Of a stretch of 64,000 nucleotides of DNA, positions 1 to 64,000 are shown piece after piece. The number at the start of each line of letters is the position of its first letter. Position 1 is the stretch's first letter. The notes below the pieces were generated by a model. That model searched no databases. It was not told where the DNA came from and saw nothing but the letters and a program-made list of their open reading frames with translations. The position numbers and the translations under genes were made by a program. Origin of the DNA: a bacterium (GTDB taxonomy: Bacteria; Orphanbacterota; Orphanbacteria; JBJXGV01). The stretch spans positions 19,326 through 83,325 of the forward strand of contig JBJXGV010000063.1 of assembly GCA_046160485.1 (NCBI GenBank), given 5' to 3'.

Positions 1-2201
1 TCAATCTCGCCGCGCTCTGCTACGCGCGCGGCGACACCGCGCGCGCGCGGACTCTCTACGACGACGCGCTCGCGACGCGCGAGCGCAAGTTCGGTCCGAA
101 CCACCCGCAACTCGGCGAGGTGCTGGCGCCCTACGCGGCGTATCTCGCGCTCGCGCGCGCCGACGCGACGGCCCTCGACCTCGCGTTGCGCGCGGAGAGA
201 ATCGGCCGCGACCATCTCCGGCTTGCGGCGCAGACGCAACCCGAGATCGCCGCCCTCCGCTATGCCGCGGTGCGCGCGTCGGGCCTCGATCTTGCGCTCG
301 GGCTGGCGGCGTCGGGCCGCCTCGACCCGCGCGGCGCGGAGCGCGCTTGGGACGCGCTCGTCGCGTCGCGCGCGCTCGTCCTCGAGGAGATGGCGACGCG
401 GCGCGAGTTATTCGAGTCGGCGAGCGACCCGGTGTTGCGCGCGTTGTGGGACCGGTTCGGGAGCGCGAGCCGCGATCTGGCGCGCGTGCTCCTCGAGGAA
501 GGAGAGGGCGCGTCGGATACGCTGCGTGCGCGGATCGAAGCGGCGCGCTCGACGCGCGACGGCGCGGAGCGCGAACTCGCCGTGGCGAGCGCGGGGTTCC
601 GACGCGGCTCGCAGTCGCGCGACGTGACGCTCCGCGAGGTTCTCGCCGCCTTGCCGCCGGGGTCGGTTCTCGTGAGCTACGCGCGCTACCGCGATCTGCT
701 TGCGCACGCCGGCCCGGCGAGCCTGCTCGACATCGCGTGGGACCCGCGCGCGAGCGGCACGCCGCGCGACGTCGTTCTCGTCGCGCGCGGCGGCAAGATC
801 GAGGCCGTCGTCGATCTCGGGGACGCCGCGGCGATCGATCGCGCGGTCGCGCGCTGGCTCGACGAGTCGTCGCGCGGCGCGCTCGTTCGCGGGCGCGGCG
901 AGGGAGAGGCGCTCGCGGCGTACGCAGCGGCGGGCGATGCGCTGCGGCGCGCGATCTGGGATCCGATCGCGCCGCATGTCGCCGGGGCGAGCCGCGTGTT
1001 CATCGTTCCGGACGGGCCGCTCGCGCTCGTCAGCTTCGCGGCGCTGCCGCTCGCACCGGAAAGCGCGCCCGGTCGCGCCGAGAGCGGCCTGCGCTTTCTG
1101 ATCGACGGTGAGCCGGCGCTGCACATGCTCAACAGCGAGCGCGAAGTCGTCGAGTGGGACGCGCGCGCAGCCGCCGGCGACGGGCTTCTTGCGCTCGGCG
1201 GCGCCGCGTTCGACCGGCCGGGCGACGAGAGACTCGAGGCGGGCTCCGGGAGCGCGCGCGATGGCGCGTCGCCGCGTGCCTCGGGTGCGCCCGCCGGCGC
1301 GCGCGACCCGCTCGGCGAGAGCGGCGTCTTCCGCGGGCAGCGCGCGGGATGCGCGCCGTTTCGAGAGCTTCGATTCGCGGAGCTCCCCGCGTCGCGCGGT
1401 GAAGCGGAAGAGGTCGCGCGGCGCTGGGCCGCGACCGTCGCGCGCGCGTCGAGCGCTCCGCCGTCTTCGACGGGCGGCGCCGCGACGCTCTTGACGGGGG
1501 AGCGCGCGAGCGAAGCGTCGGTGAAGCGCCTGGCGCCGGGCCGCCGCGTCGTGCACCTCGCGAGCCACGGGTTCTTTCTGCGCGCCGATTGCGAGATCGG
1601 CGATGCAGGCCCGGCCGGCGAAGCGGGAACACGCGGCATCGGAGGGCTGAGCCCGTCGGGGCGGGCCGCCGCGAAGGTGGACGCCGCGGCGGCGGGCGTG
1701 CACGGCGCCGCCCGCGAAGCGGCGACGGCGCAGCAACCTCCTCGCCCCGCGCGCGCCGCCGCGGCGAACCCGCTTCGCCTCTCGGGGCTCGCCCTCGCCG
1801 GCGCCAACCTCCGCGCGACCGCGGCCCCGGCGCACGAAGATGGGATTCTCACCGCGGAGGAGGTTGCGGCGCTCGATCTGCGCGGGGTCGCGTGGGTCGT
1901 CCTCTCCGCGTGCGACACCGGCGTCGGCGATCTCGGAATCGGCGAGGGAGTCTTCGGATTGCGCCGCGCGTTTCAGATCGCGGGCGCGCGCACTGTGGTC
2001 TCGAGCCTCTGGGCTGTTCGCGACGACGTTGCGGCCGGGTGGATGAGTGCGCTCTACGAAAGTCGCTGGAGCGGCGGCGACGACACAGCGAGCGCTGTGC
2101 GCTCGGCGAGCCGCCGTCTGCTCGAGGCGCGGCGCGCCTCCGGCGCGAGCGTCCATCCCTTCTACTGGGGAGGCTTCATCGCGACGGGCGACTGGCGCTG
2201 A
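1..2201 (+). CDS. TPR repeat and CHAT (caspase-like) domain protein, 5'-truncated at window edge
   Basis: Reading frame is open from position 3 and the N-terminal part shows TPR-like periodicity (NLAALCYARGDTARARTLYDDALATRERKFGPNHPQLG). The C-terminal part carries CHAT hallmarks: VHLASHGFF (His site) and VVLSACDTGVGD (Cys site). ORF track 120..2201 is the in-window portion. Confidence 0.75.
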   Translation, partial: NLAALCYARGDTARARTLYDDALATRERKFGPNHPQLGEVLAPYAAYLALARADATALDLALRAERIGRDHLRLAAQTQPEIAALRYAAVRASGLDLALGLAASGRLDPRGAERAWDALVASRALVLEEMATRRELFESASDPVLRALWDRFGSASRDLARVLLEEGEGASDTLRARIEAARSTRDGAERELAVASAGFRRGSQSRDVTLREVLAALPPGSVLVSYARYRDLLAHAGPASLLDIAWDPRASGTPRDVVLVARGGKIEAVVDLGDAAAIDRAVARWLDESSRGALVRGRGEGEALAAYAAAGDALRRAIWDPIAPHVAGASRVFIVPDGPLALVSFAALPLAPESAPGRAESGLRFLIDGEPALHMLNSEREVVEWDARAAAGDGLLALGGAAFDRPGDERLEAGSGSARDGASPRASGAPAGARDPLGESGVFRGQRAGCAPFRELRFAELPASRGEAEEVARRWAATVARASSAPPSSTGGAATLLTGERASEASVKRLAPGRRVVHLASHGFFLRADCEIGDAGPAGEAGTRGIGGLSPSGRAAAKVDAAAAGVHGAAREAATAQQPPRPARAAAANPLRLSGLALAGANLRATAAPAHEDGILTAEEVAALDLRGVAWVVLSACDTGVGDLGIGEGVFGLRRAFQIAGARTVVSSLWAVRDDVAAGWMSALYESRWSGGDDTASAVRSASRRLLEARRASGASVHPFYWGGFIATGDWR

Positions 2202-2246
2202 CCCATCGTGTGTGTCGCGCGCGCGGCCGCCCGACGCGCGGCGGTC

Positions 2247-3611
2247 CTAGCCCGCGATGAGCCGGCGCGCCGCGGCGCCGTGCCGCGCGACGAGCGCGTC
2301 GAGATCGAAGTCGACGAACGCGCCGCCGCGAATCCGCACGCGGCCGTTCACGATGAGCGTGTGCACGCGTGTCGTCGTCGCGAGCAGGAGTGCGGCGAGC
2401 GGATCGTGGCAGCCGGAGTGCTCGATGCCTCCGAGCGAGAAGAGCGCGATGTCGGCGGCGAATCCCGGCGCGATGCGGCCGATGTCGTCGCGGCCGAGGC
2501 ACGCGGCGCCTTCGCGAGTCCCCATCCGAAAAACTTCGTCGACCGCGATCGCGTCCGCACCGTGCGCGACGCGCGTCAGCAAGAGCGCCTGCCGGCACTC
2601 GGCGATCATGTTGCCGGAGTCGTTCGACGCGCTGCCGTCGACGCCGAGGCCGACCGGCGCGCCCGCCGACCGTAGCGCTTGCACGCGCGCGATTCCCGAG
2701 CCGAGACGCATGTTCGACGACGGGCAATGCGCGACGCCGACGTGCGCGCGACCGAGGCGCGCGACCTCCGCGTCGTCGAAGAAAATCCCGTGCGCCAACC
2801 ACGTCCGCGGCGCGAGCCACCCCGCGTCTTCGAGGTAATCGACAGGCCGCATCTTGTAGCGCGCGAGCGAGTAGTCGATGTCATCGAGATTCTCGGCGAG
2901 GTGCGTGTGGAGTCGTACGTCGAGGGACGCCGCGAGCGCGGCAGTGTCGCGCATCAGCTCCGGCGTCACGGAGAACGGGCTGCACGGCGCGAGCCCGACG
3001 CGGCACATCGCGAATCGCGCCGGATCGTGATGCGTTCGCACCGCGCTTGCCGAACGCGCCATGATCTCGTCGTGCGTCTCGACGACGGCCTCGGGCGGAA
3101 GCCCGCCGTCTTTCTGCGAGAGCGACATCGAGCCGCGCGTCGCGTGAAGACGAATCCCGATCTCGCGCGCCGCCGCGATTTCCGCTTCGAGTCCGCCCTT
3201 CGCGCGCTCCGGATAGATGTAGTGGTGGTCGCTCGTCGTCGTGCAGCCGGAAAGCATGAGCTCGGCCATCCCCGCGAGACACCCGAGCCGCACCGACTCG
3301 TCGTCGAGGCGCGCCCACACCGGATAGAGCGCCGAGAGCCACGGGAAGAGCGAGCAATTCGCCGCGGGCAACCAAGCGCGAGTCAGCGTCTGGAAGAGAT
3401 GATGGTGCGTGTTGACGAGGCCCGGGATCGCGACGAGCCCGCGCGCGTCGATCGTCTGCGCGGCGTGCGCGTGCTCCGAAGGCGGCGCGCCCGCGCCGAC
3501 CGCGATGATCGCCGGGCCGTCGATCGCGATCCATCCGCCGCGGATTTCGCGGCGCGCGTCGTCGAAGAGACCGATCGCATCGATGTTCGTGATGAGAAGC
3601 GTCGCTGCCAC
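2247..3611 (-). CDS. amidohydrolase family protein (nucleobase deaminase / chlorohydrolase-like)
   Basis: 454 aa. N-terminal metal-binding HxH (LVNTHHHLFQT), a later HTHLAE segment and a C-terminal CPSSN region, as in the cytosine/guanine/8-oxoguanine deaminase branch of amidohydrolases. Confidence 0.8.
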   Translation of the reverse strand: MAATLLITNIDAIGLFDDARREIRGGWIAIDGPAIIAVGAGAPPSEHAHAAQTIDARGLVAIPGLVNTHHHLFQTLTRAWLPAANCSLFPWLSALYPVWARLDDESVRLGCLAGMAELMLSGCTTTSDHHYIYPERAKGGLEAEIAAAREIGIRLHATRGSMSLSQKDGGLPPEAVVETHDEIMARSASAVRTHHDPARFAMCRVGLAPCSPFSVTPELMRDTAALAASLDVRLHTHLAENLDDIDYSLARYKMRPVDYLEDAGWLAPRTWLAHGIFFDDAEVARLGRAHVGVAHCPSSNMRLGSGIARVQALRSAGAPVGLGVDGSASNDSGNMIAECRQALLLTRVAHGADAIAVDEVFRMGTREGAACLGRDDIGRIAPGFAADIALFSLGGIEHSGCHDPLAALLLATTTRVHTLIVNGRVRIRGGAFVDFDLDALVARHGAAARRLIAG

Positions 3612-3706
3612 GGCGCGCAGAATAACACGAGGCCGGATGCTATACTGCCGCGCTGCGCCGGCACCGTCGGCGGGCGATGCGACGTCGTGCAGCGTGAGGA
3701 GACGCG

Positions 3707-4759
3707 ATGAAGGCGATCGTGATTCGAGAGCATGGCGGGCCGGAGGCGCTCCGGCTCGAGGAGGTCGCGGACCCCGCGCTCGCGCGCGGCGAGGTGCTCG
3801 TGCGCGTTCGCGCGTGCGGCGTCAACAACCTCGATACGCAGATTCGCCGCGGCATTCCCGGAGTGCCGATCGCGATGCCGCACATCCTCGGCTGCGACAT
3901 CGCGGGCGAGGTCGCCGCGGTCGGCGAGCATGACGCGCCCTTAGCGCCATCCGCGCCGCCCGCCCTCGCTCTCGGCGATCGCGTGATCGTCGGGCCCGGC
4001 GCGGGCTGCGGCGCGTGTTCCGCATGCCTTGCGGGCGACGACAGCGCGTGCGCGCGCTACGTCATGCTCGGCTACCAGCGCCACGGCGGCTACGCCGAAC
4101 TCGTGCGCGTGCCCGCGCGCAGCGTCGTCCGCGTAAGCGATCGCTGGTCATTCGAAGAGTGGGCGTCGGCGCCGCTCGTGTTTCTGACGGCCTGGCACAT
4201 GCTTATCACGCGCGCGCGCGTCGCGCCCGCGGAGACGGTGCTCGTACACGCGGCGGGGAGCGGCGTCGGCATCGCGGCAATTCAGATCGCGCGCCGCGCC
4301 GGCGCGCGCGTCATCGCGACGGCGGGGAGCGACGAGAAGCTCGCGCGCGCGCGCGATCTCGGCGCCGACGCGGGCGTCAACTATTCCGCGCCCGGCTGGC
4401 ACAAGGAAGTGCGCCGCATCGCTGGGGGCGACGGCGTCAACGTAGTGGTCGAACACACGGGCGCCGCGACGTGGGCGGGCAGCCTCGCGTCGCTCGCGCG
4501 CGGCGGCCGCGTCGTGACGTGCGGCGCGACGACCGGCTACGACGTCGCGATCGACATTCGCCATCTCTTCGTGAAGCAACTCTCGCTGCTCGGCTCGTAC
4601 ATGGGAGCGCAGCGCGAACTCCTGAGCGCCGTCGCGCTGCTCGAACGCGGCGAGCTTCGCCCCGTCATCGACACGGTCTTCCCACTCGCGGACGCGCGAG
4701 CGGCGCACGAAAAAGTTGCCTCGCGCACCCTCTTCGGAAAACTCGTTCTCGTACCGTAG
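3707..4759 (+). CDS. zinc-type/MDR alcohol dehydrogenase family oxidoreductase (quinone oxidoreductase-like)
   Basis: 350 aa. MKAIVIREHGGPEALRLEEV N-terminus and GAGSGVG Rossmann motif. Confidence 0.8.
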   Translation: MKAIVIREHGGPEALRLEEVADPALARGEVLVRVRACGVNNLDTQIRRGIPGVPIAMPHILGCDIAGEVAAVGEHDAPLAPSAPPALALGDRVIVGPGAGCGACSACLAGDDSACARYVMLGYQRHGGYAELVRVPARSVVRVSDRWSFEEWASAPLVFLTAWHMLITRARVAPAETVLVHAAGSGVGIAAIQIARRAGARVIATAGSDEKLARARDLGADAGVNYSAPGWHKEVRRIAGGDGVNVVVEHTGAATWAGSLASLARGGRVVTCGATTGYDVAIDIRHLFVKQLSLLGSYMGAQRELLSAVALLERGELRPVIDTVFPLADARAAHEKVASRTLFGKLVLVP

Positions 4760-4782
4760 CGCGTCGACTCGCCCAAACCGTT

Positions 4783-4800
4783 CGCCGCGGGGGAGCGGCG
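4783..4800. terminator. weak hairpin between convergent genes (CGCCGC-N6-GCGGCG)
   Basis: 6-bp inverted repeat seen between the 3' ends of the oxidoreductase (+) and the lipoprotein (-). No U-tract. Confidence 0.2.
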
Positions 4801-5610
4801 CTAGTTCTCGAAGAGTGCTTCGGCGCGGCGCTGAAGCTCCGTCACTAGTGAGCGGAATCCTTCCGGCATCGCGAGGTCGTCGGCGATGACGCGCGTCGCG
4901 CGTTCGCCGCTCAAGTCGACGAGGTCGTAGAAGAAGAGGTCCGCGGCGTTCTCGGTGATGTAGCTGGGCTCGAGCTCGTTGAGCCGCGCGGCGTCGCGCG
5001 CGGCGCGAATTGCGCTCATCTCGTTCGCGCCGAGTTGGCCGGTCGCGTTGCGGCCGTCCATCGAGCGTTGCGCGAAGATCGCGCCGTCGCTCGCCACGGT
5101 CACGCGCGTGCGTATGCCCGCGATGCCGCCGGTGATTTCGAGATCGAGGAACGCGCCGTTCGCCACGACTTCGACCTCGCGGCGAATCGTCTCCTCCGCG
5201 CTTGACCCGCGTACTTCGATCGTGCGCACCCCGACGGCTCCAGCGGCATCGATTCGTGCCTCGCCCTCGAACGGCACGAGAACTTGCGGCACCGCCTCGC
5301 CTGCGCCGAGCGTGTAGACGATGAGCGGCTTCACGATGGTGACGGTCGTTCCATCGCGCTCCTCAACGCGCACATCCCACTTGAGAAACTTCCATCCGGG
5401 ATTCGGGAGGTTGCCTTGCACGCCGAGAATGATCGGATCGTTCGCGCGCACGACGCGCGGCGCATCGACGCCGCTCAGGTAGAGCCCGCGCACCTGGGGC
5501 TCCGGAGTCGCGGGGGATTTGTTCGATCCGCCCGACGGACCGATGATTCCGAAGCAGCCGACCAACAGACAGGACGCAGCCACGATCCCGGTGACGATGC
5601 GCGCTTTCAT
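4801..5610 (-). CDS. hypothetical lipoprotein
   Basis: 269 aa. Signal peptide with lipobox LLVGC. No recognisable catalytic motif. Confidence 0.55.
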   Translation of the reverse strand: MKARIVTGIVAASCLLVGCFGIIGPSGGSNKSPATPEPQVRGLYLSGVDAPRVVRANDPIILGVQGNLPNPGWKFLKWDVRVEERDGTTVTIVKPLIVYTLGAGEAVPQVLVPFEGEARIDAAGAVGVRTIEVRGSSAEETIRREVEVVANGAFLDLEITGGIAGIRTRVTVASDGAIFAQRSMDGRNATGQLGANEMSAIRAARDAARLNELEPSYITENAADLFFYDLVDLSGERATRVIADDLAMPEGFRSLVTELQRRAEALFEN

Positions 5611-5652
5611 CGCATACCTCCTTGGGGCGATCCTATTCGTGCCGATTCGTGG

Positions 5653-6591
5653 CTAGGCGTGTCCCTCGAGAAAGCGTTCCGCCTCGAGCGCCGCCATGCA
5701 GCCCGAACCCGCGGCCGTCACGGCCTGACGATAGTACGAGTCTTGAATGTCGCCTGCCGCGAAAACGCCGGGAATGTTCGTCGCGGTCCGCCCGGGCGTC
5801 GTGACGAGATAGCCCTTCTCGTCCATGTCGAGCTGTCCCTCGAAGAGTTGCGAATTCGGCTGATGCCCGATCGCCATGAAGACGCCGTCCGTCGCTATCT
5901 CGCTCGTCGCGCCGGTCTTGAGGTTCCTGAGCACGACGCCGCGCACTTTCTTCTCCGGCACGCCGAGAATCTCGATGATCTCCGAGTCCCAAACGAACGC
6001 GATCTTCGGATTGTTGAGCGCGCGGTCCTGCATGATTTTCGACGCGCGCAGCGTGTCGCGCCGGTGAACGAGCGTCACCTTCGTCGCGAACTTCGTAAGG
6101 TATGTCCCTTCTTCCATCGCCGAGTCGCCGCCGCCGACGACCATCACTTCCTTGCCCTTGAAGAAAAACGCGTCGCACGTCGCGCACGCGGAGACGCCGT
6201 GCCCCATCAGAAGTTTTTCCGATTCGATGTTGAGTAGCTTCGCCGACGCGCCGGTGGAGATGATCAGCGTTTCCGCGAGCATCTCGCGCTCTTCCGCGAC
6301 GACGCGAAACGGGCGCTTCGAAAGATCGACCGAGACGACGCGCTCGTAGACGCACTCCGCGCCGAAGCGCTGCGCCTGCGCGCGAAACTTCTCCATGAGT
6401 TCGGGGCCCATGATGCCTTCGGGGAAGCCGGGGTAGTTCTCGACGTCGGTCGTGATCGTGAGCTGTCCGCCGGGCTGCAGTCCTTCGAAGACGAACGGCG
6501 CGAGATTGGCGCGCCCCGTGTAGAGCGCCGCCGTGAGTCCCGCCGGTCCCGAGCCGATGATGACGACCTTATGCGTTTTCACATCCGCCAC
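5653..6591 (-). CDS. trxB: thioredoxin-disulfide reductase
   Basis: 312 aa. GSGPAG FAD site, redox-active CATC, GGGDSA NADPH site. Confidence 0.9.
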
Positions 6592-6625
6592 GTGTTTGAT
6601 CTCCTTCGTGTTTCGCGAACCGCGC

Positions 6626-8221
6626 TCATCCGTTTTTCTTCGCCCATGAATCGATCACGCGCAGAAGAAGCCGCACGCCGTAGCCCGAAGGCCCGCGTGG
6701 CGAATAGTGTCCTTCCTTGTCGCCCCACGCAACGTTGGCGATGTCGAGATGCGCCCACGGCGTTTTGCCGACGAACCGCTTGAGGAACGCCGCGCCGATG
6801 ATCGCGCCCGCGCCGACGTTGCCGTTGGCGATGTTCTTTACATCGGCGATGTCGCTGCGCACGTGTTCGTCGTACTCCTCCCAGAGCGGCAGGCGCCAGG
6901 CGCGCTCGTTCGTCTCGCGCCCGGCACCCTCGATTCGCGCGGCGAGCGCGTCGTCCTCCGTGAAGAGCCCAGCCGCGTGTACGCCGAGCGCGGTGCCGAC
7001 CGCGCCGGTCAGCGTCGCGAGGTCGATCATCGCCTCGGGCTTGAAGGTCTGCTCGACGTACGACAGCGCGTCTGCGAGCACAAGGCGTCCTTCGGCGTCG
7101 GTGTTGAGAACCTCGATCGTCTTCCCGGAGTGCGAGCCGATGACGTCGCCCGGGCGAACGGCGGAACCACTCGGCATGTTCTCGGTCGCCGGGATCACGC
7201 CGACGACGTCGACCGGCGCGCCCGATTCTGCGAGTGCGCGAAACACACCGAGCACCGCGGCGGCGCCGCACATGTCGTACTTCATCTCTTCCATTCGCTG
7301 CGCGGGCTTAATCGAGATGCCGCCAGAGTCGAACGTGAGGCCCTTGCCGATGATCGCGAGGCGCCGCGCGCGCGGGCGACCCGATGCGTACTCGAGCACG
7401 ACGAAGCGCGGCGGCAGGACGGAGCCGGCGGCGACGGCGAGGATCGCGTCCATCTTTTGCGTGGCCATCCACGCGGCGTCCTCGACGCGCACGCGAATCT
7501 TTCCGCGCGACGCCAGTTCGAGCGCCGCGTCCGCGAGTCCGGCGGGTGTCAGCCGGTTGGGCGGCAAGCAGGCGAGATCGCGCGCGAGGTAGACGCCCGC
7601 GGCGATCGCGCGCGCGCGCGCATGTCCCGCATCCGCCTTCGACTTCGAGGCGGCCCTCGGCAGCGCGAGCGAAATGCTCTCGATCGGTTTGCTCTGCTTC
7701 GACTTCGGCGCGGGCTCCGTCTTGAGCGAGAGGTAGCTGTAGGCGCCGAGGAGGGCGCCCTCGAGAACGGCCTGCGTGAGCGCGCCCGCGTCGAGATCGC
7801 CGCGCGCGATCTGCGCGAACGCGGGGACCGCGATCTCGAAGCGCGTGGCGCCGACCGCGCGCGCGCGGCGGACGGCGAGTCCCGCGGCGCGCCGCACGCG
7901 CTCCGCCGTTAACGCGTCGCGTTTTCCGAGCCCGACGACGAGAACGCGTCGCGCTCCGCCGCTCGTGTTCGCGAAAACGCTCGCGCTCTCGAGCAGCTCA
8001 CCGGAGAAACTCCCCGCCTCGAGAATCGACGCGATGCACCCGCCGAGCTGCACGTCGAGCGCCGCGGCCTCTCTGTCCAGCGCGGTCGTTTCCTCGAGCG
8101 CGACCACGAGCATCGCCGCAGTGGGATCGAGCGGCGCGCCAAATCGGACGTCCGAGAGGGGGAGCGGGGTCGACGGGCGGCCGCCGCCAAGAGTTGTCTT
8201 CGCGCGAGGGGTTCGGGGCAT
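6626..8221 (-). CDS. pepA: leucyl aminopeptidase (M17)
   Basis: 531 aa. [15 protein letters not shown]17 signature and C-terminal catalytic domain. Confidence 0.9.
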
Positions 8222-8393
8222 CGCTCTCCTTGGGGAACGAAAGCATTCTCAGAGTTGTCGGGAGGATTCGATTCCGGGCGCCCGCAGTGTAAAGGCCGGG
8301 CGCATACCGCGTCAATCGAGCCGAGTGCGAGAGCGTCGTGCGAGCATGCGCGCGAGATCGCGTGCCCGCGCACCCGCGAGATCAAATTCTGCG

Positions 8394-8422
8394 TTGACGC
8401 TCAAAATGCGCGCGGATACTAT
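8394..8422 (+). promoter_or_regulatory. candidate sigma-70 promoter of the nuo operon (TTGACG-17-TACTAT) in the pepA/nuoA divergent region
   Basis: Seen at 8394-8399 (-35) and 8417-8422 (-10). Direct repeat CGCGAGATC twice just upstream, at about 8350 and 8375. Confidence 0.35.
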
Positions 8423-8489
8423 GTGTCGCTCTTCGTCCGCACGTCTCATCAGCTCGCAAGGCCGCGCTTCAAGAGGGCAGGAGGCCTCC

Positions 8490-8882
8490 TTGCTTTTCGA
8501 TTTCGCGAACGTTCTGGTCTTCGTCGGCGTCGGCATCGGCTTCATCTTCGTGAGTCTTCTGCTTGGCCGTTTTCTGCGTCCGAGCGTTCCCGAAGGCGAT
8601 AAGGGCCTCAGCTACGATTGCGGCGAACTTCCGGTCGGCGACGCGCGGCTCCAGTTCAACTTTCGGTTCTATCTGGTCGCCCTCATCTTCATCATTTTCG
8701 ACGTCGAGATCGCGTTCATGTTCCCGGTCGCGACGGTTTTTCGCTCGTGGATCGCGAACGGCCAAGGGCTCGTCGCGCTGATCGAAATCCTCCTCTTCGT
8801 ACTCATTCTCTTCGTCGGCCTCGTCTACGTCTGGGCGAAGGGCGACATCTCGTGGCAGAAGACGCTCCGCAGCGAGGAATAG
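8490..8882 (+). CDS. nuoA: NADH-quinone oxidoreductase subunit A
   Basis: TTG start preceded by AGGAGG at 8479-8484. Three TM helices. The ORF-track start at 7776 is an Arg-rich extension overlapping pepA antisense. Confidence 0.8.
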   Translation: MLFDFANVLVFVGVGIGFIFVSLLLGRFLRPSVPEGDKGLSYDCGELPVGDARLQFNFRFYLVALIFIIFDVEIAFMFPVATVFRSWIANGQGLVALIEILLFVLILFVGLVYVWAKGDISWQKTLRSEE

Positions 8883-8885
8883 TGC

Positions 8886-9362
8886 ATGTCTCTCTATAGA
8901 ACGATGCCCGACACGGTCATCACCACGAACGTCGATCGCCTCCTCAACTGGACTCGCCTCTCGTCGCTCTGGTATCTGCTCTTCGGGCTCGCGTGCTGCG
9001 CGATCGAGCTCATGCAAACCGGCGGGCCGCGCGCCGATCTCGACCGCTTCGGCTCCGTGCCGCGCGCGACACCGCGCCAGAGCGATCTCATCATCATCGC
9101 CGGCACGATTACGTTGAAGATGGCGTCGCGCATTCGCCGTCTCTACGAACAGATGCCTTACCCCAAGTACGTCGTCTCGATGGGCTCGTGCTCGAACTCG
9201 GGCGGCCTCTTCTCCTACGCGTACTCGGTTCTGCGCGGCATAGACAAGGTGATCCCGGTCGACACGTACGTTCCCGGTTGCCCGCCGCGTCCTGAGGCGC
9301 TCACCGAGTCGCTGCTCTTCCTCCAAGAGAAAATCAAAAAGGAAAAGTTCCTCGCTCGCTGA
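8886..9362 (+). CDS. nuoB: NADH-quinone oxidoreductase subunit B
   Basis: 158 aa. CCAIE and GSCSNSGG with CPP (N2 cluster ligands). Confidence 0.9.
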
Positions 9363-9419
9363 GGCGCACCCCCCTATGACACGCATTCGGCCAACCGAAC
9401 GGATGAGGCGCGCGCCGCG

Positions 9420-9902
9420 ATGAGCCCCGGCGAGATCCACGCGCTCGTGGCCGACGCGTTCCCGGACGCGATCGTTTCGTGGGACGAAGCGGGGCGCGAT
9501 CCGTCGCTCTCGATTCGCCCGGATGCGATACCGCGCGTGATGCGGTTCCTCAAGGACGATTCGCGAACCGCGTTCGACTCGCTCACATGTCTTTCCGGCG
9601 TTGATCTCCTCGACCGTCACCGGGTCGTCTATCACCTCTTCTCGTTCGCGCACCGCCATTCCTTCGTCGTGAAGGCGGACGTGTGGCGCCGCGATCCGCA
9701 TGTGCCGAGCGTGTCGCTCATCTGGCGTGGCGCGCGGTGGTTCGAGCGCGAGGCGTACGACCTTATCGGCATCCAGTTCGACGGCCACCCCGATCTGCGG
9801 CGCATCCTCATGCCCGACGATTGGGAGGGACATCCGCTTCGCAAGGACTTCGTCTTCCCGCTCGAATACGGCGGTATCGACAACCGCAGGAACTACGACT
9901 GA
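9420..9902 (+). CDS. nuoC: NADH-quinone oxidoreductase subunit C
   Basis: 160 aa. NuoC/30 kDa subunit fold (ERE.YDL.GI.F). Confidence 0.85.
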
Positions 9903-9904
9903 CG

Positions 9905-11026
9905 ATGGCGACGCTCCGCACCGAAGAGATGACGATGAACATGGGGCCGCACCATCCGTCGACGCACGGTGTGTTGCGCTTCATCCTGAAGACCGACGGC
10001 GAAATCGTTCACGAGTGTTTGCCCGACGTCGGTTACTTGCATCGTTCGATCGAGAAGATCGGCGAGCTGATGACGTACACGGGATTCGTGCCGTACACCG
10101 ACCGTGTCGACTACGTCGCGTCGATGAATTCCAACCTGGCGTACTGCATGGCGGTCGAGAAGCTCGCGTCGATCGAGGTTCCGCGCCGAGCCGAGTTCCT
10201 GCGCGTGATGGTTTGCGAGCTCAACCGTATCTCGAGCCACTTGATCGCGGTCGGCGCGCTCGCGATGGACATCGGCGCTGTGACGCCGTTCCCGTACGCG
10301 CTGCGCGAGCGCGAGCGCATCAACGACCTGCTCGAGGCGATCTGCGGGGCGCGCCTCACCTACAACTACATCTGGATCGGCGGCGTGTCGTTCGATCTTC
10401 CGCCTGGCTGGCTCGAACGCGTCGGCGAGTTCGTGGCGTCGTTCGAGCGCATCATTCCCGAGTTCAACCGCCTCATCAGCGGCAACAAGATTTTCGTCAA
10501 TCGGATGGGGAACGTTGCGGTGATCTCGCGCGAGATGGCGATCGATTACAGCCTCGTGGGCCCGAACCTCCGCGCTTCGGGGGTCGATTGGGATTTGCGC
10601 CGCGCCGAGCCCTACTCGATTTACCCGGAGCTCGAGTTCGCGGTGCCGCTCGGACACGGCGAGTACGGCACGGTCGGGGATTGCTACGACCGGTTCATCG
10701 TCCGCGTGCGCGAGATGGAGGAGAGCTGCAAGATTCTTCGCCAGTGCATCGCGAGTTTCCCGCACGACCAACCCGATTTCCGCGCGAAGGTCAAATCAGT
10801 GAAGCCGCCCGCGGGCGATGTCTACGTTCGCTCGGAGGCGCCGCGCGGCGAACACGGCTACTACCTCGTGAGCGATGGCACGGCGAAAGCGGCGCGCGTC
10901 AAGATTCGCACGGGCAGCTTTAGCGCCATGGCCGTCACCGAGGAACTGGCGGTCGGGTGCATGATCGCCGACGTGATCGCGATCATCGCAAGCCTCGATG
11001 TCGTCGCTCCGGAGATCGATCGATAG
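9905..11026 (+). CDS. nuoD: NADH-quinone oxidoreductase subunit D
   Basis: ATG 3 nt after nuoC stop. 373 aa, MGPHHPSTHGVLR N-terminus, 49 kDa subunit. Confidence 0.9.
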   Translation: MATLRTEEMTMNMGPHHPSTHGVLRFILKTDGEIVHECLPDVGYLHRSIEKIGELMTYTGFVPYTDRVDYVASMNSNLAYCMAVEKLASIEVPRRAEFLRVMVCELNRISSHLIAVGALAMDIGAVTPFPYALRERERINDLLEAICGARLTYNYIWIGGVSFDLPPGWLERVGEFVASFERIIPEFNRLISGNKIFVNRMGNVAVISREMAIDYSLVGPNLRASGVDWDLRRAEPYSIYPELEFAVPLGHGEYGTVGDCYDRFIVRVREMEESCKILRQCIASFPHDQPDFRAKVKSVKPPAGDVYVRSEAPRGEHGYYLVSDGTAKAARVKIRTGSFSAMAVTEELAVGCMIADVIAIIASLDVVAPEIDR

Positions 11027-11029
11027 CCG

Positions 11030-12226
11030 ATGAGAGCATTCCTCGATAGCATCGTCGCCCGCCTCGGCATCGTCGATCCGACGACGGTGCTCTTCGTGTA
11101 CCTCGTCGGCATGGTCATCTTCTGCGGCGTCGTCTTGATGCTCTTCGTGGCGCCGTTCGCGGGCATCACGAGTTACGTCGAGCGCCGCATCGCGGCGCGC
11201 ATGCAGTCGCGCGTCGGCCCGAATCGCGTCGGCCCGCACGGCGTGCTGCAGTGGCTCGCGGACGGCGTGAAATGCATCCTCAAGGAAGATTTGATCCCCG
11301 ACGACGCGGACAAGCCGCTCTTTCGTCTCGCGCCCTATCTTGTCTTCATCGGTATGTTCGGCGCGTTCGTCGTGTTGCCGTTCGGCTCGCGCCTCGTCAT
11401 CGCCGACCTCGACGTCGGCTTCTTCTATCTGCTCGCGATGTCGTCGCTCGTGTCGGTGGGGCTCATCATGGCGGGGTGGGCGTCCAATAATAAGTGGTCG
11501 CTCCTCGGCGGCATGCGCGCGGCGGCGCAAATCGTCTCGTACGAGATTCCGGCGGGGATGGCGATCCTCACGGTCGTTCTCTTCGCGGGCTCGATGAGCG
11601 TACAAGGCGTCATCGGCGCTCAGGGTTGGTCGCCGCACACGTGGGTCATGTTCCAGAATCCGTTTCTTTTCGCCGCGTACTTCGTCTTCTTCGCCGCCGC
11701 GCTCGCCGAAGGGAACCGCACGCCGTTCGACATCCCGGAAGCCGAGTCAGAACTCGTCGCGGGCTACAACACCGAATACAGCGGCATGCGCTTCGCGCTC
11801 TTCTTCCTCGCGGAGTGGGCGAACCTCTACGTAATCGGCGCGGTGTCGGCCGCCGCGTTCATGGGCGGCTGGCAGGTGCCGCCGGGAATTCCCGAGGTGA
11901 TTCGCCCCGTCGCCGAACTCCTCACGTTCTTCGCGAAGTCGCTCATCGGTGTTTTCTTCGCGATCTGGATTCGCTGGACGTATCCGCGGTTGCGCGTCGA
12001 TCAAATGATGAGCGTCTGCTGGAAGTATCTCGTGCCGATTTCGTTTCTCAACGTCGTCGGAACCGCGATCTGGATGATGATCTTTCCTCAGGGGCAGATT
12101 CCCGCGCTCGCGGCGAGCATCCTGATGGTCGTTCTGACGATCGCGATCCTCGTCCTGTTCGCGCGCAAGGTCGTCGCGAATCTTCGCGCGGTCGGCGGGC
12201 CGCTCAGCTTCAATCCTTTCGTATGA
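11030..12226 (+). CDS. nuoH: NADH-quinone oxidoreductase subunit H
   Basis: 398 aa polytopic protein. RVGPNRVGP, GWASNNKW, EGNRTPFD motifs. Directly follows nuoD. Confidence 0.9.
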   Translation: MRAFLDSIVARLGIVDPTTVLFVYLVGMVIFCGVVLMLFVAPFAGITSYVERRIAARMQSRVGPNRVGPHGVLQWLADGVKCILKEDLIPDDADKPLFRLAPYLVFIGMFGAFVVLPFGSRLVIADLDVGFFYLLAMSSLVSVGLIMAGWASNNKWSLLGGMRAAAQIVSYEIPAGMAILTVVLFAGSMSVQGVIGAQGWSPHTWVMFQNPFLFAAYFVFFAAALAEGNRTPFDIPEAESELVAGYNTEYSGMRFALFFLAEWANLYVIGAVSAAAFMGGWQVPPGIPEVIRPVAELLTFFAKSLIGVFFAIWIRWTYPRLRVDQMMSVCWKYLVPISFLNVVGTAIWMMIFPQGQIPALAASILMVVLTIAILVLFARKVVANLRAVGGPLSFNPFV

Positions 12227-12239
12227 CGGGAGCGCGCGC

Positions 12240-12908
12240 GTGATCACGACCTACGTCGGCAACATCCGCGAAACCTGCTCGACGCTTTTCGAGGGAATGG
12301 CCGTCACGTTTTCGTATCTCTTCCGGCCGCCGATCACGACGCAGTATCCAGATCGTATGCCGACTTCCGTGCAAGACACGCTTCCCGATCGCTACCGCGG
12401 CCATCTCTATGTTCATCTCGACACCTGCATCTCGTGTCTGCTGTGCGAGAAGGCGTGCCCGATCGAGTGCATCAAGATCGAAGACGTCCGCATCGAGAAG
12501 ATCATGATCACCGCGGCCGACGGAAAGCCGACGCCGAAGGTGAAGGAGCCGACGCTCTTCAACATCAACATGTACAAGTGCATGTACTGCGGGCTCTGCG
12601 TCGATCCGTGCCCGACGGGCGCGATTCGCATGACGAAGGAATTCGAGGGGACGACGGAGAACATTCAGAATCTGCACTTCCGTTTCGTTACGCCGGATCG
12701 CAAAACGATGGCCGTGCGTCTCGGTGAGGAGCAGGAGCGCAAGGCGGCGGAGAAGAAGGCGGCGCACGCCGCGCCGGCGGCCGCGGCCCCCGCCGCGCCC
12801 GCCGCGACGGCGACCGCCGCACCCGCCCCGGCGGCAACCGCGACCGAAGCGCCTCCGGCGCCGCCGACGCCTCCCGCGGCGGACTCACCCCCGGCGACAG
12901 AGGCATAG
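12240..12908 (+). CDS. nuoI: NADH-quinone oxidoreductase subunit I with Ala/Pro-rich C-terminal tail
   Basis: Two CxxCxxCxxxCP 4Fe-4S motifs (CISCLLCEKACP, CMYCGLCVDPCP). About 60-aa low-complexity A/P/T tail. Confidence 0.85.
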   Translation: MITTYVGNIRETCSTLFEGMAVTFSYLFRPPITTQYPDRMPTSVQDTLPDRYRGHLYVHLDTCISCLLCEKACPIECIKIEDVRIEKIMITAADGKPTPKVKEPTLFNINMYKCMYCGLCVDPCPTGAIRMTKEFEGTTENIQNLHFRFVTPDRKTMAVRLGEEQERKAAEKKAAHAAPAAAAPAAPAATATAAPAPAATATEAPPAPPTPPAADSPPATEA

Positions 12909-12910
12909 CA

Positions 12911-13417
12911 ATGGACCTTAAGCCCCTCTTCTTCTACCTCTTCGCGGCGATCACGATCATTCCGGCGTTCATGGTCGTCTTCTCGCGCAACCTCGTGCAC
13001 TCTGCGTTCGCGCTCCTCTTCACGCTTCTCGGAATGGCGGCGCTCTACGTCTTGCTCGGCGCGGATTTCCTCGGCATGACGCAGGTGCTCGTCTACGTCG
13101 GCGGCATTCTCATACTTCTTGTCTTCGGCGTTATGTTCACGCAGCGCATCTACGATCTGAAGGCGCGCACGAACGACTTCTTCAATCTGCCGCTCGGCGT
13201 CATCATCGGCGCGATCACGTTCTTCCTGCTCTACTTCGGCATCGGCCTAGCGGTCCCGTGGAAGCTGGTCGCGAATCCCGAGATCAAGCCGACAGCGTCC
13301 GCGCTTGGCGAACTCCTGCTGACGCGATACCTCCTGCCGTTCGAAGTGATCTCGATTCTTCTGCTCGTGGTTCTCGTCGGCGCCGTATTGGTCGCGAAGA
13401 AGGAGCAGCCGGAATGA
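12911..13417 (+). CDS. nuoJ: NADH-quinone oxidoreductase subunit J
   Basis: 168 aa, 5 TM. Confidence 0.85.
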   Translation: MDLKPLFFYLFAAITIIPAFMVVFSRNLVHSAFALLFTLLGMAALYVLLGADFLGMTQVLVYVGGILILLVFGVMFTQRIYDLKARTNDFFNLPLGVIIGAITFFLLYFGIGLAVPWKLVANPEIKPTASALGELLLTRYLLPFEVISILLLVVLVGAVLVAKKEQPE

Positions 13418-13734
13418 TCGGCCTGCCTCACTATCTCTTCGTCAGCTCGCTTCTCGCGGCGCTTGGCATCATCGCGATCACGACGCGGCGCAACGCCGTC
13501 GCGATCCTCATGGGGATCGAGCTCTTGCTCAACGCCGCGGCGCTTAACTTCATCGCGTTCTCGCACTACGTCGTGCCGGCCACTCCGGGCGGCGCGCTCG
13601 ACGGCCAGCTCTTCGCGATCTTCATCATCGTGCTCGCCGCCGCGGAAGCGACGGTCGCGCTCGCCATCATCATCGCGATCTATCACAAGCTCCGGTCGAT
13701 CAACGCCGACGAGCTCGTGCAGATGAAGAACTGA
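13414..13734 (+). CDS. nuoK: NADH-quinone oxidoreductase subunit K
   Basis: ATGA overlap with nuoJ stop. 106 aa, 3 TM. Confidence 0.85.
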   Translation: MIGLPHYLFVSSLLAALGIIAITTRRNAVAILMGIELLLNAAALNFIAFSHYVVPATPGGALDGQLFAIFIIVLAAAEATVALAIIIAIYHKLRSINADELVQMKN

Positions 13735-16016
13735 TGCACTTCACCGAACTCGACATCATCAAGTGGATCGTGATCCTCCCGCTTCTCGGGGCGATCGTAA
13801 ACGGCTTCTTCGGGAAGGCGCTCACCGCTCGCTTCGGGAACAAGCCGGTCTCGATCATCGGCTGCGGCGTCGTGCTCGCGTCGTTCGCCCTCTCGCTCAC
13901 CGTATTCGCGCGGCTGCTCGGCGTCGAAGGCCGCGTCCTCATCGATCATCTCTATACGTGGTTCGATGTCGGCGGCTTCCGCCCCGAAGTGACGTTCCTC
14001 GTCGACTCGCTCTCGGTCGTGATGATCCTCGTGGTCACGGGCGTCGGGTCGCTCATTCACATCTACTCGACCGGCTACATGTCGCACGACCACGGCTACT
14101 ACCGGTACTTCGCGTACCTCAACCTCTTCACGTTCTCGATGCTCACGCTCGTTCTCGGCGACAATCTCCTCCTGATGTTCGTGGGCTGGGAGGGCGTCGG
14201 GCTCTGCTCGTATCTGTTGATCGGGTTCTGGTTCACCGATCGCGAAAAAGCCGTCGCCGGCATGAAGGCGTTCATCACGAACCGCATCGGCGACCTCGGA
14301 TTCGTTGTCGGGCTCTTCGCGCTCTGGTGGTATCTCGGGCGCGAGGGTTATCACACGGTCAACTTCTACGCGCTCGCTCAGATCATCGGCGCGCTCGACG
14401 GCCAAACGATCTTCGGGATCTCGGTCGCCACGTTCGTCGCTCTCATGTTCTTCGTCGGCGCCACGGGGAAGTCGGCGCAGATTCCGCTCTACGTGTGGCT
14501 GCCGGACGCCATGGCCGGCCCGACGCCGGTTTCGGCGCTCATCCACGCCGCGACGATGGTGACCGCGGGCGTCTACATGATCGGGCGCATGAACTTCCTC
14601 TACACGATGTCGCCCACCGCGCTCACCGTGGTGGCGGTCGTCGGTGCGGTCACGGCGCTCTTCGCGGCGACGATTGGCCTGGCGCAAACCGACATCAAGA
14701 AGGTGCTCGCGTACTCCACGGTGTCGCAACTCGGCTACATGTTCCTCGGCATGGGTGTCGCCGCGTATTCGGCCGGCATCTTCCACCTGATGACACACGC
14801 GTTCTTCAAAGCGTGCCTCTTCCTCGGATCGGGAAGCGTGATCCACGGAATGGGCGGCGAGCAGGACATGCGCAAGATGGGCGGCCTGAAGAAGTACATG
14901 CCGACGACCTACAAGACGATGCTTGTCTCGACGCTCGCGATCGCGGGGATCTTTCCGCTCGCCGGTTTCTTCTCGAAGGACGAAATCCTCTGGAAGGCGT
15001 GGTCGTCCGCGCACGGCAGTCCGCTTCTCTGGTTCATCGGTGTCGCGGCCGCGGGGATGACCGCGTTCTACATGTTCCGCCTCATCTTCATGACATTCTG
15101 GGGCGAGTGTCGCGCCGACGAACACACGAAGCATCACATTCACGAGTCGCCGCGCTCGATGACGATCCCGCTCATCGTGCTCGCGGGGCTAGCGGTCGTC
15201 GGTGGCTGGATCGGGATTCCTGGCGCCCTCGGCGGCGGAAACCAGTTCCATCACTGGCTCGCGCCGGTGCTCTCGCCGAGCGAGGCGCACGGCCCGACGC
15301 TCCTCGATTGGGATCTCGCGTCGGAGACGGCGAAGTTTTCGGCGGCCGTGGACGCCGAGGGTGCGAGCCACATGGTGAGCCTTTCGTACATCGGAGGGTC
15401 GGGTGAGGTGACGCATATCTCCGGTGAGGTGCCGCACGAGGCGGTTCACGGCGACGCGGGTCAGGGCGGCGATCACGCTGCCGACGCCGCGCATGGCGAG
15501 TCGCCGCCCGGCGGCGAACACGGCGGCGAACACGCGGCCGGCCACGCGCACGACCCGATGGAGTACGTGCTCATGATCGTCTCGCTCGCAATCGCCGGCA
15601 CGGGCATTTTCCTCGCGCACCGCTTCTACGTGAAGGACCGCGGCGCCCCGGCGCGCATCACGGCGCGCATGCCGCGCCTCGCCGCACTCGTCGCCGACAA
15701 GTACCGCGTCGACGAACTCTACGGCGCCACCGCGATCGGCGGCACGCTCTCGCTCTCACGGTTCCTCTCGGCGTTCGACGGCTTCGTCATCGATGGCCTC
15801 GTGAATCTCTCGGCATACCTGACACGCGTCGTCTCGATGCTCAACGGTTGGTTCGACAGCATGTTCGTCGACGGCGCCGTCAACGGTGTCGGCCGGTTGA
15901 TCGCTTATCTCGGAGCGCGCGCTCGCAGTCTTCAAACGGGCGTCATCCAATACAACGTCGTCGGCGTCTTCGCCGGCGTTCTGCTCATGGTGCTCGTCCT
16001 CGTCGTCTTTCGCTAA
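13734..16016 (+). CDS. nuoL: NADH-quinone oxidoreductase subunit L (760 aa, with internal His/Gly/Glu-rich insertion)
   Basis: TGATG overlap with nuoK. Antiporter-like core. About 100 aa more than typical NuoL. Confidence 0.85.
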   Translation: MHFTELDIIKWIVILPLLGAIVNGFFGKALTARFGNKPVSIIGCGVVLASFALSLTVFARLLGVEGRVLIDHLYTWFDVGGFRPEVTFLVDSLSVVMILVVTGVGSLIHIYSTGYMSHDHGYYRYFAYLNLFTFSMLTLVLGDNLLLMFVGWEGVGLCSYLLIGFWFTDREKAVAGMKAFITNRIGDLGFVVGLFALWWYLGREGYHTVNFYALAQIIGALDGQTIFGISVATFVALMFFVGATGKSAQIPLYVWLPDAMAGPTPVSALIHAATMVTAGVYMIGRMNFLYTMSPTALTVVAVVGAVTALFAATIGLAQTDIKKVLAYSTVSQLGYMFLGMGVAAYSAGIFHLMTHAFFKACLFLGSGSVIHGMGGEQDMRKMGGLKKYMPTTYKTMLVSTLAIAGIFPLAGFFSKDEILWKAWSSAHGSPLLWFIGVAAAGMTAFYMFRLIFMTFWGECRADEHTKHHIHESPRSMTIPLIVLAGLAVVGGWIGIPGALGGGNQFHHWLAPVLSPSEAHGPTLLDWDLASETAKFSAAVDAEGASHMVSLSYIGGSGEVTHISGEVPHEAVHGDAGQGGDHAADAAHGESPPGGEHGGEHAAGHAHDPMEYVLMIVSLAIAGTGIFLAHRFYVKDRGAPARITARMPRLAALVADKYRVDELYGATAIGGTLSLSRFLSAFDGFVIDGLVNLSAYLTRVVSMLNGWFDSMFVDGAVNGVGRLIAYLGARARSLQTGVIQYNVVGVFAGVLLMVLVLVVFR

Positions 16017-16050
16017 TGCGCGAACGGCGGGCCTGGAGGAAGGAATCGCA

Positions 16051-17556
16051 ATGTCCGATCTCTTGACGCTCATCACGTTCACCCCGCTCGTCGGGATGGT
16101 TGCGCTTCTCTTCGTCCCGAAGGAACGCGTTAGCGCGATTCGCTGGCTCTCGGTCGTGGCCACGCTCGTGCCGCTGCTTCTCTCCGTTTACCTCTACATG
16201 AATTTCGATAGCACGAAGGCCGGGATCAACGACCCGACGTCGTTCCAATTCGTCGTTCAAAAAGATTGGATCCCGTCGTTCAACATTCAGTACTACATGG
16301 GCATCGACGGCCTCTCGGTGAGCATGGTGCTTCTCACCGCGCTTCTCTCGTTCATCTGCATCTTCGCGTCGTTCGGCATCGAGAAGGGCGTGAAGGGCTA
16401 CTTCATGATGTTCCTCCTGCTCGAAACCGGAATGATGGGCGTCTTCTGCGCGCTCGACTTCTTCCTCTTCTACGTTTTCTGGGAGTTGATGCTCCTGCCG
16501 ATGTACTTCCTCATCGGAATCTGGGGCGGGCCGCGCAAAGTCTACGCGGCGATCAAGTTCTTCCTCTACACGCTCTTCGGCTCCGTTCTGATGCTCATCG
16601 CGATGCTCGCGTTCTACTTCAAGGCGGGCGGCTCTTTCGACATGGTCGCGATGATGGGAAAGGGGCTCGACGCCGGAACCATCAAGCTGTTCGGAATGCT
16701 CCTCCCGTTCGGGCAGCTCATGTTCATCGCGCTCTTCATCGGCTTCGCGATCAAGGTGCCGGTCTTCCCGTTCCACACGTGGCTTCCGGACGCGCACGTC
16801 GAGGCGCCCACCGCGATCTCCGTCATCCTTGCCGGCGTTCTTCTGAAGATGGGGACGTACGGTCTCATGCGGATCTCGTTCCCGATTCTGCCGGAGGCGA
16901 CGCAATGGTTCGCGCCCGCGCTCGCCGTGCTTGCGGTCATCAACATCGTCTATGGCGCGCTCTGCGCGATGGCGCAGAAGGATTTCAAGAAGCTGATCGC
17001 GTACTCCTCCGTGAGCCACATGGGATTCGTCATGCTCGGCATGGCGTCCGGCACCGTGCAGGGGATGAACGGCGCGATCTTCCAGATGTTCAATCACGGC
17101 ACGATCACCGCGATGCTCTTCCTTCTCGTCGGCGTCGTCTACGATCGCGCGCACCATCGCGAGATCGCGGGCTTCGGCGGCCTCATGTCCCGAATGCCCG
17201 TCTACGCCACGTTCACGACGATCGCGTTCTTCGCGGCGATCGGGCTTCCCGGGCTTTCCGGTTTCATCAGCGAGGCGCTCGTACTGCTCGGCGGCTTCAA
17301 GGCGTTCCCGGCGATCACGATTCTTTCCGCGACGGGTATCGTGCTCGGCGCCGGCTACATGCTCTGGACGTTCCAGCGCGTCTTCCTCGGCCCGCTCAAC
17401 GAGAAGTACGCCGGCATCGCCGAGATCAACCGCCGCGAGATCTTCACGCTCGTACCTCTGACGATTCTTACGATCGTGCTCGGCTTCTATCCGCATCCGG
17501 TGCTCGGACTCTTCGGCGCGTCGGTCGACAAGCTCGTCGCCGTGGTCTGGGGCTAA
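16051..17556 (+). CDS. nuoM: NADH-quinone oxidoreductase subunit M
   Basis: 501 aa antiporter-like. GGAGG RBS. Confidence 0.9.
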   Translation: MSDLLTLITFTPLVGMVALLFVPKERVSAIRWLSVVATLVPLLLSVYLYMNFDSTKAGINDPTSFQFVVQKDWIPSFNIQYYMGIDGLSVSMVLLTALLSFICIFASFGIEKGVKGYFMMFLLLETGMMGVFCALDFFLFYVFWELMLLPMYFLIGIWGGPRKVYAAIKFFLYTLFGSVLMLIAMLAFYFKAGGSFDMVAMMGKGLDAGTIKLFGMLLPFGQLMFIALFIGFAIKVPVFPFHTWLPDAHVEAPTAISVILAGVLLKMGTYGLMRISFPILPEATQWFAPALAVLAVINIVYGALCAMAQKDFKKLIAYSSVSHMGFVMLGMASGTVQGMNGAIFQMFNHGTITAMLFLLVGVVYDRAHHREIAGFGGLMSRMPVYATFTTIAFFAAIGLPGLSGFISEALVLLGGFKAFPAITILSATGIVLGAGYMLWTFQRVFLGPLNEKYAGIAEINRREIFTLVPLTILTIVLGFYPHPVLGLFGASVDKLVAVVWG

Positions 17557-17571
17557 GGCGAGGCGGCGCGC

Positions 17572-19071
17572 ATGGGCAACCTCGATAGCCTGAAGTTCTT
17601 CTGGCCGGAGATTATCGTCGCGCTGGCGTTTATCGCGACGCTCCTCTTCGATGTCGCGACGCGCGGCAAGCGGCCGACCGGCAGCGCGGCGATCGCAATC
17701 GCCGGGCTTGCGCTCGCGGTCGTCGCGAGCATCCCGCTCCTCTCCGCGCCGCCGACGCTTCTTTTCTCGGGAATGATCGCGCTCGATCCCTTCGGCGTTT
17801 TCATCAAGATCTTCGCGGCCGTAGCGTCGATCGTCGTAATCCTCTTCTCGATGGGCTACAAGGAACTCTCGGCGCGGTTCCAGGGCGAGTATTTGGCGAC
17901 GCTCTTAGCGACGATCCTCGGCGCGATGCTCTTCGCGTCGTCGACGAACCTCGTGATGATCTATCTCACACTCGAGATGCTGTCGCTTCCGGCCTACGTG
18001 CTCGCGGGGTTCCTGCGCGGCGATTCGCGTTCGAGCGAAGCCGGCATCAAGTACGCGGTCTTCGGCGCGGCGGCGAGCGGCGCGATGATCTTCGGGTTCT
18101 CGTTCCTCTACGGCATGACCGGGAGCCTTGACCTCTTCGCCATTCGCGACGCATTCCTTACGCGCGGCATCCCGCCGGTCGCGCTCATCGTTCCGACGAT
18201 CCTCGTCTTCGCCGGCTTCGCGTACAAAATCTCCGCGGCGCCGTTCCACATGTGGACGCCCGACGTCTACGAGGGCGCATCGACCCCCGTCACCGCGTTC
18301 TTCTCGGTTGTCCCGAAGGCCGCCGGTTTCGCCGCGATGCTCCGCTTCTTCCTTTCGTCGATGACGACCGACACGCCGAACGGCCTCGTCGCGATCGACG
18401 GCATCGACTGGCCGTTTCTCATCGCGATCGCGTCCGTCTTCACGATGACACTCGGCAATCTCGCGTCTCTGCGGCAGAACAACGTTAAGCGTCTTCTCGC
18501 ATACTCGAGCATCGCGCACGCCGGCTACATGATGATGGGGCTCGTTCTCCTCACCGGCGAAGGGATCAAGGCGGTTCTCTTCTATCTCATCGTCTACGCG
18601 CTCATGAATCTCGGCGCGTTCCTCGTCGTGATCGCGCTCTCTAACGGAAAACCGCGCGAAGAGATCGAAGAGTTCCGGGGCCTCGGCTGGCGCATGCCCG
18701 CGACCGCCGCGGCGATGGCGATCTTCCTCTTCTCGCTGACGGGGCTTCCGCCATTCGCGGGGTTCATCGGCAAGGTCTATCTCTTCAAGGCCGTCATCGC
18801 GAAGGAGTTTTACTGGCTCGCGGTCATCGGCGTTCTGAATAGCGTCGTCTCGCTCTACTATTACGTCCGCATCGTTAAGGTGATGTACCTCGACTCGCCC
18901 TCCGATGCCGCCCCCGCGGGCGGACTCGCGCCGATGCCCGCCGTCGCCGTGTCGCGGCTTCACAGCGTGCTGCTCGTGCTCCTCGCGGTGCCGTCGGTCT
19001 ACTTCGGTATTCGCTTCGGGCTGGTCGACGCGGTCTCCGAACTCGGCCGCTCGATCTTCCTCGGCCGCTGA
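17572..19071 (+). CDS. nuoN: NADH-quinone oxidoreductase subunit N
   Basis: 499 aa antiporter-like. Confidence 0.9.
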   Translation: MGNLDSLKFFWPEIIVALAFIATLLFDVATRGKRPTGSAAIAIAGLALAVVASIPLLSAPPTLLFSGMIALDPFGVFIKIFAAVASIVVILFSMGYKELSARFQGEYLATLLATILGAMLFASSTNLVMIYLTLEMLSLPAYVLAGFLRGDSRSSEAGIKYAVFGAAASGAMIFGFSFLYGMTGSLDLFAIRDAFLTRGIPPVALIVPTILVFAGFAYKISAAPFHMWTPDVYEGASTPVTAFFSVVPKAAGFAAMLRFFLSSMTTDTPNGLVAIDGIDWPFLIAIASVFTMTLGNLASLRQNNVKRLLAYSSIAHAGYMMMGLVLLTGEGIKAVLFYLIVYALMNLGAFLVVIALSNGKPREEIEEFRGLGWRMPATAAAMAIFLFSLTGLPPFAGFIGKVYLFKAVIAKEFYWLAVIGVLNSVVSLYYYVRIVKVMYLDSPSDAAPAGGLAPMPAVAVSRLHSVLLVLLAVPSVYFGIRFGLVDAVSELGRSIFLGR

Positions 19072-19080
19072 TCGGGCCGC

Positions 19081-19269
19081 GTGCCTGAGGACTCCGTTCG
19101 CTGCCGCGCCTGCGGCGCGATGACGCCCGACGAAAACCTGCGCTGCATCTTCTGCGGCGAACTTCTCGCCGCCCGCAGCGGTGCTCTCGGCCGGCTCCGC
19201 TACGGAACCGTCACCCGTTGGGTCGTCGCCGTGGTCGCCCTCTACCTCGTGTGGCGGCTCTTCTCTTAG
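19081..19269 (+). CDS. small zinc-ribbon protein with C-terminal TM helix
   Basis: 62 aa, CRAC...CIFC plus hydrophobic tail. GTG start 10 nt after nuoN stop. Confidence 0.35.
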   Translation: MPEDSVRCRACGAMTPDENLRCIFCGELLAARSGALGRLRYGTVTRWVVAVVALYLVWRLFS

Positions 19270-19290
19270 CGCGGTGCGGCATTTCGAGGG

Positions 19291-19346
19291 TTGACGCGTC
19301 CCGTCCGCGCAGCGTAATCTCCAACCATGACCTATACGTCATGGTT
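19291..19346 (+). promoter_or_regulatory. candidate promoter (TTGACG-18-TAATCT) followed by a perfect 9-bp inverted repeat AACCATGAC-CTATAC-GTCATGGTT
   Basis: Seen directly: -35 at 19291-19296, -10 at 19315-19320, palindrome at 19323-19346, upstream of the MerR-like gene. Confidence 0.4.
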
Positions 19347-19397
19347 CACGGTTTTGCTGCGCGGGGCCAGCGCACTCGGCACGGTGAGGCGCGTCGA

Positions 19398-19973
19398 ATG
19401 AGAGACGGCGCCGAAAGCCTCCGCATCGGAGAGCTGGCCGCGCGCTCGGGCAAGACGATCCGCGCGCTCCACCTTTACGAGCAGATGGGGCTGCTGCCGG
19501 CCGCCGAACGGTCCGAGTGCGGCTACCGCCTCTTCCGCAGCGACGCGCCCGTCCGAATCGAGTGGATCGACGCGCTTCAATCGCTCGGCTTGTCCCTCGC
19601 CGAGATTCGCGAGTTCGATCTCGAGTTCGAGCGCCGGACGCTGGGGCCGCAGGCCGCCGCGCTCGCGCGGAAGCGATTCAAGGAGAAACTCGTCGAAACG
19701 CGGCAGGCGATCGAACGGCTCCGAATGCTCGAATCGGAGTTGTGCGCGGCGCTCGAATACCTCGAGGCATGCCGCGGCTGCATTCCGCCTCAGCCCAGCG
19801 CCGTCTGCCCAGAGTGCGACGTGCCGCGCGAGAAGTCAGAGAAGCCGATTTTGATGAAGGGGTTCTATTCGAAGCCGGGCCCGCCGGCGACGCGGAGCGC
19901 AGCCGCGAAGAGTTCGACGGCCGGCTTTCGTATCGCGCAACGGCGGCGCCGCGCGCGCAAAGGAGCTTCATGA
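19398..19973 (+). CDS. MerR family transcriptional regulator with Cys-rich C-terminus
   Basis: ATG with GGTGAGG RBS. HTH LRIGELAARSGKTIRALHLYEQMGLL. C-terminal C-x8-C-x2-C-x9-C-x2-C. The ORF-track 5' extension from 19218 is probably not translated. Confidence 0.75.
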   Translation: MRDGAESLRIGELAARSGKTIRALHLYEQMGLLPAAERSECGYRLFRSDAPVRIEWIDALQSLGLSLAEIREFDLEFERRTLGPQAAALARKRFKEKLVETRQAIERLRMLESELCAALEYLEACRGCIPPQPSAVCPECDVPREKSEKPILMKGFYSKPGPPATRSAAAKSSTAGFRIAQRRRRARKGAS

Positions 19974-21022
19974 GCACCGCAACAAGCGAAGACCTGCTCA
20001 AGGAATTGAGCCGGATTACGGACACCTATCACAACGAGAACATCGTCGCGCTCGGGATCGTCAAAGAGGCGCGGGTCGAGGGCGCGCGCGCGCGCGTCCA
20101 CATCGAGCTGCCGACGCCGGCGTATCCGCTGCGCGAACGCTTCGAGGCCGAAGCACGAGCCCGCGCGGGCGCTCTCGCCGGCGTTGCGTCGGTCGACATC
20201 GAGTTCACGGCATCGGTCGCCACGCCGCCCGTCCTCCTCGGCAACGCGATGCCCGGCGTGAAGCACCCGATCGCCGTCGCCAGCGGCAAGGGAGGCGTCG
20301 GCAAGTCGACGGTCGCGGTCAATCTCGCCGTGGCTCTCGCCCAGTACGGCGCCGCCGTCGGCCTTCTCGACGCGGACATCTACGGTCCGTCGATTCCGAT
20401 CATGCTCGGCGAACGCCGGCAGCCGAAGCCCTCGCCCTCCGGAAAGATTCTCCCGCTCGAGCGCTACGGCGTTCGGATGATGTCGATCGGTTTCATCGCG
20501 ACCGGCGACACGCCGGTTATTTGGCGCGGCCCGCTCGTCTCGCGGATGCTGCAGCAGTTCCTCATGCAAGTGGAGTGGGGCGAACTCGATTACCTCATCA
20601 TCGATATGCCGCCGGGCACCGGTGACGCGCAACTCACCCTCTCGCAGCAGTGCCCGCTCTCGGGCGCTGTGGTCGTCACGACGCCGCAGGAAGTCGCGCT
20701 CGAAGATGTCTACCGAGCCGTGCAGATGTTCGGCCAGGTACGCGTACCGATTCTCGGAATCGTCGAGAACATGAGCGGGTTCGCATGCCCGCACTGCGGC
20801 GAGGTGACCTCCGTGTTCCGTTCAGGCGGCGGCGCCGCGGCCGCGGAGAAGTCGGGCGTCCCGCTCCTCGGGCGCATCCCGCTCGATCCGGCAATCTGCG
20901 ACGGCGGCGATGCCGGCGCGCCGATCGTGGCCGCACACCCCGAGAGTCCGCAATCCGCCGGCTTCCGCAAGATCGCCGGCGAAGTCGCCGCGCAGCTCGC
21001 CGTTATGTCGCGCGCCGGTTAA
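19970..21022 (+). CDS. apbC: Fe-S cluster carrier ATPase Mrp/ApbC
   Basis: ATGA overlap with the MerR stop. N-terminal DUF59/MIP18-like domain, Walker A GKGGVGKST, CPHCGE CxxC. Confidence 0.9.
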   Translation: MSTATSEDLLKELSRITDTYHNENIVALGIVKEARVEGARARVHIELPTPAYPLRERFEAEARARAGALAGVASVDIEFTASVATPPVLLGNAMPGVKHPIAVASGKGGVGKSTVAVNLAVALAQYGAAVGLLDADIYGPSIPIMLGERRQPKPSPSGKILPLERYGVRMMSIGFIATGDTPVIWRGPLVSRMLQQFLMQVEWGELDYLIIDMPPGTGDAQLTLSQQCPLSGAVVVTTPQEVALEDVYRAVQMFGQVRVPILGIVENMSGFACPHCGEVTSVFRSGGGAAAAEKSGVPLLGRIPLDPAICDGGDAGAPIVAAHPESPQSAGFRKIAGEVAAQLAVMSRAG

Positions 21023-21036
21023 AAAGGAGATTCGAA

Positions 21037-21897
21037 TTGGTTGCTAGCGCGTTTGCGATCGGCCTGAAACAAGATCACTCGCTCGGCGTCTACCTGCGCG
21101 AGATCGGCGAGTATCCGCTCCTGACTCCCGAAGAAGAACGCACGCTCGGGCGCAGGGTACGGACGAAGCAGGACAAGGCGGCGCTCGACCATCTCGTCAC
21201 TGCGAATCTGCGCTTCGTCGTTCACATCGCGAAGAAGTACGCCAATCGCGGCCTCTCGCTCGCGGATGTCATTCACGAGGGGAATCTCGGGCTGATCCGC
21301 GCGGCGGAGGGTTTCGATGAGCGCCGCGGCGTGCGATTCATCTCGTACGCACAGTGGTGGATTCGCCAATGCATCCTGCTCGCGATCGCTAAGCAGTCGC
21401 GCATGATCCGGCTCCCGATGAACAAGCAGGGGACGCTGCACAAGGTCTACAAGGTCGGCGATCAGATGCGCAACACGCTAGGCCGCGAACCGAGCCACGC
21501 GGAGGTCGCGGAGGCGATGAACATTCCGGAGAACGAGCTGTTGGAGACGATGAACCTCTCGACGTTCCATCTTTCGCTCGACGCGGGCGAGTCGTCCGAC
21601 GGCGAGCAGTCGCTCGCGAACGTCATCGCGGACGAGAGCGTCCCGCTTCCCGATGACCGCCTCATCGACGAGAGCATGCGATGGGATGTTCAGCGCGCGA
21701 TCGAGCTTTTGACCCCGCGCGAGTCGGAGATCCTTCGGCTCTATTACGGCGTCGGGTGCGATCGCCCCCACACGCTCGAGGAGATCGGAGCGGTGCACCG
21801 CCTCTCGAAAGAGCGAGTGCGGCAGCTCAAGGAGCGCGCGCTCCAGCGTCTTGCCCGCGGCGCGGACGCGAAGAAACTCCAGTCCTACCTGAACTGA
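21037..21897 (+). CDS. RNA polymerase sigma-70 family factor (regions 1.2-4; short RpoD/RpoS-like)
   Basis: TTG start 14 nt after apbC stop, preceded by AAAGGAGA. Conserved regions 2 (TANLRFVVHIAKKY, region 2.2-like), 3 and 4 (LTPRESEILRLYYG). Confidence 0.8.
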   Translation: MVASAFAIGLKQDHSLGVYLREIGEYPLLTPEEERTLGRRVRTKQDKAALDHLVTANLRFVVHIAKKYANRGLSLADVIHEGNLGLIRAAEGFDERRGVRFISYAQWWIRQCILLAIAKQSRMIRLPMNKQGTLHKVYKVGDQMRNTLGREPSHAEVAEAMNIPENELLETMNLSTFHLSLDAGESSDGEQSLANVIADESVPLPDDRLIDESMRWDVQRAIELLTPRESEILRLYYGVGCDRPHTLEEIGAVHRLSKERVRQLKERALQRLARGADAKKLQSYLN

Positions 21898-22012
21898 CAA
21901 AAAAACACTAATTCTCGCCGTCTAATCGCGTGTGCTAGACTCGACGCGATTTCGAACTGTTTCTGCAACGCAACTCGTCTTCGAAAACCGAACCGGCTGT
22001 GCAGGCGGCCGC

Positions 22013-23932
22013 ATGAGGTCCCCGATGCGAACGAGCGCGACTGCAACTCAGTGCTTTTGCGCCCCGACGCGACGCCGCGCTCTTTGGCGCACTGCGTTCT
22101 GCGTGGGTAGCGCCTCCCTTTGCGCGCTCGCAACGCCACTGCCCACCCTCGCGCTGAACTTCACCAACGTCACGTCTGCGGCCGGATTCATCTACGCCCA
22201 CGGCTACAGCGGCCCTGTCGGGGAGGCGCGCCTCTCGGCCGGCGGCGTCGCGGTCGGCGACTACGATCGGGACGGTTGGGAAGACGTTTACGTCGTGCGC
22301 GGCAATATCGGGCCCAACCTGCTCTTTCGCAATCTCGGCAACGGCACGTTCCAGGAGGTCGGCGCGTCCGCCGGCGTCAACATCAGCGGCGCGTACGGGT
22401 CTGGCCCCACGTTCGGCGACTACGACGGCGACGGCTGGCTCGACTTGATCATTGGCGGGGCGGATCCGACGCAGCCGCGTCTCTTCCGCAACTTGGGCAC
22501 CGGCGCGTTCGCTGATGTCACCCCGACCTGCGGCATCAGCACACTGATGAACACCTTCTCGTGCACCTACGGCGACTACGACATCGACGGCGACCTCGAT
22601 CTCTTCCTGACGCACTGGGGACCGATCGGAAGCCCCGACCATCTTTGGCGCAACAACGGCAACGGATCCTTCACGTCGGTCGACTGGGACGCTGGCCTTT
22701 CGATCCTCGGAGACGAAGGCGCCGACTACTCGTACACGGGAAACTTCGCGGACATCAACGACGATGGTTTTCCGGATTTGCTCGTCGCGGCGGACTTCGA
22801 GCGCTCGAAGGTATTCATCAACGACGGCGACGGGACGTTCACGAACGTGACCACCGGCGTGATCTCCGACGAAAACGGAATGGGCGGCGCGGTCGGCGAC
22901 TACGATAACGACGGCGACCTCGATTGGTTCGTATCGAGCATTTGGGATCCGAACGGCGTGCCGGAGGGGAGCTGGGGCATCACCGGCAACCGGCTCTACC
23001 GTAACGCGGGCGGCGGCGTTTTCCAGGATGTCACCACGGCGACGGGCGTGCGCCAGGGATACTGGGGCTGGGGCTCGAGTTTCGCCGACTTCAACAACGA
23101 CGGGCACCTCGATCTCGTTCACGTGAACGGATGGAACGCGCTCGAATTCGAGCGCGACTCGACGCGGGTTTTTATCTCCGGCGGTGACGCGACGTTCACC
23201 GAGCAGTCGTACGTGCTTGGCGTGCGCGACGTCGGGCAGGGGCGCGGCGTGGCGTGTTTCGATTACGACCGCGACGGCGATCTCGACATTTTCATCGCGA
23301 ACAACGGTTCGGCGCCGTTGTTCTATCGAAACGACGGCGGCAACGCGCTCAAGTATCTGAGCGTCCGCCTCGCGGGGCCGTCGCCGAATACCGAGGGAAT
23401 CGGCGCGAGGGTTTTCGTGACGGCGGGCGGCGTCACGCAGATGCGCGAGATTCGCTGCGGCAGCAACTACGTCTCCCAGGATCCGGCGGTCGCGCACTTC
23501 GGACTCGGTTCCGCGACGCTCGTCAGCGAGCTTCGCGTCGAGTGGCCGGATGGCGTGACGACGGTGCTCAACGGCCTCGCGCCGAATCAACGCCTCGTGC
23601 TCGATCAAAACGTAACCGGCGTTTCTCCGGGCTCCGGTTCCACCCCTTTGGGATCGGCGTTTGAACTCGTCGGAGGTGCGCCCAACCCCTTCGGCGCCTC
23701 GACCACGATCCGGTTCCGGTTGCCGCACCGCGCCGACGTTTCGCTTCGCGTCTATTCGCTCGCCGGCCGGCATGTGGCGACGCTCGTCGACGAGTCGCGC
23801 GAGCCCGGCGAGCACGGCGTCGACTGGGACGGACGCGATGGCGCGGGTCGCCTTGCCGCCGCCGGGCCGTACGTCGTGCGCCTCGAGTCTGCTGCGGGCG
23901 CCGTCTCAACACGCCTCATCCTCGCTCGCTAG
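22013..23932 (+). CDS. secreted FG-GAP/VCBS-type repeat protein (CRTAC1/ASPIC-UnbV-like) with C-terminal T9SS-CTD / FlgD-Ig-like domain
   Basis: Signal peptide. Repeated GDYDxDGxxD calcium-binding propeller motifs. C-terminal about 85 aa (PNPF...WDGRD...) homologous to the C-terminus of the 61270..63492 protein. Start is uncertain (22013 or 22025). Confidence 0.75.
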   Translation: MRSPMRTSATATQCFCAPTRRRALWRTAFCVGSASLCALATPLPTLALNFTNVTSAAGFIYAHGYSGPVGEARLSAGGVAVGDYDRDGWEDVYVVRGNIGPNLLFRNLGNGTFQEVGASAGVNISGAYGSGPTFGDYDGDGWLDLIIGGADPTQPRLFRNLGTGAFADVTPTCGISTLMNTFSCTYGDYDIDGDLDLFLTHWGPIGSPDHLWRNNGNGSFTSVDWDAGLSILGDEGADYSYTGNFADINDDGFPDLLVAADFERSKVFINDGDGTFTNVTTGVISDENGMGGAVGDYDNDGDLDWFVSSIWDPNGVPEGSWGITGNRLYRNAGGGVFQDVTTATGVRQGYWGWGSSFADFNNDGHLDLVHVNGWNALEFERDSTRVFISGGDATFTEQSYVLGVRDVGQGRGVACFDYDRDGDLDIFIANNGSAPLFYRNDGGNALKYLSVRLAGPSPNTEGIGARVFVTAGGVTQMREIRCGSNYVSQDPAVAHFGLGSATLVSELRVEWPDGVTTVLNGLAPNQRLVLDQNVTGVSPGSGSTPLGSAFELVGGAPNPFGASTTIRFRLPHRADVSLRVYSLAGRHVATLVDESREPGEHGVDWDGRDGAGRLAAAGPYVVRLESAAGAVSTRLILAR

Positions 23933-23949
23933 CCGCGCGGGGCACACTC

Positions 23950-24735
23950 TTGTCCGCGCGGCGCCGAGTCGAAGTTTCCGCAGGCGTCATCGAACGCGGC
24001 GGACGGATTCTCATCGCGCAGCGGCGTCCCGGCGATCACCTCGCACTCAACTGGGAATTCCCAGGGGGCAAGCGAAAGCATGGCGAGAGTTGGGAGGACT
24101 GCCTTCGCCGCGAGCTCCTCGAGGAGATCGGCGTCGAGGTGGCGGTGGGGGCATGGCTCGACGCGGTGACGCACGCGTACGACGACCGCGATGTCCATCT
24201 GCGTTTCTTTCGATGCCGAATCACGCGCGGAACGCCGGCGTCTCTCGACTGCCACGACGTTCGCTGGGTCGCGCCGTGTGAGCTTGCGAATTTCGAATTC
24301 CCCGAGGCAGACGCGGCACTCGTGCGCTGGCTTTCGGCGTCACGCACACAGACGAGCGTCCCGGCGAGCTTGACGATCGAGCCGCGGGGCGGCGAATCGG
24401 CGGCGGTGGCGGAAGCGGTCGACGTGCGATGGGGAACGCAGCTCGACGAAGCCATGGCGCGTTGCGGTGTCCGGTCGCGAATGGGTTGCGGGGCCGGGCT
24501 GTGCGGCGCATGCGCGGTCGATGTCGTCGCGGGCGCCGCCAATCTCACGCCGCCGACCGCGGAGGAGCGCGCGTGGTTCGCGCCCGACGCGGCGAGCACG
24601 ACCCGGCCGAGCGATCCGCGCGATCCGCGAACAGCGTCCGAGGTCGCGCGTGTCGGCCGGCGCCTTGCGTGTCAGGCGCGCATCACAGGGAACATCGTCC
24701 TTGCGCTTAAGGAGCGCTCGCTTCTTCACTTCTAG
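23950..24735 (+). CDS. Nudix hydrolase (MutT-like) fused to C-terminal [2Fe-2S] ferredoxin-like domain
   Basis: Nudix box GGKRKHGESWEDCLRRELLEEIGV. C-terminal CGAGLCGACAV...LACQARI plant-type ferredoxin Cys pattern. TTG start at 23950 is the ORF-track start; start is uncertain. Confidence 0.7.
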   Translation: MSARRRVEVSAGVIERGGRILIAQRRPGDHLALNWEFPGGKRKHGESWEDCLRRELLEEIGVEVAVGAWLDAVTHAYDDRDVHLRFFRCRITRGTPASLDCHDVRWVAPCELANFEFPEADAALVRWLSASRTQTSVPASLTIEPRGGESAAVAEAVDVRWGTQLDEAMARCGVRSRMGCGAGLCGACAVDVVAGAANLTPPTAEERAWFAPDAASTTRPSDPRDPRTASEVARVGRRLACQARITGNIVLALKERSLLHF

Positions 24736-24792
24736 CGCCGAGCGCGGCGTCGTGGGGCCGCGTCACGCGTCACGCGTCGCGCGCACCCGCTC

Positions 24793-25530
24793 TTACGCGA
24801 TCGAACGGCCGCCGTCGACGAACACGGTCTGCCCCGTCATGTACGGGGCCCGCGTTGCGAGAAAGACGACCGCGGAGGTGATTTCCTCGGGCGTTGCATG
24901 CCGTCCGAGCGGAACGCGGCCGAGAGGCGGCAGCGGCGCCTCATCGCGCGGACCGTTCGGATCGTCGTCCGCGAACGCGATCCCAGCGGGCGCGAGCGAG
25001 TTGACGCGCACCGCGGGCGCGTAGCGGCGCGCGAGCGCGCGCGTCGCATGCGCGAGCGCGGACTTCGACAGGCTGTAGGCGATGTGGCGGCGATACGGAA
25101 TGCGGCCGCCGACCGAGCCAATGTTGACGACGGCGCCGTGACGCGCCGCGAGTGCCGGCGCAAGCGCCCGCGTGAGCAGGATCGGCGCCAAGAGATTCAG
25201 CCGCGCAACTTGGTCCCAGGATTCCGGACTGAGTTCATCGATCGACTCGGTAGGGAAAAGGGCCGCGTTGTTGATGAGGATGTCGGCGCCGCCGAAGAGG
25301 GCGAGCGCGGCGGCGGCGGCGGCGCGGCAGTCACGGGCGGCGCGCAGGTCGGCGCGCATCGCGTGGGCGCGGCGGCCGAGCTCGCGCGCTTCCGTCACGG
25401 TTGCGTGCGCGCCCGCCTCCGAGGCGCGAAACGTCACGAAGAGGTCGCAGCCCTCGCGTGCGAGCGCGAGCGCGATCTGTTTGCCGAGGCGGCGCCCGCC
25501 GCCGGTCACGATCGCGACCTTTGCGCTCAC
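24793..25530 (-). CDS. SDR family oxidoreductase
   Basis: TGGGRRLG, NNAA, YSLSK catalytic motif. Confidence 0.8.
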   Translation of the reverse strand: MSAKVAIVTGGGRRLGKQIALALAREGCDLFVTFRASEAGAHATVTEARELGRRAHAMRADLRAARDCRAAAAAALALFGGADILINNAALFPTESIDELSPESWDQVARLNLLAPILLTRALAPALAARHGAVVNIGSVGGRIPYRRHIAYSLSKSALAHATRALARRYAPAVRVNSLAPAGIAFADDDPNGPRDEAPLPPLGRVPLGRHATPEEITSAVVFLATRAPYMTGQTVFVDGGRSIA

Positions 25531-25751
25531 GCTTCACTCTCCCTGTCTCGTGGCCGTGGCGATCGCGTGCGCAGCAGGACGCCCGGGTCGCGCCTGGTTT
25601 GTTCGGTGCGCTGACGTGCGGGATTTGAGAAGATCGGCGCGCTCGCTCGCCGCCGCGGCCGCGTGTTTGACGCAGCGAACCGAGCCGGACCGCGAGCAGT
25701 ATAGAGTCGACGATTCATCCTCACAAGACGACCACGCCGGGAGGATTTCAC

Positions 25752-26954
25752 GTGTCCGTTTCGCAGGCGCAGCTTCTCATCTCCGACTCCGGACAGAACG
25801 CGGACATGCTTTACGCCACGCGATTCTGGGCGTACGACCCGTTCGTTCATCTTCGCATTGGGAGGCGGCGCGTGGTCGTGCTCTCCGACCTCGAGATCGA
25901 TCGCGGGCGGCGCGAGTTGCCGGGATTCGAGATCGTGCCGCTCAGCAGCGTGCTCGCTCAGATCGCTGGCGGCGCGGTCGCGAAACGGAATCCGCCCGCC
26001 GGGACCGCGCGGCGCCCCGCGCGCGCGAAGTCTTCGCGCGCGTCGGCGCCCGCGCCGCTACTCGCCGACGTCGCGCTCGTTCTCCTGCGCGGCGCACGCG
26101 TCAAACGCGTCGTCGTTCCCGGCTCGTTCCCGCTCGAATACGCCGACCATCTGCGTGCGCGCGGAGTCCACGTGAGCACCGGCGGCTCCCCGTTCTTCCA
26201 GAGCCGCGTCGTCAAGAGCGCGCCTGAAATCGCGATGATCCGCGAGGCCCAAGAGGCGACCGAGCTCGCGATGGACGCGGCGATCGCCCTTATCCGCCAC
26301 GCCGAAATTCGCGGCGATGCGCTCTTTCACGATGGTGCGCCGCTCACCTCGGAGAGGGTGCGCGAAGCGATCGGGATCGATCTTCTGCGCCGCGGGTTCG
26401 CGGCGGGCAACCCGATCGTCGCGGGCGGCGCGCAGGCGTGCGATCCGCACGAAGCCGGACACGGTCCGCTCCCGGCGAACTCGCCGATCATCCTCGACAT
26501 CTTTCCGCGCTCCGTACGAACGGGATACTTCGGCGACATGACGCGCACCGTCGTGCGCGGACGGGCGTCGGAGAAGGCGCGGCGCATGTTCGACGCGGTG
26601 CTCGAAGGCCAGAACATCGCGCTCGGGATGATTCGCGCCGGCGCGGCCGCGTACAAGATCCACGCGGCGATCACCGCGCGCTTCGACGAACTCGGTTTTC
26701 CGACGGGCCAGATGGACGGCCGGATGCAGGGCTTCTTCCACGGGACCGGACACGGGCTCGGCCTCGAGATTCACGAGCCTCCGCGCATCGGGAAGGTCAA
26801 GACAACGCTTCGCGCGGGAATGGTCGTCACCGTCGAACCGGGGCTCTACTACTCCGACGCGGGCGGCATCCGGCTCGAAGACATCGTCGTCGTGACGAAG
26901 GGCGGATGCGAGAACCTCAACCGCTATCCGAAGGAACTCGAGGTCAACGCGTGA
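25752..26954 (+). CDS. M24 family peptidase (Xaa-Pro aminopeptidase/creatinase-like)
   Basis: GTG start with GGGAGGA RBS. HGTGHGLGLEIHE metal site, pita-bread C-terminal domain. Confidence 0.8.
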   Translation: MSVSQAQLLISDSGQNADMLYATRFWAYDPFVHLRIGRRRVVVLSDLEIDRGRRELPGFEIVPLSSVLAQIAGGAVAKRNPPAGTARRPARAKSSRASAPAPLLADVALVLLRGARVKRVVVPGSFPLEYADHLRARGVHVSTGGSPFFQSRVVKSAPEIAMIREAQEATELAMDAAIALIRHAEIRGDALFHDGAPLTSERVREAIGIDLLRRGFAAGNPIVAGGAQACDPHEAGHGPLPANSPIILDIFPRSVRTGYFGDMTRTVVRGRASEKARRMFDAVLEGQNIALGMIRAGAAAYKIHAAITARFDELGFPTGQMDGRMQGFFHGTGHGLGLEIHEPPRIGKVKTTLRAGMVVTVEPGLYYSDAGGIRLEDIVVVTKGGCENLNRYPKELEVNA

Positions 26955-27036
26955 CGCCGCGACGGTAGAAAACGAGCCGGTCGCCTCGCAAGGCTCCCGG
27001 CTCGATCAATCGCGTTCGTGAATCCCGGAGCGCGCG

Positions 27037-27363
27037 CTATGCGCTAAACGAACTCCCGCAGCCGCATTTCCCGCTCGAGTTCGGATTCTCGATCTTGAAT
27101 CCCGCGCCGTGAAGGCCTTCGACGTAGTCGATCTTCGAACCGATCAGGTAGTTGAGGCTCATCGGATCGACGACCAGGCTGAAGCCGAACGTCTCTTGCG
27201 GATAGACCTCGTCATCGTCCTTCAGGTCGTCGAACGCGAAACCGTACTGGAATCCCGCGCACCCGCCGCCTTCGACGTAGATGCGGAGATTCCGCTGATC
27301 GGGCTTCTCTTCGTCGAGGATTTCCTTGATCTTCAGAGCGGCCGTTTCGGTGATCATCACCAT
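27037..27363 (-). CDS. A-type Fe-S cluster insertion/carrier protein (IscA/ErpA/SufA family)
   Basis: 108 aa. GGGCAGFQY and C-terminal GKCGCGSSF. GAAGGTGG RBS. The ORF-track 262-aa form has an Arg-rich spurious extension. Confidence 0.85.
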   Translation of the reverse strand: MVMITETAALKIKEILDEEKPDQRNLRIYVEGGGCAGFQYGFAFDDLKDDDEVYPQETFGFSLVVDPMSLNYLIGSKIDYVEGLHGAGFKIENPNSSGKCGCGSSFSA

Positions 27364-27398
27364 GCTTATCCACCTTCTTTCTTCAAGATGCCCCGCGC

Positions 27399-28361
27399 CT
27401 ACTGCGACGCGTGAATCTGGTAGCTCCAACCGAGGTCGCGCGGGAACTCCTGCGCTCTCGGCACAATGATCGCCTCTTTGATGCAGACTTGCTCGCAAAG
27501 TTTGCAAGAGACGCACTTTTTCTCGTCGACCACCGCGAGCTTCGTCACGAACGAAAGCGGATCGTTCGTGTCGACGAGCGAGATGCAATCGAACGGGCAA
27601 ACATCGACGCAGTACGCGCAGCCCGTACAGAGTTCGTCGATCACGACCGCCTTCGGGATTTCCTTCGCCTTGATGCGCTCGACGAGCACGGAGCGCTGAT
27701 CGACGATGCAGTCGTACGGGCAGTACACACCGCAGACGCTGCAATTGATGCAGAGGTTCGGGTCGATGATGTAGCGCTCTTTCTTTAGCCCCGTGATCGC
27801 TTTCGTCGGGCACTTGATGTCGCACACGCCGCAGCCGACGCAGTTCTCGAGGATGTAATGCGCGTCCCAGAGCGGCGTTTCGTTCAGCACGATTCCCGCC
27901 GGCAGAGCGCGGATGACGAGTACGTCGCCGATGTAGCGGTGGAAGTACTCGCCGATCTCCTCCTCGAACGCGAAGCGCGTCGTAAACGTGCGCGGGAAAC
28001 TGAGCGTCCCGCCGCAGAGCGAGAGAATCTTTTCATCGTCCGGCGCCGTCGCGGAGACCTTGAGCACGCGACCCTCGACGAGTTCGATTTCGTACCTGTA
28101 CGCGGGCATTCTGTCGGGCAGCCCGAGCATGAACTTCTGCGGGCAATTCGGAATTTTCTCGGGGAACCAGAGGCGGATCATGTACTCGTTGCCGCTGCGC
28201 TCGATCGTGTGGACGAGCCCGTAGCGCTTGTTGCGCTCCGTCAACTCCTCGACGTCATCCTTGTGGCGCGCCCACGCCAGCTCCCATCCCGGCGCGCCGT
28301 CGTCGAGTGCGGTCCCAGCGTCGCCGGCTACCGCGGCATTCTTGGTCGCATCGTCGGCCAT
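27399..28361 (-). CDS. ferredoxin-domain protein: unassigned (possibly Hsp20/alpha-crystallin-like) N-terminal domain + four CxxCxxCxxxCP 4Fe-4S motifs
   Basis: CVGCGVCDIKCP, CINCSVCGVYCP, CTGCAYCVDVCP, CVSCKLCEQVC. The N-terminal 160 aa is not matched to a known catalytic family. Confidence 0.75.
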   Translation of the reverse strand: MADDATKNAAVAGDAGTALDDGAPGWELAWARHKDDVEELTERNKRYGLVHTIERSGNEYMIRLWFPEKIPNCPQKFMLGLPDRMPAYRYEIELVEGRVLKVSATAPDDEKILSLCGGTLSFPRTFTTRFAFEEEIGEYFHRYIGDVLVIRALPAGIVLNETPLWDAHYILENCVGCGVCDIKCPTKAITGLKKERYIIDPNLCINCSVCGVYCPYDCIVDQRSVLVERIKAKEIPKAVVIDELCTGCAYCVDVCPFDCISLVDTNDPLSFVTKLAVVDEKKCVSCKLCEQVCIKEAIIVPRAQEFPRDLGWSYQIHASQ

Positions 28362-28501
28362 TCTGCGAAGACTCCCCCCGAGAGCGCTACTGGCGAGTGT
28401 TTAGATCTTGATCGATTGTCGGATGAGAACGCGTATTCCACGAGAGCGCCGTGATGATATCGGATCGGTATGGGGCGGTCAACCGAACGTCGGGACGCCC
28501 C

Positions 28502-28556
28502 CCTCGGCGGCCGAGGTTCCCGGCGGTTGAATCGGGACGCGGCAGGGTGCTAATCT
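28502..28556 (+). promoter_or_regulatory. inverted repeat CCTCGGC-g-GCCGAGG followed by candidate promoter TTGAAT-18-TAATCT
   Basis: Seen directly in the divergent intergenic region upstream of the HD-domain gene. Same -10 hexamer as the MerR-like promoter. Confidence 0.35.
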
Positions 28557-28598
28557 GGCGCCCGTCCCGCGAATATTCCATCCAAAAGGAGCAATCCC

Positions 28599-29129
28599 AT
28601 GCACAGTGAATTGGAAGCCCTCATACCGGAGTTCCGCGCGATCTCGGACGCGTCTCTTCGCACGAAATGCCTCGATGTTTGGGAAGAGGCGCTGAAGCGA
28701 GGCGGTTTCTCGCTGTCCGACCTGAAGCGAATGCCGTTTACGATTCTCGTCGACGGCGTGCAGATTTCGTTCGTGGAACACGTCCGCACGGTCGCGCGCC
28801 TCTGTATCTCGATGGCGGATATCCTCGTCGATGCGTACGGCACGCGCGTGAAGATCTCGAAGGACCACCTCGTGGCGGGCGCGATGCTCGCCGACGTCGG
28901 CAAGGTCATGGAGTACGAGGAGAAGGACGGCAAGTTCGTGAAGAGCCGTCACGGAAAGTATCTTCGCCATCCGTTCACCGGCGTCGGGCTCGCGTTCGCG
29001 AAGGGCGTTCCCGACGAGGTGATGCACGTGATCGCCGTGCACTCGAAGGAGGGCGACCACTTCAAGCGTTCGCCGGAAGCCATCATTTTTCATCACGCCG
29101 ATTTCACGGACTTCGAGCTGGTGCAGTAG
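28599..29129 (+). CDS. HD-domain phosphohydrolase
   Basis: 176 aa. H...HLVAGAMLADVGK...H...HHAD pattern of the HD superfamily. AAAAGGAG RBS. Confidence 0.7.
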   Translation: MHSELEALIPEFRAISDASLRTKCLDVWEEALKRGGFSLSDLKRMPFTILVDGVQISFVEHVRTVARLCISMADILVDAYGTRVKISKDHLVAGAMLADVGKVMEYEEKDGKFVKSRHGKYLRHPFTGVGLAFAKGVPDEVMHVIAVHSKEGDHFKRSPEAIIFHHADFTDFELVQ

Positions 29130-29602
29130 TGGCGATCGTCCTCACGACGGTTCTCATCGTCGCGTACGTGGCGCTCGCTGCGGCGGGAGTGATGGGATAC
29201 GCACTCGCATACGGCCGTGCGGACTTCGGGAGCCACTTTCATCCGGCGCTCGTCGCGACGCTTCTCGGAATCTTCGGGCACGCGATGACGATGTTTTATT
29301 TCATCGGCACGGGAAAAGCGATCAAGGATGTCGTTCGCGACGAGAAGCTCGACACGTCGATTCTCAAGGAGACGCGCCGCCAAAACATGGTGGCGTCCTC
29401 GTGGGCGACGTTCGCGACGTTGTGCCTCATGTTTCAATTCATCATCGGGGGCGGCGCGCACACGCGGGCTGTACCGGCGCGAGTCCACGAGGTGGCCTTC
29501 TTCGTCACGCTCATCGTGAGCGGACTCGCGACATACCGCGAGATTCGCCTGCTCTCCGAACAGAATGCGCTCGCAGACCGCGTCAACGCGATGGTTTCGT
29601 AA
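29129..29602 (+). CDS. small integral membrane protein (4 TM), uncharacterised
   Basis: GTG start overlapping the upstream TAG (TAGTG). Hydrophobic throughout. Confidence 0.5.
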   Translation: MAIVLTTVLIVAYVALAAAGVMGYALAYGRADFGSHFHPALVATLLGIFGHAMTMFYFIGTGKAIKDVVRDEKLDTSILKETRRQNMVASSWATFATLCLMFQFIIGGGAHTRAVPARVHEVAFFVTLIVSGLATYREIRLLSEQNALADRVNAMVS

Positions 29603-29624
29603 TCCTCAGAAGGAGTGATCTGTA

Positions 29625-31064
29625 ATGCTTGTGAAAACAGCGCAGGAGTTGGAATCGCTCGCCTCCGAGGCGATCGAGGCGGTGTCGGCGACGGACGTCA
29701 AGATCAAGAACGAGAGCGCGCTTCGCGGGAATGTGATCGATGCGATTGCATTGAACGCGGCGATCGGCGCGAACGACGAAGTGAAGAGTCACGCGCGCTG
29801 GTTGATACGCGCGTCGGCGCGAGCGCTGGGCATTCACCTCGCGTCGATCCAGGGTCTCTACGCCGCGATGGGGCGCGGCGACGTTCGCGGCGTCACCACG
29901 CCGGCGATCAACGTGCGCGGGCTCGCGTACGACACGTGCCGCGCCGTCTTCCGCGCCGCGCGCAAGATCGACGCGAGCGCGTTTCTCTTCGAGATCGCGC
30001 GCTCCGAAATCTCGTACACCGATCAGCGGCCCGTCGAGTACTCAGCGATCGTTCTCGCGGCCGCAATCCGCGAGGGCTGGAAGGGCGCCGTCTTCGTGCA
30101 GGGCGATCACTTCCAGATCAACGCGAAGAAGTACAAGGAGAACGCCGAGGCCGAGACCGCGAATGTCCGTAAGCTCATCGAAGAGGGCGTTGGCGCCGGC
30201 TTCTACAACATCGATGTCGACACGTCGACGCTCGTGGATCTCTCGCACGCGACTCTCAAAGAGCAGCAGCGCCTCAACTACGAGCTTGCGGCCGACTACA
30301 CCGCGCTCATCCGCAAGATCGAGCCGAAGGGGATCACGGTTTCGGTCGGCGCCGAGATCGGCGAGGTCGGCGGGAAGAACTCGACCGTCGAGGAATTCCT
30401 CGCGTTCATGGAAGGCTACGTCGAGGCTCTCGCGAAGAAGGCGCCGGGCGCGGCCGGCATCAGCAAGATTTCGATCCAAACCGGGACCTCGCACGGCGGA
30501 GTTCCGCTTCCGGACGGCACGATCGCGAAGGTCGCAATCGATTTCGACGCGCTCGTCGACATCGGCAAGATCGCGCAGAGCCGCTTCGGCCTCTCTGGCT
30601 CCGTGCAGCACGGCGCATCGACGCTTCCGGACGAAGTATTCGATCGCTTCCCGCAGTCGAATACGTCGGAAATCCACCTTGCGACGGGATTCCAGAACAT
30701 CCTCTTCGATCATGAGGCGCTTCCCGCGGCGATGAAGGAAAAGATGTACGCGTGGCTGCGCACGAGCTGCGCCGACGAAATGAAGGCGGGCCAGACGGAC
30801 GAACAGTTCTTCTACAAGACGCGGAAGAAGGCGCTCGGGCAGTTCAAGCGCGAGTTCCACGAGCTTCCGGCCGCGACGCGAGCGGCGATCGGCGCGACGC
30901 TCGAGGCGAAGTTCGACCTGCTCTTCAAGAAGCTCGGCGTGGCCGGGAGCCGCGCCGCCGTCGAGCGCTTCGTGAAGCTCGTCGACGTTCCGGTCGCGCA
31001 GGGTGGCGCGATGGCGGGCGCGCGTGGCCCCTCCGGCAAGGACGAAGCCGACAGCGGCGAGTAG
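29625..31064 (+). CDS. class II fructose/ketose-bisphosphate aldolase family protein (long form)
   Basis: QGDHF (His site), EIGEVGG, YNIDVDTS and GTSHGG segments comparable to E. coli FbaA LHTDH, ELGCTGGEEDG, MNIDTDT, FHGGSGS. 479 aa with C-terminal extension. Confidence 0.7.
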   Translation: MLVKTAQELESLASEAIEAVSATDVKIKNESALRGNVIDAIALNAAIGANDEVKSHARWLIRASARALGIHLASIQGLYAAMGRGDVRGVTTPAINVRGLAYDTCRAVFRAARKIDASAFLFEIARSEISYTDQRPVEYSAIVLAAAIREGWKGAVFVQGDHFQINAKKYKENAEAETANVRKLIEEGVGAGFYNIDVDTSTLVDLSHATLKEQQRLNYELAADYTALIRKIEPKGITVSVGAEIGEVGGKNSTVEEFLAFMEGYVEALAKKAPGAAGISKISIQTGTSHGGVPLPDGTIAKVAIDFDALVDIGKIAQSRFGLSGSVQHGASTLPDEVFDRFPQSNTSEIHLATGFQNILFDHEALPAAMKEKMYAWLRTSCADEMKAGQTDEQFFYKTRKKALGQFKREFHELPAATRAAIGATLEAKFDLLFKKLGVAGSRAAVERFVKLVDVPVAQGGAMAGARGPSGKDEADSGE

Positions 31065-31897
31065 TGCGACTTCCGTTCCGCATCGATAATTCCGACGGCC
31101 ACGCGATCCGCGGCGAGGTGCGCACGCCCCGCCGCGGGATCGACCGCGGCACGATCGTCTTCTGCCACGGTTTCAAAGGATTCTGGGACTGGGGCGGCTT
31201 CCCGTATTTCCTCGATGCCGCCACGGCGGCCGGGTTTTACGCGGTGGCGTTTAGCTTCAGCGGCTCCGGCGTGTCGGAAGGGGATCGCGTCGACGAGCCC
31301 GAGCGCTTCGCCGAGAACACCTACACGCGCCAAGTTCGGGATCTCGAGGAAGTCGTTCGCGCGCTGCGCGGGGGAGTACTTCCTCCGTTCGGGCGGAAAC
31401 CGGGGCGCATCGGGATCGTAGGGCATTCGATGGGCGGCGGCGTTGCGATCCTCTACGCTGCGAACGACCCGCAGATCGGTGCCCTCGTCACGTGGGCGTC
31501 GATCGCGACGGTCGAGCGTTATCCCGACGAAGTGGTCCGCGACTGGCGCGCCCGCGGCTGGACGCTCGTCACGAACGGCCGCACGGGCCAGGAACTCAAG
31601 ATGTCGACCGCGATCCTGGACGACATCGACGCGAACCGGGAGCGTCTCGACATCGTCGGGGCCGCGCGCCGGCTCGCGATGCCGGTTCTCATCGTCCACG
31701 GGCGGGCCGACGAATCGGTGCCGGTCGCCGAGGCGGCGACTCTCGCGGCCGCGGCGAGCGGGCGGGCCGAGCAACTCCTGCTCGACGGCGAAGGCCACAC
31801 GTTCGGCTCGACCCACCCGTTCCGAGGACCCTCGAACGGTTTCGACGTTGTCGTATCCGCAACCATTCGTTGGTTTGGAGCCCACCTCAGCGTCTGA
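31064..31897 (+). CDS. alpha/beta hydrolase
   Basis: GTG overlapping the upstream TAG (TAGTG). GHSMGG nucleophile elbow. HG oxyanion region FCHGFKG. Confidence 0.75.
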   Translation: MRLPFRIDNSDGHAIRGEVRTPRRGIDRGTIVFCHGFKGFWDWGGFPYFLDAATAAGFYAVAFSFSGSGVSEGDRVDEPERFAENTYTRQVRDLEEVVRALRGGVLPPFGRKPGRIGIVGHSMGGGVAILYAANDPQIGALVTWASIATVERYPDEVVRDWRARGWTLVTNGRTGQELKMSTAILDDIDANRERLDIVGAARRLAMPVLIVHGRADESVPVAEAATLAAAASGRAEQLLLDGEGHTFGSTHPFRGPSNGFDVVVSATIRWFGAHLSV

Positions 31898-32178
31898 CGC
31901 GGTGTCCCGTCACATTGTCTTCTGTTCGCTGACAAATCGGCGAACTTACACGGAGCCTCGCGCAATCCCGAGTTGTTCGCGTTGCGCGCACACGCGCACA
32001 CGCGCTTACGGCTGCACCCGTTGTGGCATGCGCCTTGCCGATGCGTTGTCGTAAGACCCGGTGAAGTCGCGGGAACCCACGAAAAGAACCCGGAAACTCG
32101 CGACGAGCAACGGGAACTTCAAAGGTACCGAAGGGGTAGTTGGAGCACATAAACCCCAGAACAAGGAGCGATCAGCAA

Positions 32179-33123
32179 ATGGTAGGTGCAGCGGCGGCCA
32201 TGCGGGTTCAGGAAGAACGCGAAGACGCGATCGAAACGAAGCGCGCCCCCAAGGTTGACACCGTCCCGAGCGTTGTTAAGAACGACAATTCCGACATCGG
32301 TTCGCTCGGCATTTATTTCAGAGACATCGGCCGGATCAACCTGCTCACGAAGGAAGAAGAGGTTCAGCTCGCACGGCGGGTTCGCCGGGGCGACTCCGAG
32401 GCGCTCACGCGTCTCGTCACGGCGAACCTGCGTTTCGTAGTCAGCGTCGCCAAGCGCTACGTCGGCCTCGGTCTCTCGCTCGAAGATCTCGTGGCCGAGG
32501 GCAACGTCGGCATCATTCGCGCGGCGCGGAAGTTCGACGACCGCCGAGGCGTACGGTTCCTCTCGTACGGCGTCTGGTGGATCAAGCAGGCGATGCTTCA
32601 GGCGCTCGCGGAGCAGGTGCCCGTCGTGCGAATCCCGCTTAATCGCAATGGCCTCATGCACAAGCTTCAGAAGACCGCTGACCAGCTCCGCAAGGCGCTC
32701 GAACGCGAGCCGACGTACTCCGAAATTGCGAAGGCCGTTTCGCTCTCGGAAGACGAGGTCGCGAATACCATGGAGCTGACGCGCAGCTACCTGTCGCTCG
32801 ACGGCGGCCCCGAGAGCGACGACGACGCGGTCGGACTCATGGAGTTCATCGAGGACTCTTCGGCGGTGTCCCCGGACGAACGCGTGGCGCGCGCGAATCT
32901 GCGCGAGGATCTCATGGCGGCGATCGACGAACTCCCCCCGCGCGAGGCCGAGGTGCTGCGGCTCTACTACGGCTTCGGGCTCCGCGAGGGAAAGACCCTC
33001 GAAGAGATCGGCGATCGGTTCCACCTTTCGCGCGAACGCATTCGTCAGATCAAGGAAGTGGCGATTCGGCGCCTTCGCGGCGGCGCGAAGGGACAAGCGC
33101 TCGAGTCGTATCTCGCCGGCTAA
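32179..33123 (+). CDS. RNA polymerase sigma-70 family factor, paralog of 21037..21897
   Basis: ATG with AGGAG RBS. TANLRFVVSVAKRY, GNVGIIRAARKFD, LPPREAEVLRLYYG. Alternative TTG start at 32140. Confidence 0.8.
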   Translation: MVGAAAAMRVQEEREDAIETKRAPKVDTVPSVVKNDNSDIGSLGIYFRDIGRINLLTKEEEVQLARRVRRGDSEALTRLVTANLRFVVSVAKRYVGLGLSLEDLVAEGNVGIIRAARKFDDRRGVRFLSYGVWWIKQAMLQALAEQVPVVRIPLNRNGLMHKLQKTADQLRKALEREPTYSEIAKAVSLSEDEVANTMELTRSYLSLDGGPESDDDAVGLMEFIEDSSAVSPDERVARANLREDLMAAIDELPPREAEVLRLYYGFGLREGKTLEEIGDRFHLSRERIRQIKEVAIRRLRGGAKGQALESYLAG

Positions 33124-34157
33124 CGAAGCGGGACGCCGCGCCCGCGACCGGTATGGCCAGCACCGGTAAGTTCGATCAGATACTCGACGCCCGCTTCGAT
33201 CGGAGCGGGCGTTCGTGCAAGAGGTGCGCACGCCCGCGCGCCGTCCGGAACGCGCGCGAACGTGACGGGCGGAAGAAAACCCTCCGGCGAAACGATCTCC
33301 CATCGTAGGTTGCCTTCCGCGAAGAACTGCGTGGAGATCGAGAGGCGCCGAACACGTACGGAATCAGGGCTCCACGCGATGCGAACGCTATCGCCGGATT
33401 CGAACCAAGTGGTCAACGAATCCGGCGTGTTCGTTTCGAGCGGGCTCGCCGGATCGAGGCGGACCGCCCGCGGCGTGCTCCACGCGAGGCGATGAACTCC
33501 CGCGGGAATGACGCGGCGAAGCGGCGCGTCGGGGCGAAACGAATCGACCGGCGCCGAAAGCGCAAGCACGCTGATACTCGCGTCGTTCGATGACAGCCGC
33601 GGCACGGGGATGATCGCCAAACTGCCCTGCGCGTCGCGCGAGCCGAACGCCGCGGTTTCTCCGCCCGCACCATCGACGACGACCCACGCTCCGCCCGCGC
33701 CCGTGAATCGACTCCACTCGATTTCGATCGATCCGCATCCGGTAAGGTCGGCGTTCTCCAACGGCCCAAGAATTCGCGGCCGCTCGGGCACCAGGAGCGT
33801 GTCGCGCTGCGCGAAACTCGGCAGCCGGACCGCGAAGGCCAGCGACTCGAACGGCTGCAACTCGAACGGCGGCGGTAGCTCGTAAAAGTCGCCCCGATCG
33901 GTGAGCGTCGCGCCGTTGGCCGTGACGATCGCATCGCCGATGGGCGCGCCGTCGTGGACCACACTCACGCGTATCGCGTCGCCGTCGGGCCAACCCGCGC
34001 GGCCCGCGTTCCCCGCGATCACCAGAATCCCGACGTCGAATCGATCCGAAGCGCCGGGGCCATCGACGTCAGAGTCCGCGCAACCCGCAAAGAATCCAGG
34101 CGCGGCGAGGATCGCGGCGATCGTGAAGGCGCGTGCGGCGTCTCTAGTGCAGCGCAT
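33120..34157 (-). CDS. hypothetical lipoprotein
   Basis: 345 aa. Signal peptide plus FFAGC lipobox. Confidence 0.5.
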   Translation of the reverse strand: MRCTRDAARAFTIAAILAAPGFFAGCADSDVDGPGASDRFDVGILVIAGNAGRAGWPDGDAIRVSVVHDGAPIGDAIVTANGATLTDRGDFYELPPPFELQPFESLAFAVRLPSFAQRDTLLVPERPRILGPLENADLTGCGSIEIEWSRFTGAGGAWVVVDGAGGETAAFGSRDAQGSLAIIPVPRLSSNDASISVLALSAPVDSFRPDAPLRRVIPAGVHRLAWSTPRAVRLDPASPLETNTPDSLTTWFESGDSVRIAWSPDSVRVRRLSISTQFFAEGNLRWEIVSPEGFLPPVTFARVPDGARACAPLARTPAPIEAGVEYLIELTGAGHTGRGRGVPLR

Positions 34158-35250
34158 CGGATGAATCAGGCCGAGGTGTGTCGACTCGCGCGGGCGGCAG
34201 GGTGGGCTGCTCCGGCTCGGCGAGTATCGTCACGAGCGCGAGGGCGATTGCTCGAGCGGCGACAGCGTGGCCGCGCGATCGCCAGTGTCCGTCGAACTGG
34301 TAGCGCACGGGCCCCGGATCCGCGGCGAGAGCGGGCACGATATCGAGAAACGGAATCCCGAGTTCCGAGCAGATGAGCGCGAGGTTCTTCGTCATCTCCG
34401 CGCCCGACGTTGTGCCCTGGACAACGAGAAGTCGCCCGCCGGTGTCCGCGACGCGATCCCGCAAGCGTGCGATCGCGAGCCTGGTGATACGCCACGCGGG
34501 CGCGCCGGAGTCGCCGCCGGCGCTCTTCGCGTCGAGATCACCCGTTCCGCGCGCGGGGTTTCGTGTGTTTCGCGCCGCGACCAACCGTTCCGCGCGAAAC
34601 CGCAAAAACCGGTAGACGTGAAGATTCTGTTTCGCCCAATCGACGGAAGCGCGCCAGATGCGCGCCGTGTCGCTTAGGCGATGCTCGTGGAACTCCAACG
34701 CGCCATCACGCAGTGTGTAGAGTCGCGCGTCGTTCTCGACGTTATCCGCCGGATCGTTCTGAACGAAGAGATAGATCACGACGTCGGGGTGAAACTTGGC
34801 TCCAAGCGATTCGAATCGAATCGTGGACGCGACCGTGCCGAACCCGCTCACTCCGAAATTGAGTACCTCGACAGGCTGCTCGCGCAGGTTTGCGGCCATG
34901 AGGCGCTCGAGCGTTTGCGCGAGCGTGCTGTCGAACGGAACTTCCTTCGCCTCGGCGAAAGAATCGCCGACGAGCGCAACTCGGAGCGCACCGGATCCAT
35001 TCTCGATCGACCGCTCCCGATCGCGCATCCCAAAGCTGTTGTACTCGACCGGCACGGCAAACTCTTCGCGTTGGTACGTGAATCGCGCGCCGGGAATCGG
35101 CTCGTACCATGTGGCGGGCGAGAATCGATAGCGGAACGCGGGCTGCGGATCAGCGATGCGCACCGCGACTTCCATGGCCGCGATCACGGCGAAGAGTGCC
35201 GCTAACGCAAGTCCGATGCTCGCGAGGCGGGCGCCGCCGGAGGGTTTCAC
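34144..35250 (-). CDS. SGNH/GDSL-type hydrolase, membrane-anchored
   Basis: N-terminal TM. VALVGDSF (GDS block) and a later DGHW block. Confidence 0.6.
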   Translation of the reverse strand: MKPSGGARLASIGLALAALFAVIAAMEVAVRIADPQPAFRYRFSPATWYEPIPGARFTYQREEFAVPVEYNSFGMRDRERSIENGSGALRVALVGDSFAEAKEVPFDSTLAQTLERLMAANLREQPVEVLNFGVSGFGTVASTIRFESLGAKFHPDVVIYLFVQNDPADNVENDARLYTLRDGALEFHEHRLSDTARIWRASVDWAKQNLHVYRFLRFRAERLVAARNTRNPARGTGDLDAKSAGGDSGAPAWRITRLAIARLRDRVADTGGRLLVVQGTTSGAEMTKNLALICSELGIPFLDIVPALAADPGPVRYQFDGHWRSRGHAVAARAIALALVTILAEPEQPTLPPARVDTPRPDSSDALH

Positions 35251-35290
35251 GTGTCGTCGCTGCGGCGCGTTGTGTCACTCGCGAGGCTCA

Positions 35291-35953
35291 TCATTTCTCG
35301 GCGAGGACGAACATGCGGTACTTGCTGCGTTCGATGTTGGCGGCGAAATCGAGGAGCGGATACGCAGGCGCCGCGGACTGCTCGAAGAGCCGCTTGAGCC
35401 GTCGCAGACCCGGCGTGTGCGCCATGCGCGCGAAGAACGTGTGAAAGCGAATCCCGGCGTTCCAGAATGACTCGAATCGAACGCCGCGCCCTTCGAAGAG
35501 AGGAATGATCTCCTCGGGGCGCGGCAGGCCGAACCGAATGTGTTCGTCGAGCCAGTCGGGCGCCGCCTCGCCGCGGCGCGCGAACTCCGCGTGCCAGCGC
35601 GAGTCGGACGCGTGCGCGCGTTCGCCGCACGGACATCCGAGGACGAGCTCGCGTCGCGTGATGCGGAGCATCTCCGCGATCGCGCGCGGCCGCATTTCTC
35701 GCGGCACATGCTCGAGAAAATCGATAGCGATCACGAGGTCGTACGACGCATCGGGCAGCCTGTTGTCGAAGAAATCCGTGCCGACCGGAATCAGGCGCGG
35801 GTGAAGCCCCTCGCCCGCGAGGAGAGGATCGATCGCGTGAATGCGCCGCCGCGTGTACGAGCAGATCCCCGTCGTGCCGCTGCCGATTTCGAGAACGGAC
35901 TCGTGGGATCGAAGCCGCCGGAGCGCCGGGATGTAGCGGATCAGTTCATCCAC
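35291..35953 (-). CDS. class I SAM-dependent methyltransferase
   Basis: VLEIGSGTTG motif I, DLVIAIDFLEH motif II-III. Start chosen at an in-frame GTG (VDELIRY...). The ORF-track extension to 36325 is Arg-rich and overlaps the PTPS gene, so is likely spurious. Start is uncertain. Confidence 0.6.
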   Translation of the reverse strand: MDELIRYIPALRRLRSHESVLEIGSGTTGICSYTRRRIHAIDPLLAGEGLHPRLIPVGTDFFDNRLPDASYDLVIAIDFLEHVPREMRPRAIAEMLRITRRELVLGCPCGERAHASDSRWHAEFARRGEAAPDWLDEHIRFGLPRPEEIIPLFEGRGVRFESFWNAGIRFHTFFARMAHTPGLRRLKRLFEQSAAPAYPLLDFAANIERSKYRMFVLAEK

Positions 35954-36127
35954 GAGCGGGGGCTTCTTTGGGCTGCGAATCGTGACGCACGGAGGCCATG
36001 ATACTCCATATCGGAATGGATTCGATGGAAGCGGAGACGAGATCGGCAGTACACTCGCGCGGTTGCAGGAGCGACGCGGCGTCTGCGCCGCGCGACGCGG
36101 AGCCCGCGAGATTTCAGCGAGGAGTCG

Positions 36128-36481
36128 ATGAGGGTCGCGAAAGAGTTTCGGTTCGAGGCGGCGCACGCGCTTCGGAACTACATGGGTTCCGACGAACCGG
36201 TGCATGGCCACTCGTGGCGCCTCCGCGTGACGCTCTCCGCGCCGGTCGCCGCGAACGGGCTCGCGTTCGATTTCGTCGAACTCGATCGCGTCGTGCGCGA
36301 ACGCGTTATCGCGCCGCTCGACCACACCGACTTAAGCGCGCGCTTCGAACAGCCCTCGACGGAACGCGTCGCGCAGTGGATCTGGAGAACACTCTCGGAT
36401 CTTCCGCTCTTCGAGGTCGCGCTGTGGGAAGGCCCCGACGCGTGGGTCGCCTACCGCGGCGAGGAGGACACGGCTAAGTGA
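36128..36481 (+). CDS. 6-pyruvoyltetrahydropterin synthase family protein (QueD/PTPS fold) with Glu-containing active-site variant (PTPS-III-like)
   Basis: EFRFEAAHAL ... DEPVHGHSW: the HGH zinc motif is present, but the position of the catalytic Cys of QueD (KCGRLHGH in E. coli) is Asp-Glu. Confidence 0.75.
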   Translation: MRVAKEFRFEAAHALRNYMGSDEPVHGHSWRLRVTLSAPVAANGLAFDFVELDRVVRERVIAPLDHTDLSARFEQPSTERVAQWIWRTLSDLPLFEVALWEGPDAWVAYRGEEDTAK

Positions 36482-36768
36482 ACGCACCGAATAATCGGCG
36501 AGACATTCCCGGTCCCGCGCCGGCGACGGCGCCCTCGGAAGTGTTTCAGGGCGAAGAAATCGATGAAACGTTCGACGGGCGCCTCAAGCAAGCGATCGTG
36601 CGGCATTTCCGGTACGCGTGGCGCGAGTTGATCGCGCTGCGCGGCACGCTTCGCGCCGAGAAGAGCGCCAGCGCGCGCGAGTTTCACCGCTCCGGCGACG
36701 AGCCCCCCCCGGCGGAAACGCTCGACGCGGGTGAATCGGGCCCCTCCGCGCCGGGCGCGGGGGCCTAG
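36478..36768 (+). CDS. hypothetical small protein (96 aa), weak call
   Basis: GTG overlapping the upstream stop, and fills the gap exactly to the next gene. No motif. Could be non-coding. Confidence 0.25.
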   Translation: MNAPNNRRDIPGPAPATAPSEVFQGEEIDETFDGRLKQAIVRHFRYAWRELIALRGTLRAEKSASAREFHRSGDEPPPAETLDAGESGPSAPGAGA

Positions 36769-36781
36769 GGCCGAGGCGCAC

Positions 36782-37582
36782 GTGCTGACGCTGATCCTCT
36801 CGCTCGAGCAACTGTCGTTCGGGTCGCTTCTGGCGATCGCGCCGCTTGCGTTGCGCGATCTTCCCGGCGGATTTCCATCGCTCATCGCGCACCTTGCCGC
36901 GGTCTTCTGGGGAATCGCCGGCGCCGTCGCGCTGCGCCTTCCTCCCGGCCAAGGCGGCGAGGCCGCTCCCGTACTCTTCGCGCTCGGCGGCGCCTCGCTC
37001 CTCTTCGCGCGCCTTGCGCTCTGGTCGCGGCACCGAATGGCCACGGCACTCTTGATCGCAATTCTCGCCGCCGGCGCGTGGGTCCTCGTCGCCGACGCGG
37101 CGCGCCTCGCCGCGCGTCTTTCCGAATCGCTGCCGCCGTCGCTCGTCGCCGCCAGCCTCTTCGCGTCGGCGCTCGTTCTCGGATCGGCGCTATCGACAAT
37201 GATTCTGGGCCACTGGTATTTGATTCCGCCGCCGCTGCCGTTCACGCACTTGATTCGCGGCTCCATCGTCTTTCTCGTCGCGTGCGGATTGCGCGCGCTT
37301 GTGACGGTCGTCTGCATCGTGTTCCTCGTCCGCGGCGTCGATCCAGCGATCAGCGAGTCGTTCGCGCGTCTCTTGCGGGTCGAAGGTGATCTCATCTTTT
37401 TCATGCTTCGCGTTTTTTGGGGAATCCTCGGCCCGGTGATTCTCTCGGTTCTCGTCCTGCGCACGGCGCGCCTCCACTCCAATCAGTCGGCGACGGGCTT
37501 GCTCTACGTCTCCTGCGTCTTCGTCCTCATCGGCGAACTTCTCGCGAATTTTCTCCTCGTCGAGAGTTCGCTCCCTTTGTAG
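36782..37582 (+). CDS. integral membrane protein (6-7 TM), uncharacterised
   Basis: Hydrophobic helices throughout. Start is uncertain (GTG 36782 or 36731). Confidence 0.5.
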   Translation: MLTLILSLEQLSFGSLLAIAPLALRDLPGGFPSLIAHLAAVFWGIAGAVALRLPPGQGGEAAPVLFALGGASLLFARLALWSRHRMATALLIAILAAGAWVLVADAARLAARLSESLPPSLVAASLFASALVLGSALSTMILGHWYLIPPPLPFTHLIRGSIVFLVACGLRALVTVVCIVFLVRGVDPAISESFARLLRVEGDLIFFMLRVFWGILGPVILSVLVLRTARLHSNQSATGLLYVSCVFVLIGELLANFLLVESSLPL

Positions 37583-37583
37583 C

Positions 37584-38027
37584 TTGTCCGGGTTGGAGGT
37601 TCGTTACGCCTGTGCGAAGTGCCGGGCGCCCGCGGCGGTACCGATCGGCCGCGCGGTCACCGAGCACCGTTGCGCGGCGTGCGGCGACGTCGCCCCTCTG
37701 CGATTCTCAGAGAGCCTACTCGAGAAGGGCGTCGCGGATCGCTGTGCGCTCTGCACGAGCGAGCACTTCTACATTCAGAAGGATTTTGATCAGCGTATCG
37801 GTTGTCTCGTCGTCGCCATCGGCGCGGTGTTCGTGCCGTGGACGTACGGCCTTTCACTCGGGGTCTGCGCGCTCATCGACTGGTTTCTCTACATGCGGCT
37901 CCCAAACGTGGCGAAATGCTACATCTGCAAGGCGACGTATGTTGGGGGCACCATGAACGCGGAACACACGGGGTTCGACCTTCACATGCTGGAGAAGTAC
38001 GAAGCGGAGGCGCGGAGAAAAGGATGA
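37584..38027 (+). CDS. double zinc-ribbon membrane protein
   Basis: TTG start. CAKC...CAAC and CALC...CYIC pairs flanking a TM helix. ATGA overlap with folE. Confidence 0.45.
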
Positions 38028-38623
38028 AACGAGGCAGCGTAACGAAGCGAAAAGGGGCGAAGTTCCATGGAGGGATCGCGCCGCGCGTGGGCGAGATGTT
38101 GAGTCTCCTCGGGGAGGACCCAAATCGCGAGGGGCTTCTTAAGACCCCCGACCGCGTGGAGAAGTCGCTCCACTTTCTCACGAGCGGTTATCGCCAAAAG
38201 ATCGGCGACATCATCAATGGAGCGGTCTTCGAGGAGGTGTGCGACGAGATGGTCGTCGTGCGGGACATCGATCTCTTCAGTCTCTGCGAACATCACCTCC
38301 TGCCGTTCTACGGGAAAGCGCACGTGGCGTATCTGCCCGACGGGAAGATCATCGGGCTGTCGAAGATTCCGCGCATCGTCGAAATGTTCGCGCGGCGCCT
38401 TCAAGTGCAGGAGCGCCTCACGACGCAGATCGCCGAGTGCATCGAAGCGCATTTGCACCCGCGCGGCGTCGGCGTCGTGATCGAGGCGTACCACCTCTGC
38501 ATGGCGATGCGCGGCGTCCAAAAGCTCAACGCGTTTGCGACGACGAGCGCGATGCTCGGCGCATTCCGGCAAGATCGCGGAACGCGCGCGGAGTTCCTCA
38601 ACTTCTTAAGCGCGCGCCGCTAG
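38024..38623 (+). CDS. folE: GTP cyclohydrolase I
   Basis: 199 aa. CEHHLLPF and HLCMAMRGV signatures. Confidence 0.9.
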
Positions 38624-38681
38624 CAGCGCGGTCGAACGCGCGCGCGGCGTTGCGCCGAGAGCGGATGGAGAGCGGCATTCC

Positions 38682-39524
38682 ATGAAAGTCGGCTCGTACG
38701 AAATCTTCGCGGTCGAGGCCGAGACGTTTCGCCTCGACGGCGGCGCGATGTTCGGCGTCGTGCCGCGCACGCTCTGGGAGAAGACGAATCCTCCGGACGA
38801 CAAGAACCGAATCCGGATGACCACGCGCGTGCTCGTGTTGCGCGGCGACGGCCGCACGGCGATCGTCGATGCGGGGATCGGAGCGAAGGAGACCGAGAAG
38901 TTCCGCGGGATCTACGCCATGGGGCGCGCGGGAAGCCTCGTGGAATCACTGGCGCAGCGCGGCGTCGCCGCCGCCGACGTTACCGACGTGATTCTCTCGC
39001 ATCTCCACTTCGATCACGCCGGCGGCGGGACGCGGCGCGACGGCGATCGCGTCGTTCCCGCGTTTCCGCGCGCGAACTATCACGTGCAGCGCGTCAACCT
39101 CGCGCAGGCGCGGCGGCCCAACGATCGCGATCGCGCGAGTTTCTTTCCCGACAACTTCGAGCCGCTCGCGCTCGCGGGCGTTCTGCGCGAACACGATCCC
39201 GACGCCGAGATTCTCCCCGGTGTTTTCGCGCGCGTGACGAATGGCCATTCGCCCGGACACCAGATGATCGAGGTGATCGACGGACACGATAGTGTTGCGT
39301 TCGTCGGCGAAACCGCACCGATGACGAGCCATCTTCCGACTCCGTACGTGATGGGCTACGACCTCGAGCCCGTCGTCACAATGGAGGAGAAGAAGACGTG
39401 GCTTCCGCGTTGGGCGGAGCGCGGTACCGTGCTCGTGTTCGATCACGATCCCGACACCGGCGCGGCGCGCATCGAACCGGGTGCACGCGGGTACTTCCAA
39501 ATCTCCGAGCGCATCACGCTGTGA
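38682..39524 (+). CDS. MBL-fold metallo-hydrolase
   Basis: HLHFDHAGG (HxHxDH) motif. Confidence 0.8.
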   Translation: MKVGSYEIFAVEAETFRLDGGAMFGVVPRTLWEKTNPPDDKNRIRMTTRVLVLRGDGRTAIVDAGIGAKETEKFRGIYAMGRAGSLVESLAQRGVAAADVTDVILSHLHFDHAGGGTRRDGDRVVPAFPRANYHVQRVNLAQARRPNDRDRASFFPDNFEPLALAGVLREHDPDAEILPGVFARVTNGHSPGHQMIEVIDGHDSVAFVGETAPMTSHLPTPYVMGYDLEPVVTMEEKKTWLPRWAERGTVLVFDHDPDTGAARIEPGARGYFQISERITL

Positions 39525-40399
39525 CGGACGAACGCGCGGGCGCCGCGGCGCGCGTGCCGGTCCTCATCGGCGAGAGGCTCAACCCGTCAGGCAATCCGCG
39601 CCTCGCGATGCGTCTGGCAGCGGGGGAGTGGGACGCGCTCGACGATGAAGCGCGCGCGCAGGCGGCGGGCGGCGCCGAATTTCTCGACGTCAACGGCGTC
39701 CTCGGCGGCGCGCGCGAGCGGGACATCCTCTTCGAGATGATCGAGCGCGCGGAGCGCGTCGCGGCGCTACCGCTCGTTCTCGATTCGCGCGACGCGGCGC
39801 TTCTCGCGGAGGCGAGCGCACGCACACGCGCGCCTGCGATCCTCAGCTCGATTCCCGCGACGCGCGGCGCGCTCCGCGACGTACTGCCACGTGTCGCCGG
39901 CTCGGGTCGCGCGATCGTCGGGCTCGCGATGGGAGACGATGGCGTTCGCGGCTCCGCCGAGGAACGATTTGCATGCGCCGAGCGCTTCGTGGCCGCCGGG
40001 CTCGCGCTCGGTGTTCCGCGCGAGAGTTTGATCGTCGATTGCCTCGCGATGCCGCTCCCTCCTCGCACCGCGGCGCAAGGCGCGAGCGCGATTGCGCCGC
40101 TCGGCGCCACGGTCGTCGCGAACGCCGCCGCGCTCGGCGCGATGCGTCTCGTGGCCGCGCGGCTCGGCGCACCGCTCCTGCTCGGCATCTCGAACGCCGC
40201 GTACGGCGCTCCCAACGCCGCCGAGCGCAGCCGCCGCGCGTGCGAGTTTCTCACCGCCGCGCTCGCCGCCGGCCTCGACTACGCGATCGCGAATCCTCTC
40301 GACGAGCGGATTCGTAGTATCCTACACGCCGCGAAGCGGGACCGCGGGCACGTCGCCCGTCCGATCTCGCCCGTCACACGAAAGGAGAACGCGGAATGA
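39521..40399 (+). CDS. pterin-binding domain protein (dihydropteroate synthase / MtrH-like)
   Basis: GTGA overlap with the MBL gene. VLIGERLNPSG N-terminal pterin-binding TIM-barrel signature. ATGA overlap with lemA. Confidence 0.65.
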   Translation: MTDERAGAAARVPVLIGERLNPSGNPRLAMRLAAGEWDALDDEARAQAAGGAEFLDVNGVLGGARERDILFEMIERAERVAALPLVLDSRDAALLAEASARTRAPAILSSIPATRGALRDVLPRVAGSGRAIVGLAMGDDGVRGSAEERFACAERFVAAGLALGVPRESLIVDCLAMPLPPRTAAQGASAIAPLGATVVANAAALGAMRLVAARLGAPLLLGISNAAYGAPNAAERSRRACEFLTAALAAGLDYAIANPLDERIRSILHAAKRDRGHVARPISPVTRKENAE

Positions 40400-40953
40400 T
40401 CTTTCTCGTGCTCGCGGGAATCGTGGTGCTTGCCGCAGTCTGGGCGATCGGAATCTTCAACGGGCTCGTCGGCCTGCGCAACCAAGTTCAGAACGCGTGG
40501 AAGCAGATCGACGTTCAGCTCAAGCGCCGTCACGATCTCATCCCCAATCTCGTGAACACCGTGAAGGGGATGATGAAGTTCGAACAGGACACGCTGACGA
40601 AGGTGATGGAGGCGCGCGCGAAGGCGGTCGGCGCGACGAGCGTCGGCGCGAAGGGCGCTGCCGAGGGAGAACTCACGCAAGCGCTCGGCCGGCTCTTCGC
40701 CGTCGTCGAGAACTATCCCGATCTGAAGTCCAACGTGAACGTCCTGAAGTTGCAAGAGGAACTCACGACGACCGAGAATCAAATCGGATTCTCGCGCCAG
40801 CACTACAACGATTTGGTGATGCGCTACAACACGCGCCAAGAGGTGTTCCCGACGAATCTCGTCGCGGGGATGCTCGGCTTCCAACGTTCGGAGTTTCTCG
40901 AGATCGCGGAGACGGAGCGCGCCACGCCGGCGGTCGATCTCTCTCTGTCGTGA
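40396..40953 (+). CDS. lemA: LemA family protein
   Basis: N-terminal TM then the conserved LemA core (WKQIDVQLKRRHDLIPNLV ... NYPDLKSN). Confidence 0.85.
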   Translation: MIFLVLAGIVVLAAVWAIGIFNGLVGLRNQVQNAWKQIDVQLKRRHDLIPNLVNTVKGMMKFEQDTLTKVMEARAKAVGATSVGAKGAAEGELTQALGRLFAVVENYPDLKSNVNVLKLQEELTTTENQIGFSRQHYNDLVMRYNTRQEVFPTNLVAGMLGFQRSEFLEIAETERATPAVDLSLS

Positions 40954-41966
40954 GCGCGGCGGCGCCGTCCGCGCGGCGTGATCTCTGGCAGGAGCAGGCG
41001 CGCAATCGACGCAACACGTGGTTCCTCATCGCGGGATTCGTCGCGCTCCTCGGCATACTCGGCTTCGGCGCGGACTTTTTTATCTGGACGCGTGCGGGCG
41101 ACGGCGAGTTCCCGAGCGGCTTCGTGCCGATCGCCACGCCGATCGCGCTCGCCGTCGGATTACTGCAGTCGGTCGGCGGCTACATGGCCGGCGCCAGCGC
41201 CGTGCTCTCGTCGACGCGCGCGCGGCCGGCCGACCCTGCGAATCCGCGCGAGGAGATCCTCCTCAACGTCGTGCAAGAGATGCGCGCCGCCTCCGGCCTG
41301 CCGATGCCGCGCGTCTACGTGGTGCCGGATCACGACCCGAACGCGTTCGCCGTCGGCCGCAGCCCGGAACACGCGGCGATCGCGGTGACGGAGGGGCTTC
41401 TCGATCAACTCGATCGCGAAGAGTTGCAGGGCGTGATCGCGCACGAGATGGCGCACATCCGCAATCTCGACATCCGAACGATGACGCTCGTCGCCGCGCT
41501 TCTCGGCGCGCTCGTGCTGATCTCCGATCTTTCGCTGCGCATGTTGCGCTTCGGCGGCGGCGGCTCGAACTCGCGCCGAAGCAGCCGCGATGGCGGCGGC
41601 GGCGGTGGCGGCCCGCTCGTTCTCGTTTTCCTCGTGCTGTGGATTCTGCTTGCGGTCGTCACGCCGATTCTCGGGCAGATGCTCGCGTTCGCCGTCTCGC
41701 GCTCGCGCGAGTTCGACGCCGACGCGAGTGCGGCGGAGTTCACGCGCAACCCGGTCGGGCTCGCGAAGGCGCTCCGCAAGATCGACGCGGCGGCCGAACC
41801 GACGCGCAGCGTGAAGCGCGGCTCCGCGCACCTCTGCATCGCCGATCCGCAGGGGCGCGCGGTGAACAAATCGGAAGGCGCGCTCGCCTCGCTCTTCGCG
41901 ACGCATCCTCCCATCGCGAAACGGATCGCGATACTCGAGAACATGGCGGGCGTGGGGAACGCGTGA
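40950..41966 (+). CDS. htpX: M48 family zinc metalloprotease HtpX-like
   Basis: GTGA overlap with lemA. HEMAHIRNLD, SRSREFDAD, TM helices. Contains a poly-Gly run (GGGGGGG) from a GGC repeat. Confidence 0.8.
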   Translation: MSAAAPSARRDLWQEQARNRRNTWFLIAGFVALLGILGFGADFFIWTRAGDGEFPSGFVPIATPIALAVGLLQSVGGYMAGASAVLSSTRARPADPANPREEILLNVVQEMRAASGLPMPRVYVVPDHDPNAFAVGRSPEHAAIAVTEGLLDQLDREELQGVIAHEMAHIRNLDIRTMTLVAALLGALVLISDLSLRMLRFGGGGSNSRRSSRDGGGGGGGPLVLVFLVLWILLAVVTPILGQMLAFAVSRSREFDADASAAEFTRNPVGLAKALRKIDAAAEPTRSVKRGSAHLCIADPQGRAVNKSEGALASLFATHPPIAKRIAILENMAGVGNA

Positions 41967-42086
41967 CGCGGTAGACAACTCGCGCCGCTCCGTCCACACT
42001 CGCGCCGGGCGACGAGAGACGAAATACGACATGCGACATCCGACGAAGTGCGGCCGCCGCGATCGCGGCCGCCCCACCGGGAGGCA

Positions 42087-42941
42087 ATGATGCGCTGGCA
42101 GAATCGACGACGGAGCGACAACATGGAGGATCGGCGAGGCGCGTCACCGTCGCGGCTCGCCATCGGCGGCGGCGTTGGCACGCTCGCGGTCGTCGTCATC
42201 GCGCTTCTCTTCGGCGCCGATCCGACCGCGATTCTGCAGCAGCTCCAAGGAACACAAGTTTCGGTCCCGTCGGAGTCGGGCGTGATCGATCCGGCGCAGC
42301 AGGAACTCGCCGAGTTCGTGTCCGTGATTTTGGCGGACACGGAAGACGTCTGGCGTCAGATCTTCGAGTCGAGCGGCGCGACGTACGAGGAGCCGCGCCT
42401 CGTCCTCTTCTCGGGCGGCGTCGAGTCCGCCTGCGGAATGGCGAGCGCCGCGATGGGGCCGTTCTACTGCCCGGGCGACGCGAAGGTCTACATCGACCTG
42501 AGCTTCTACGAGGATCTTCAGAATCGCTTCCAAGCGCCGGGCGATTTCGCGCAGGCATACGTGATCGCGCACGAGATCGGCCATCATGTGCAGAACCAAC
42601 TCGGAGTGATGGAGCGGGTGAACGCGGCGCGCGGACGCGTGAGCGAGTCCGAGTTCAACGAGATTTCCGTGCGGCTCGAGCTGCAGGCCGATTTCCTCGC
42701 GGGCGTCTGGGCGCATCACGCGCGGAAGAGCCGCGATTTTCTCGAGGCCGGCGACATCGAGGAGGCGCTGCGCGCGGCGAGCGCGATCGGCGACGATCGT
42801 CTGCAAAAACAGTCGCAGGGCTACATCGTTCCCGATTCGTTTACGCACGGCACGTCGGAGCAGCGCGTACGCTGGTTCCGCAAGGGGCTCGAGACCGGCG
42901 ACGTCACGCAGGGCGACACGTTTATGGCGAACACTCTGTAG
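42087..42941 (+). CDS. putative neutral zinc metallopeptidase (YpfJ/Zn_peptidase_2 family)
   Basis: GGGAGG RBS. TM anchor. AHEIGHHVQ. Confidence 0.75.
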   Translation: MMRWQNRRRSDNMEDRRGASPSRLAIGGGVGTLAVVVIALLFGADPTAILQQLQGTQVSVPSESGVIDPAQQELAEFVSVILADTEDVWRQIFESSGATYEEPRLVLFSGGVESACGMASAAMGPFYCPGDAKVYIDLSFYEDLQNRFQAPGDFAQAYVIAHEIGHHVQNQLGVMERVNAARGRVSESEFNEISVRLELQADFLAGVWAHHARKSRDFLEAGDIEEALRAASAIGDDRLQKQSQGYIVPDSFTHGTSEQRVRWFRKGLETGDVTQGDTFMANTL

Positions 42942-42953
42942 CGTCGCGAGGCG

Positions 42954-44117
42954 TTACAGCGTCGCGCCGATGTCTCGAATCGGAACGACCGTCCACGACT
43001 GATCGATCGGCTTCCCCGTCACGATCGCGCCGGCCGCGCCGTGCGCCTCCGCGGCGCGCACACGATCACGAACGCTTGCCATCCCCAGATCCCAGCCTTC
43101 GACGACGACCCAGAGTTCCTGATCGGAGTCGTACTCGCGATAGCGGTCGAGCATGGCGCCGACCCACGCGCCTGGCGCGCCGAACGCCGGGTCGTCGCGG
43201 CCGAACGTTCGGTCGAGCGCGAGAAGCCCGACGGCCGGGCGCGCGGCGAGAAGATGAATCAGGCGCGGGTAGGACTCGAGCGCGTCGGGGTGCGTGCAGA
43301 GCATGCGGCCGTAACCGAGCGTCGTCTCCGCATCCGCGACGCCGGCGTGCGCGACGCCCGCCTCGCACTCCTCCGTGATGACGGGCACCGCGGTGAGCCC
43401 GGGGAAACGCTCCTCGATCGCTTCCGCGAAGAGGATCGGCGCGACCGGATCGCCGCCGAACGCGCCTTCGCCTCCGCCGAGTGCGATCTTCTCGCCGATC
43501 GATCCGTCCCACATCCGGCAGAACGCGTTCCCGCAGCCGCATCCTTCGGGCGCGCCGAGGACGTCGTTGAGGAAAACGCGCCGCGCCACGCCGCGCGGCG
43601 CGGCCTCGAGAATGCGTGCGACCTTCTCGACCTCGTAGTCGAAGACCTCTTTGTTGTTGATGCAAACCCACTCGGCGACCGCGACCGGCTCGCCGCCGAA
43701 GAAGATGGTTTTATGCGGGCGATGAAGCCACGCCGCGTTGCTCGCGGCGGCGGCGGGGTCGCGGCCGACCTCGATCCAGTAGTCGACGGCGAGGCCGGCG
43801 TCCTCCGCGCCTGCAATCGCGGCGCGGACCGCGATCGCGGCACTCGAGTCGATGGCGCCTCGATCGTCGCTTCGAACCGGAACGCCGAGCGGCGACAGAT
43901 CGATGACGACTCGCGTGAATCCCTCGTCGCGAAGCCGCGCGAGGTCGCGCGACGCGAGCGATTCCGCGTCGTCGAGAAACGCAGCGGGAAGATGCGGCGA
44001 TCGAGACGTCCGTGCGCGGCCCGCCGCGGAAGCGAGCGCGATGACGAACCCGACCGCCGCGACGAGAAGCAGCGCGAGTCCGAAAAGGTGGCTGGCTCTT
44101 GGTTCTTCGTGCCTCAA
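42954..44117 (-). CDS. hypothetical secreted/membrane-anchored protein
   Basis: 387 aa. N-terminal hydrophobic segment. No motif recognised. Confidence 0.5.
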   Translation of the reverse strand: MRHEEPRASHLFGLALLLVAAVGFVIALASAAGRARTSRSPHLPAAFLDDAESLASRDLARLRDEGFTRVVIDLSPLGVPVRSDDRGAIDSSAAIAVRAAIAGAEDAGLAVDYWIEVGRDPAAAASNAAWLHRPHKTIFFGGEPVAVAEWVCINNKEVFDYEVEKVARILEAAPRGVARRVFLNDVLGAPEGCGCGNAFCRMWDGSIGEKIALGGGEGAFGGDPVAPILFAEAIEERFPGLTAVPVITEECEAGVAHAGVADAETTLGYGRMLCTHPDALESYPRLIHLLAARPAVGLLALDRTFGRDDPAFGAPGAWVGAMLDRYREYDSDQELWVVVEGWDLGMASVRDRVRAAEAHGAAGAIVTGKPIDQSWTVVPIRDIGATL

Positions 44118-44278
44118 CGCGTCTCCTTGCGGGGGCGAGGCGGCGAGTGTAGCACGCGCTCTTCGCGGCGGACTCAGAGCGGAAAGGAACCGATCCCCGG
44201 CGCGCCGAGTTTGCGATAGACTTCGCGGCGGTCATCGCCGATCCCGCGTTCGCCCGAGCAGCCACGTTTGGAGGTCAC

Positions 44279-46465
44279 ATGAAGATTCGCGTTCGCCAGT
44301 CGATCACTCTATCGAGCCGTTTTCGTTTACTTGCTCCCCGCGTGATGACCGTCGCGTTGATTCTCGGCGCGTTCGCCACATTCGCGGCATTCGGCACCGC
44401 CGCGCAGGCCGCCGCGTCGACGCCGGCGGCGCCCGCGTCCGCCGCGCATCCCGCGTGGATGGCGCAGTCGCTGCGCAACGCCGAGGCCGCTCTCGTCGCG
44501 CAGCACGGCGAGGCGCAGCGCGAACGCGCCGCGCGCGGTCTCGCGCAGATCGCCGATTTCTGGCGCGAGGAGGACGGCGGCGCCGCGGACTTCGAAGAGT
44601 TCGCGCGCACGCACTTCGCCGGCGACGGCGAGACGCACGACGCGATGTTCGCCCGCTTCCAATTCCTCCTCGAGCAAGTCGACGGTCACATGAACGAGAT
44701 CGGCCGCGAGCTTCGCCAGCAGTCGGAGCTGACGCTCGGAACGGTTTACCCGTTCGACGAAATCTGCGCCGCGTACGATCCCGGCGCGCATCTCACCGAC
44801 GATTTCTTCGGAAACAAGATCGCGTTCGTCGTGCTGCTGAATTTCCCGCTCACGACACTCGAGGAGCGGCTCAACGATGGGAAGAATTGGTCGCGGCGTC
44901 GTTGGGCCGAAGTGCGGCTTGCGCAGCGATTCTCCAAGCGCATCCCCGCGGACGTGAACCTCGCCGTGAACGAAGCCTACGCTGCCGCCGAGCAATACAT
45001 CGCGTCGTACAACATCTGGATGCACCACGTCCTCGACGACAAGGGGAAGCGAGTCTTTCCGTCGAAGCTGCGGCTTCTGACGCACTGGAATCTGCGCGAC
45101 GAGATCAAGGCGAGCTACAGCGATCCGAAGGATGGGCTCGCGAAGCAGCGCGCGCTCCAGCAGGTGATGGAGCGCATCGTGACGCAGACGATACCGGCAT
45201 GCGTCGTCGACAATCCGCGCTACGACTGGAATCCGACCACGAACGAAGTGAAGCCGTCGCCGAAGAAGGCGATCGAGGACGACGCGCCCGAGAATCGCGG
45301 GGCGCCCGCGACCGGAACGCCGCTCAACGCCCCCGAGCCGGATACGCGCTACGCGATGCTCCTCGGCACGTTCCGCGCGTCGCGGCTCGTCGATCCCTAC
45401 TCGCCGACCGCCCCGACGCTCATCGCGCGCCGCTTCGATGAGGACCGCGAGATTCCCGAGGCGCGCATGGAGTCGATGCTCAAGGCCGTGCTCACGTCGC
45501 CGGTCGTGCCGCAGGTCGCGAAGCTCATCGAGCAACGACTCGGCCGGCCGCTCGAGCCGTTCGACGTCTGGTACAACGGCTTCAAGGCGCGCGGCACGTA
45601 CACCGAAGAGGAACTCGACGCGATCACGAAGAAGAAGTATCCGACGCCCGACGCGTACAAGAGCGACATGCCGCGTTTGCTCGTCGATCTCGATTTCACG
45701 CCGGAGCGTGCCGAGTATCTGGCGAACAACATCATCGTCGATGCGGCGCGCGGCTCCGGCCATGCGCTCGGCGCGCAGATGCGCACGGCGAAGACTCACC
45801 TGCGCACGCGCGTCGAACCCGACGGTATGAACTACAAGGGCTACAACATCGCGGTGCACGAGATGGGGCACAACGTCGAGCAGACGTTCTCGCTCAATGA
45901 TATCGATCACACGCTCTTGAGCGGCGTGCCGAATAACGCGTTCACGGAGGCGCTCGCGTTCGTGTTCCAGGGGCGCGACCTCGAATTGCTCGGACTCTCG
46001 ACGCCCGACGCGAAGAGCCACGCGCTCGCGACGCTCCACGATTTCTGGGGGACGTTCGAGATCAGCGGCGTCGCGCTGGTCGACATGGCCGTCTGGCATT
46101 GGATGTACGACCATCCCGAGTGCACGGCGGCCGAACTGCGCGACGCGACGATCGAAATCTCCAAGCGCATCTGGAACGAATACTACGCGCCGGTTTTCGG
46201 GACTCGCGACGTCGTGCTTCTCGGAATCTACTCGCACATGATCAGCCTCTCGATGTATCTGCCGGACTACCCGATCGGCCACCTGATCGCGTTTCAGATC
46301 GAGGAGAAGATGCACGCCGCCGGAAAGATCGGTCCCGAGTTCGAGCGCGTTTCGAAGATCGGAAGCGTCACGCCCGACATGTGGATGATCGAGGCGACCG
46401 GAAAGCCCGTGGGGCCCGAGGCGCTGCTCGCGGCGACCGAGCGCGCGCTCGCCGACTTGCGATGA
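44279..46465 (+). CDS. secreted HExxH zinc metallopeptidase (728 aa)
   Basis: GGAGG RBS. Signal-like hydrophobic region. VHEMGHNVE. Confidence 0.65.
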   Translation: MKIRVRQSITLSSRFRLLAPRVMTVALILGAFATFAAFGTAAQAAASTPAAPASAAHPAWMAQSLRNAEAALVAQHGEAQRERAARGLAQIADFWREEDGGAADFEEFARTHFAGDGETHDAMFARFQFLLEQVDGHMNEIGRELRQQSELTLGTVYPFDEICAAYDPGAHLTDDFFGNKIAFVVLLNFPLTTLEERLNDGKNWSRRRWAEVRLAQRFSKRIPADVNLAVNEAYAAAEQYIASYNIWMHHVLDDKGKRVFPSKLRLLTHWNLRDEIKASYSDPKDGLAKQRALQQVMERIVTQTIPACVVDNPRYDWNPTTNEVKPSPKKAIEDDAPENRGAPATGTPLNAPEPDTRYAMLLGTFRASRLVDPYSPTAPTLIARRFDEDREIPEARMESMLKAVLTSPVVPQVAKLIEQRLGRPLEPFDVWYNGFKARGTYTEEELDAITKKKYPTPDAYKSDMPRLLVDLDFTPERAEYLANNIIVDAARGSGHALGAQMRTAKTHLRTRVEPDGMNYKGYNIAVHEMGHNVEQTFSLNDIDHTLLSGVPNNAFTEALAFVFQGRDLELLGLSTPDAKSHALATLHDFWGTFEISGVALVDMAVWHWMYDHPECTAAELRDATIEISKRIWNEYYAPVFGTRDVVLLGIYSHMISLSMYLPDYPIGHLIAFQIEEKMHAAGKIGPEFERVSKIGSVTPDMWMIEATGKPVGPEALLAATERALADLR

Positions 46466-47460
46466 CAGACGCGGTCTGGACGCCGGTGCGCGCGCTTCTC
46501 GATCGCCACCGGCGTGTTCTCGTCACGACCCATCTCGGCCCCGACGCGGACGCGATCGGCTCCGAGATCGCGTTCGCTGAAATCCTGCGCGCGATGGGGA
46601 AGGAAGTCGCGCTCTGGAACGCGAGCCCGACACCGCGCAATTGCGCGTTCCTCGATCCGGCGCGCGAGATTCGCGCGTGGAGCGGCCCCGACGCCGCGGT
46701 TCTTGCGTGGGCCGATCTCGCCGTCATTCTCGATGTGAACGCGTGGTCGAATCTCGGCGAGGTCGGCGACGCGATTCGCGCCTCGAGCCTGCCGCGCCTC
46801 CTCATCGATCATCATCGCGGGGGAGACGACGACATCGCCGAGACGCGCGTCTCGGATGTCACGGCCGCGGCGACCGGCGTACTGATCTTCGAGATGGCGC
46901 GCGCGTTCGGCCAGCCGATCACGCCGCGAGCGGCGACGCCACTGTACGCCGCGCTCTGCGGCGACACCGGCTCCTTCCGCTTCGCGAACACGGACGCGCG
47001 CGCGCTTCACGTCGCGGCCGATCTCGTCGCCGCGGGCGCGCTCCCCGACGATATCTACCGCGCCCTCTTCGAGGATCTGTCGTGGGAGCGGCTGCGGCTC
47101 TTGCCTCACGCGCTCGGGAGCTTGCGCGCGGGCGCGGACGGGAAGCTCGCGTGGCTCGGCATCACGCACGCGATGTTCCGCGACGCGGGCGCCATCGAGG
47201 AAGACGCCGACCGTTTCGTGGATCAGATTCGCGGATTGCGCGGCGTTGAGGTCTGCGCCGTTTTTCGCGAACTCGAGAGCGGTGACGTTAAGGTGAGTCT
47301 TCGATCGTCGGGGCGCGTCGACGTGCAGCGCGTCGCGGTGCAATTCGGCGGCGGCGGGCATCGCCTCGCCGCCGGCGCGCATCTTCCTGGCCCTTACGCC
47401 GACGCCACCGCGAAGGTCGTCGCCGCGTTGGAGGCCGGCGTTCGCTCCGGAGGCGCGTAG
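46462..47460 (+). CDS. nrnA: DHH-family phosphoesterase NrnA (oligoribonuclease / pAp phosphatase)
   Basis: ATGA overlap. DHH motifs (THLGPDADAIGS, DHH, GGGH). Confidence 0.8.
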   Translation: MTDAVWTPVRALLDRHRRVLVTTHLGPDADAIGSEIAFAEILRAMGKEVALWNASPTPRNCAFLDPAREIRAWSGPDAAVLAWADLAVILDVNAWSNLGEVGDAIRASSLPRLLIDHHRGGDDDIAETRVSDVTAAATGVLIFEMARAFGQPITPRAATPLYAALCGDTGSFRFANTDARALHVAADLVAAGALPDDIYRALFEDLSWERLRLLPHALGSLRAGADGKLAWLGITHAMFRDAGAIEEDADRFVDQIRGLRGVEVCAVFRELESGDVKVSLRSSGRVDVQRVAVQFGGGGHRLAAGAHLPGPYADATAKVVAALEAGVRSGGA

Positions 47461-47486
47461 CGGGAACCGTCTCTGCGCTGGAAGGC

Positions 47487-47515
47487 TTGCAACGACCGTC
47501 TCGCTGACCTAGAAT
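47487..47515 (+). promoter_or_regulatory. candidate sigma-70 promoter of the ccm cluster (TTGCAA-17-TAGAAT)
   Basis: Seen directly upstream of ccmE. Confidence 0.35.
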
Positions 47516-47561
47516 GCCGGCATTCGACGCCCCCCGCTGACCCCCGAACTTGGAGGTACGG

Positions 47562-47984
47562 ATGTTTAAGAAGAAAGGGAAGTTCGTCATCGGGATCACG
47601 GCGGTGCTCGTCGCCCTCGGCTACCTCGCCGTCTCCGGGTTCGAAGCCGGCAAGGCGTATTACATCACCGCGACCGAACTGAAGGAAATGGGAACGCGCG
47701 CGCACGGTCTGCGGCTCCGCGTCGCGGGCACCGTGGCCGACGGAAGCATCACGCGCGACAGTTTCGTGACGCGATTCACTCTCGAGCAAGCCGGGACCAC
47801 GGTCCCGATAATCTACTCCGGCAAGGAGCCGCTTCCCGACACGTTCATGGACGGGGCGCAGGCGGTTTGCGACGGCGAACTCAACGACGACGGATCATTC
47901 GAGGCGAAAAAGATTCAAGCGAAGTGCGCCTCGAAGTACGAGGCCGGCTACGATCCGGCCACACTCGAACCGAAGAGTTCGTAG
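47562..47984 (+). CDS. ccmE: cytochrome c-type biogenesis heme chaperone CcmE
   Basis: N-terminal TM then OB-fold. LRLRVAGTV pattern. Confidence 0.85.
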   Translation: MFKKKGKFVIGITAVLVALGYLAVSGFEAGKAYYITATELKEMGTRAHGLRLRVAGTVADGSITRDSFVTRFTLEQAGTTVPIIYSGKEPLPDTFMDGAQAVCDGELNDDGSFEAKKIQAKCASKYEAGYDPATLEPKSS

Positions 47985-48017
47985 CGTTCATAGCTCGACA
48001 ACGGGAGGGAGTACGCC

Positions 48018-48479
48018 ATGGCGGTTCCCGTCGGCGCCCTTGTTCGCGGGCGCGAAATCTACTTCGTACGCCCCGAAATGACGGTGCGCGACGCGGTGCG
48101 TTACATGGCCGAGAAGAGCGTCGGCGCCGCTGTCGTTCTCGACGGCGAGCGTGTCATCGGCATCTTCACCGAGCGCGACCTCATGACGCGCGTCGTCCAC
48201 CTCGGCAAAGACGTCGATTCCACGAAGGTCGTCGACGCGATGTCGCGCGATTTGATTCTGTCCGAGGCGGACGAATCGGAAGAGACGTGCCACCGTCGAA
48301 TGATTCGCCACCGCATTCGCCACCTGCCGGTCGTCGAGAAGGGGCATCTGATCGGCCTCGTCTCCCTGCGCGACCTCTTGCTCGAAACTCTGCACCGCAA
48401 GGAAGAAGAACTCGATCAGATGACGCAGTACATCCACTACATTCCGCCGCACGCCGCGTCCGAGAAACGCGAAGGATGA
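48018..48479 (+). CDS. CBS-domain pair protein
   Basis: Two CBS motifs. GGGAGGGAG RBS. Confidence 0.8.
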   Translation: MAVPVGALVRGREIYFVRPEMTVRDAVRYMAEKSVGAAVVLDGERVIGIFTERDLMTRVVHLGKDVDSTKVVDAMSRDLILSEADESEETCHRRMIRHRIRHLPVVEKGHLIGLVSLRDLLLETLHRKEEELDQMTQYIHYIPPHAASEKREG

Positions 48480-48486
48480 CCTGCGA

Positions 48487-50514
48487 GTGAGTGATTTCGG
48501 GAACGCAGCGATCATTCTCGTTTTCGCGGTTTCGATCTATTCGATCATCGCGTCGGTCGCGGGCGCGTGGACACGCCGCGAGGGTCTTGTTCGCAGCGCC
48601 GAAAACGGCGTCCTCTGCATCTTCGGCCTCGTCGTGCTTGCGACCGGCGCGCTCATCGCTCTCTTCCTGACCGACGACTTCGGAATCGAGTACGTCGCCG
48701 GCCACTCCAACCGCGCGCTTCCGGTCTTCTACAAAATCGCCGCCTTGTGGTCCGGGCAGGAGGGCTCGCTTCTCTTCTGGAGCCTGATCCTCTGTTTCTA
48801 CGCGGCGATCGTCGTCGTGCAGAACCGCCGCGAGAACCGCGATCTGATGCCGTACGTCCTGCCGTGCCTTCTCGGCACGATCCTCTTCTTCAACATCCTG
48901 AACGTCTTCGTCGCGAACCCGTTCGCGGCGATCGGGCTCGCCGACGCGGGAGGACACGTTCAGCTCATGACGCCGCCCGACGGCAACGGCCTCAACCCGC
49001 TCTTGCAGCACCCGGCGATGGTGATTCATCCGCCGATTCTCTACCTCGGCTACGTCGGGTTCGCGATCCCCGCGGCGTTCGCGATGGCGGCGCTCTGGAA
49101 GAAGCAACGCGGTAGCCGGTGGATTCAGACGACGCGCCGCTGGACCCTCGTCGCGTGGTTGTTTCAAGGCACCGGGCTTCTCCTCGGCGGACGCTGGGCG
49201 TACGCGGAACTCGGCTGGGGCGGTTATTGGGCGTGGGATCCGGTCGAGAACGCGTCGCTTATGCCGTGGATCACGGCGACAGCGTTCCTTCACTCCGTCA
49301 TCGTCCAAGAGCGCAAGGGAATGCTCAAGGTTTGGAACATGGTGCTCGTCATGCTGACCTACGGGCTCTGCATCTTCGGCACCTTCCTGACGCGCTCCGG
49401 GATCGTTTCTTCGGTGCACGCGTTCGCGCAGTCGACGATCGGGCCGTGGTTCGTCGGCTTCCTCGCGCTCTTCGCGCTGACGACGGGCGGGCTCATCGTC
49501 ATGCGCCTCGAGTACCTCAAGAGCGAGCGCGAACTCGACTCGGTGCTTTCGCGCGAATCGTCGTTCCTCTTCAACAACCTGATCCTGCTCGCCGCGGCGT
49601 TCGCCGTGTTGTGGGGCACGATCTTTCCCGTCATCTCCGAAGCGGTGCGCGGCGTGCAGATCACCGTCGGCGCGCCCTACTTCAACAAGATCAACATTCC
49701 GATCGGCTTGTTCCTGCTCTTCCTCACGGGCGTCGGGCCGCTCTTCGCGTGGCGCAAGACCTCCGTCGCCAGCCTCAAGAAGAACTTCACGATTCCGATC
49801 GCGACCGGACTGGTCACGCTCGCGATCGCGCTCTTGTTCGGCGCGCGCCATTTCTACGGACTCGTATCGCTCTCGATCTGCGGCTTCGTTCTCGCGACGA
49901 TCGTCTCCGAGTTCGCGCGCGGCGTGTCGACGCGAATGGAGACGACGCGCGAAAACCCCCTCGTCGCGCTCGTGAACCTCGTCCGCCGCCACAAGCGGCG
50001 TTACGGCGGCTACATCGTTCACTTGGCGATCGTGATGATCTTCGTCGGCTTCACGGGGCAAGCGTTCGACTTCGAAACGCGCGGCGAGATGCTCCCGGGC
50101 GACCGGATGTCCGTGCGCGGCTACGAACTCGTGCTCGACGATCTGAAGGAAGGCGAAAACGACAACTACACGTTCGGCCTCGCGACGATGACGCTCCTTA
50201 AGGACGGCAAGAAACTCGAAACGCTGCTGCCGGAGAAGCGGTTCTACAAGACGTCGCAGCAGCCCACTTCGGAAGTGTCGATTCACTCGACGTCCCTCGA
50301 GGATCTCTACGTGGTGTACCTCGGAACATCGGATAACGGTCGCGCGCTGATCCAGGTTTATCTCAATCCGCTCGTTTCGTGGGTGTGGACCGGGGCTGTC
50401 GTGATGTTCCTCGGCACGATTCTCACGATCCTCCCCGAGCGGCGAACGACGCGCGCGGATGCGGCCGGCGTACCGGCCTCGCTTGGACTCGAGCGCTACG
50501 GAGTGGAGACATAA
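48487..50514 (+). CDS. ccmF: cytochrome c-type biogenesis protein CcmF (heme lyase)
   Basis: 675 aa polytopic. WAYAELGWGGYWAWDPVEN WWD-type motif. Confidence 0.9.
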   Translation: MSDFGNAAIILVFAVSIYSIIASVAGAWTRREGLVRSAENGVLCIFGLVVLATGALIALFLTDDFGIEYVAGHSNRALPVFYKIAALWSGQEGSLLFWSLILCFYAAIVVVQNRRENRDLMPYVLPCLLGTILFFNILNVFVANPFAAIGLADAGGHVQLMTPPDGNGLNPLLQHPAMVIHPPILYLGYVGFAIPAAFAMAALWKKQRGSRWIQTTRRWTLVAWLFQGTGLLLGGRWAYAELGWGGYWAWDPVENASLMPWITATAFLHSVIVQERKGMLKVWNMVLVMLTYGLCIFGTFLTRSGIVSSVHAFAQSTIGPWFVGFLALFALTTGGLIVMRLEYLKSERELDSVLSRESSFLFNNLILLAAAFAVLWGTIFPVISEAVRGVQITVGAPYFNKINIPIGLFLLFLTGVGPLFAWRKTSVASLKKNFTIPIATGLVTLAIALLFGARHFYGLVSLSICGFVLATIVSEFARGVSTRMETTRENPLVALVNLVRRHKRRYGGYIVHLAIVMIFVGFTGQAFDFETRGEMLPGDRMSVRGYELVLDDLKEGENDNYTFGLATMTLLKDGKKLETLLPEKRFYKTSQQPTSEVSIHSTSLEDLYVVYLGTSDNGRALIQVYLNPLVSWVWTGAVVMFLGTILTILPERRTTRADAAGVPASLGLERYGVET

Positions 50515-50522
50515 CCCACGCA

Positions 50523-51062
50523 ATGTTGGCCGGCCTTTTTTCATCCCGACGCCGCGCGTTGGTTGCGGCGATGTGCGTCGCGGCGATCGCGCTTTTCGTG
50601 GCGGCGCGCGCGGAGGCGCAATCCGCCCAGACGAGCCTGACGGATCGCGGGCAGGTCTATCTTTTCCGCGAAGTTTCCGAGGCTCTCGTCTGCCAGTGCG
50701 GCTGCAACATGATTCTCTATGTCTGCAATCACGTGAATTGCCCCTCTGCGTATCCGTTCCGCGACTCGATCGAAGTGATGATCCAGGCCGGAAAAACGAA
50801 AGAGCAAATCGTGGCGAAGTTCGTCGCGGACCACGGCGAGGTTGTTCTCTCGGCGCCGACGACGGACGGCTTCAACCTTGCCGCATGGGTGACACCGTTC
50901 GTCATGCTGGTTCTCGGCGGCGCGTACCTCGGGTCGTTCCTGCGAGCGCGCAAGCGCCGCGCCGCGCTCCAAGCCGCTGCCGTTGCCGCATCGGCGCCCG
51001 GCGGCCGCAGGGATTCCTACACCGAGCGCGTCGACGAAGAACTCGACAGGTTCCGAGGCTGA
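50523..51062 (+). CDS. ccmH: cytochrome c-type biogenesis protein CcmH/CycL-like with variant Cys motif
   Basis: Signal peptide. MIQAGKTKEQIVAKFVADHGEVV resembles E. coli CcmH LMQEGKSKKEIVDYMVARYGNFV. The Cys motif is CQCGC...C..C instead of LRCxxC. C-terminal TM. Confidence 0.7.
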   Translation: MLAGLFSSRRRALVAAMCVAAIALFVAARAEAQSAQTSLTDRGQVYLFREVSEALVCQCGCNMILYVCNHVNCPSAYPFRDSIEVMIQAGKTKEQIVAKFVADHGEVVLSAPTTDGFNLAAWVTPFVMLVLGGAYLGSFLRARKRRAALQAAAVAASAPGGRRDSYTERVDEELDRFRG

Positions 51063-51064
51063 CG

Positions 51065-51661
51065 ATGACCACCTCTACGATTCTGCTGGTTCTCATGTCG
51101 CTCGGCGTCGTGGCGGCGCTACTGCACCCGCTGCTCGCGTCGCGCTCGCGCAACCGTCGCGTGTCGCGCGGCCCCTCCGAGATCGACGCGCTCCTCCGCC
51201 GAAAGGCCAATCTCTACGCGAACATGAAGGACCTCGAATTCGAGTTTCAGATGGGCAAGCTCTCGCCCGCGGACTACGAACGGCTGCGTGACGACGATCG
51301 CGCCGAGGCCGCGCGCTTGCTCCACGAGATCGAAGCGCTCGAAGATCGCGACGATGTCGACGCGATCATCGAACGCGAGATCGCGGCGCGGCGCGCAAGC
51401 CGCGAACGCGGCGGCGCGCAAGGCGAGGCGCCCGAGCCGAGCACGCGCCGCGCGAGCGACGCGCCCAGCGCGATCGAGAGTGCGGCGGCGGCGATGGCCT
51501 CGACTGCGACCTCGACCTCGACCTCGACCTCGACTGCGACGGCGGCCGCCGCCGCGCCGCGCCCGGTCGCGTTCTGTTCGGCATGCGGAGCGCGCGTCCG
51601 TCCGGCCGATCGATTCTGCTCGGCATGCGGCAGCGCGATCCGCTCGGGTGACGACGCGTGA
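51065..51661 (+). CDS. membrane-anchored protein with coiled-coil, Ser/Thr/Ala low-complexity linker and C-terminal zinc ribbon
   Basis: N-terminal TM. FCSACGARVRPADRFCSACG. Confidence 0.5.
   Translation: MTTSTILLVLMSLGVVAALLHPLLASRSRNRRVSRGPSEIDALLRRKANLYANMKDLEFEFQMGKLSPADYERLRDDDRAEAARLLHEIEALEDRDDVDAIIEREIAARRASRERGGAQGEAPEPSTRRASDAPSAIESAAAAMASTATSTSTSTSTATAAAAAPRPVAFCSACGARVRPADRFCSACGSAIRSGDDA
51505..51530 (+). repeat. hexanucleotide tandem repeat (GACCTC)x4 inside coding sequence
   Basis: Seen directly: cgacctcgacctcgacctcgacctcgac, encoding STSTSTST. Confidence 0.6.
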
Positions 51662-52962
51662 TCGCGATCGCTCGCCGTATCGTTCTCGCGCTGATCATCG
51701 CAGCGATCGCGGCGGCCCTCGCGCCGGCCGGCGCGCGCGCGATCGAAGCCCGCATCGACGGCACGCTCGAGAACGCGACGAGCGGCGGCCCCGCCCACGC
51801 CGACTACGTCCGGCTCCTGCGGCTCAAGACAGGAATGGAGCAGATCGCCGTCATCGAGGACGTCACCGGCTCCTTCCAATTCTCGGGTATCACCGGCGAG
51901 ATCAACGATCCCTACTTGGTGCAGGTCTCGAGCGGTAGCGTCAACTACAACGAAAGCGTCACACTCGACGCGACGGGCATCGCCTCGCTCAACATCGCCG
52001 TGTACGACACGACGAGTTCTCTCGCGGATGTGCGCGTCGTGAAGTACCAGATTGGGCTTGCCGTCGAATCGCAGCTGCTTCGTGTCTTCAAGGTCGCGGA
52101 GATCATGGTCGAAGGAGATCCGCCTCGCGCCGTCGTGATCGAGCCGGGAGCGTTTCGTTTTCCGGTGCAGTCCGCGCTCGTGAAGATGGGAACGGCGACG
52201 GCGCAGTACGCAACGATGCCGCTCTCCGTCGATCCGGTGCGGGTCGGCGACGGGAGCGAGTACGCGATCAGCTATCCGCTGCGTCCCGGCAAGACGGAGC
52301 TTCAGATTCAATACGACCTCGAATACGACGAGGCCGGCACCGTATTCTCGGAGGCGATCGCATACGCGGTCGATGAGATCAACGCGCTCGTCGTTCCCGA
52401 GAGCATCGCGGTCGTCTCTGACGTCCTTTCCGATCGCGGCCTCGATCCGCAGAACGGGATACATCTCTTCTCGGGGCTCGATATCCCCGCGGGCACGGCG
52501 ATCACGCTGCGACTTTCGGGGAAGGGAGCGTCGGCGTCGCCCCACCCGGAGATGGACGAGGGCGCGGGCGAGGGCGCGGGCGCGGAGGGCGGCATGGGCG
52601 GCGAGCGTAGCCGCGGCCGCTCTGGCGGCGGTGGAGATCGAGTCGTTCACGTTCCGAATCGCATGAATTCGATTCGCACTCCCGTGATTGCGGGAGTACT
52701 CGGCACGCTGCTTCTCGGCGCGGCGTACGCGCTGACGCGACCCGCGACGGCCGGCGGCGAGGCGGGAAGCGGTCAGCGCACGAGCGATCCCGTGTTTCTC
52801 GCGCGCCGCGAGCAGATCCTCGACCGAATCGTCGCGCTCGACGCGAAGCACCGCGCCGGCGAGATCTCCGAGTACGCGTATTGGCAGAAGCGTGAAGCGC
52901 TCAAGGACCTCCTCGTCGAGATCATCGAAGAGGCGGCGCGGAGCAAGCGGGTGAAGATGTGA
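51658..52962 (+). CDS. hypothetical exported protein with C-terminal TM anchor
   Basis: GTGA overlap. Signal peptide. C-terminal TM followed by a charged tail. Gly-rich region. Confidence 0.5.
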   Translation: MIAIARRIVLALIIAAIAAALAPAGARAIEARIDGTLENATSGGPAHADYVRLLRLKTGMEQIAVIEDVTGSFQFSGITGEINDPYLVQVSSGSVNYNESVTLDATGIASLNIAVYDTTSSLADVRVVKYQIGLAVESQLLRVFKVAEIMVEGDPPRAVVIEPGAFRFPVQSALVKMGTATAQYATMPLSVDPVRVGDGSEYAISYPLRPGKTELQIQYDLEYDEAGTVFSEAIAYAVDEINALVVPESIAVVSDVLSDRGLDPQNGIHLFSGLDIPAGTAITLRLSGKGASASPHPEMDEGAGEGAGAEGGMGGERSRGRSGGGGDRVVHVPNRMNSIRTPVIAGVLGTLLLGAAYALTRPATAGGEAGSGQRTSDPVFLARREQILDRIVALDAKHRAGEISEYAYWQKREALKDLLVEIIEEAARSKRVKM

Positions 52963-53027
52963 CGAACGCGGCCGCGGCGGCTCTCGACTCCGCGGCGAGC
53001 GCGCGCCGCACGGCGAGCGCGTACGTC

Positions 53028-53762
53028 ATGTCGTGGCGCGGCGTGCGCAAGGAGTTCGGCCGCCATGTCGCGTTGCGCGGCGTCGACCTGAACGTGGCTC
53101 GCGGCGAAATTCTCGCGCTGGTCGGCCCCAACGGTGCGGGGAAGACGACGCTTCTTCGAATCGGCGCCGCGCTCGGACGCGCGTCGAGCGGCGATGTCGA
53201 GGTTGGCGGCGAGGCGCTCGACACGCGCGCCCGCGCGCGTATCGGCTATCTCGGCCACGCCACACTTCTCTATTCCAATCTCACGTCGCTCGAAAACCTC
53301 CTCTTCTACGCGCGCGTGTACGGCGTCGCGCGGCCGCGCGAGCGCGCACTCGAGCTGCTCGAGCGCGCGGGCGTCGCGCGGCGCGCGAACGACTCGATCG
53401 CGCGGCTCTCGCGCGGCACGCAGCAGCGCGTCGCCATCTGCCGCGCGTTTCTCCACGATCCCGAGATTCTGCTGCTCGATGAGCCGTTCACGGGGCTCGA
53501 TCCGCACGGGACGGCGCTCTTGAAGGATTGGCTCCGCGAGCGGGTTGCCGGCGGCGGCGCGGCGGTGATGACGACGCACGACCTCGGCGCGGCGCTCGAC
53601 GTCGCCACGCGCTTCGCCGTGCTCGCGGGCGGGCGCGTCGTGGGCGAACGCGCCGCGGCCGGCATGACGCTCGCCGATCTCGGCGCGTACTACGACGGCG
53701 CGGTCGCCGCCGCCGCGACGGGCGCGCCGGTCGCGCCGCCACGCGCGGAACGCTCCGCGTGA
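53028..53762 (+). CDS. ccmA: heme exporter ATP-binding protein CcmA
   Basis: GPNGAGKTTLLR Walker A, LSRGTQQRVAICRA signature, LLLDEP Walker B. Alternative GTG start at 52959. Confidence 0.8.
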   Translation: MSWRGVRKEFGRHVALRGVDLNVARGEILALVGPNGAGKTTLLRIGAALGRASSGDVEVGGEALDTRARARIGYLGHATLLYSNLTSLENLLFYARVYGVARPRERALELLERAGVARRANDSIARLSRGTQQRVAICRAFLHDPEILLLDEPFTGLDPHGTALLKDWLRERVAGGGAAVMTTHDLGAALDVATRFAVLAGGRVVGERAAAGMTLADLGAYYDGAVAAAATGAPVAPPRAERSA

Positions 53763-54427
53763 ACGCCGTCCGCGCACTCCTCTGGCGTGAGATCCGCGGC
53801 GAGCTTCACGGCCGCGAGATCGTGCCGATGGTGGCCGTCTTCGGCTTGCTCGTGCTCGTCGTCATGAGTTTCACCTTCGAGCCGTCGAGCGAGGAGGCGA
53901 AACTGCTTGCGCCGGGCGTGTTATGGGTGGCGCTCACGTTCAGCGGCATTCTCGGCGTGTCGCGTTCCGCAAGCCGCGACGAAGAGAACGGCGCTCTCGA
54001 CGGACTCCTCGCGTCGCCCGTCGATCGCGGCACGCTCTTCATCGGAAAACTCCTCGCGAATCTCATCTTCATGTTGCTCGCCGACGCCGTGCTCATTCCC
54101 GCGTTTCTCGTTCTCTACGACATGGCGACGTTCGAACAGCTCGCGGGCATCCTTCCCGTCGTCGTCCTCGGCACCATCGGCTTCGTCACGATCGGCACGA
54201 TCTTCGCGGCCGTCGCGGTGAACACGCGCATGCGCGAACTCTTGCTCCCCGTCGTGCTGATCCCGGTCGCGATTCCACTCATACTTGCGTCGGTCGAGGC
54301 GACCGGCATCATTCTGCGCGACGAAGGATCGCGCTACCTCTGGTCGTGGCTGCGAATTCTCATCGTCGCCGACTTCATTTTTCTCGTGCTCTCGTATCTT
54401 CTCTTCGAGTATGTGTTGGAGGACTAG
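53759..54427 (+). CDS. ccmB: heme exporter protein CcmB
   Basis: GTGA overlap. 6-TM ABC-2 type permease directly after ccmA. Confidence 0.8.
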   Translation: MNAVRALLWREIRGELHGREIVPMVAVFGLLVLVVMSFTFEPSSEEAKLLAPGVLWVALTFSGILGVSRSASRDEENGALDGLLASPVDRGTLFIGKLLANLIFMLLADAVLIPAFLVLYDMATFEQLAGILPVVVLGTIGFVTIGTIFAAVAVNTRMRELLLPVVLIPVAIPLILASVEATGIILRDEGSRYLWSWLRILIVADFIFLVLSYLLFEYVLED

Positions 54428-54430
54428 CTC

Positions 54431-55192
54431 ATGAACACGCGCCGCCTGCCATCGCTCATTCTCATTGCCGCGACCGGCGTCGTGATCGCGGTCGCGCTCT
54501 ACGCGGCGTTTCTCTACGCGCCAACGGAGCGCACGATGGGGACGATCCAGCGCATCTTCTACTTCCACGTTCCCGCCGGGATGGTGGGGATCTGGGCGTT
54601 CCTGCTCGTCTTCGTCGGCTCGATCGCGTTTCTTCTGACGCGAAATCTACGATGGGACCGATTCTCGGAGGCGTGCGCCGAGGCTGGGCTTCTCTACACC
54701 ACGATCGTTCTGATCACGGGCCCGATCTGGGCGAAGCCCGTGTGGGGGATCTGGTGGACCTGGGACGCGCGGCTCACGTCGACGCTCGTTCTCTGGTTCA
54801 TCTACTGGGCGTACTTGCTGATTCGCGCGTACGTGGCGCGCCCCGCGCGGCGGGCGCTTCTCTCCGCCGTCGTCGGCGTCCTCGGCGCCGTCGACGCGCC
54901 GATTGTCTACTTCTCGATTCGCTGGTGGCGCACGCAGCATCCCTCGCCGGTGATCGGTGGCGGCAGCGGCTCGGGGCTCGAGCCGCGCATGATGCAGGCA
55001 TTCCTGGTCGCGATCCTCGGCTACATCCTGCTCTTCGCCCTGTTCGTCACGTTGCGCATGCGTCTGGCGCGAATCGAGACCGCGATCGAAGAGGTCTCGC
55101 GCGCGGTCGAGGATGTCGCCGGCGATCCGCGCGCCGCATCGACTATCGCGGCCCCGCCAGCGGTGCCATTGCCGGAAAGGAGTTCGTCGTGA
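54431..55192 (+). CDS. ccmC: heme exporter protein CcmC
   Basis: WGIWWTWDARLTS tryptophan-rich WWD motif. Confidence 0.85.
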   Translation: MNTRRLPSLILIAATGVVIAVALYAAFLYAPTERTMGTIQRIFYFHVPAGMVGIWAFLLVFVGSIAFLLTRNLRWDRFSEACAEAGLLYTTIVLITGPIWAKPVWGIWWTWDARLTSTLVLWFIYWAYLLIRAYVARPARRALLSAVVGVLGAVDAPIVYFSIRWWRTQHPSPVIGGGSGSGLEPRMMQAFLVAILGYILLFALFVTLRMRLARIETAIEEVSRAVEDVAGDPRAASTIAAPPAVPLPERSSS

Positions 55193-55347
55193 AAGGGCTT
55201 GGAAGTGTCTTCGTCGCGTACCTGGTCATCTGGGTGCTCATGATCATCTATCTGTTCCGTCTCGACGCGAAGACCAAGGCGCTCGCGCGCGAATTGGAAG
55301 ACCTCAAACGCGATCTCGCCGAGGCGCGCGGCCGGGGCGAGCGCTAG
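55189..55347 (+). CDS. ccmD: heme exporter protein CcmD-like small membrane protein
   Basis: GTGA overlap with ccmC. 52 aa, single TM, charged tail. Call rests on position and size. Confidence 0.5.
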   Translation: MKGLGSVFVAYLVIWVLMIIYLFRLDAKTKALARELEDLKRDLAEARGRGER

Positions 55348-55394
55348 TCGCTGATGGCGCGCGCGGCATCTCTCGCGGCGCATCGCGTACGAAT

Positions 55395-56549
55395 GTGCGC
55401 GTGACGGCGCTCTCGCGGGGTGAACCGAACGCCACGTACCGCTTCGACACGTTCGTCGTCTCGCGCACCCGCCGCGCGCTCTTCGACGACGGGCGCGAGG
55501 TGCCGCTCATCCCGCGCTATTTCGATCTTCTCCTCTTTCTGCTCGACCACCGTCACGCCGCCGTGCACAAGAATGAAATCTTCGACGCGGTGTGGCGCGA
55601 TGTGATCGTCTCCGACGGTTCGCTCAGCCAAGCGGTGCGCACGCTGCGCCGGGCGCTGCGCGACGATTCGCGCAACCCGCGTTTTATCCGTACCGTGTCG
55701 CGCCACGGATATCAGTTCGTCTATTCGGAGGTCGGGGTCGAGCAAGAAAGCGATGCCGCAATCGCGGCGGACGACGCGACGCACCCCGCCGGCGTAGCGC
55801 CGCGGAGCGGCGTCGGCCGCGACGTCGACCGCCATGTGGACATCGCACGCGGTCGCGATGCCGGGGTGCGTGCGCTGGCGGCGTCGCTCGGCGGCGCGAT
55901 CGCGGGCGCGGTCGCCGGATCGTGCGGAGGGCTCATCATCCACCTCGGGCCGGGCTCGACGGCGAACGCGAATCTCCCCGCGGCGCTCGCGCTCGTCGGC
56001 GCGGCCGTCGGGGGATTGGGCGCGCTCGGCGTCGGGGGCGGTGTGGCGGTCGCCGGGGCCATCGCGCACGCGCGACACGCGTCGCGCCTCGCAGCGTGCG
56101 CGGCGCTCGCGGCGGGCGGCGCGTTCGGCGGCGCACTCGTCGGCGTTTGCGCGCACCGGCTCGCCGTCTGGACGCTCGAAGGGATGTTCGGCCAAAGCCT
56201 CGACCGGATCGGCGGCGGCCTCGAAGGGCTCGTCATCGGCGCCGCTGCGGGGGCTGCCTACGCGCTTCCCTTAAGCCCCCGCGCGTGGCGCTGCGCCGCG
56301 ATCGGCGCGGCGTGCTCGCTTGCGTGCGTCGCGCTCGCGCTCGCTGGCGGCTCGCTCGTCGGCTCGAGCCTCAATCAGATCGCGTCGGCGTTCCAGGGCT
56401 CCCAGGTGGGGTTGGCGCCGCTGGCCGCCCTCCTCGGCGAAGGCGTCCCGGGGCCCGTGACGCGTTTGGTCGTCGGCGCAATCGAAGGCGCGTTCTTCGG
56501 AGCCGGGCTTGCGGTTGGTTTGACGCATCACGGCCGCACAACGACTTAA
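55395..56549 (+). CDS. CadC/ToxR-like transcriptional regulator: OmpR/PhoB-type winged-helix DNA-binding domain + Gly/Ala-rich hydrophobic C-terminal region
   Basis: YRFDTFVVSRTRRALFDDGREVPL...RTVSRHGYQF (trans_reg_C). About 230-aa G/A-rich multi-helix hydrophobic tail. Start is uncertain (GTG 55395 or 55401), with no clear RBS. Confidence 0.55.
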   Translation: MRVTALSRGEPNATYRFDTFVVSRTRRALFDDGREVPLIPRYFDLLLFLLDHRHAAVHKNEIFDAVWRDVIVSDGSLSQAVRTLRRALRDDSRNPRFIRTVSRHGYQFVYSEVGVEQESDAAIAADDATHPAGVAPRSGVGRDVDRHVDIARGRDAGVRALAASLGGAIAGAVAGSCGGLIIHLGPGSTANANLPAALALVGAAVGGLGALGVGGGVAVAGAIAHARHASRLAACAALAAGGAFGGALVGVCAHRLAVWTLEGMFGQSLDRIGGGLEGLVIGAAAGAAYALPLSPRAWRCAAIGAACSLACVALALAGGSLVGSSLNQIASAFQGSQVGLAPLAALLGEGVPGPVTRLVVGAIEGAFFGAGLAVGLTHHGRTTT

Positions 56550-56694
56550 GCGGTCGTTCGCGCATCGGAGCCTACGCCTCAGAATCATCTCACGCATCGC
56601 TCATCGCGCGCTCAAGACTTGCGCGCGCGCAACGCCGATCATCGCGTCGTCCACCGCCCGATCGGTGCGGGCGAAACGCGAAGAGGAGGCCGCG

Positions 56695-57351
56695 ATGAAC
56701 GGATTTCGAATGGATTGGATGCGAGGTGTCGGTGTGGCGGTGGCGATTGCGATCGCGATGACGGTGGGATGCCGCGAGGCGCAGCCGAGCGACGCCATCG
56801 GGATGGCAGCATTCGACGGGCGCACGACGGAAATGACGGCGCTCTTGGACGCGGATCGCGCGGACGGTGCGGAAATCAACGCGCTCGTGTGGGCCGCGCG
56901 CGGGGGGCAGGTCGCCGCCATCGACGCGCTGATCGCTCGCGGTGCGCCGCTCGACGCGCCCTTCGGCGTGAACGACTGGTCGCCGCTCATGCATGCCATC
57001 CACAAGAACCAGGCCGCCGCGGTGGCTGCGCTCGTCGCGGCGGGCGCCAACGTCAACTTTCGCGCGAAGCGCGGCGTCACGCCGCTGATTCTCTCCGCCG
57101 GCCAAGGCGAGGCGTCCATCACGGCGCTTCTGCTCGAGCACGGCGCGGATCCGCGCTTCCGTAACGACGCGGGCGTGACCGCGCTCACGAACGGCGTCGC
57201 CGCGGGCAACGTGGAAGTCGTGCGCGCCATCGTTGCCCGCGCGCCCGAGTTGCGGCTCGGCGCCACGATGTGGGACACGGCGGCACGCTGGCTCGTGCGC
57301 CTCCGCGGAGACGAGGAGATGTCGCGGCTTATGGCGTCGCGGTCGGAGTAG
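56695..57351 (+). CDS. ankyrin-repeat lipoprotein
   Basis: GAGGAGG RBS. Lipobox MTVGC. About 4 ankyrin repeats (TPLILSAGQGEASITALLLEHGADP). Confidence 0.7.
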   Translation: MNGFRMDWMRGVGVAVAIAIAMTVGCREAQPSDAIGMAAFDGRTTEMTALLDADRADGAEINALVWAARGGQVAAIDALIARGAPLDAPFGVNDWSPLMHAIHKNQAAAVAALVAAGANVNFRAKRGVTPLILSAGQGEASITALLLEHGADPRFRNDAGVTALTNGVAAGNVEVVRAIVARAPELRLGATMWDTAARWLVRLRGDEEMSRLMASRSE

Positions 57352-59599
57352 CGCCGCTTTCGGCCGCGGCGGCGGCGCGCGCCGCCGCGAGTCGTTCGGC
57401 AAACTGCGCGTGCCCCGGGGCGAGTGCGAGCGCACGCTCGAAGCGTTCGACCGCACGAGCGGCTTCGTTCCTCTCGAGATCGACCTCACCGCGAAGCGCC
57501 CAGGCGAGCGCGAGCGACGGGCGTACTTCGATCGCGCGATCGAGGAGCGCCGCCGCGCGGGCGAGATCGCCGCTCTCGATGAATCGCAGCGCGGCTTGGC
57601 AGATTATGTCGGCGTCGCGCGGCGCCCAGCGAAGCGCGGCTTCCAGCTCGCGAGCGGCGCCGGCCTTGTCGCCGCGAAACTCGAGCGCCATCGCGAGGTT
57701 CGTGCGCGCGCGCACCTCGCCGGGATACGCCGCGATCGCGTCGCGAAGAAACGGCTCCGCGCGATCGAACAGCCCGACATGCATCAAGAAATCCGCCACG
57801 AGGTGGTAAGGCCGCGGCGATGTCGCGCGATCGAAAACTCCGAGGCTCTCGTATGGTCGGGGCGGCGGCAGCGACGAGCGCAGCCGCGCAATCGACGCAT
57901 CGAAATCCTCTGGCGCGACAAGCCGGCGAATTCGCGGCGCTTCCTCCGGCCGCACGAAGATCGCCGCCGCGGCGTCGAAGTAGACAAGTTCCCATTGAGG
58001 CAGCCGGCGCACCATGTCGATCGTCGCGAGCGATTCGAGCCCGATGAGGGTGGCACGAACTCCGAACTCGCGGCAGAACGCCTCCCAATCGGCGGGGTCC
58101 GCCGTGGCGCGCAGATAGCGCTCGAAGAAAGCGTCGCCGTAAACCTCCAGGCGCGGATCGATCGCCACCGTGAAGCCCTCGGCGATCAGAAACGACGACT
58201 CGCGCATAAGAGCGAAGATCGGTTCCGGCACGCCGCTTTCGCGCGCGAACGCAACCGCCTCGCCGGGCCATGTTTCTGCCGCGACGCCCGTGCCGAACTC
58301 GGCGATCTCGTGTCCATCGAGATAGAAACGGTTCGTCGCGAGCCCTCGAGCCGACACGAGCGCGAACGTTGCGATCGCGACGGCCCCGACGCGGGTGACG
58401 AGCGTCGCCCCGCGCGCGGAGAACGCGAAGCGGCCCCACGCGATCTTTCGCGCGTTGTCGAGGATGAGAGGGATCGCCGCGAGCGCGAAGAGCGGAACGT
58501 TGCGAGACGCCAGCGTGGAAAGGTAGAGCTGCGACGCGGCGACGAGGAGCAAGAACAGATCGACCCGGCGAAAGTTCGCGAGCGTCGTCGCCGCGGCGAT
58601 CGCGATGAGCGCGAGGTAGTAGCGAATCGGCGCGTACTCGCGGATGAGCGAGAACGGACTCACGAACTCCGACATCGCGCTTTTGAATATCGTTCCGCTT
58701 AAGTGGCTGAATTGAACCAGCGGGAACGTGAACGACTTCACGCCGTAGGGGTTGACGAGGCACGCGACGAGCGTCGCGATCAGCACCGCGGCGAGCGTGC
58801 GAAACTCGCGGCCGCTCAGGCGCGTCGCGTTGGGTGCGAGCGCGCCGCGCTCGAACGGCGCGATCGACGCCGCAAGGCACGCGCCGACGAGGCAGGGCCC
58901 CAAGATCGACAGCGCCTGAAAGTTCGTCCAGATCGCTTGCAAGACGGGGAGCGCGAGAATCGCCGCGCCGCCTCGGCGTCGGAAGCGCGTGAGTATCCAG
59001 AGAAACGACGCGATGAAGAGAAACGTGAAGATCTCGGGGCGCGCGTAGAAGCGAATCCGGCCCGCGAGGATCGCGATCGTGACGACCGCGCACGCGATGA
59101 TGGCTGTTCGGCGCGTTGCCGCGATCGCGGCGAGGAGCGCGATGGCGCTTCCGACGACCAGAGGAACGACGATCGTCGCGCCGCGCGCGCCGAACGCGTG
59201 GACCACGTGATGAAGATAGACGCAGTAGAGCCAGTGAAGCTCGATCCACTCTTCGCCCGCGCGCGTGTACGAGAACGGATCCACGCGCGGCGGCCCATGC
59301 TCCAAGACGTATTCGCCGGTCGCAAGCTGCCACCAGTAATCCGGCGGGCCGATCTTTCGGAGCGACGCGGCGGCGAGCAAAATCGCGACCGCGACGATGC
59401 AGGCGACGAGAAGCGCGCGGTCGATGGCGCTCGCGCGGCTCGCGGCGATTACGGCGCCCGCGTCGTTCGCTTTGCGCGCTGCGTTCGCGTAGCGCGCACC
59501 GGGCGCGCTCGGCGGCGCGGCCACCACGTCGCCGTCGTCCGCATTCGTCGTGTCGCCGCCGTGCATGCCGGCCATGATACTCGAAACCCCTCGTCGCAT
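57329..59599 (-). CDS. polytopic membrane protein with C-terminal TPR domain (GT-C glycosyltransferase-like architecture)
   Basis: About 12 predicted TM helices in the first 450 aa, then TPR-like repeats. Start is uncertain (alternative at MAGMHGG). Confidence 0.6.
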   Translation of the reverse strand: MRRGVSSIMAGMHGGDTTNADDGDVVAAPPSAPGARYANAARKANDAGAVIAASRASAIDRALLVACIVAVAILLAAASLRKIGPPDYWWQLATGEYVLEHGPPRVDPFSYTRAGEEWIELHWLYCVYLHHVVHAFGARGATIVVPLVVGSAIALLAAIAATRRTAIIACAVVTIAILAGRIRFYARPEIFTFLFIASFLWILTRFRRRGGAAILALPVLQAIWTNFQALSILGPCLVGACLAASIAPFERGALAPNATRLSGREFRTLAAVLIATLVACLVNPYGVKSFTFPLVQFSHLSGTIFKSAMSEFVSPFSLIREYAPIRYYLALIAIAAATTLANFRRVDLFLLLVAASQLYLSTLASRNVPLFALAAIPLILDNARKIAWGRFAFSARGATLVTRVGAVAIATFALVSARGLATNRFYLDGHEIAEFGTGVAAETWPGEAVAFARESGVPEPIFALMRESSFLIAEGFTVAIDPRLEVYGDAFFERYLRATADPADWEAFCREFGVRATLIGLESLATIDMVRRLPQWELVYFDAAAAIFVRPEEAPRIRRLVAPEDFDASIARLRSSLPPPRPYESLGVFDRATSPRPYHLVADFLMHVGLFDRAEPFLRDAIAAYPGEVRARTNLAMALEFRGDKAGAARELEAALRWAPRDADIICQAALRFIESGDLARAAALLDRAIEVRPSLALAWALRGEVDLERNEAARAVERFERALALAPGHAQFAERLAAARAAAAAESGATPTATP

Positions 59600-59602
59600 T
59601 GA

Positions 59603-61081
<1,479 letters not shown>

Positions 61082-61269
61082 GCCGGCCCCGGCCGTCCCG
61101 ACTGACAAATCAATCGACTTGCTGCGAGGCCGCTGCTACCATCACCGCCACTTGAGCACCTCCAGGTCGTGGCCGCCGCGGCTGCTTTCCCTCCGTCTTT
61201 CTTCTTCGTCCTCTTCGAGCGGCCGCCTCGACAATGGTTCGAACCTTCTTCCGGGGAAGGGAACCTGTC

Positions 61270-63492
61270 ATGTCGCTTCGCGCACCGCGCTTCGTCGTCT
61301 TCGTCGTCGCCTCGCTCGTCGTCGGTCTTACGCTCGTTTCACTCGTGCATTCAGAGGAGTGTGTCGACTACGGCGACTACCTGCACTCCGCCGGCGATCT
61401 CGCTGTCCCCGGGTACAGCGATCGCGTCGCGATCGCGGGGAACCGCTGCCTCGTCACGACGCAGTACGCCCTCGAGATCTACGACGTCACCAATCCCGAG
61501 GCCCTAACATTTCTGGGCGGGGTTGCCCTTCCAAGTCCCGGGATCGGCAGCGGCATCGCCGTTTCGGGGAAGAAAGCATTCATCGCCCGCGGTTCAGGGT
61601 TACAAGTCGTCGACTTCGCGAATCCCACGGCGCCAACTATCGTCGGTACCGCGAACGCGGCCGGGTGGGACGTAGCGCTCTCGGGAAATCTCGCGTTCAT
61701 CCCGGGCGGGGGCCTCGCCGGGGTCCGGATTGTGGACGTGACGAACCCATCATCTCCGTCGGTCATCGGGACGATCGATACTCCGGGTGACGCGGAGGAT
61801 GTCGCCGTCGCGAATGGCTACGCGTTCGTCGCCGATCTCGCTGGGGCGTGCTGCCCGCGCGGCGGTCTTGCGATCTTCAACATAGTGAATCCGATGTCGC
61901 CTGTACTCGTGGCTGTTGTCGACTCCACGATTTACGCCTACGACGTCGCGGTCGCGGGAGACTACGCATACGTTGTCGGTCAGCCGACGACCGGCTCGAT
62001 TGCGACGACACTCCACATCGTGAATGTCGCAAGCCCGAGCGCGCCGTTCGTGGTGAGTGAGCGCGACATTGCCCCCGATTCGCCGACCGATATCGTCGTG
62101 CGCGGCGGCACGGCGTTCGTCACGACGACCTCGTCGGGGCTTTGGACGGTCGACGTCTCCGATCCCGCGGATCCCGTGGTCATCGGACTCGCGCCCGCGG
62201 CGGGCACGGGGATCTCGTTGGGAACTAACCACGCGTATGTCGCCAACGGCTTCGGTCTGCGAATCGTCGATGTCTCGAATCCCTCTTCGGTGTCGACGTC
62301 GGCGACGTTGGACACGCCCGGTAGCGCCGGTGCTGTGGCGGTGTCTGGCACTCTCGCGTTCGTCGCGGACGGAGAGTTCGGGCTCCAGATCATCGATCTT
62401 TCCGCGCCGCTCAGCCCGGTTCTCGTCGGGAGCTTGGACACGTCGGGCTACGCGTGGGATGTGGCCGCGGCGGGGGACTACGCGTACGTTGCGGACGGAG
62501 CGACGGACGGGCTCTTGGTCGTGGATGTCTCCAACGCCAGCTCGCCAACCGTCGTGGGGCAAGTGAACGTGCCCGGCGGCGCCGTCGAGGTCGCGTTGCA
62601 GGGCGGGCTCGCGTACATCGCCGCGTCGAGCGGCGGTCTCCAGATCGTCGACGTGTCGGTCCCAACCGCACCCGTTATCGTCGGGAGCTACCAAACGTCG
62701 CAGGTCGCGTGGAACGTCGCGGTCAGCGGCCAGCATGCATACGTCACGGACGCGTTTCCAAACGCCACGTCGCGGATTCGCGCGGTGGATGTCTCGAACC
62801 CCACGGCCCCGTTTCTCGCGGGCAGTGTTCCCGCCCACCAATTCGGCGGCTCGCTCGCAATCGCGAACTCGCAGCTCTTCTATTCGAGGCCGTCCGTCGT
62901 GCAGGTTTTCGATCTCTCCAACCCGGCGTCACCCGCGCTCGTCGGATCGGTCGGCGCTTCGCCGACTCCGGGCGCCGTCGCCGTGACGGGAACCGCGCTG
63001 CACATGTGTCTGGGCGCATCCGGTTTTCAGGAGGCTGATATCGCGAGTCCGGCGACGCCGACGATTCTCGGAACCGTCGCCACCGACGGGCAGGCGTTGG
63101 AAGTCGCGATATTCGGCGGGTACGCCGTCGTCGCGGACGGACCTGCCGGACTCCAGATCATTCCGATTCATTGCACGAACGCGACGGCTGTGAAGCCCGG
63201 CCAGTCGTTCAGCGAAACGCCGAGTGTTCTGAGCGCACGACCGAATCCCGTGCTCTCGAGCGCGACATTCGGATTTCACCTCGACGCGCCGGGCCGCGTC
63301 GAAGTCGGTGTGTTCGATCTCACGGGCCGCCGTGTTCGCCATCTCTTCGAGGGCGGGATGCCCGCGGGCCCCGCCGCCGTCGAGTGGGATGGCCGCGACG
63401 GTTCGGGACGCCGCGTCTCGAGCGGCATCTACTTCGTTCAGCTCGCCTCCCCATCCGGGCGAATCGCGACGCGTGTCGAAGTTATTCGTTAA
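61270..63492 (+). CDS. secreted LVIVD-repeat (beta-propeller) protein with C-terminal T9SS-CTD / FlgD-Ig-like domain
   Basis: Signal peptide. At least 13 tandem units of about 40 aa (G..AVSG..AYVAD...GL.IVDVSNP..P). C-terminal 85 aa homologous to the FG-GAP protein tail. Confidence 0.8.
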   Translation: MSLRAPRFVVFVVASLVVGLTLVSLVHSEECVDYGDYLHSAGDLAVPGYSDRVAIAGNRCLVTTQYALEIYDVTNPEALTFLGGVALPSPGIGSGIAVSGKKAFIARGSGLQVVDFANPTAPTIVGTANAAGWDVALSGNLAFIPGGGLAGVRIVDVTNPSSPSVIGTIDTPGDAEDVAVANGYAFVADLAGACCPRGGLAIFNIVNPMSPVLVAVVDSTIYAYDVAVAGDYAYVVGQPTTGSIATTLHIVNVASPSAPFVVSERDIAPDSPTDIVVRGGTAFVTTTSSGLWTVDVSDPADPVVIGLAPAAGTGISLGTNHAYVANGFGLRIVDVSNPSSVSTSATLDTPGSAGAVAVSGTLAFVADGEFGLQIIDLSAPLSPVLVGSLDTSGYAWDVAAAGDYAYVADGATDGLLVVDVSNASSPTVVGQVNVPGGAVEVALQGGLAYIAASSGGLQIVDVSVPTAPVIVGSYQTSQVAWNVAVSGQHAYVTDAFPNATSRIRAVDVSNPTAPFLAGSVPAHQFGGSLAIANSQLFYSRPSVVQVFDLSNPASPALVGSVGASPTPGAVAVTGTALHMCLGASGFQEADIASPATPTILGTVATDGQALEVAIFGGYAVVADGPAGLQIIPIHCTNATAVKPGQSFSETPSVLSARPNPVLSSATFGFHLDAPGRVEVGVFDLTGRRVRHLFEGGMPAGPAAVEWDGRDGSGRRVSSGIYFVQLASPSGRIATRVEVIR

Positions 63493-63539
63493 GCGCGCGT
63501 ACTCGTGATGGCAAGAGCAACCGCCCGCGAGACCGGCCG

Positions 63540-64000
63540 TTGAACCTCGGCGCGCACTGCTCGGCGCAGGGCGGCGTGACGCGCGCGCTCGAGCGCGGCG
63601 CGTCGATCGGCTGCGGCGCCGTCGCTCTCTTCACGAAGAACAACAACCGCTGGTTCGAAAAGCCGCTCGACGCCGACGAGGTGCGCCGCTTTCGCAAGGC
63701 CGCGAAGGCGTTTCGCGCGCGCAATCTCATCTCGCACGCGGGCTATCTGATCAATCTCGCCAGCGCGAATCCCGAGATCCTCGAGAAATCGCTTACGTCG
63801 TTCGCCGACGAAGTGCGGCGCGCCGACGCGCTCGGGCTCGCGGGAGTCGTGGTTCATCCAGGCGCGCACATGGGGCTCGGCGAGGAGGCCGGGATCGCGC
63901 GGATCGCGGCGAGCCTCGACGCCGTCTGCGCGGAGACGCCCGGCGCGAAGACTCGCATCCTCCTCGAAACGACCGCGGGGCAGGGGACGGCGATCGGCTA
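63540..64000 (+). CDS. nfo: endonuclease IV (AP endonuclease family 2), 3'-truncated at window edge
   Basis: LGAHCSAQGG...ALFTKNNNRW...SHAGYLINL...VVVHPGAH...ILLETTAGQG match Nfo motifs. TTG start inferred. The antisense ORFs 63489..63869 and 63482..63730 are rejected. Confidence 0.6.
   Translation, partial: MNLGAHCSAQGGVTRALERGASIGCGAVALFTKNNNRWFEKPLDADEVRRFRKAAKAFRARNLISHAGYLINLASANPEILEKSLTSFADEVRRADALGLAGVVVHPGAHMGLGEEAGIARIAASLDAVCAETPGAKTRILLETTAGQGTAIG

Follow-up and report, generated by a model that had tools for sequence, protein, structure and literature searches.

The tight packing of a gene for a MerR-family regulator with genes for an ApbC/Mrp iron-sulphur (Fe-S) carrier and a sigma-70 factor raises the question as to whether the three form a regulatory module that responds to the Fe-S status of the cell. 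The locus lies within a 64-kb stretch of DNA, referred to here as the window, for which a preliminary description made from the sequence alone had proposed an uncharacterised Fe-S or redox module. Comparative evidence supports this proposal, with the binding of a cluster remaining an inference. The reading that we favour, by a modest margin over its alternatives taken together, is that the regulator is an autoregulated sensor-repressor of Fe-S status, built on a MerR scaffold and equivalent in role to IscR or SufR.

Gene organisation and promoter

The preliminary description had placed three packed genes here, with an ATGA overlap and a 14-nt gap, and the genes, their coordinates and their spacing were all confirmed from the sequence. 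The genes and the promoter elements upstream of them are as follows.

19291 to 19296, + strand, -35-like hexamer TTGACG, read from the sequence and from conservation in the clade
19315 to 19320, + strand, -10-like hexamer TAATCT, behind an 18-bp spacer from the -35-like hexamer
19398 (ATG) to 19973 (TGA), + strand, MerR-family regulator gene, 191 aa
19970 (ATG) to 21022 (TAA), + strand, ApbC/Mrp gene, 350 aa
21037 (TTG) to 21897 (TGA), + strand, sigma-70 factor gene, 286 aa

The start codon of apbC overlaps the stop codon of merR within the ATGA and is preceded by a ribosome-binding site, AAGGAG, at 19960-19965, and the gap between apbC and the sigma factor gene also holds an AAGGAG at 21024-21029. 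A generic scan for promoters and terminators reported no promoter within the operon and no terminator-like site on the + strand in 19398-21897. The gene identities, the overlap and the spacing are settled; that merR, apbC and the sigma factor gene are cotranscribed as one operon is inferred from the overlap, the spacing, the ribosome-binding sites, the lack of an internal terminator and the conserved gene order. No Rfam RNA family was detected anywhere in the 64-kb window.

The generic scanner also missed the promoter of the operon itself because the -10 box fits TATAAT at only three of six positions, and this promoter was identified through conservation within the clade to which the window belongs (the window clade). 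TTGAC(N), followed after 17-18 bp by a TAnnnT hexamer, is conserved in eight of the nine loci of this clade, L210 being the exception, so that the promoter order in these eight is TTGACN, 17/18 bp, TAnnnT, 3-4 nt and a palindromic operator. Hexamers equivalent to the -10 box (TAATCT, TAAAAT, TAGAAT, TACATT) are found in L081, L082, L083, L154 and L208 and stop 3-4 nt short of the palindrome. In the window these distances are 18 bp for the spacer and 3 nt from the -10 box to the palindrome, as against 17 bp and 4 nt in the other clade loci.

A MerR-family protein with four invariant cysteines

Residues 9-72 of the regulator, comprising the helix-turn-helix (HTH) and wing, match Pfam MerR_1 (1.4e-11, 44.7 bits, cut-off 21.6) and MerR (6.6e-11, 42.3 bits, cut-off 28.2), and MerR-DNA-bind is matched too (3.3e-07, 31.3 bits, cut-off 25.4). 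With both the HTH-wing and the coiled-coil helix criteria met the protein is a member of the MerR family, and its architecture runs from the HTH and wing through a long dimerisation helix (residues 83-124) to a four-Cys loop, a PxLxxG motif and a basic tail. In an AlphaFold2 monomer model the pLDDT exceeds 90 over residues 10-120 and is 88-96 over the dimerisation helix; it is only 54-65 over the Cys loop, which begins at residue 125 and is left unresolved, and the model therefore provides no geometry argument for a cluster versus zinc. Foldseek matched the model to SoxR, CueR, CadR and BmrR. The nearest solved structures are those of MerR, PbrR, CadR, CueR and SoxR (matches include 4ua1 at 8.5e-19, 5gpe, 6jgf and 1q05), with the match stopping at the end of the dimerisation helix. 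A protein identical to the regulator is present in an NCBI metagenome-assembled genome labelled 'bacterium'.

The proposed sensor is encoded immediately after this helix.

19770 to 19817, + strand, sensor module C125-RG-C128-IPPQPSAV-C137-PE-C140

The preliminary description had reported a five-Cys C-terminus. The string CAALEYLEACRGCIPPQPSAVCPEC was verified, with cysteines at 116, 125, 128, 137 and 140, but only four of these are invariant, C116 being found in the closest relatives only. C125-x2-C128-x8-C137-x2-C140 is present without exception in the 89 loci examined, which settles the invariance of the four cysteines, and the broader motif C-x2/3-C-x7-10-C-x2-C, which allows for a linker of varying length between the two CxxC pairs, was found in 89/89 loci and in 110 of 150 library representatives, those without it being mostly truncated or of other linker length. 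The four cysteines follow helix 83-124 directly, a placement shared with the loops through which CueR, ZntR and SoxR sense their signals, and there is no cysteine between residues 42 and 115. When the C-terminal segments of eight members were searched on their own against Pfam, no family scored above threshold. A histidine lies 3-4 residues past the last cysteine in 74 of the 82 isc- or suf-linked members; since it is missing in the window clade, the site there may differ from that of the isc- and suf-linked members.

The possibility that the C-terminal 50 residues are non-coding was considered and rejected, the PxLxxG motif, with an invariant G155, and the basic tail both being conserved in relatives.

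As regards evidence against an Fe-S model, biochemical support is absent and CxxC...CxxC is also a classic motif of structural zinc sites and zinc-thiolate switches.

A palindromic operator past the -10 box

A palindrome upstream of the regulator gene had also been claimed, and this claim held.

19324 to 19345, unstranded, putative operator ACCATGAC-CTATAC-GTCATGGT, a perfect 8+6+8 palindrome of 22 bp

The sequence ACCATGAC-N6-GTCATGGT is unique in the 64 kb at up to three mismatches, with 0.05 occurrences expected by chance. The same palindrome lies upstream of merR in all six of the other clade loci, and at up to four mismatches no second copy was found in the window or in any of these six. 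The window clade has its own variant of the half-site; in other clades a homologue of the operator, ACYCTYAC-N6-GTRAGRGT (also given as ACCCTTAC-N6-GTAAGGGT), is found upstream of merR in 89 of 91 loci. An operator weight matrix run over 806 kb of locus DNA gave only four further matches, all of them 59-159 nt upstream of a merR gene. When metagenome contigs were scanned with the exact clade operator, 119 of the 120 loci recovered were chance matches of unrelated composition and no additional regulon member emerged, the sole true locus being L154 with the order nuoN, small ORF, operator, MerR, ApbC. The specificity and position of the operator are settled by these data.

The mode of regulation is inferred. 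If transcription starts a few nt past the -10 box, as expected, the palindrome would span about -3 to +19. Its place beyond a -10 box with a spacer of normal length (17/18 bp) is that of a repressor site and not that of MerR-type operators, which lie in the spacer, and suggests steric repression, although from sequence alone. Repressor-type MerR proteins exist, and the failure to meet the MerR-type spacer placement counts against an activation mechanism and not against membership of the family. The sequence TAGGGT follows the operator in some 14 Myxococcota loci, where it would make the spacer 19 bp long, as in MerR-type promoters, and for this reason activation by the regulator cannot be excluded for the family as a whole.

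The regulator family heads Fe-S operons

The regulator belongs to an unnamed family. About 189 clusters built at 50% identity match it with E<=1e-30, and at 90% identity the number of matching clusters runs to thousands with E<=1e-20. Its relatives occur in hundreds of other uncultured bacteria. They are annotated as "MerR family" or "copper efflux regulator", the latter of which we judge to be wrong; a metal efflux gene is directly downstream of the regulator in none of the 89 loci. An Fe-S assembly or carrier gene instead follows immediately on the same strand in 87 of the 89, the remaining two stopping at a contig edge, so that the regulator is the first gene before Fe-S genes wherever the downstream DNA can be read. 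This first-gene placement is shown family-wide. Downstream genes were identified by clustering, with a Pfam check of L012 and L076. In the 61 Myxococcota loci the regulator is followed by iscS-iscU-iscA-hscB-hscA, with an IscS-type desulfurase first, and in the 19 loci of Eisenbacteria by sufA/C/B/S (SufA-like, SufC, SufB and SufS); in 80 of the 89 family loci, that is, the regulator heads an isc or suf operon and has the operator at its own promoter. In seven loci the gene directly after the regulator encodes ApbC.

The preliminary description had called for a check of the three-gene arrangement in relatives, and the arrangement proved to be kept across the window clade only, with isc or suf genes downstream in the other phyla. 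In none of the 80 Myxococcota and Eisenbacteria loci does ApbC or a sigma factor lie directly downstream of the regulator, and the MerR-ApbC-sigma arrangement is accordingly clade-specific. Within the clade this order is present in every locus that can be read (completely in L081, L082, L083, L208 and L210, partially in L154) and is kept as identity falls to 49% for MerR and 63% for the sigma factor. In all clade loci apbC lies directly downstream of merR, with the 4-nt overlap also found in L082 and L208, and the gaps between apbC and the sigma factor gene are 10-34 nt in L081, L082, L083, L208 and L210. Two outcomes had been named beforehand as refuting the module, namely cysteines not conserved among orthologs and genes in separate transcription units without conserved synteny. 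Neither was met, with the four cysteines invariant in 89 loci and synteny, which is settled, conserved through the readable loci of the window clade.

The carrier, the sigma factor and neighbouring genes

The 350-aa protein is an ApbC/Mrp-type (NBP35/NUBPL-type) P-loop Fe-S carrier ATPase and meets the family features tested. It matches ParA/NUBPL (PF10609) at 2.6e-102 with 341.9 bits and, at its N-terminus, FeS_assembly_P (PF01883) at 2e-11 with 44.4 bits, and it carries the deviant Walker A motif GKGGVGKS from residue 106 (20285-20308) and the CxxC cluster-bridging motif, as CPHC, from residue 273 (20786-20797). Its score against the NCBIfam ApbC equivalog, 322.9 bits, is just under the cut-off of 348.

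Regions 1.2, 2, 3 and 4 of the sigma factor (PF00140, PF04542, PF04539 and PF04545) are all matched above their cut-offs and region 1.1 is lacking. NCBIfam cut-offs are missed for RpoD_Cterm (220.6 vs 354), RpoS (230.9 vs 378.7) and RpoH (158.9 vs 323.1). The protein resembles short sigma factors of about 284 aa from Zixibacteria and similar lineages, to which JGI gives the label 'primary'; the Zixibacteria ortholog is not adjacent to ApbC. A paralog 52% identical to it is encoded 11 kb away, at 32140-33123, and the two score alike against the RpoD and RpoS models and against the Zixibacteria sigma factors, so the two cannot be told apart as primary and alternative factor. The earlier claim that the sigma factor is 'dedicated' to the module is unproven, and it is possible that it is simply a general sigma factor; a regulon for it is inferred only.

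Other Fe-S themed genes had been said to lie nearby, and these do exist.

23950 to 24735, NUDIX+Fer2 fusion
about 27049 to 27360, - strand, A-type carrier
27399 to 28361, - strand, multi-Fer4 protein

There is no copy of the operator at the NUDIX-Fer2, A-type carrier or Fer4 genes, and with no second operator found at up to four mismatches their direct control by the regulator is unsupported. No isc or suf core genes are present in the 64-kb window.

Comparison with known regulators

IscR, RisR and SufR are cluster-binding repressors whose genes come first in isc or suf operons (PMC9973013). IscR of E. coli and RisR of Myxococcus xanthus, both Rrf2 proteins, are Cys-ligated first-gene sensors acting at a palindrome in their own promoter with the holo form repressing (PMC9973013), and members of the present family hold the same position at the head of isc or suf operons. 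The folds are unrelated, an Rrf2 winged helix as against a MerR HTH and coiled coil, and no Rrf2 match for the regulator was found in Pfam or NCBIfam. The ligands also differ (three Cys plus His or Asp in IscR/RisR, four Cys here), as do the operators (TtGAC-N7-GTCC for RisR, ACYCTYAC-N6-GTRAGRGT for the family) and the downstream genes, which in the window are apbC and the sigma factor gene whereas IscR and RisR precede isc or suf. The Eisenbacteria members, which head sufA/C/B/S, recall SufR, a repressor that binds a [4Fe-4S] cluster and stands at the head of suf operons (as cited in PMC9973013); SufR, however, has an ArsR/DeoR-type DNA-binding domain and other Cys spacing and shows no sequence relationship to the regulator.

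SoxR provides the precedent for a MerR loop able to hold a [2Fe-2S] cluster (PMC11672702). It shares the MerR scaffold and the sensor-loop position after the dimerisation helix (2zhg match, E=9.9e-06), but its motif CIGCGCLSxxxC is missing from the regulator, which reads CRGCIPPQPSAVCPEC, and the score against NCBIfam SoxR TIGR01950 is 44.7 bits with a cut-off of 116.9. SoxR senses redox-cycling agents and activates soxS via a 19-bp spacer, whereas the window has a 17/18-bp spacer, an operator past the -10 box and Fe-S assembly or delivery targets. The heavy-metal regulators MerR, PbrR, CadR, ZntR and CueR are the closest in sequence across the HTH and dimerisation helix and have 22-bp operators of similar architecture. 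Against their equivalogs (CueR, ZntR, CadR-PbrR and MerR), however, the regulator scores 42.6-50 bits where the cut-offs are 143-168, about 100 bits short; its loop motif differs, the Cys found at the start (N-terminal end) of the dimerisation helix in ZntR, MerR and CadR is absent, and there is no efflux gene in the neighbourhood.

The literature that we searched, which included a 2024 metal-sensor review and is incomplete in coverage, yielded no MerR-type regulator of isc or suf and no example of Fe-S status linked to sigma-factor dosage.

A model for the locus and its alternatives

In the model that we favour, the four invariant cysteines at the position of the metal-binding loop would hold an Fe-S cluster and so report the cellular Fe-S supply. 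A dimer of the regulator would bind the 22-bp palindrome that starts 3-4 nt past the -10 box of its own promoter, and the cluster-loaded form would block transcription of merR-apbC-sigma. Where clusters are scarce or damaged, as under iron limitation or exposure to oxidants, the apo regulator would leave the operator and derepression would yield more regulator, ApbC carrier and sigma factor, the last of which could carry the response to other promoters. The Fe-S ligand, the control of DNA binding by the cluster and the action of the holo form as repressor are all inferred.

One alternative is that the four cysteines bind zinc, either in a purely structural role or as a redox switch of the zinc-thiolate kind seen in RsrA or Hsp33. 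On the latter view oxidants would drive disulfide formation, zinc loss and release of the operator, inducing the Fe-S repair and delivery genes, and what the regulator sensed would be thiol oxidation in place of cluster supply. Two CxxC pairs joined by a linker of variable length are a typical feature of zinc knuckles, two C-terminal segments gave Pfam zinc-finger matches, and the operator and context evidence fits zinc as well as it does a cluster. Those zinc-finger matches are, however, sub-threshold and inconsistent between members, the conserved histidine by the last cysteine in most isc- and suf-linked members suggests a richer ligand set than a zinc knuckle, the characterised regulators heading isc or suf operons all use an Fe-S cluster as signal (PMC9973013), and a cluster signal gives direct feedback from the product of the pathway. 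We consider zinc unlikely. Less likely still, and in our view very improbable, is that the regulator senses thiophilic metals (Zn, Cd, Cu or similar) by the usual MerR activation mechanism and turns on genes for Fe-S repair and delivery when clusters come under attack from toxic metals. The top sequence matches among solved structures (MerR, PbrR, CadR and CueR), the best NCBIfam matches (ZntR, CadR and CueR), the annotation of members as 'copper efflux regulator' in some sources and the possible 19-bp spacer in some Myxococcota loci all point this way. Against it, the equivalog scores of 45-50 bits are far under cut-offs of 117-168, the structural matches stop short of the Cys loop, no metal efflux gene follows the regulator directly at any of the 89 loci, and the 17/18-bp spacer of the window clade with its operator past the -10 box is unfit for promoter distortion.

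It could also be argued that there is no module, the regulator controlling only itself while apbC and a general-purpose sigma factor gene merely lie downstream in a compact genome, the sigma factor gene being expressed mainly from an unrecognised promoter of its own. The resemblance to the 'primary' factors (the JGI label) of Zixibacteria and similar lineages, the paralog 11 kb away and the separation of the Zixibacteria ortholog from ApbC are in keeping with this. The MerR-ApbC-sigma order with its 10-34-nt gaps before the sigma factor gene nevertheless recurs in all clade loci examined, down to 63% sigma identity, and no promoter-like or terminator-like site was found between the genes in the window. 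This explanation too we regard as unlikely, and the sensor-repressor model remains our preferred reading.

Implications

A bolder version of the preferred reading can be put forward, which as a whole we suspect falls a little short of an even chance. The C-x2-C-x8-C-x2-C MerR protein would be an unrecognised master sensor of Fe-S supply, a third scaffold heading isc and suf operons beside Rrf2 (IscR, RisR) and SufR, and widespread in Polyangia-type Myxococcota and in Eisenbacteria. The lineage of the window would have been rewired such that Fe-S status directly sets the levels of a sigma-70 factor and of ApbC, and ApbC may itself load the sensor, giving a feedback loop that runs from cluster supply to a sigma cascade.

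Control of Fe-S assembly is known for few regulator types (IscR, RisR and SufR), and has been described as the repeated recruitment of Cys-bearing regulators, namely Rrf2 members and the ArsR-like SufR (PMC9973013). If our reading is true, MerR would be a further DNA-binding scaffold recruited to head Fe-S operons, the evidence for this recruitment being the invariant four-Cys site and an operator that ranks among the most tightly conserved and specific in the analysis. It would also provide an operator-regulator pair ready for experiments and biosensors, correct thousands of 'copper efflux regulator' annotations and, in the lineage of the window, tie Fe-S status to sigma-factor dosage.

Organisation of the MerR-ApbC-sigma factor genes

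The preliminary description had placed three same-strand genes within 19398-21897, joined by an ATGA overlap and a 14-nt gap, and reading of the sequence bore this out exactly. The genes and the promoter-like hexamers ahead of them, which are called from the layout shared by related loci, are listed below.

Features of the regulator operon (window coordinates)
19291-19296, + strand: -35-like hexamer TTGACG
19315-19320, + strand: -10-like hexamer TAATCT
ATG 19398 to TGA 19973, + strand: MerR-like ORF, 191 aa, Pfam MerR_1/MerR/MerR-DNA-bind
ATG 19970 to TAA 21022, + strand: ApbC/Mrp ORF, Pfam ParA/NUBPL (2.6e-102) with an N-terminal FeS_assembly_P domain
TTG start at 21037, 14 nt past the ApbC stop, + strand: sigma-70 factor ORF, Pfam sigma-70 regions 1.2, 2, 3 and 4

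The ATGA is common to the MerR stop and the ApbC start at 19970, which is preceded by an AAGGAG ribosome-binding site (19960-19965), and a second AAGGAG precedes the TTG start of the sigma gene. In the ApbC protein the Walker A motif is of the deviant type, GKGGVGKS, and a CPHC motif is also present. None of the three proteins passed an equivalog cut-off in NCBIfam: the MerR protein scored 42-50 bits against the ZntR, CadR, CueR, SoxR and MerR models (cut-offs 117-168), ApbC 322.9 against a cut-off of 348 and the sigma factor approximately 220-245 bits against RpoD/RpoS models (cut-offs 354-572).

Conservation of gene order

Clade loci were fetched via MerR homologs (L081, L082, L083) and via sigma homologs (L208, L210), and all five share the order nuoM/N, often a 65-aa ORF, MerR, ApbC, sigma factor and NUDIX(-Fer2), with the left half of the same arrangement found in a further locus (L154). 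In L081, L208 and L210, the only loci long enough, this continues with an SDR, an M24 peptidase, an A-type carrier and a multi-Fer4 protein. The ApbC-sigma gap is 10-34 nt throughout and the 4-nt MerR/ApbC overlap is present in the window, L082 and L208, with identity to the window falling as low as 49% for MerR and 63% for sigma. The closest sigma factors beyond the clade, at approximately 53% identity, are from Zixibacteria, and in the one examined ApbC was not adjacent to the sigma gene. A rough neighbour-joining tree separates the ApbC, suf and isc clades. Together with the clade-wide order and the sigma relatives outside it, this marks the three-gene unit as an arrangement conserved within, and specific to, the lineage.

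The preliminary description had also called the sigma factor dedicated, which remains unproven. A second sigma-70 paralog (32140-33123, + strand) is 52% identical to the MerR-linked one, and because the two give similar scores with RpoD/RpoS models and with the short sigma factors of Zixibacteria, neither can be assigned as primary or alternative.

Several neighbouring features were also recorded. Between nuoN and the operon promoter lies a 62-aa ORF (19081-19269, + strand) with a zinc-ribbon-like CxxC...CxxC N-terminus and a C-terminal hydrophobic helix; its 65-aa counterpart was called in L081, L208 and L210 and another was found in L154 by tblastn. An FG-GAP/ASPIC(UnbV)/FlgD-Ig repeat protein (21932-23932, + strand) sits between the sigma and NUDIX-Fer2 genes and looks like a lineage-specific addition to the conserved order, since among loci read beyond the sigma gene the window alone has it. 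The NUDIX-Fer2 gene (23950-24735, + strand) fuses a MutT-like NUDIX domain to a 2Fe-2S ferredoxin domain and is kept just past the sigma gene in L081, L082, L083 and L210, with the NUDIX part alone in L208. At 27037-28361 (- strand) an A-type iron-sulfur carrier (Fe-S_biosyn, ~27049-27360) adjoins a 319-aa protein that carries multiple 4Fe-4S ferredoxin domains, and L081, L208 and L210 keep the pair in the corresponding place. G+C content reaches 76% at 1-2000 of the window compared with 61-71% elsewhere.

A wider family heading iron-sulfur genes

When 1.84 billion cluster representatives were searched with a profile, 189 proteins matched at E<=1e-30, compared with 9,293 MerR proteins of the generic kind at E<=1e-10, and with a Polyangiaceae member as query 3,806 clusters were recovered at E<=1e-20. 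Public annotations of the family are generic or wrong, the names of all 3,806 clusters being either generic or 'copper efflux regulator'. Scanning one genome per species gave at least 518 loci encoding relatives, almost all in Myxococcota MAGs (Polyangia, Sandaracinaceae, 'Myxococcales') or Candidatus Eisenbacteria, and none of the best 80 of these has ApbC or a sigma factor as the next gene downstream.

Neighbours of the regulator were determined by ORF clustering with Pfam checks. In 61 of 89 loci an IscS-type desulfurase comes next, same-strand and no more than approximately 50 nt away, with IscU, IscA, HscB, HscA and ferredoxin after it. In 19 the next genes are a SufA-like carrier, SufC, SufB and SufS, in the seven loci of the window clade the next gene is ApbC, and the remaining two reach a contig edge. 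As the downstream genes are isc, suf or apbC in every readable locus, the regulator is invariably the first gene ahead of those for iron-sulfur assembly or delivery, the same gene position as that of IscR, RisR and SufR. In Myxococcus xanthus the regulator is RisR, an Rrf2 protein, and no regulator gene lies upstream of isc; the study describing this makes no mention of a MerR-type regulator (PMC9973013). In one Eisenbacteria MAG (L076, 7369-9798) the SufB gene contains an intein bearing a LAGLIDADG endonuclease domain.

A four-cysteine C-terminal module

A search of 5.8 billion proteins found an identical MerR protein in an NCBI MAG and approximately 25 full-length relatives at 41-87% identity, in whose alignment C125, C128, C137 and C140 are invariant. 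The five-cysteine C-terminus claimed in the preliminary description thus held in part, with the last four invariant and the first, C116, restricted to the closest relatives. The pattern C-x2/3-C-x7-10-C-x2-C is present in 89/89 loci from three collections, and the strict motif in 110 of the best 150 cluster representatives from the profile search, most of the other 40 being truncated or having a longer or shorter linker. In the part of the family alignment that follows the last Cys (window 19818-19870), 74 of 82 isc- or suf-linked members have a His 3-4 residues on from that Cys, against 0/7 in the window clade, which has VPRE(N/K) instead. Approximately 12 residues further on PxL(V/L/M)xG occurs in 80/89 members, a majority in all three clades.

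No Pfam family covered the C-terminal module when it was searched. An AlphaFold2 model built from 25 sequences (mean pLDDT 78.6) is confident for the MerR fold as far as the end of helix 83-124, and the Cys loop that directly follows reaches a pLDDT of only 54-65. Sequence and fold searches of the PDB matched MerR, PbrR, CadR, CueR, SoxR, NmlR and BmrR, with matches reaching only through the dimerisation helix.

Operator and promoter geometry

A palindrome, ACCATGAC-N6-GTCATGGT, lies at 19324-19345 and is the single copy in the window, where 0.05 would be expected by chance; there is none upstream of the NUDIX-Fer2 gene. Each clade locus has a single copy of the window-type palindrome, located upstream of its MerR gene, and at the equivalent site the other clades have ACYCTYAC-N6-GTRAGRGT (89/91 loci). 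A weight matrix built from the latter sites gave only four extra matches in 806 kb of locus DNA, all 59-159 nt upstream of a MerR gene. From this distribution we infer that the palindrome serves autoregulation with high specificity and that its half-site has shifted along with the clade. In the window it is enclosed by a longer, imperfect inverted repeat (19305-19364); the 30-nt arms are 77% complementary, and their outer parts, CCGCGCAGC and GCTGCGCGG, are apparently not conserved in the clade alignment.

The window-clade layout is TTGACN, 17/18 bp, TAnnnT, 3-4 nt and then the operator (8/9 loci). Eisenbacteria loci have the same order with 8 nt from the -10 box to the operator, and in many Myxococcota loci the operator overlaps the -10 box by 2 nt. 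From these spacings the operator spans the expected transcription start, and the inferred geometry fits a steric repressor and not a MerR-type activator acting on a 19-20-bp spacer. Directly after the operator, TAGGGT(T) is seen in approximately 14 Myxococcota loci (L002, L004, L005, L021, L030 and L033 being counted among such variants) and TTGA(C) in approximately 12. Such sequences could act as a -35 box downstream of the operator, as a third half-site or as a -10 box, in which case TAGGGT would set the spacer at 19 bp. The family therefore does not share a single geometry, and its members may also differ in mechanism.

A putative cluster-sensing self-repressor

The most economical reading, which we hold to be slightly more likely than not, is a cluster-sensing self-repressor. 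The four cysteines would hold a cluster through which the MerR protein senses iron-sulfur supply, the protein would repress its own operon from the operator, and scarce or damaged clusters would release it. Its basis is context, conservation and analogy to IscR, RisR, SufR and SoxR (PMC9973013, PMC11672702); that the ligand is a cluster, that control is negative and that merR-apbC-sigma is co-transcribed are all inferences.

The main rival is that the four cysteines form a zinc-thiolate redox switch, which we consider unlikely. Mere adjacency of housekeeping genes is less likely than such a switch, as is a sensor of thiophilic metals, for which we see very little likelihood.

No MerR-type regulator of isc, suf or apbC was described in the full-text literature searched, nor in a 2024 review of bacterial metal sensors listing the known MerR subgroups. 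The regulatory logic of a sensor-repressor heading iron-sulfur genes is already known, as is the MerR scaffold; the sensor motif, the operator and the repressor-type promoter geometry are new. New in the window lineage is the coupling to ApbC and a sigma factor, where the output of a cluster-sensing self-repressor would be the ApbC carrier and a sigma-70 paralog and not the assembly machinery itself.

Follow-up and report, generated by a model that had tools for sequence, protein, structure and literature searches.

A MutT-like Nudix hydrolase joined in one chain to a predicted FdC-like [2Fe-2S] ferredoxin domain in an uncultured bacterial lineage

Introduction

MutT-type enzymes are generally seen as constitutive housekeeping sanitisers, and a search of the literature returned no description of redox control of a Nudix hydrolase via an Fe-S cluster. 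A gene in the window studied here (the whole stretch of 64,000 nucleotides that was analysed) raises the question of whether a Nudix hydrolase and a [2Fe-2S] ferredoxin domain are truly joined in one polypeptide and, if they are, what the second module would do for the first. Such a covalent fusion is the simplest system in which to ask whether nucleotide-pool sanitation is wired to redox or iron status. Its annotation is also worth correcting: databases call these proteins 'NUDIX domain-containing protein' or 'mutator protein MutT', and the ferredoxin domain is ignored.

Results

Reading frame and flanking nucleotides

The original prediction had placed both domains in a single ORF of 261 codons, and the ORF list gave exactly these bounds (Table 1). 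The product, P0001 in our family set, is identical to NCBI entry MFN0151971.1, named 'NUDIX domain-containing protein'. GC content peaked at the third codon position and was lowest at the second, in both domain halves as well as in the majority of 90-nt windows, with no shift across the linker. This continuous signal speaks against a frameshift splitting the gene, an outcome that had been considered with the prediction, as does the uninterrupted fusion found in 10 further clusters and in fragment P0134. Since the same fusion occurs at 45-66% identity in independent assemblies, the frameshift objection fails.

The N-terminus MSARRR(V/I)EVSAG is common to the window protein, P0002 and P0004 in the family alignment. 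The TTG start and the 17-nt spacer that precedes it are also kept in locus L029, where 1 nt of the spacer is changed. The spacer holds GGGG, a possible weak Shine-Dalgarno sequence, which suggests that the fusion gene may be co-transcribed with the upstream FG-GAP/ASPIC gene. A promoter scan found no sigma-70-like promoter in 23500-25700, terminator-like sites near the fusion gene were no more frequent than in shuffled sequences, and the Rfam scan returned no RNA family in the window.

Table 1. Position of the fusion gene and its features in the window
Feature	Position	Strand	Remarks
Spacer CCGCGCGGGGCACACTC	23933..23949	+	17 nt, from the stop of the upstream FG-GAP/ASPIC gene to the TTG start
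Whole Nudix-ferredoxin fusion gene	23950..24735	+	261 aa; TTG start; TAG stop at 24733-24735
Nudix hydrolase domain, MutT/NudG/MutT2/BdRppH-like	23962..24348	+	aa 5-133
Nudix box GKRKHGESWEDCLRRELLEEIGV, metal-binding catalytic motif	24067..24135	+	G40...V62; regex match
Inter-domain linker	24349..24363	+	aa 134-138; length and sequence vary across the family
[2Fe-2S] ferredoxin domain (Fer2, FdC-like, beta-grasp)	24364..24714	+	aa 139-255
Cluster-ligand motif C180-G-A-G-L-C185-G-A-C188 (C-x4-C-x2-C)	24487..24513	+	alignment to FdC
Low-complexity insert in the Cys3-Cys4 interval	24571..24657	+	~aa 208-236; alignment
Fourth cluster ligand C241, within R238-L239-A-C241-Q-A	24670..24672	+	aligns to FdC RLACQ

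The Nudix domain carries a complete catalytic box

The predicted MutT-like Nudix box proved complete: read as G40-x5-E46-x7-R54-E55-L56-x-E58-E59-x-G61-V62, it is an exact fit to G-x5-E-x7-R-E-U-x-E-E-x-G-U, and a regex scan of the window found no other real one. In the alignment of 11 fusion proteins G40, E46, R54, E55, E58 and E59 are invariant, and G61 is present in at least 90%. Both Pfam families involved score above their gathering cutoffs, NUDIX_4 (PF14815) as the best Pfam match of the window protein (E=2e-21, 76.3 bits against 35) and NUDIX (PF00293) with E=9e-18 (65 bits against 21.1).

More specific profiles were less decisive. The best NCBIfam match was PRK08999, in its N-terminal part only (1.9e-34, 119.1 bits against 245, positions 3-131 of 315). 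The two MutT models, NF008044 (3e-25, 88.6 bits against an equivalog cutoff of 148) and TIGR00586 (82.7 bits against 97.9), were likewise below threshold, hence the protein is MutT-like and cannot be filed as a MutT equivalog. NudG also stayed below its cutoff (6e-23, 81.1 bits against 156); with every NCBIfam equivalog score under its cutoff, the substrate specificity of the Nudix domain is not assignable by profile. Among structures, PDB 3ees matched this domain at 1.2e-21. The AF2 model has block-mean pLDDT values of ~85-95 over most of the Nudix region, and Foldseek aligned that region to BdRppH, MutT2 and 3r03 with target-normalised TM scores of 0.85-0.88; MutY and MutT1 structures were also among the fold matches. 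The (d)NTP pyrophosphohydrolases of the MutT, NudG, MutT2 and BdRppH type are thus the closest to this domain. A fusion-specific extra metal site made of the invariant Nudix-domain residues C51, C89 and C101 was considered and rejected, as the standalone homologs P0012-P0117 carry them too.

The C-terminal domain retains four putative cluster ligands

The C-x4-C-x2-C...C pattern noticed in the C-terminal half aligned to Pfam Fer2, as had been anticipated, and also to FdC, a [2Fe-2S] ferredoxin of solved structure. The full motif, C180-x4-C185-x2-C188-x52-C241, spans nt 24487-24672; a second regex match of this type in the window (47078-47239) lies in an Arg-rich, apparently non-coding frame and is not real. 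C180, C185 and C188 as well as G179, G183, G186 and A187 are invariant in 11/11 aligned fusion proteins, and C241 is present in every full-length member, the truncated P0009 alone being without it.

Fer2 (PF00111) matched the window protein with E=3.4e-8 and 33.7 bits against a gathering cutoff of 21, rising to 36 bits for the isolated domain. The alignment covers model positions 9-53 of 77 only, because of the long low-complexity insert. Fer2 matched 10 of 10 family members tested, with a best E of 2.2e-13, and the short-form members cover the full model. The insert itself, of 6-18 aa, is limited to P0001-P0004 and reaches 18 aa in the window protein, where Cys3 and Cys4 are separated by x52, against x33 or x34 in short-form members; its pLDDT is low in the full-length AF2 model (54-67).

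A profile of the C-terminal domain matched PDB 9I2A (FdC) at E=1.8e-19 over the length of the domain, all four Cys included, and 9I2A led the other PDB profile matches by 10 orders of magnitude. Modelled alone with AF2, the domain reached a pLDDT of 78.5 and a pTM of 0.71. Foldseek returned 9i2a as the best match of this model (TM 0.76), and the top 50 were all [2Fe-2S] ferredoxins or ferredoxin domains. The term 'plant-type' used in the original prediction stands for the Cys motif but not for the affiliation, as the nearest relative, Rhodobacter capsulatus FdC, has been described as a distinct ferredoxin class (PMC12223475). As judged by sequence, the C-terminal domain is therefore best called FdC-like. 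A link to YfaE, the ferredoxin of RNR maintenance, was tried with NCBIfam and rejected, the match not being significant (E = 0.071). Separately, when 5.8 billion clusters were searched with the alignment of the ferredoxin domain, the matches listed were all free ferredoxins and even the known fusions were missing among them.

The two modules are joined by a variable linker

The linker region of the family alignment is gapped and unconserved, and the distance from WEFPGGK to CGAC ranges from 132 to 146 aa among members. In the AF2 model the linker has a pLDDT of 62-67, and the full-length model a pTM of 0.58. Given this variability and this pTM, a fixed domain interface is not predicted. Taken together, the two-domain architecture is very probably real and able to hold a cluster.

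The fusion is confined to one lineage

At 90% identity, 12 fusion clusters were found including that of the window protein. The other 11 comprise ten at 45-66% identity and the fragment P0134, which is truncated at its N-terminus. The fusion was seen in some dozen independent assemblies or samples (NCBI, JGI, ENA, Logan), and in no family member was a stop or a frame change observed at the linker. Across the family the ferredoxin domain is 34-59% identical outside its conserved positions. In standalone homologs (143-165 aa), identity to the Nudix half is 47-60%.

Further carriers were sought with a fusion-specific DNA pattern (WEFPGGK, 136-146 aa, CGAC), which recovers known carrier loci and skips members with a gap of 132-135 aa and CGSC variants, for example P0134. 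Among GTDB species representatives it gave 22 matches, all chance or out of frame, with no true fusion. Among metagenome contigs one of 23 matches was real, L048, a contig already known from P0006/P0123. These scans also gave several long MutT-like ORFs, of PRK08999 type by eye, that extend ~280 residues past WEFPGGK. The literature searched for Nudix with 2Fe-2S, Fer2 or iron-sulfur architectures does not describe a Nudix-ferredoxin fusion. The architecture is thus non-standard, as initially supposed: its 12 clusters belong to one lineage, deep and uncultured, with Candidatus Eisenbacteria as the closest group that bears a name.

Wherever the genes around a member were read, the locus consists of nuoN, MerR, ApbC/Mrp, sigma-70, the fusion gene, SDR(-), M24, ErpA(-) and polyferredoxin(-). 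A housekeeping M17 peptidase from the same contigs shows an identity series parallel to that of the fusion. Because of the shared locus and these parallel series, the fusion most probably arose once, in this lineage near Candidatus Eisenbacteria, and was then inherited vertically as an ortholog at the same locus. As the neighbourhood is kept as a whole block in one lineage, it carries little functional information.

Discussion

A tentative model of redox-linked sanitation

The overall explanation that we favour, with a probability of roughly 0.4, is that of an active Nudix pyrophosphohydrolase of single origin with a tethered cluster that senses or relays redox state. The Nudix module is predicted from its motif and model to be a catalytically competent pyrophosphohydrolase of MutT/NudG type. 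It would split canonical or damaged (deoxy)nucleoside triphosphates into monophosphate and pyrophosphate, the divalent metal for hydrolysis being bound by E55, E58 and E59. Behind a short flexible linker, the FdC-like beta-grasp domain with its four Cys ligands is predicted to bind one [2Fe-2S] cluster. This tethered cluster may signal the redox, oxygen or iron status of the cell to the Nudix module: its oxidation, reduction or loss would alter the conformation or the docking of the ferredoxin domain, and either change could in turn adjust the sanitising activity or move it elsewhere under conditions that threaten the nucleotide pool with oxidative damage. Oxidative stress would be the natural signal, since the relatives of the Nudix domain (MutT and MutT2 structures) have oxidised or modified (d)NTPs as substrates.

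Sensing as the specific mechanism is proposed tentatively, and its strictest form, in which the oxidation state or integrity of the [2Fe-2S] cluster directly switches a MutT-like sanitiser on or off as the first Fe-S-gated Nudix hydrolase, is unlikely at present. If such gating were true, the defence against oxidised nucleotides would be under post-translational control by oxidative stress, which is also the source of the damage. The fusion also brings a new partner to the FdC ferredoxins, a class defined only recently. If instead the domains are functionally independent, the fusion is merely a lineage-specific curiosity.

Alternative explanations

Independence of the two modules is the most serious alternative, somewhat unlikely in our view. 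The ferredoxin would then serve another enzyme or pathway, as in a Rosetta-stone fusion, the fusion simply ensuring co-expression or co-localisation; candidate processes include Fe-S assembly or insertion by the nearby ApbC/ErpA, or a step in nucleotide metabolism that depends on ferredoxin. FdC itself does carry electrons (PMC12223475). Members of the ferredoxin subfamily are mostly free proteins of ~93 aa, and others are fused to NifU_N (P0143) or to Pyr_redox_2/Rubredoxin_C reductases (P0125, P0127, P0131). As these relatives are mostly free electron carriers or reductase/NifU modules, electron transfer is favoured over sensing on this point. A flexible and variable linker is likewise what independent modules would be expected to have. 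ApbC/Mrp, ErpA and polyferredoxin genes flank the locus directly past the nuo operon; however, the conservation of these neighbours is no more than part of the lineage-wide synteny, and several of them are encoded on the opposite strand. The non-significant YfaE match also counts against such a role, and we know of no pathway that requires a MutT-like hydrolase and a ferredoxin together.

A substrate outside the MutT range is improbable. Here the Nudix domain would act on a pterin or another non-canonical substrate, such as dihydroneopterin triphosphate in the manner of NudB/FolQ, in a pathway shared with the pteridine-reductase-like SDR next to it, for which the ferredoxin would give or sense electrons. 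The convergent SDR adjoins the fusion in all contexts read, with pteridine reductase PRK09135 as its best NCBIfam match, and a QueD/PTPS-like gene lies ~11 kb downstream. However, its 193.7 bits are below the PRK09135 cutoff of 288, with many other SDR models similar in score, and the gene is on the opposite strand. Adjacency is weak evidence given the lineage-wide synteny, and NudB is not among the best Nudix matches (MutT, NudG, MutT2, BdRppH).

Just as improbable is a ferredoxin-like domain that holds no cluster and acts as a purely structural appendage for dimerisation or protein binding. 2Fe-2S ferredoxins are known to have descendants that lack the Cys (PMC1949818), and both the partial Fer2 coverage of the window protein and the moderate pLDDT of the domain model would agree with such a fate. 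The conservation runs the other way: ligand Cys and flanking Gly are kept in full-length members of an otherwise divergent domain, and in short-form members the domain covers the whole Fer2 model and its alignment with FdC runs from end to end.

An artefact (frameshift, assembly chimera or read-through joining two genes) can be set aside despite the TTG start codon and the origin of the window in a metagenome-assembled genome, as the divergence of the carrier assemblies excludes a common assembly error and the frame is continuous throughout.

Comparison with known systems

For the model of a Nudix hydrolase with a redox-sensing or redox-relaying cluster, the closest reference on the ferredoxin side is R. 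capsulatus FdC (ferredoxin IV, fdxC; PDB 9I2A), the best match in sequence and fold. It was isolated with an intact [2Fe-2S] cluster near the protein surface (Em -285 mV), ligated by C38, C43, C46 and C81 (PMC12223475). Its GC..G.CG.C...RLACQ motif and its C-x4-C-x2-C-x34-C spacing are both as in short-form fusion members; in contrast, the window protein has x52 with its 18-aa insert, and identity between FdC and the fusion ferredoxin domain is only ~25-30%. FdC is moreover a free protein of 104 aa encoded with FprA in a nif-associated operon, whereas the fusion is found in a non-nif context.

On the Nudix side, E. coli MutT and NudG/Orf135, M. smegmatis MutT2 and Bdellovibrio BdRppH share the complete box, with TM scores of 0.78-0.88 and 25-42% identity. 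Such single-domain MutT-family enzymes end after the Nudix domain, whereas the window protein adds an Fe-S domain. MutT-type Nudix domains have repeatedly gained C-terminal partners, as in PRK08999 (MutT with a ThiE/TenI-like C-terminal domain) and in mycobacterial MutT1 (Nudix with a histidine phosphatase). In the fusion this partner is a ferredoxin instead of a ThiE-like barrel or a phosphatase.

For sensing, FeSII (Shethna protein II) of Azotobacter vinelandii may serve as a precedent by functional analogy only. This O2 sensor, once its cluster is oxidised, binds its partner enzyme and switches it off (PMC11754109). FeSII, which belongs with the fusion domain to one superfamily of [2Fe-2S] ferredoxins, was found by both profile and fold search. 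Over the aligned region it exceeds the short-form family profile by ~17 residues, which does not imply homology to the insert of the window protein. It differs from the fusion in being a free dimeric protein that acts on nitrogenase.

To our knowledge, MutY is the one well-known protein that pairs an Fe-S cluster with a MutT-like Nudix fold. Like the fusion, it holds both (the latter as NUDIX_4) in one chain, on the theme of 8-oxoguanine defence. The MutY cluster is [4Fe-4S] and sits inside the N-terminal HhH-GPD glycosylase domain, while its C-terminal Nudix-like domain is without the catalytic Nudix box and binds DNA. Pfam and NCBIfam scans found no HhH-GPD glycosylase domain in the 261-aa protein. 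In the fusion, by contrast, the Nudix domain comes first in the chain and has an intact box, and the cluster is predicted to be [2Fe-2S], carried in a separate ferredoxin fold.

One open reading frame encodes both domains

The original prediction was of a single frame holding a Nudix box and a C-x4-C-x2-C...C motif, and exactly this 261-aa frame was recovered, with matches to Pfam NUDIX_4 (E=2e-21, aa 12-125), NUDIX (E=9e-18, aa 5-128) and Fer2 (E=3.4e-8, 33.7 bits against a cutoff of 21, aa 156-200). The fusion is real and the prediction was correct at the architectural level. By regex in all six frames, no second Nudix box was found in the window and the sole other ferredoxin-motif match fell in an Arg-rich junk frame. 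GC peaked at codon position 3, with its minimum at position 2, in both domain halves and in most 90-nt windows, a pattern unchanged across the linker.

Features of the fusion gene and its surroundings (window coordinates unless stated)
Feature	Position	Strand	Basis or remark
Nudix-ferredoxin fusion gene	23950-24735	+	single ORF, 261 aa, TTG start
Nudix domain	aa 5-133	+	Pfam, NCBIfam, fold matches
Nudix box G40-KRKHG-E46-SWEDCLR-R54-E55-L-L-E58-E59-I-G61-V62	nt 24067-24135	+	motif scan
[2Fe-2S] ferredoxin domain, FdC-like	aa 139-255	+	Pfam Fer2, profile, fold matches
Ferredoxin motif C180-GAGL-C185-GA-C188 ... R-L-A-C241	nt 24487-24672	+	motif scan
Low-complexity insert, Pro/Arg/Asp/Ser/Thr-rich	24571-24657, aa ~208-236	+	low-confidence in model; P0001-P0004 subclade only
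FG-GAP/ASPIC-UnbV protein, 666 aa, C-terminal FlgD_ig	21932-23932; L029 4095-6002	+ (window copy)	between sigma-70 and fusion
Fe-S-themed neighbours	19422-21022; 27037-28361	+; -	directly downstream of nuo (complex I) operon
SDR, convergent neighbour	24793-25530	-	best NCBIfam pteridine reductase, 193.7 bits, cutoff 288 not reached
QueD/6-pyruvoyl-tetrahydropterin-synthase-like gene	36128-36481	+	~11 kb beyond SDR
Two sigma-70 paralogs, group-1/2-type (RpoD/RpoS-like)	20650-21897; 32140-33123	+	within ~12 kb

A search of ~5.8 billion protein clusters returned the identical protein (P0001, NCBI MFN0151971.1, 'MAG: NUDIX domain-containing protein [bacterium]') and ten more of the same architecture (P0002-P0011, 45-66% identity), drawn from separate samples assembled at NCBI, JGI, ENA and Logan; P0009 is truncated at its C-terminus. 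A twelfth member, the N-terminally truncated P0134, came from 50%-identity representatives. Source databases label the family merely 'NUDIX domain-containing protein' or 'mutator protein MutT'. Across the aligned eleven proteins, Nudix-box residues G40, E46, R54, E55, E58 and E59 and ferredoxin residues G179, C180, G183, C185, G186, A187 and C188 were invariant (11/11), and R238, L239, C241 and A243 were kept by all non-truncated members. The inter-domain linker varied in length and sequence, with 132-146 aa between WEFPGGK and CGAC, but in every member the frame runs through it unshifted and without a stop. This pattern is as expected for a true two-domain protein with purifying selection on both active sites, as read from the alignment. 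An artefact joining two genes by frameshift, a concern of the original prediction, or by chimerism is excluded: the same fusion occurs in independent assemblies at this divergence, with unbroken orthologs and continuous codon-position GC at the linker.

The Nudix domain is MutT-like

The N-terminal domain shows every feature that defines the Nudix superfamily in sequence and fold. Its top NCBIfam matches were the Nudix half of PRK08999 (1.9e-34; no other part of that family matches), MutT (3e-25 and 2e-23) and NudG (6e-23), all under the curated equivalog cutoffs, that of MutT included; the protein is thus neither a MutT equivalog by these cutoffs nor a PRK08999 protein. The best solved relatives were Bdellovibrio BdRppH (3ees, 1.2e-21), Rhodospirillum 3r03, M. 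smegmatis MutT2, E. coli Orf135/NudG and MutT. AlphaFold modelled most of the region with block-mean pLDDT ~85-95, and target-normalised TM against these structures was 0.78-0.88. Standalone homologs of 143-165 aa were 47-60% identical to this half; they also carry C51, C89 and C101, which are thus a clade feature outside the novelty of the fusion. From these matches, the fold and the standalone homologs, the domain is a predicted MutT-like (d)NTP pyrophosphohydrolase, with a specificity not assignable from family scores.

The ferredoxin domain resembles FdC

The Cys pattern, on whose alignment to Fer2 the original prediction depended, does align: Fer2 was matched by 10/10 family members (best E 2.2e-13), and the ferredoxin-domain profile matched R. 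capsulatus FdC (PDB 9I2A, 'Ferredoxin-4') end to end at E=1.8e-19, the next solved ferredoxin scoring 4e-9. The isolated domain was modelled with pLDDT 78.5 and pTM 0.71; its best fold match was again FdC (TM 0.76), and the top 50 of 50 fold hits were [2Fe-2S] ferredoxins or ferredoxin domains. Every feature that defines Fer2 in sequence and fold is present. FdC was purified with an intact [2Fe-2S] cluster (ligands C38, C43, C46, C81; Em = -285 mV) and, although its Cys motif is of the plant type, was assigned to a new ferredoxin class (PMC12223475). Its C-x4-C-x2-C-x34-C spacing is common to the short-form members, which lack the extra 6-18 aa of low-complexity sequence that separates Cys3 from Cys4 in the window protein and the three members nearest to it (x52 in the window protein). 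The domain has an intact four-Cys site, an FdC-like fold and predicted cluster binding. Over the aligned region the O2-sensing FeSII is ~17 residues longer than the short-form profile, and its extra segment sits in the same inter-Cys region, homology not being implied.

The fusion is rare and confined to one lineage

Searched in full with the ferredoxin-domain profile (HMMER, E<=1e-10), 1.84 billion 50%-identity representatives yielded 612 proteins. Among the best 150, most were free ferredoxins of ~93 aa, some were fused to Pyr_redox_2/Rubredoxin_C reductases or NifU_N, and the only Nudix fusions were P0002, P0011 and the fragment P0134. The other FdC-like fusions include P0143 (240 aa, scaffold-ferredoxin with NifU_N), P0125 (856 aa) and P0127 (1189 aa), self-contained reductase-ferredoxin proteins with several FdC-like stretches ahead of Pyr_redox_2/Rubredoxin_C, and P0131. 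A fusion-specific DNA pattern, which matches known carrier loci and is thus able to detect fusions, found no true one in 185,579 GTDB species-representative genomes (22/22 hits were chance); among 241 million metagenome records its sole true match was the already known P0006/P0123 contig. The literature searched, 8 million papers in full text (Nudix with 2Fe-2S, Fer2 or iron-sulfur) together with the Burroughs/Aravind beta-grasp survey, held no description of it. As had been proposed, the architecture is non-standard: a rare, lineage-restricted, undescribed combination of two well-known domain kinds.

All members with readable context share one chromosomal locus: nuoN, MerR-family regulator, ApbC/Mrp, sigma-70, fusion, optional EamA, SDR(-), M24 peptidase, ErpA(-), polyferredoxin(-). 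The window M17 aminopeptidase gives a parallel ortholog series (58-82% identity), of which those at 58-62% share long contigs with the fusion; identity next falls to <=51%, the nearest named organisms being Candidatus Eisenbacteria MAGs (45-48%). By this common locus and parallel series, the fusion has passed vertically within a single deep, uncultured lineage and is neither a mobile nor a recurrent architecture.

The Fe-S-themed neighbours, kept wherever flanks reach that far, are the MerR-family regulator (weak SoxR/CueR/ZntR-like matches), an ApbC/Mrp (NUBPL-type) Fe-S carrier, ErpA (above its equivalog cutoff) and a 319-aa polyferredoxin. Both sigma-70 paralogs also occur in the relatives' loci L002 and L004. 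The FG-GAP/ASPIC/FlgD_ig gene lies upstream of the fusion in the window and in L029, the P0002 locus and closest relative, only (absent from L002, L004 and L032). In both, its stop codon precedes the fusion TTG by 17 nt and the junctions are almost the same; its insertion may thus have placed the fusion under a new upstream transcription unit. Elsewhere, a 693-aa CHAT-domain (caspase-like) protein at the window edge (120-2201, +) adjoins housekeeping genes (amidohydrolase, Zn-ADH, M17 aminopeptidase), and no Pfam match at E<=1e-5 was obtained for two further long ORFs whose GC by codon position looks like that of genes (44279-46465, + and 51658-52962, +; 728 and 434 aa).

Possible functions and known systems

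Judged by sequence and models, the Nudix catalytic motif and fold are intact, as is the four-Cys [2Fe-2S] site in its FdC-like fold; a flexible tether links the two halves, both of which are under long-term selection. The best explanation, which we hold tentatively (probability about 0.35-0.4), is that the Nudix half would hydrolyse (d)NTPs, whether normal or damaged, and would be informed of redox, oxygen or iron status by the half that carries the cluster. SoxR-type [2Fe-2S] sensors work comparably, as does the inhibitory [2Fe-2S] cluster of the inositol-pyrophosphate phosphatase Asp1. That the cluster itself gates Nudix activity we consider unlikely. The full-length pTM of only 0.58 and the variable linker weaken every firm claim on mechanism, and lineage-wide synteny makes the neighbourhood uninformative. 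A redox-linked function is an attractive hypothesis, and its significance would be higher if gating held.

The main alternative, possible if somewhat doubtful, is that the ferredoxin simply carries electrons and that the fusion serves co-expression; NifU_N and reductase fusions exist in the same subfamily, and such a carrier may connect with the flanking Fe-S carrier genes. The SDR and the QueD-like gene make a pterin theme possible, not established, and a pterin substrate for the Nudix half is a minor alternative, the SDR scoring below cutoff on the opposite strand. A purely structural, cluster-less domain, also a minor alternative, is contradicted by the invariant ligands.

For reporting of redox, oxygen or iron status, FeSII, retrieved by both profile and fold searches, offers a same-superfamily precedent of ferredoxin-based sensing: as an O2 sensor it binds nitrogenase and switches it off once its cluster is oxidised (PMC11754109). 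MutY differs in its glycosylase domain, its cluster type and a Nudix fold that binds DNA, whereas that of the fusion is predicted to be catalytic. In its working the protein would most resemble a MutT/NudG-type Nudix enzyme joined to an FdC-type ferredoxin.

Follow-up and report, generated by a model that had tools for sequence, protein, structure and literature searches.

Our results indicate that the window, by which we mean the whole stretch of 64,000 nucleotides that was analysed, carries a gene for a protein of 320 residues in which a domain of probable alpha-crystallin fold precedes two dicluster ferredoxin domains. This fusion is a member of a widespread family for which the copies of Pfam and NCBIfam that were searched hold no model. 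The reading that we favour, at a probability of about 0.45, is that it is a four-cluster electron-transfer protein whose crystallin fold serves assembly or docking and whose gene lies in an operon with that of the iron-sulfur carrier ErpA. The alpha-crystallin domain is the defining feature of small heat-shock proteins (sHSPs), which are usually regarded as holdases that work on their own. The group described here is large and environmentally common, and in it a cryptic form of that fold appears to be fixed to iron-sulfur electron carriers. The features of the locus are the following:

28454..28482, minus strand: sigma-70-like promoter candidate, TTGACC-17-TATCAT, a consensus match only
27399..28361, minus strand: crystallin-like/polyferredoxin fusion gene, 320 aa, ATG start, stop codon included
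28293..28361, minus strand: residues 1-23 of the fusion, a low-complexity N-terminus, poorly conserved and predicted to be disordered (pLDDT 43-52 for residues 1-20)
27888..28292, minus strand: residues 24-158, a divergent alpha-crystallin (HSP20-fold) domain, here called domain X, as predicted with AlphaFold2, Foldseek and hhalign
27687..27866, minus strand: residues 166-225, first 2x[4Fe-4S] ferredoxin domain (Pfam Fer4, Fer4_21, Fer4_7)
27453..27656, minus strand: residues 236-303, second 2x[4Fe-4S] ferredoxin domain (Pfam Fer4_7 and Fer4_9 on 245-298)
27402..27452, minus strand: residues 304-320, conserved C-terminal tail (...FPxDLGWSYQ...), from the alignment
27364..27398, minus strand: intergenic spacer between the fusion gene and erpA, 35 nt, containing AAGGTGG
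27037..27363, minus strand: erpA, 108-aa A-type Fe-S carrier / [4Fe-4S] insertion protein, stop codon included
26967..27004, minus strand: terminator-like hairpin candidate, CGAGCCGG..GCCU-UGCG-AGGC..CCGGCUCG, then UUUUCU, from RNA folding

The fusion gene is real and not a chance open reading frame, given its GC3 of 0.85 and homologues of the protein that reach E 1e-164 with the family profile. The preliminary description had likened its N-terminal part to an alpha-crystallin sandwich, and the peptides quoted there (YMIRLWFPE, YEIELVEGRVLKV, FPRTFTTRFAF and GDVLVIRALP) are all found in the translation. Domain X comprises two conserved N-terminal helices (VxGWExxW and ERxxRYG) and a seven-strand beta-sandwich, with a conserved insertion of about 15 residues in the beta3-beta4 loop (P..P...GLPD.MP.Y, of the GLPDEMPDY type). 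Neither as a single sequence nor as a 40-sequence profile did it find a sequence match in Pfam, NCBIfam or the PDB. When its AlphaFold2 model (pLDDT 92.3, pTM 0.84) was compared with the PDB by Foldseek, the best 31 matches were without exception alpha-crystallin domains of archaeal, bacterial, plant and yeast sHSPs (E 1.8e-5 to 2.4e-4, probability 1.00, TM-score by target 0.46-0.71), and sHSP matches recur with the full-length model. The 40-sequence profile was also aligned by hhalign with an alignment of seven sHSPs, at a probability of 94.2% and E 1.1e-7, over 86 columns that run from beta3 to beta9. The seven sHSP sequences, used as controls, all match PF00011. The window protein did not match PF00011 at E<=1, nor did 100 family members at E<=0.001, and the same searches gave no match to CS or ArsA_HSP20. 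Predicted structure and profile comparison thus agree in supporting the proposal that the N-terminal domain is alpha-crystallin-like, as a remote homologue of sHSPs; the Pfam check brought up no unrelated known family, and the profile comparison led to the sHSPs. The C-terminal IxI/V motif, through which sHSP dimers are bridged into oligomers, is absent: stand-alone members end a few residues past the last strand (...LEVxLxK), and in the fusion domain X passes straight into the ferredoxin. The family alignments show no conserved Cys or His within domain X, which is therefore not itself a cluster site.

In the ferredoxin half, Pfam Fer4 scores 69 bits against a cut-off of 21.1, and Fer4_7 and Fer4_21 are also above their cut-offs. 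The first domain carries C174xxC177xxC180xxxC184P and C204xxC207xxC210xxxC214P; the second carries C245xxC248xxC251xxxC255P and C283xxC286xxC289xxxC293-I (CVSCKLCEQVCIK), separated by a 27-residue hairpin insert. Four CxxCxxCxxxCP motifs had been described, and three are of that form, the fourth (C283-C293) being CxxCxxCxxxCI without the Pro. The two dicluster domains of the same description are borne out by the four motifs, by the Fer4 families and by the 16 motif Cys, every one of which is invariant in an 81-sequence family alignment. With two dicluster domains, each holding two CxxCxxCxxxC(P) motifs, the protein is a polyferredoxin by domain content, and its motifs predict up to four [4Fe-4S] clusters per chain, in number as in type. 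In Foldseek, the structures closest to this half are FwdF, the polyferredoxin of formylmethanofuran dehydrogenase, and HdrA. The full-length AlphaFold2 model reaches pLDDT 90.0 and pTM 0.81, values that would be hard to attain without a defined mutual arrangement of the three modules. The C-terminal tail, in which G311 and S313 are invariant in the 81-sequence alignment, is not confidently placed in the monomer model (pLDDT 83, then 47 in the last two blocks) and may be a docking peptide.

A word-index search for homologues gave just three close fragments, and exhaustive phmmer was needed to recover the domain-X family, which forms about 100 clusters at 50% identity (99 representatives). Fer4 domains are present in 24 of the 100 domain-X proteins scanned (the window protein and 99 unbiased representatives). 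Domain X occurs with three ferredoxin types, namely an N-terminal single-cluster Fer4_13, a YfhL-like dicluster ferredoxin and a C-terminal polyferredoxin; in other proteins, which have no Fe-S part, it is anchored in the membrane behind transmembrane segments or stands alone. Such a distribution is what one would expect of an adaptor or assembly module that serves ferredoxins. Full-length orthologues of the fusion make up at least 335 protein clusters (E<=1e-40) and were found in 69 species genomes, mostly of Planctomycetota and Acidobacteriota (58 and 5 so labelled, with a few other or unclassified); the best 80 genome matches are all MAGs. In databases these proteins go under the names "4Fe-4S binding protein" and "ferredoxin", and some are misnamed "RnfB". 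The same polyferredoxin module also occurs without domain X in Thermoanaerobaculia, at 54-58% identity, which indicates that the fusion united two independent units. A literature search returned no relevant report linking HSP20 with polyferredoxin, or sHSP domain architecture with ferredoxin.

An A-type Fe-S carrier had also been noted beside the fusion gene, and rightly so. The gene that starts 35 nt downstream scores 136.2 bits with NF010147, the NCBIfam equivalog model for ErpA, above its cut-off of 117, matches Pfam Fe-S_biosyn at 66 bits and has the three ligand Cys of ErpA (C...CGC, in GGGCAGFQY and KCGCGSSF); the identical protein is NCBI MFN0151974.1, "iron-sulfur cluster insertion protein ErpA". 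Its actual start is the ATG at 27363 (MVMITE...), inside a longer listed open reading frame at 27037..27825, and this ATG is preceded by AAGGTGG as ribosome-binding site. Upstream of the fusion ATG lie a Shine-Dalgarno-like run (GGGGGGAG) and, at about 93 nt, the promoter candidate, the one site that the consensus scan returned against 0.4 expected in shuffles. Because a sequence scan of the 35-nt spacer found no terminator-like site on the minus strand, the two genes are probably co-transcribed. The layout, with its short gap and ribosome-binding site, the promoter-like site upstream and the terminator-like hairpin past erpA, is that of a probable two-gene operon. The hairpin sits in the convergent gap ahead of an M24 peptidase gene; RNA folding does yield the structure, yet for the 77-nt stretch the z-score is just -0.84. 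In relatives, the gap between the fusion gene and erpA measures 15-86 nt.

We therefore picture, tentatively, a cytoplasmic iron-sulfur protein made of a crystallin-fold sandwich and two 2x[4Fe-4S] ferredoxin domains in tandem, the latter predicted to pack on the beta-sandwich so that the whole is a single compact unit. Up to four [4Fe-4S] clusters could then provide a short electron wire, as in FwdF and the C-terminus of RnfB. The crystallin-fold domain would most likely self-associate or dock, and would thereby hold the ferredoxin module in a dimer, in an oligomer or on a partner, rather than act as a general heat-shock holdase. ErpA is the late-acting A-type carrier that inserts [4Fe-4S] clusters, and in this lineage its co-expression may help to load a fusion that would need 16 Fe and 16 S per chain. 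Both parts of this proposal, the electron-transfer role and the assembly or docking role, meet contrary observations. No partner enzyme was found, and the genes around the 69 distant orthologues and around the stand-alone domain-X genes vary from locus to locus, which is odd for a dedicated electron carrier and resembles what is seen in stress genes. No conserved partner gene emerged around the 69 orthologue loci, either from all-against-all clustering of open reading frames, a procedure confounded by antisense frames in high-GC DNA, or from the manual annotation of representatives that followed; the neighbours range over class I LysRS, PolA, glucose/sorbosone dehydrogenase, methyltransferase, fucosidase and sigma factor fusions. 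Next to stand-alone domain-X genes and Fer4_13+X genes, there are no genes for ferredoxins, Fe-S assembly or chaperones. As to assembly, the beta5-beta7 loop forms a strand-swapped dimer in bacterial sHSPs; the AlphaFold2 model of domain X has a short helix there, and the fusion has no IxI tail.

Two further observations were made on neighbouring genes. A small signal-peptide protein upstream of the fusion is common only to Acidobacteriota and is absent from the window. A bacterial microcompartment link was considered and rejected: one orthologue (P0007, locus L005) adjoins a CsoS1D_N/BMC-T shell-like gene, and this is a one-off, with no BMC gene in any other of about 90 loci or in the window (tblastn with the L005 shell-like protein, two flanking proteins and PduA).

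A bolder possibility, which we consider unlikely, is that domain X is an unrecognised, ferredoxin-specialised branch of the alpha-crystallin superfamily that either builds self-assembling multi-cluster oligomers or acts as an Fe-S-gated holdase. In the first version, sHSP-like cages or chains would keep the ferredoxin wires within electron-transfer distance, with the IGWSYQ tail standing in for the IxI anchor; in the second, the integrity of the clusters, as set by O2, ROS or iron status, would be coupled to chaperone activity. If either were true, the functions of the sHSP fold would include a new class.

Rather improbable as well is a redox- or iron-sensing chaperone, in which the crystallin fold keeps an sHSP-like holdase activity and the four [4Fe-4S] clusters, labile to O2 and ROS, form the switch. 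A zinc centre acts as such a switch in Hsp33. Here, loss of the clusters would make the ferredoxin half unfold or come free, and surfaces that bind clients would be exposed. The remote homology to sHSPs speaks for this mechanism, as do the solitary, stress-gene-like occurrence of the genes in variable contexts, the existence of stand-alone and membrane-anchored domain-X proteins that have no Fe-S part, and a published fusion of a chaperone module with a ferredoxin, DnaJ-Fer (PMC3564930). On the other side, the hallmarks of client binding and oligomerisation in sHSPs are missing or changed: none of the 100 members matches PF00011, the IxI tail is lacking, and the segment before the domain is conserved and helical where sHSPs have a variable, disordered N-terminal arm. 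The promoter candidate is of the sigma-70 type, and a search with Rfam at gathering thresholds returned no RNA element such as a heat-shock thermometer in the window. Moreover, the model packs the crystallin domain tightly on the ferredoxin half (pTM 0.81), which better fits a structural role.

It is much less probable that the fusion is a reservoir or transfer partner of ErpA, storing or handing over clusters while its crystallin domain holds apo-clients, so that the two proteins would form a local Fe-S maturation module with a nearby Mrp/ApbC-type ATPase. The adjacency and probable co-transcription in the window and in five related contigs favour such a partnership, as does a Mrp/ApbC/NUBPL-type gene 6 kb away (at about 19970-21022), collinear in relatives. 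Yet the pair is confined to the lineage of the window, where erpA directly follows the fusion gene in five contigs (L001, L088/L089, L090 and L091) whose fusion orthologues are 74-83% identical to the window protein. Around the 69 orthologue loci outside that lineage (40-48% identity), no ErpA homologue was detected by tblastn at E<=1e-5 (0/69), in flanks of up to 10 kb on each side, some contigs being shorter. The pairing had been put forward as unusual and as one to be followed across genomes; as a conserved and functionally telling arrangement it fails, and a coupling of ErpA to the fusion does not extend to the family as a whole. A neighbourhood of about 12 kb is collinear in the close relatives, and since the whole region is so kept, the adjacency of erpA is uninformative and may be inherited gene order devoid of functional meaning. 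In addition, ferredoxin-type CxxCxxCxxxCP sites bind clusters tightly and are not known to serve in transfer as A-type, NFU and U-type carriers do.

Least probable of all is that the crystallin likeness reflects no homology and that the N-terminal domain is a generic beta-sandwich (CS/p23-like, Ig-like or other) superposing on sHSPs, a suspicion fed by sequence identities of merely 11-15%, TM-scores of 0.4-0.7, a CS domain (USP19 CS2) at rank 32 of the structural matches and the silence of HMMER methods, but opposed by the 31 sHSPs that precede that rank without exception, by the independent profile comparison (94.2%), in register from beta3 to beta9 and with aligned equivalents of F-x-R/F...LP and "nGvL-x-v-x-x-K" (SFPxxF... 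and K-x-L-E-V-x-L-x-K), and by the fact that CS/p23 and alpha-crystallin domains are regarded as one superfamily, the HSP20-like chaperones, so that a CS match is compatible with homology.

Recognition of domain X gives a testable architecture to proteins so far named only generically or wrongly, and an alignment of the family can seed a new model. For work on sHSPs, the family is an example from nature of this fold in use as a scaffold or as a module linked to redox chemistry. The ErpA neighbour, as lineage-specific gene order, is an unfit basis for inferring what the family does.

Compared with known systems, domain X has the seven-strand beta-sandwich of sHSPs (PF00011; Sulfolobus Hsp14.x 4YLB/3VQM, wheat HSP16.9 1GME and M. 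jannaschii HSP16.5), a similar size and, like them, a long beta5-beta7 loop. It differs from them in having no similarity at the level of HMMER, in the beta3-beta4 insertion of about 15 residues with its P..P...GLPDEMPDY signature, in the conserved helical segment (VxGWExxW, ERxxRYG) that replaces the variable arm, and in its covalent attachment to ferredoxin domains or to membrane anchors; in place of the IxI anchor, the fusion has a conserved IGWSYQ tail at its far C-terminus. In the structural ranking of domain X, sHSPs stand well above CS. CS/p23 and ArsA_HSP20 (PF17886) nevertheless illustrate that an HSP20-like fold has been put to further use, in interaction or assembly, beyond the classical sHSPs. 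The 108-aa ErpA of the window is ordinary as a protein when set beside ErpA, IscA and SufA, and what is unusual is its lineage-specific position behind the fusion gene.

With polyferredoxins (FwdF 5T5I, MvhB/VhuB, the C-terminal domain of RnfB and the inserted ferredoxins of HdrA), the fusion has tandem 2x[4Fe-4S] domains in common, with four predicted clusters against eight in FwdF; the crystallin-fold domain is in none of the matched PDB chains. Its closest NCBIfam models are rnfB (58.9 bits) and the VhuB polyferredoxin (58.2 bits). The cut-offs are 68.7 for rnfB (TIGR01944), 600 for VhuB and 375 for FwdF, and as all scores fall below them, those with the equivalog models by a wide margin, the fusion does not belong to these families. 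The JGI name "electron transport complex protein RnfB" is thus an over-annotation (58.9 against 68.7 bits); no rnf genes are among the annotated neighbours, and hydrogenase and Fwd genes are likewise absent nearby. A conceptual precedent, for which no sequence relationship is expected, is DnaJ-Fer (CDJ3-5), in which a J-domain is combined with a bacterial-type ferredoxin domain in the green lineage and in Thaumarchaeota, linking Hsp70 to a redox-active cluster (PMC3564930). There too a protein-folding module is covalently tied to a [4Fe-4S] ferredoxin, but with a J-domain in place of the alpha-crystallin fold, with one ferredoxin domain in place of two dicluster domains, and in different organisms.

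The 320-aa protein studied here joins an N-terminal domain (domain X, residues ~24-158), predicted to be alpha-crystallin-like, to two dicluster ferredoxin domains. Its ORF, with a GC3 of 0.85, distributes GC over the codon positions as a real gene does (window GC 65%). A GGGGGGAG run lies ahead of its ATG, and erpA follows after 35 nt, with AAGGTGG ahead of its own ATG. The 108-aa ErpA reaches 136.2 bits against the NCBIfam ErpA equivalog, whose cut-off is 117, and 66 bits against Pfam Fe-S_biosyn. It is identical to a MAG protein, NCBI MFN0151974.1, named "iron-sulfur cluster insertion protein ErpA", and on these matches is an A-type carrier. The consensus and structure matches listed below, taken together, suggest that the two genes form a bicistronic unit, whose hairpin and UUUUCU lie in the convergent gap between erpA and an M24 peptidase gene.

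28599-29129, divergent HD-domain protein
28482..28454, minus strand, promoter-like site TTGACC-17-TATCAT (consensus match)
27399..28361, minus strand, fusion gene, 320 aa, ATG start (ORF listing)
27037..27825, minus strand, listed ORF whose last third is erpA (108 aa, ATG at 27363)
27004..26967, minus strand, candidate terminator after erpA: 12-bp interrupted hairpin, then UUUUCU (structure match)
23950-24735, plus strand, NUDIX-Fer2 fusion, 261 aa
21932-23932, plus strand, FG-GAP/ASPIC-UnbV/FlgD-Ig protein, 666 aa, between sigma-70 and NUDIX genes
~19970-21022, plus strand, Mrp/ApbC/NUBPL-type Fe-S carrier ATPase inside ORF 19517-21022 (FeS_assembly_P and ParA, 340 bits)
8886-19071, plus strand, nuo-like operon (NADH:quinone oxidoreductase), a same-strand ORF run with NuoL-type (13734-16016), NuoM-type (16051-17556) and NuoN-type (17572-19071) genes
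48487-50514, plus strand, CcmF/NrfE heme lyase gene
Further window neighbours: membrane protein without Pfam match, class II aldolase-like protein, alpha/beta hydrolase, two sigma-70 paralogues, SDR, MerR-family regulator

The Mrp/ApbC-type gene lies ~6 kb from erpA, between a sigma-70 paralogue and the MerR-family regulator, and keeps its collinear place in the relatives. In the NUDIX-Fer2 ORF a MutT-like domain (NUDIX_4/NUDIX) precedes a [2Fe-2S] Fer2 domain at the C-terminus; NUDIX hydrolases are not commonly joined to plant-type ferredoxin domains. Relative L088 has this fusion as well (243 aa), and L090 has NUDIX only (142 aa). Since these two otherwise collinear loci have no gene at the position of the 666-aa FG-GAP protein, the latter looks like a lineage-specific insertion. 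The nuo-like operon and the heme lyase gene indicate that the organism is respiratory.

Neither Pfam nor NCBIfam models domain X: Pfam gives no match in residues 1-165, and a word-index homologue search with the N-domain returned only three close fragments. Exhaustive phmmer against 1.84 billion representatives recovered 99 proteins at E<=1e-3 (best 1.7e-20; 28-43% identity), and a profile search of a 5.8-billion-protein set gave 109 members, named "hypothetical protein" or "ferredoxin". Beyond ferredoxin types, the former carry no Pfam domain save four single-protein matches to unrelated families and those of P0051, a repeat protein that looks spurious; the latter have no precomputed one except an unrelated PF10396 on P0190. 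Fer4 domains occur in 24 of 100 scanned proteins. The core spans ~115 residues (query residues 37-152), with the signature ERxRRYG-x-VY...Y-x-x-R-L-E-F-P-R-x-x-P...G-L-P-D-E-M-P-D-Y followed by L-x-V-x-G...D...R-x-L...S-F-P-x-x-F...R-Y-x-x-K-x-L-E-V-x-L-x-K, and W26, R46, G48, P71, G80, Y88 and F122-P123 are invariant in 81 sequences of the fusion family. Domain X has no conserved Cys or His and is thus not itself a cluster site. At the sequence level, the N-terminal domain forms a genuine family of its own. As read from its members, it is joined to ferredoxins in at least three different ways.

Architectures of domain X
(a) X and two dicluster ferredoxin domains, 318-357 aa; window protein and Acidobacteriota type
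(b) single-cluster Fer4_13 ferredoxin, X and two dicluster domains, ~380-390 aa; Planctomycetota, commonest form
(c) Fer4_13 and X, ~230 aa
(d) YfhL-like 2[4Fe-4S] ferredoxin, Pro/Ala-rich linker, hydrophobic segments and X
(e) hydrophobic segments and X
(f) X alone, 110-160 aa

In Thermoanaerobaculia the polyferredoxin half occurs without domain X (54-58% identical to residues 159-303), so that the two are independent evolutionary modules. In these MAGs the stand-alone protein (~155 aa) sits in a chemosensory-type cluster (L077, 5528-11442; L078, 7112-11468), an unexpected setting for a four-cluster ferredoxin; the order in L077 is CheR, CheB, GAF protein, response regulator, a 447-aa protein without Pfam match, polyferredoxin and HEAT/PBS-lyase-repeat protein, and L078 shares the GAF and HEAT neighbours.

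A pattern scan covering a single genome for each GTDB species yielded 69 loci with full-length orthologues (40-48% identity; by label 58 Planctomycetota, 5 Acidobacteriota including Polarisedimenticolia, 1 Saprospiraceae and 5 unclassified) and a further 11 with the ferredoxin half only. At least 335 fusion clusters (90% identity, E<=1e-40) came from a profile search, under the names "4Fe-4S binding protein", "4Fe-4S dicluster domain-containing protein", "ferredoxin" and "electron transport complex protein RnfB"; the best 80 genome matches were all MAGs. The Saprospiraceae-labelled locus, L015 (contig CBDCVZ010000010.1, 8.1 Mb), encodes an orthologue sharing 45% identity with the window protein, within a retrieved 20.9-kb stretch of 67% GC. 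Every other carrier with a classification belongs to Planctomycetota or Acidobacteriota, and the label or binning of L015 may be wrong.

Pfam places four Fer4-type stretches within residues 166-300, and the ferredoxin-type NCBIfam matches all fall below cut-off (rnfB, 58.9 bits vs 68.7; VhuB polyferredoxin, 58.2 vs 600). The preliminary description had counted four CxxCxxCxxxCP motifs; four motifs are present, but the fourth reads CVSCKLCEQVC-I and lacks the -CP. All 16 motif Cys are invariant in the 81-sequence alignment of the fusion family. The full-length model built from these sequences (pLDDT 90.0, pTM 0.81) falls below 50 only at residues 1-14 and 315-320, and so high a pTM suggests that the three modules are arranged in a defined way relative to one another. 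In Foldseek, HdrA and the FwdF polyferredoxin (5T5I/5T61) match its ferredoxin half, and small heat-shock proteins (sHSPs) again its N half; no PDB chain description among the matches listed combines the two kinds. Past the last cluster motif runs a conserved tail, F-P-x-x-I/L-G-W-S-Y/F-Q (residues 304-320; 27402-27452, minus strand), with G311 and S313 invariant in 81 sequences. It has no confident placement in the monomer model and could be a docking peptide.

We infer, with a probability of roughly 0.45, that the fusion is a soluble electron-transfer protein in which the four-cluster ferredoxin part would carry electrons and the crystallin-fold domain would serve assembly or docking. This reading draws on the intact, invariant ferredoxin motifs and polyferredoxin-like structure, on the way domain X recurs attached to three types of ferredoxin and to membrane anchors, and on its lack of ligand residues together with predicted rigid packing. 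An Fe-S-gated, sHSP-like holdase is improbable; the solitary gene contexts, which resemble those of stress genes, speak for it, as does the DnaJ-Fer precedent (PMC3564930). Neighbours at the distant orthologue loci are unrelated housekeeping or catabolic genes. At L005, a CsoS1D_N/BMC-T shell-like gene (993-1625) has the orthologue P0007 directly downstream; tblastn turned up no BMC gene in the window or elsewhere among about 90 loci, and a microcompartment association was rejected. In four of five Acidobacteriota loci (L007, 1778-2245; L009, 9274-9876; L011; L012, 9367-9921) a 155-200-aa protein with a signal-peptide-like N-terminus is encoded directly upstream on the same strand, and in L008 ~1.6 kb upstream. 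These proteins share 31-57% identity, have no Pfam match in the two copies scanned (L007, L012) and are absent from the window and the Planctomycetota loci.

The adjacency to an A-type carrier, noted at the outset, holds in the window and its close relatives. Searching L001-L087 with the window ErpA (tblastn) found L001 only, a 1.3-kb contig with 236 residues of the fusion protein, 83% identical to the window's, and in L088/L089, L090 and L091 (orthologues 74-78% identical) ErpA follows the fusion gene after 15-26 nt. There gene order follows that of the window throughout the neighbourhood: sigma-70, hydrolase, aldolase, two hypothetical proteins, HD (uncalled in L090), the fusion-ErpA pair, M24, SDR, NUDIX, sigma-70, Mrp/ApbC and MerR. 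Among the 69 loci of distant orthologues, tblastn found no ErpA homologue in the retrieved flanks (up to 10 kb each side), which makes the pairing lineage-specific. It may assist the loading of a protein needing 16 Fe per chain, but says little about the function of the family; without conserved synteny, an ErpA-linked cluster reservoir is very unlikely.

The peptides quoted earlier for the N-domain all occur in the 320-aa translation, and the crystallin-like fold proposed from them finds support. The AlphaFold2 model of domain X (residues 20-165, 102-sequence alignment; pLDDT 92.3, pTM 0.84) shows seven strands, a pair of helices at the N-terminus and two further short ones. Foldseek against the PDB gave 56 matches at E<=1e-3, of which ranks 1-31 are all sHSPs (Sulfolobus Hsp14.x, wheat HSP16.9, M. 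tuberculosis/M. marinum sHSPs, pea HSP17.7, Deinococcus Hsp17.7 and yeast Hsp26; probability 1.00, TM-score by target 0.46-0.71, identity 11-15%), the first CS domain standing at rank 32. By hhalign, a 40-sequence profile of domain X aligns in register from beta3 to beta9 with seven sHSPs, all confirmed as PF00011 by Pfam (probability 94.2%, E 1.1e-7, 86 columns). A non-homologous beta-sandwich is very unlikely, as two independent lines of evidence weaken it.

On the model and the profile comparison, domain X is alpha-crystallin-like at the level of fold and remote homology; it falls outside the curated HSP20 family, because none of 100 members scanned with Pfam matches PF00011. Unlike sHSPs, it carries a 15-residue insertion (vP..P.k...gLPdeMPdY) in the beta3-beta4 loop and lacks the C-terminal IxI anchor motif. 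We found no description of an alpha-crystallin/HSP20-ferredoxin fusion in the searchable literature. The fusion is not a categorically new kind of system; domain X is a new divergent form of a known fold family, in a new and widespread fusion.
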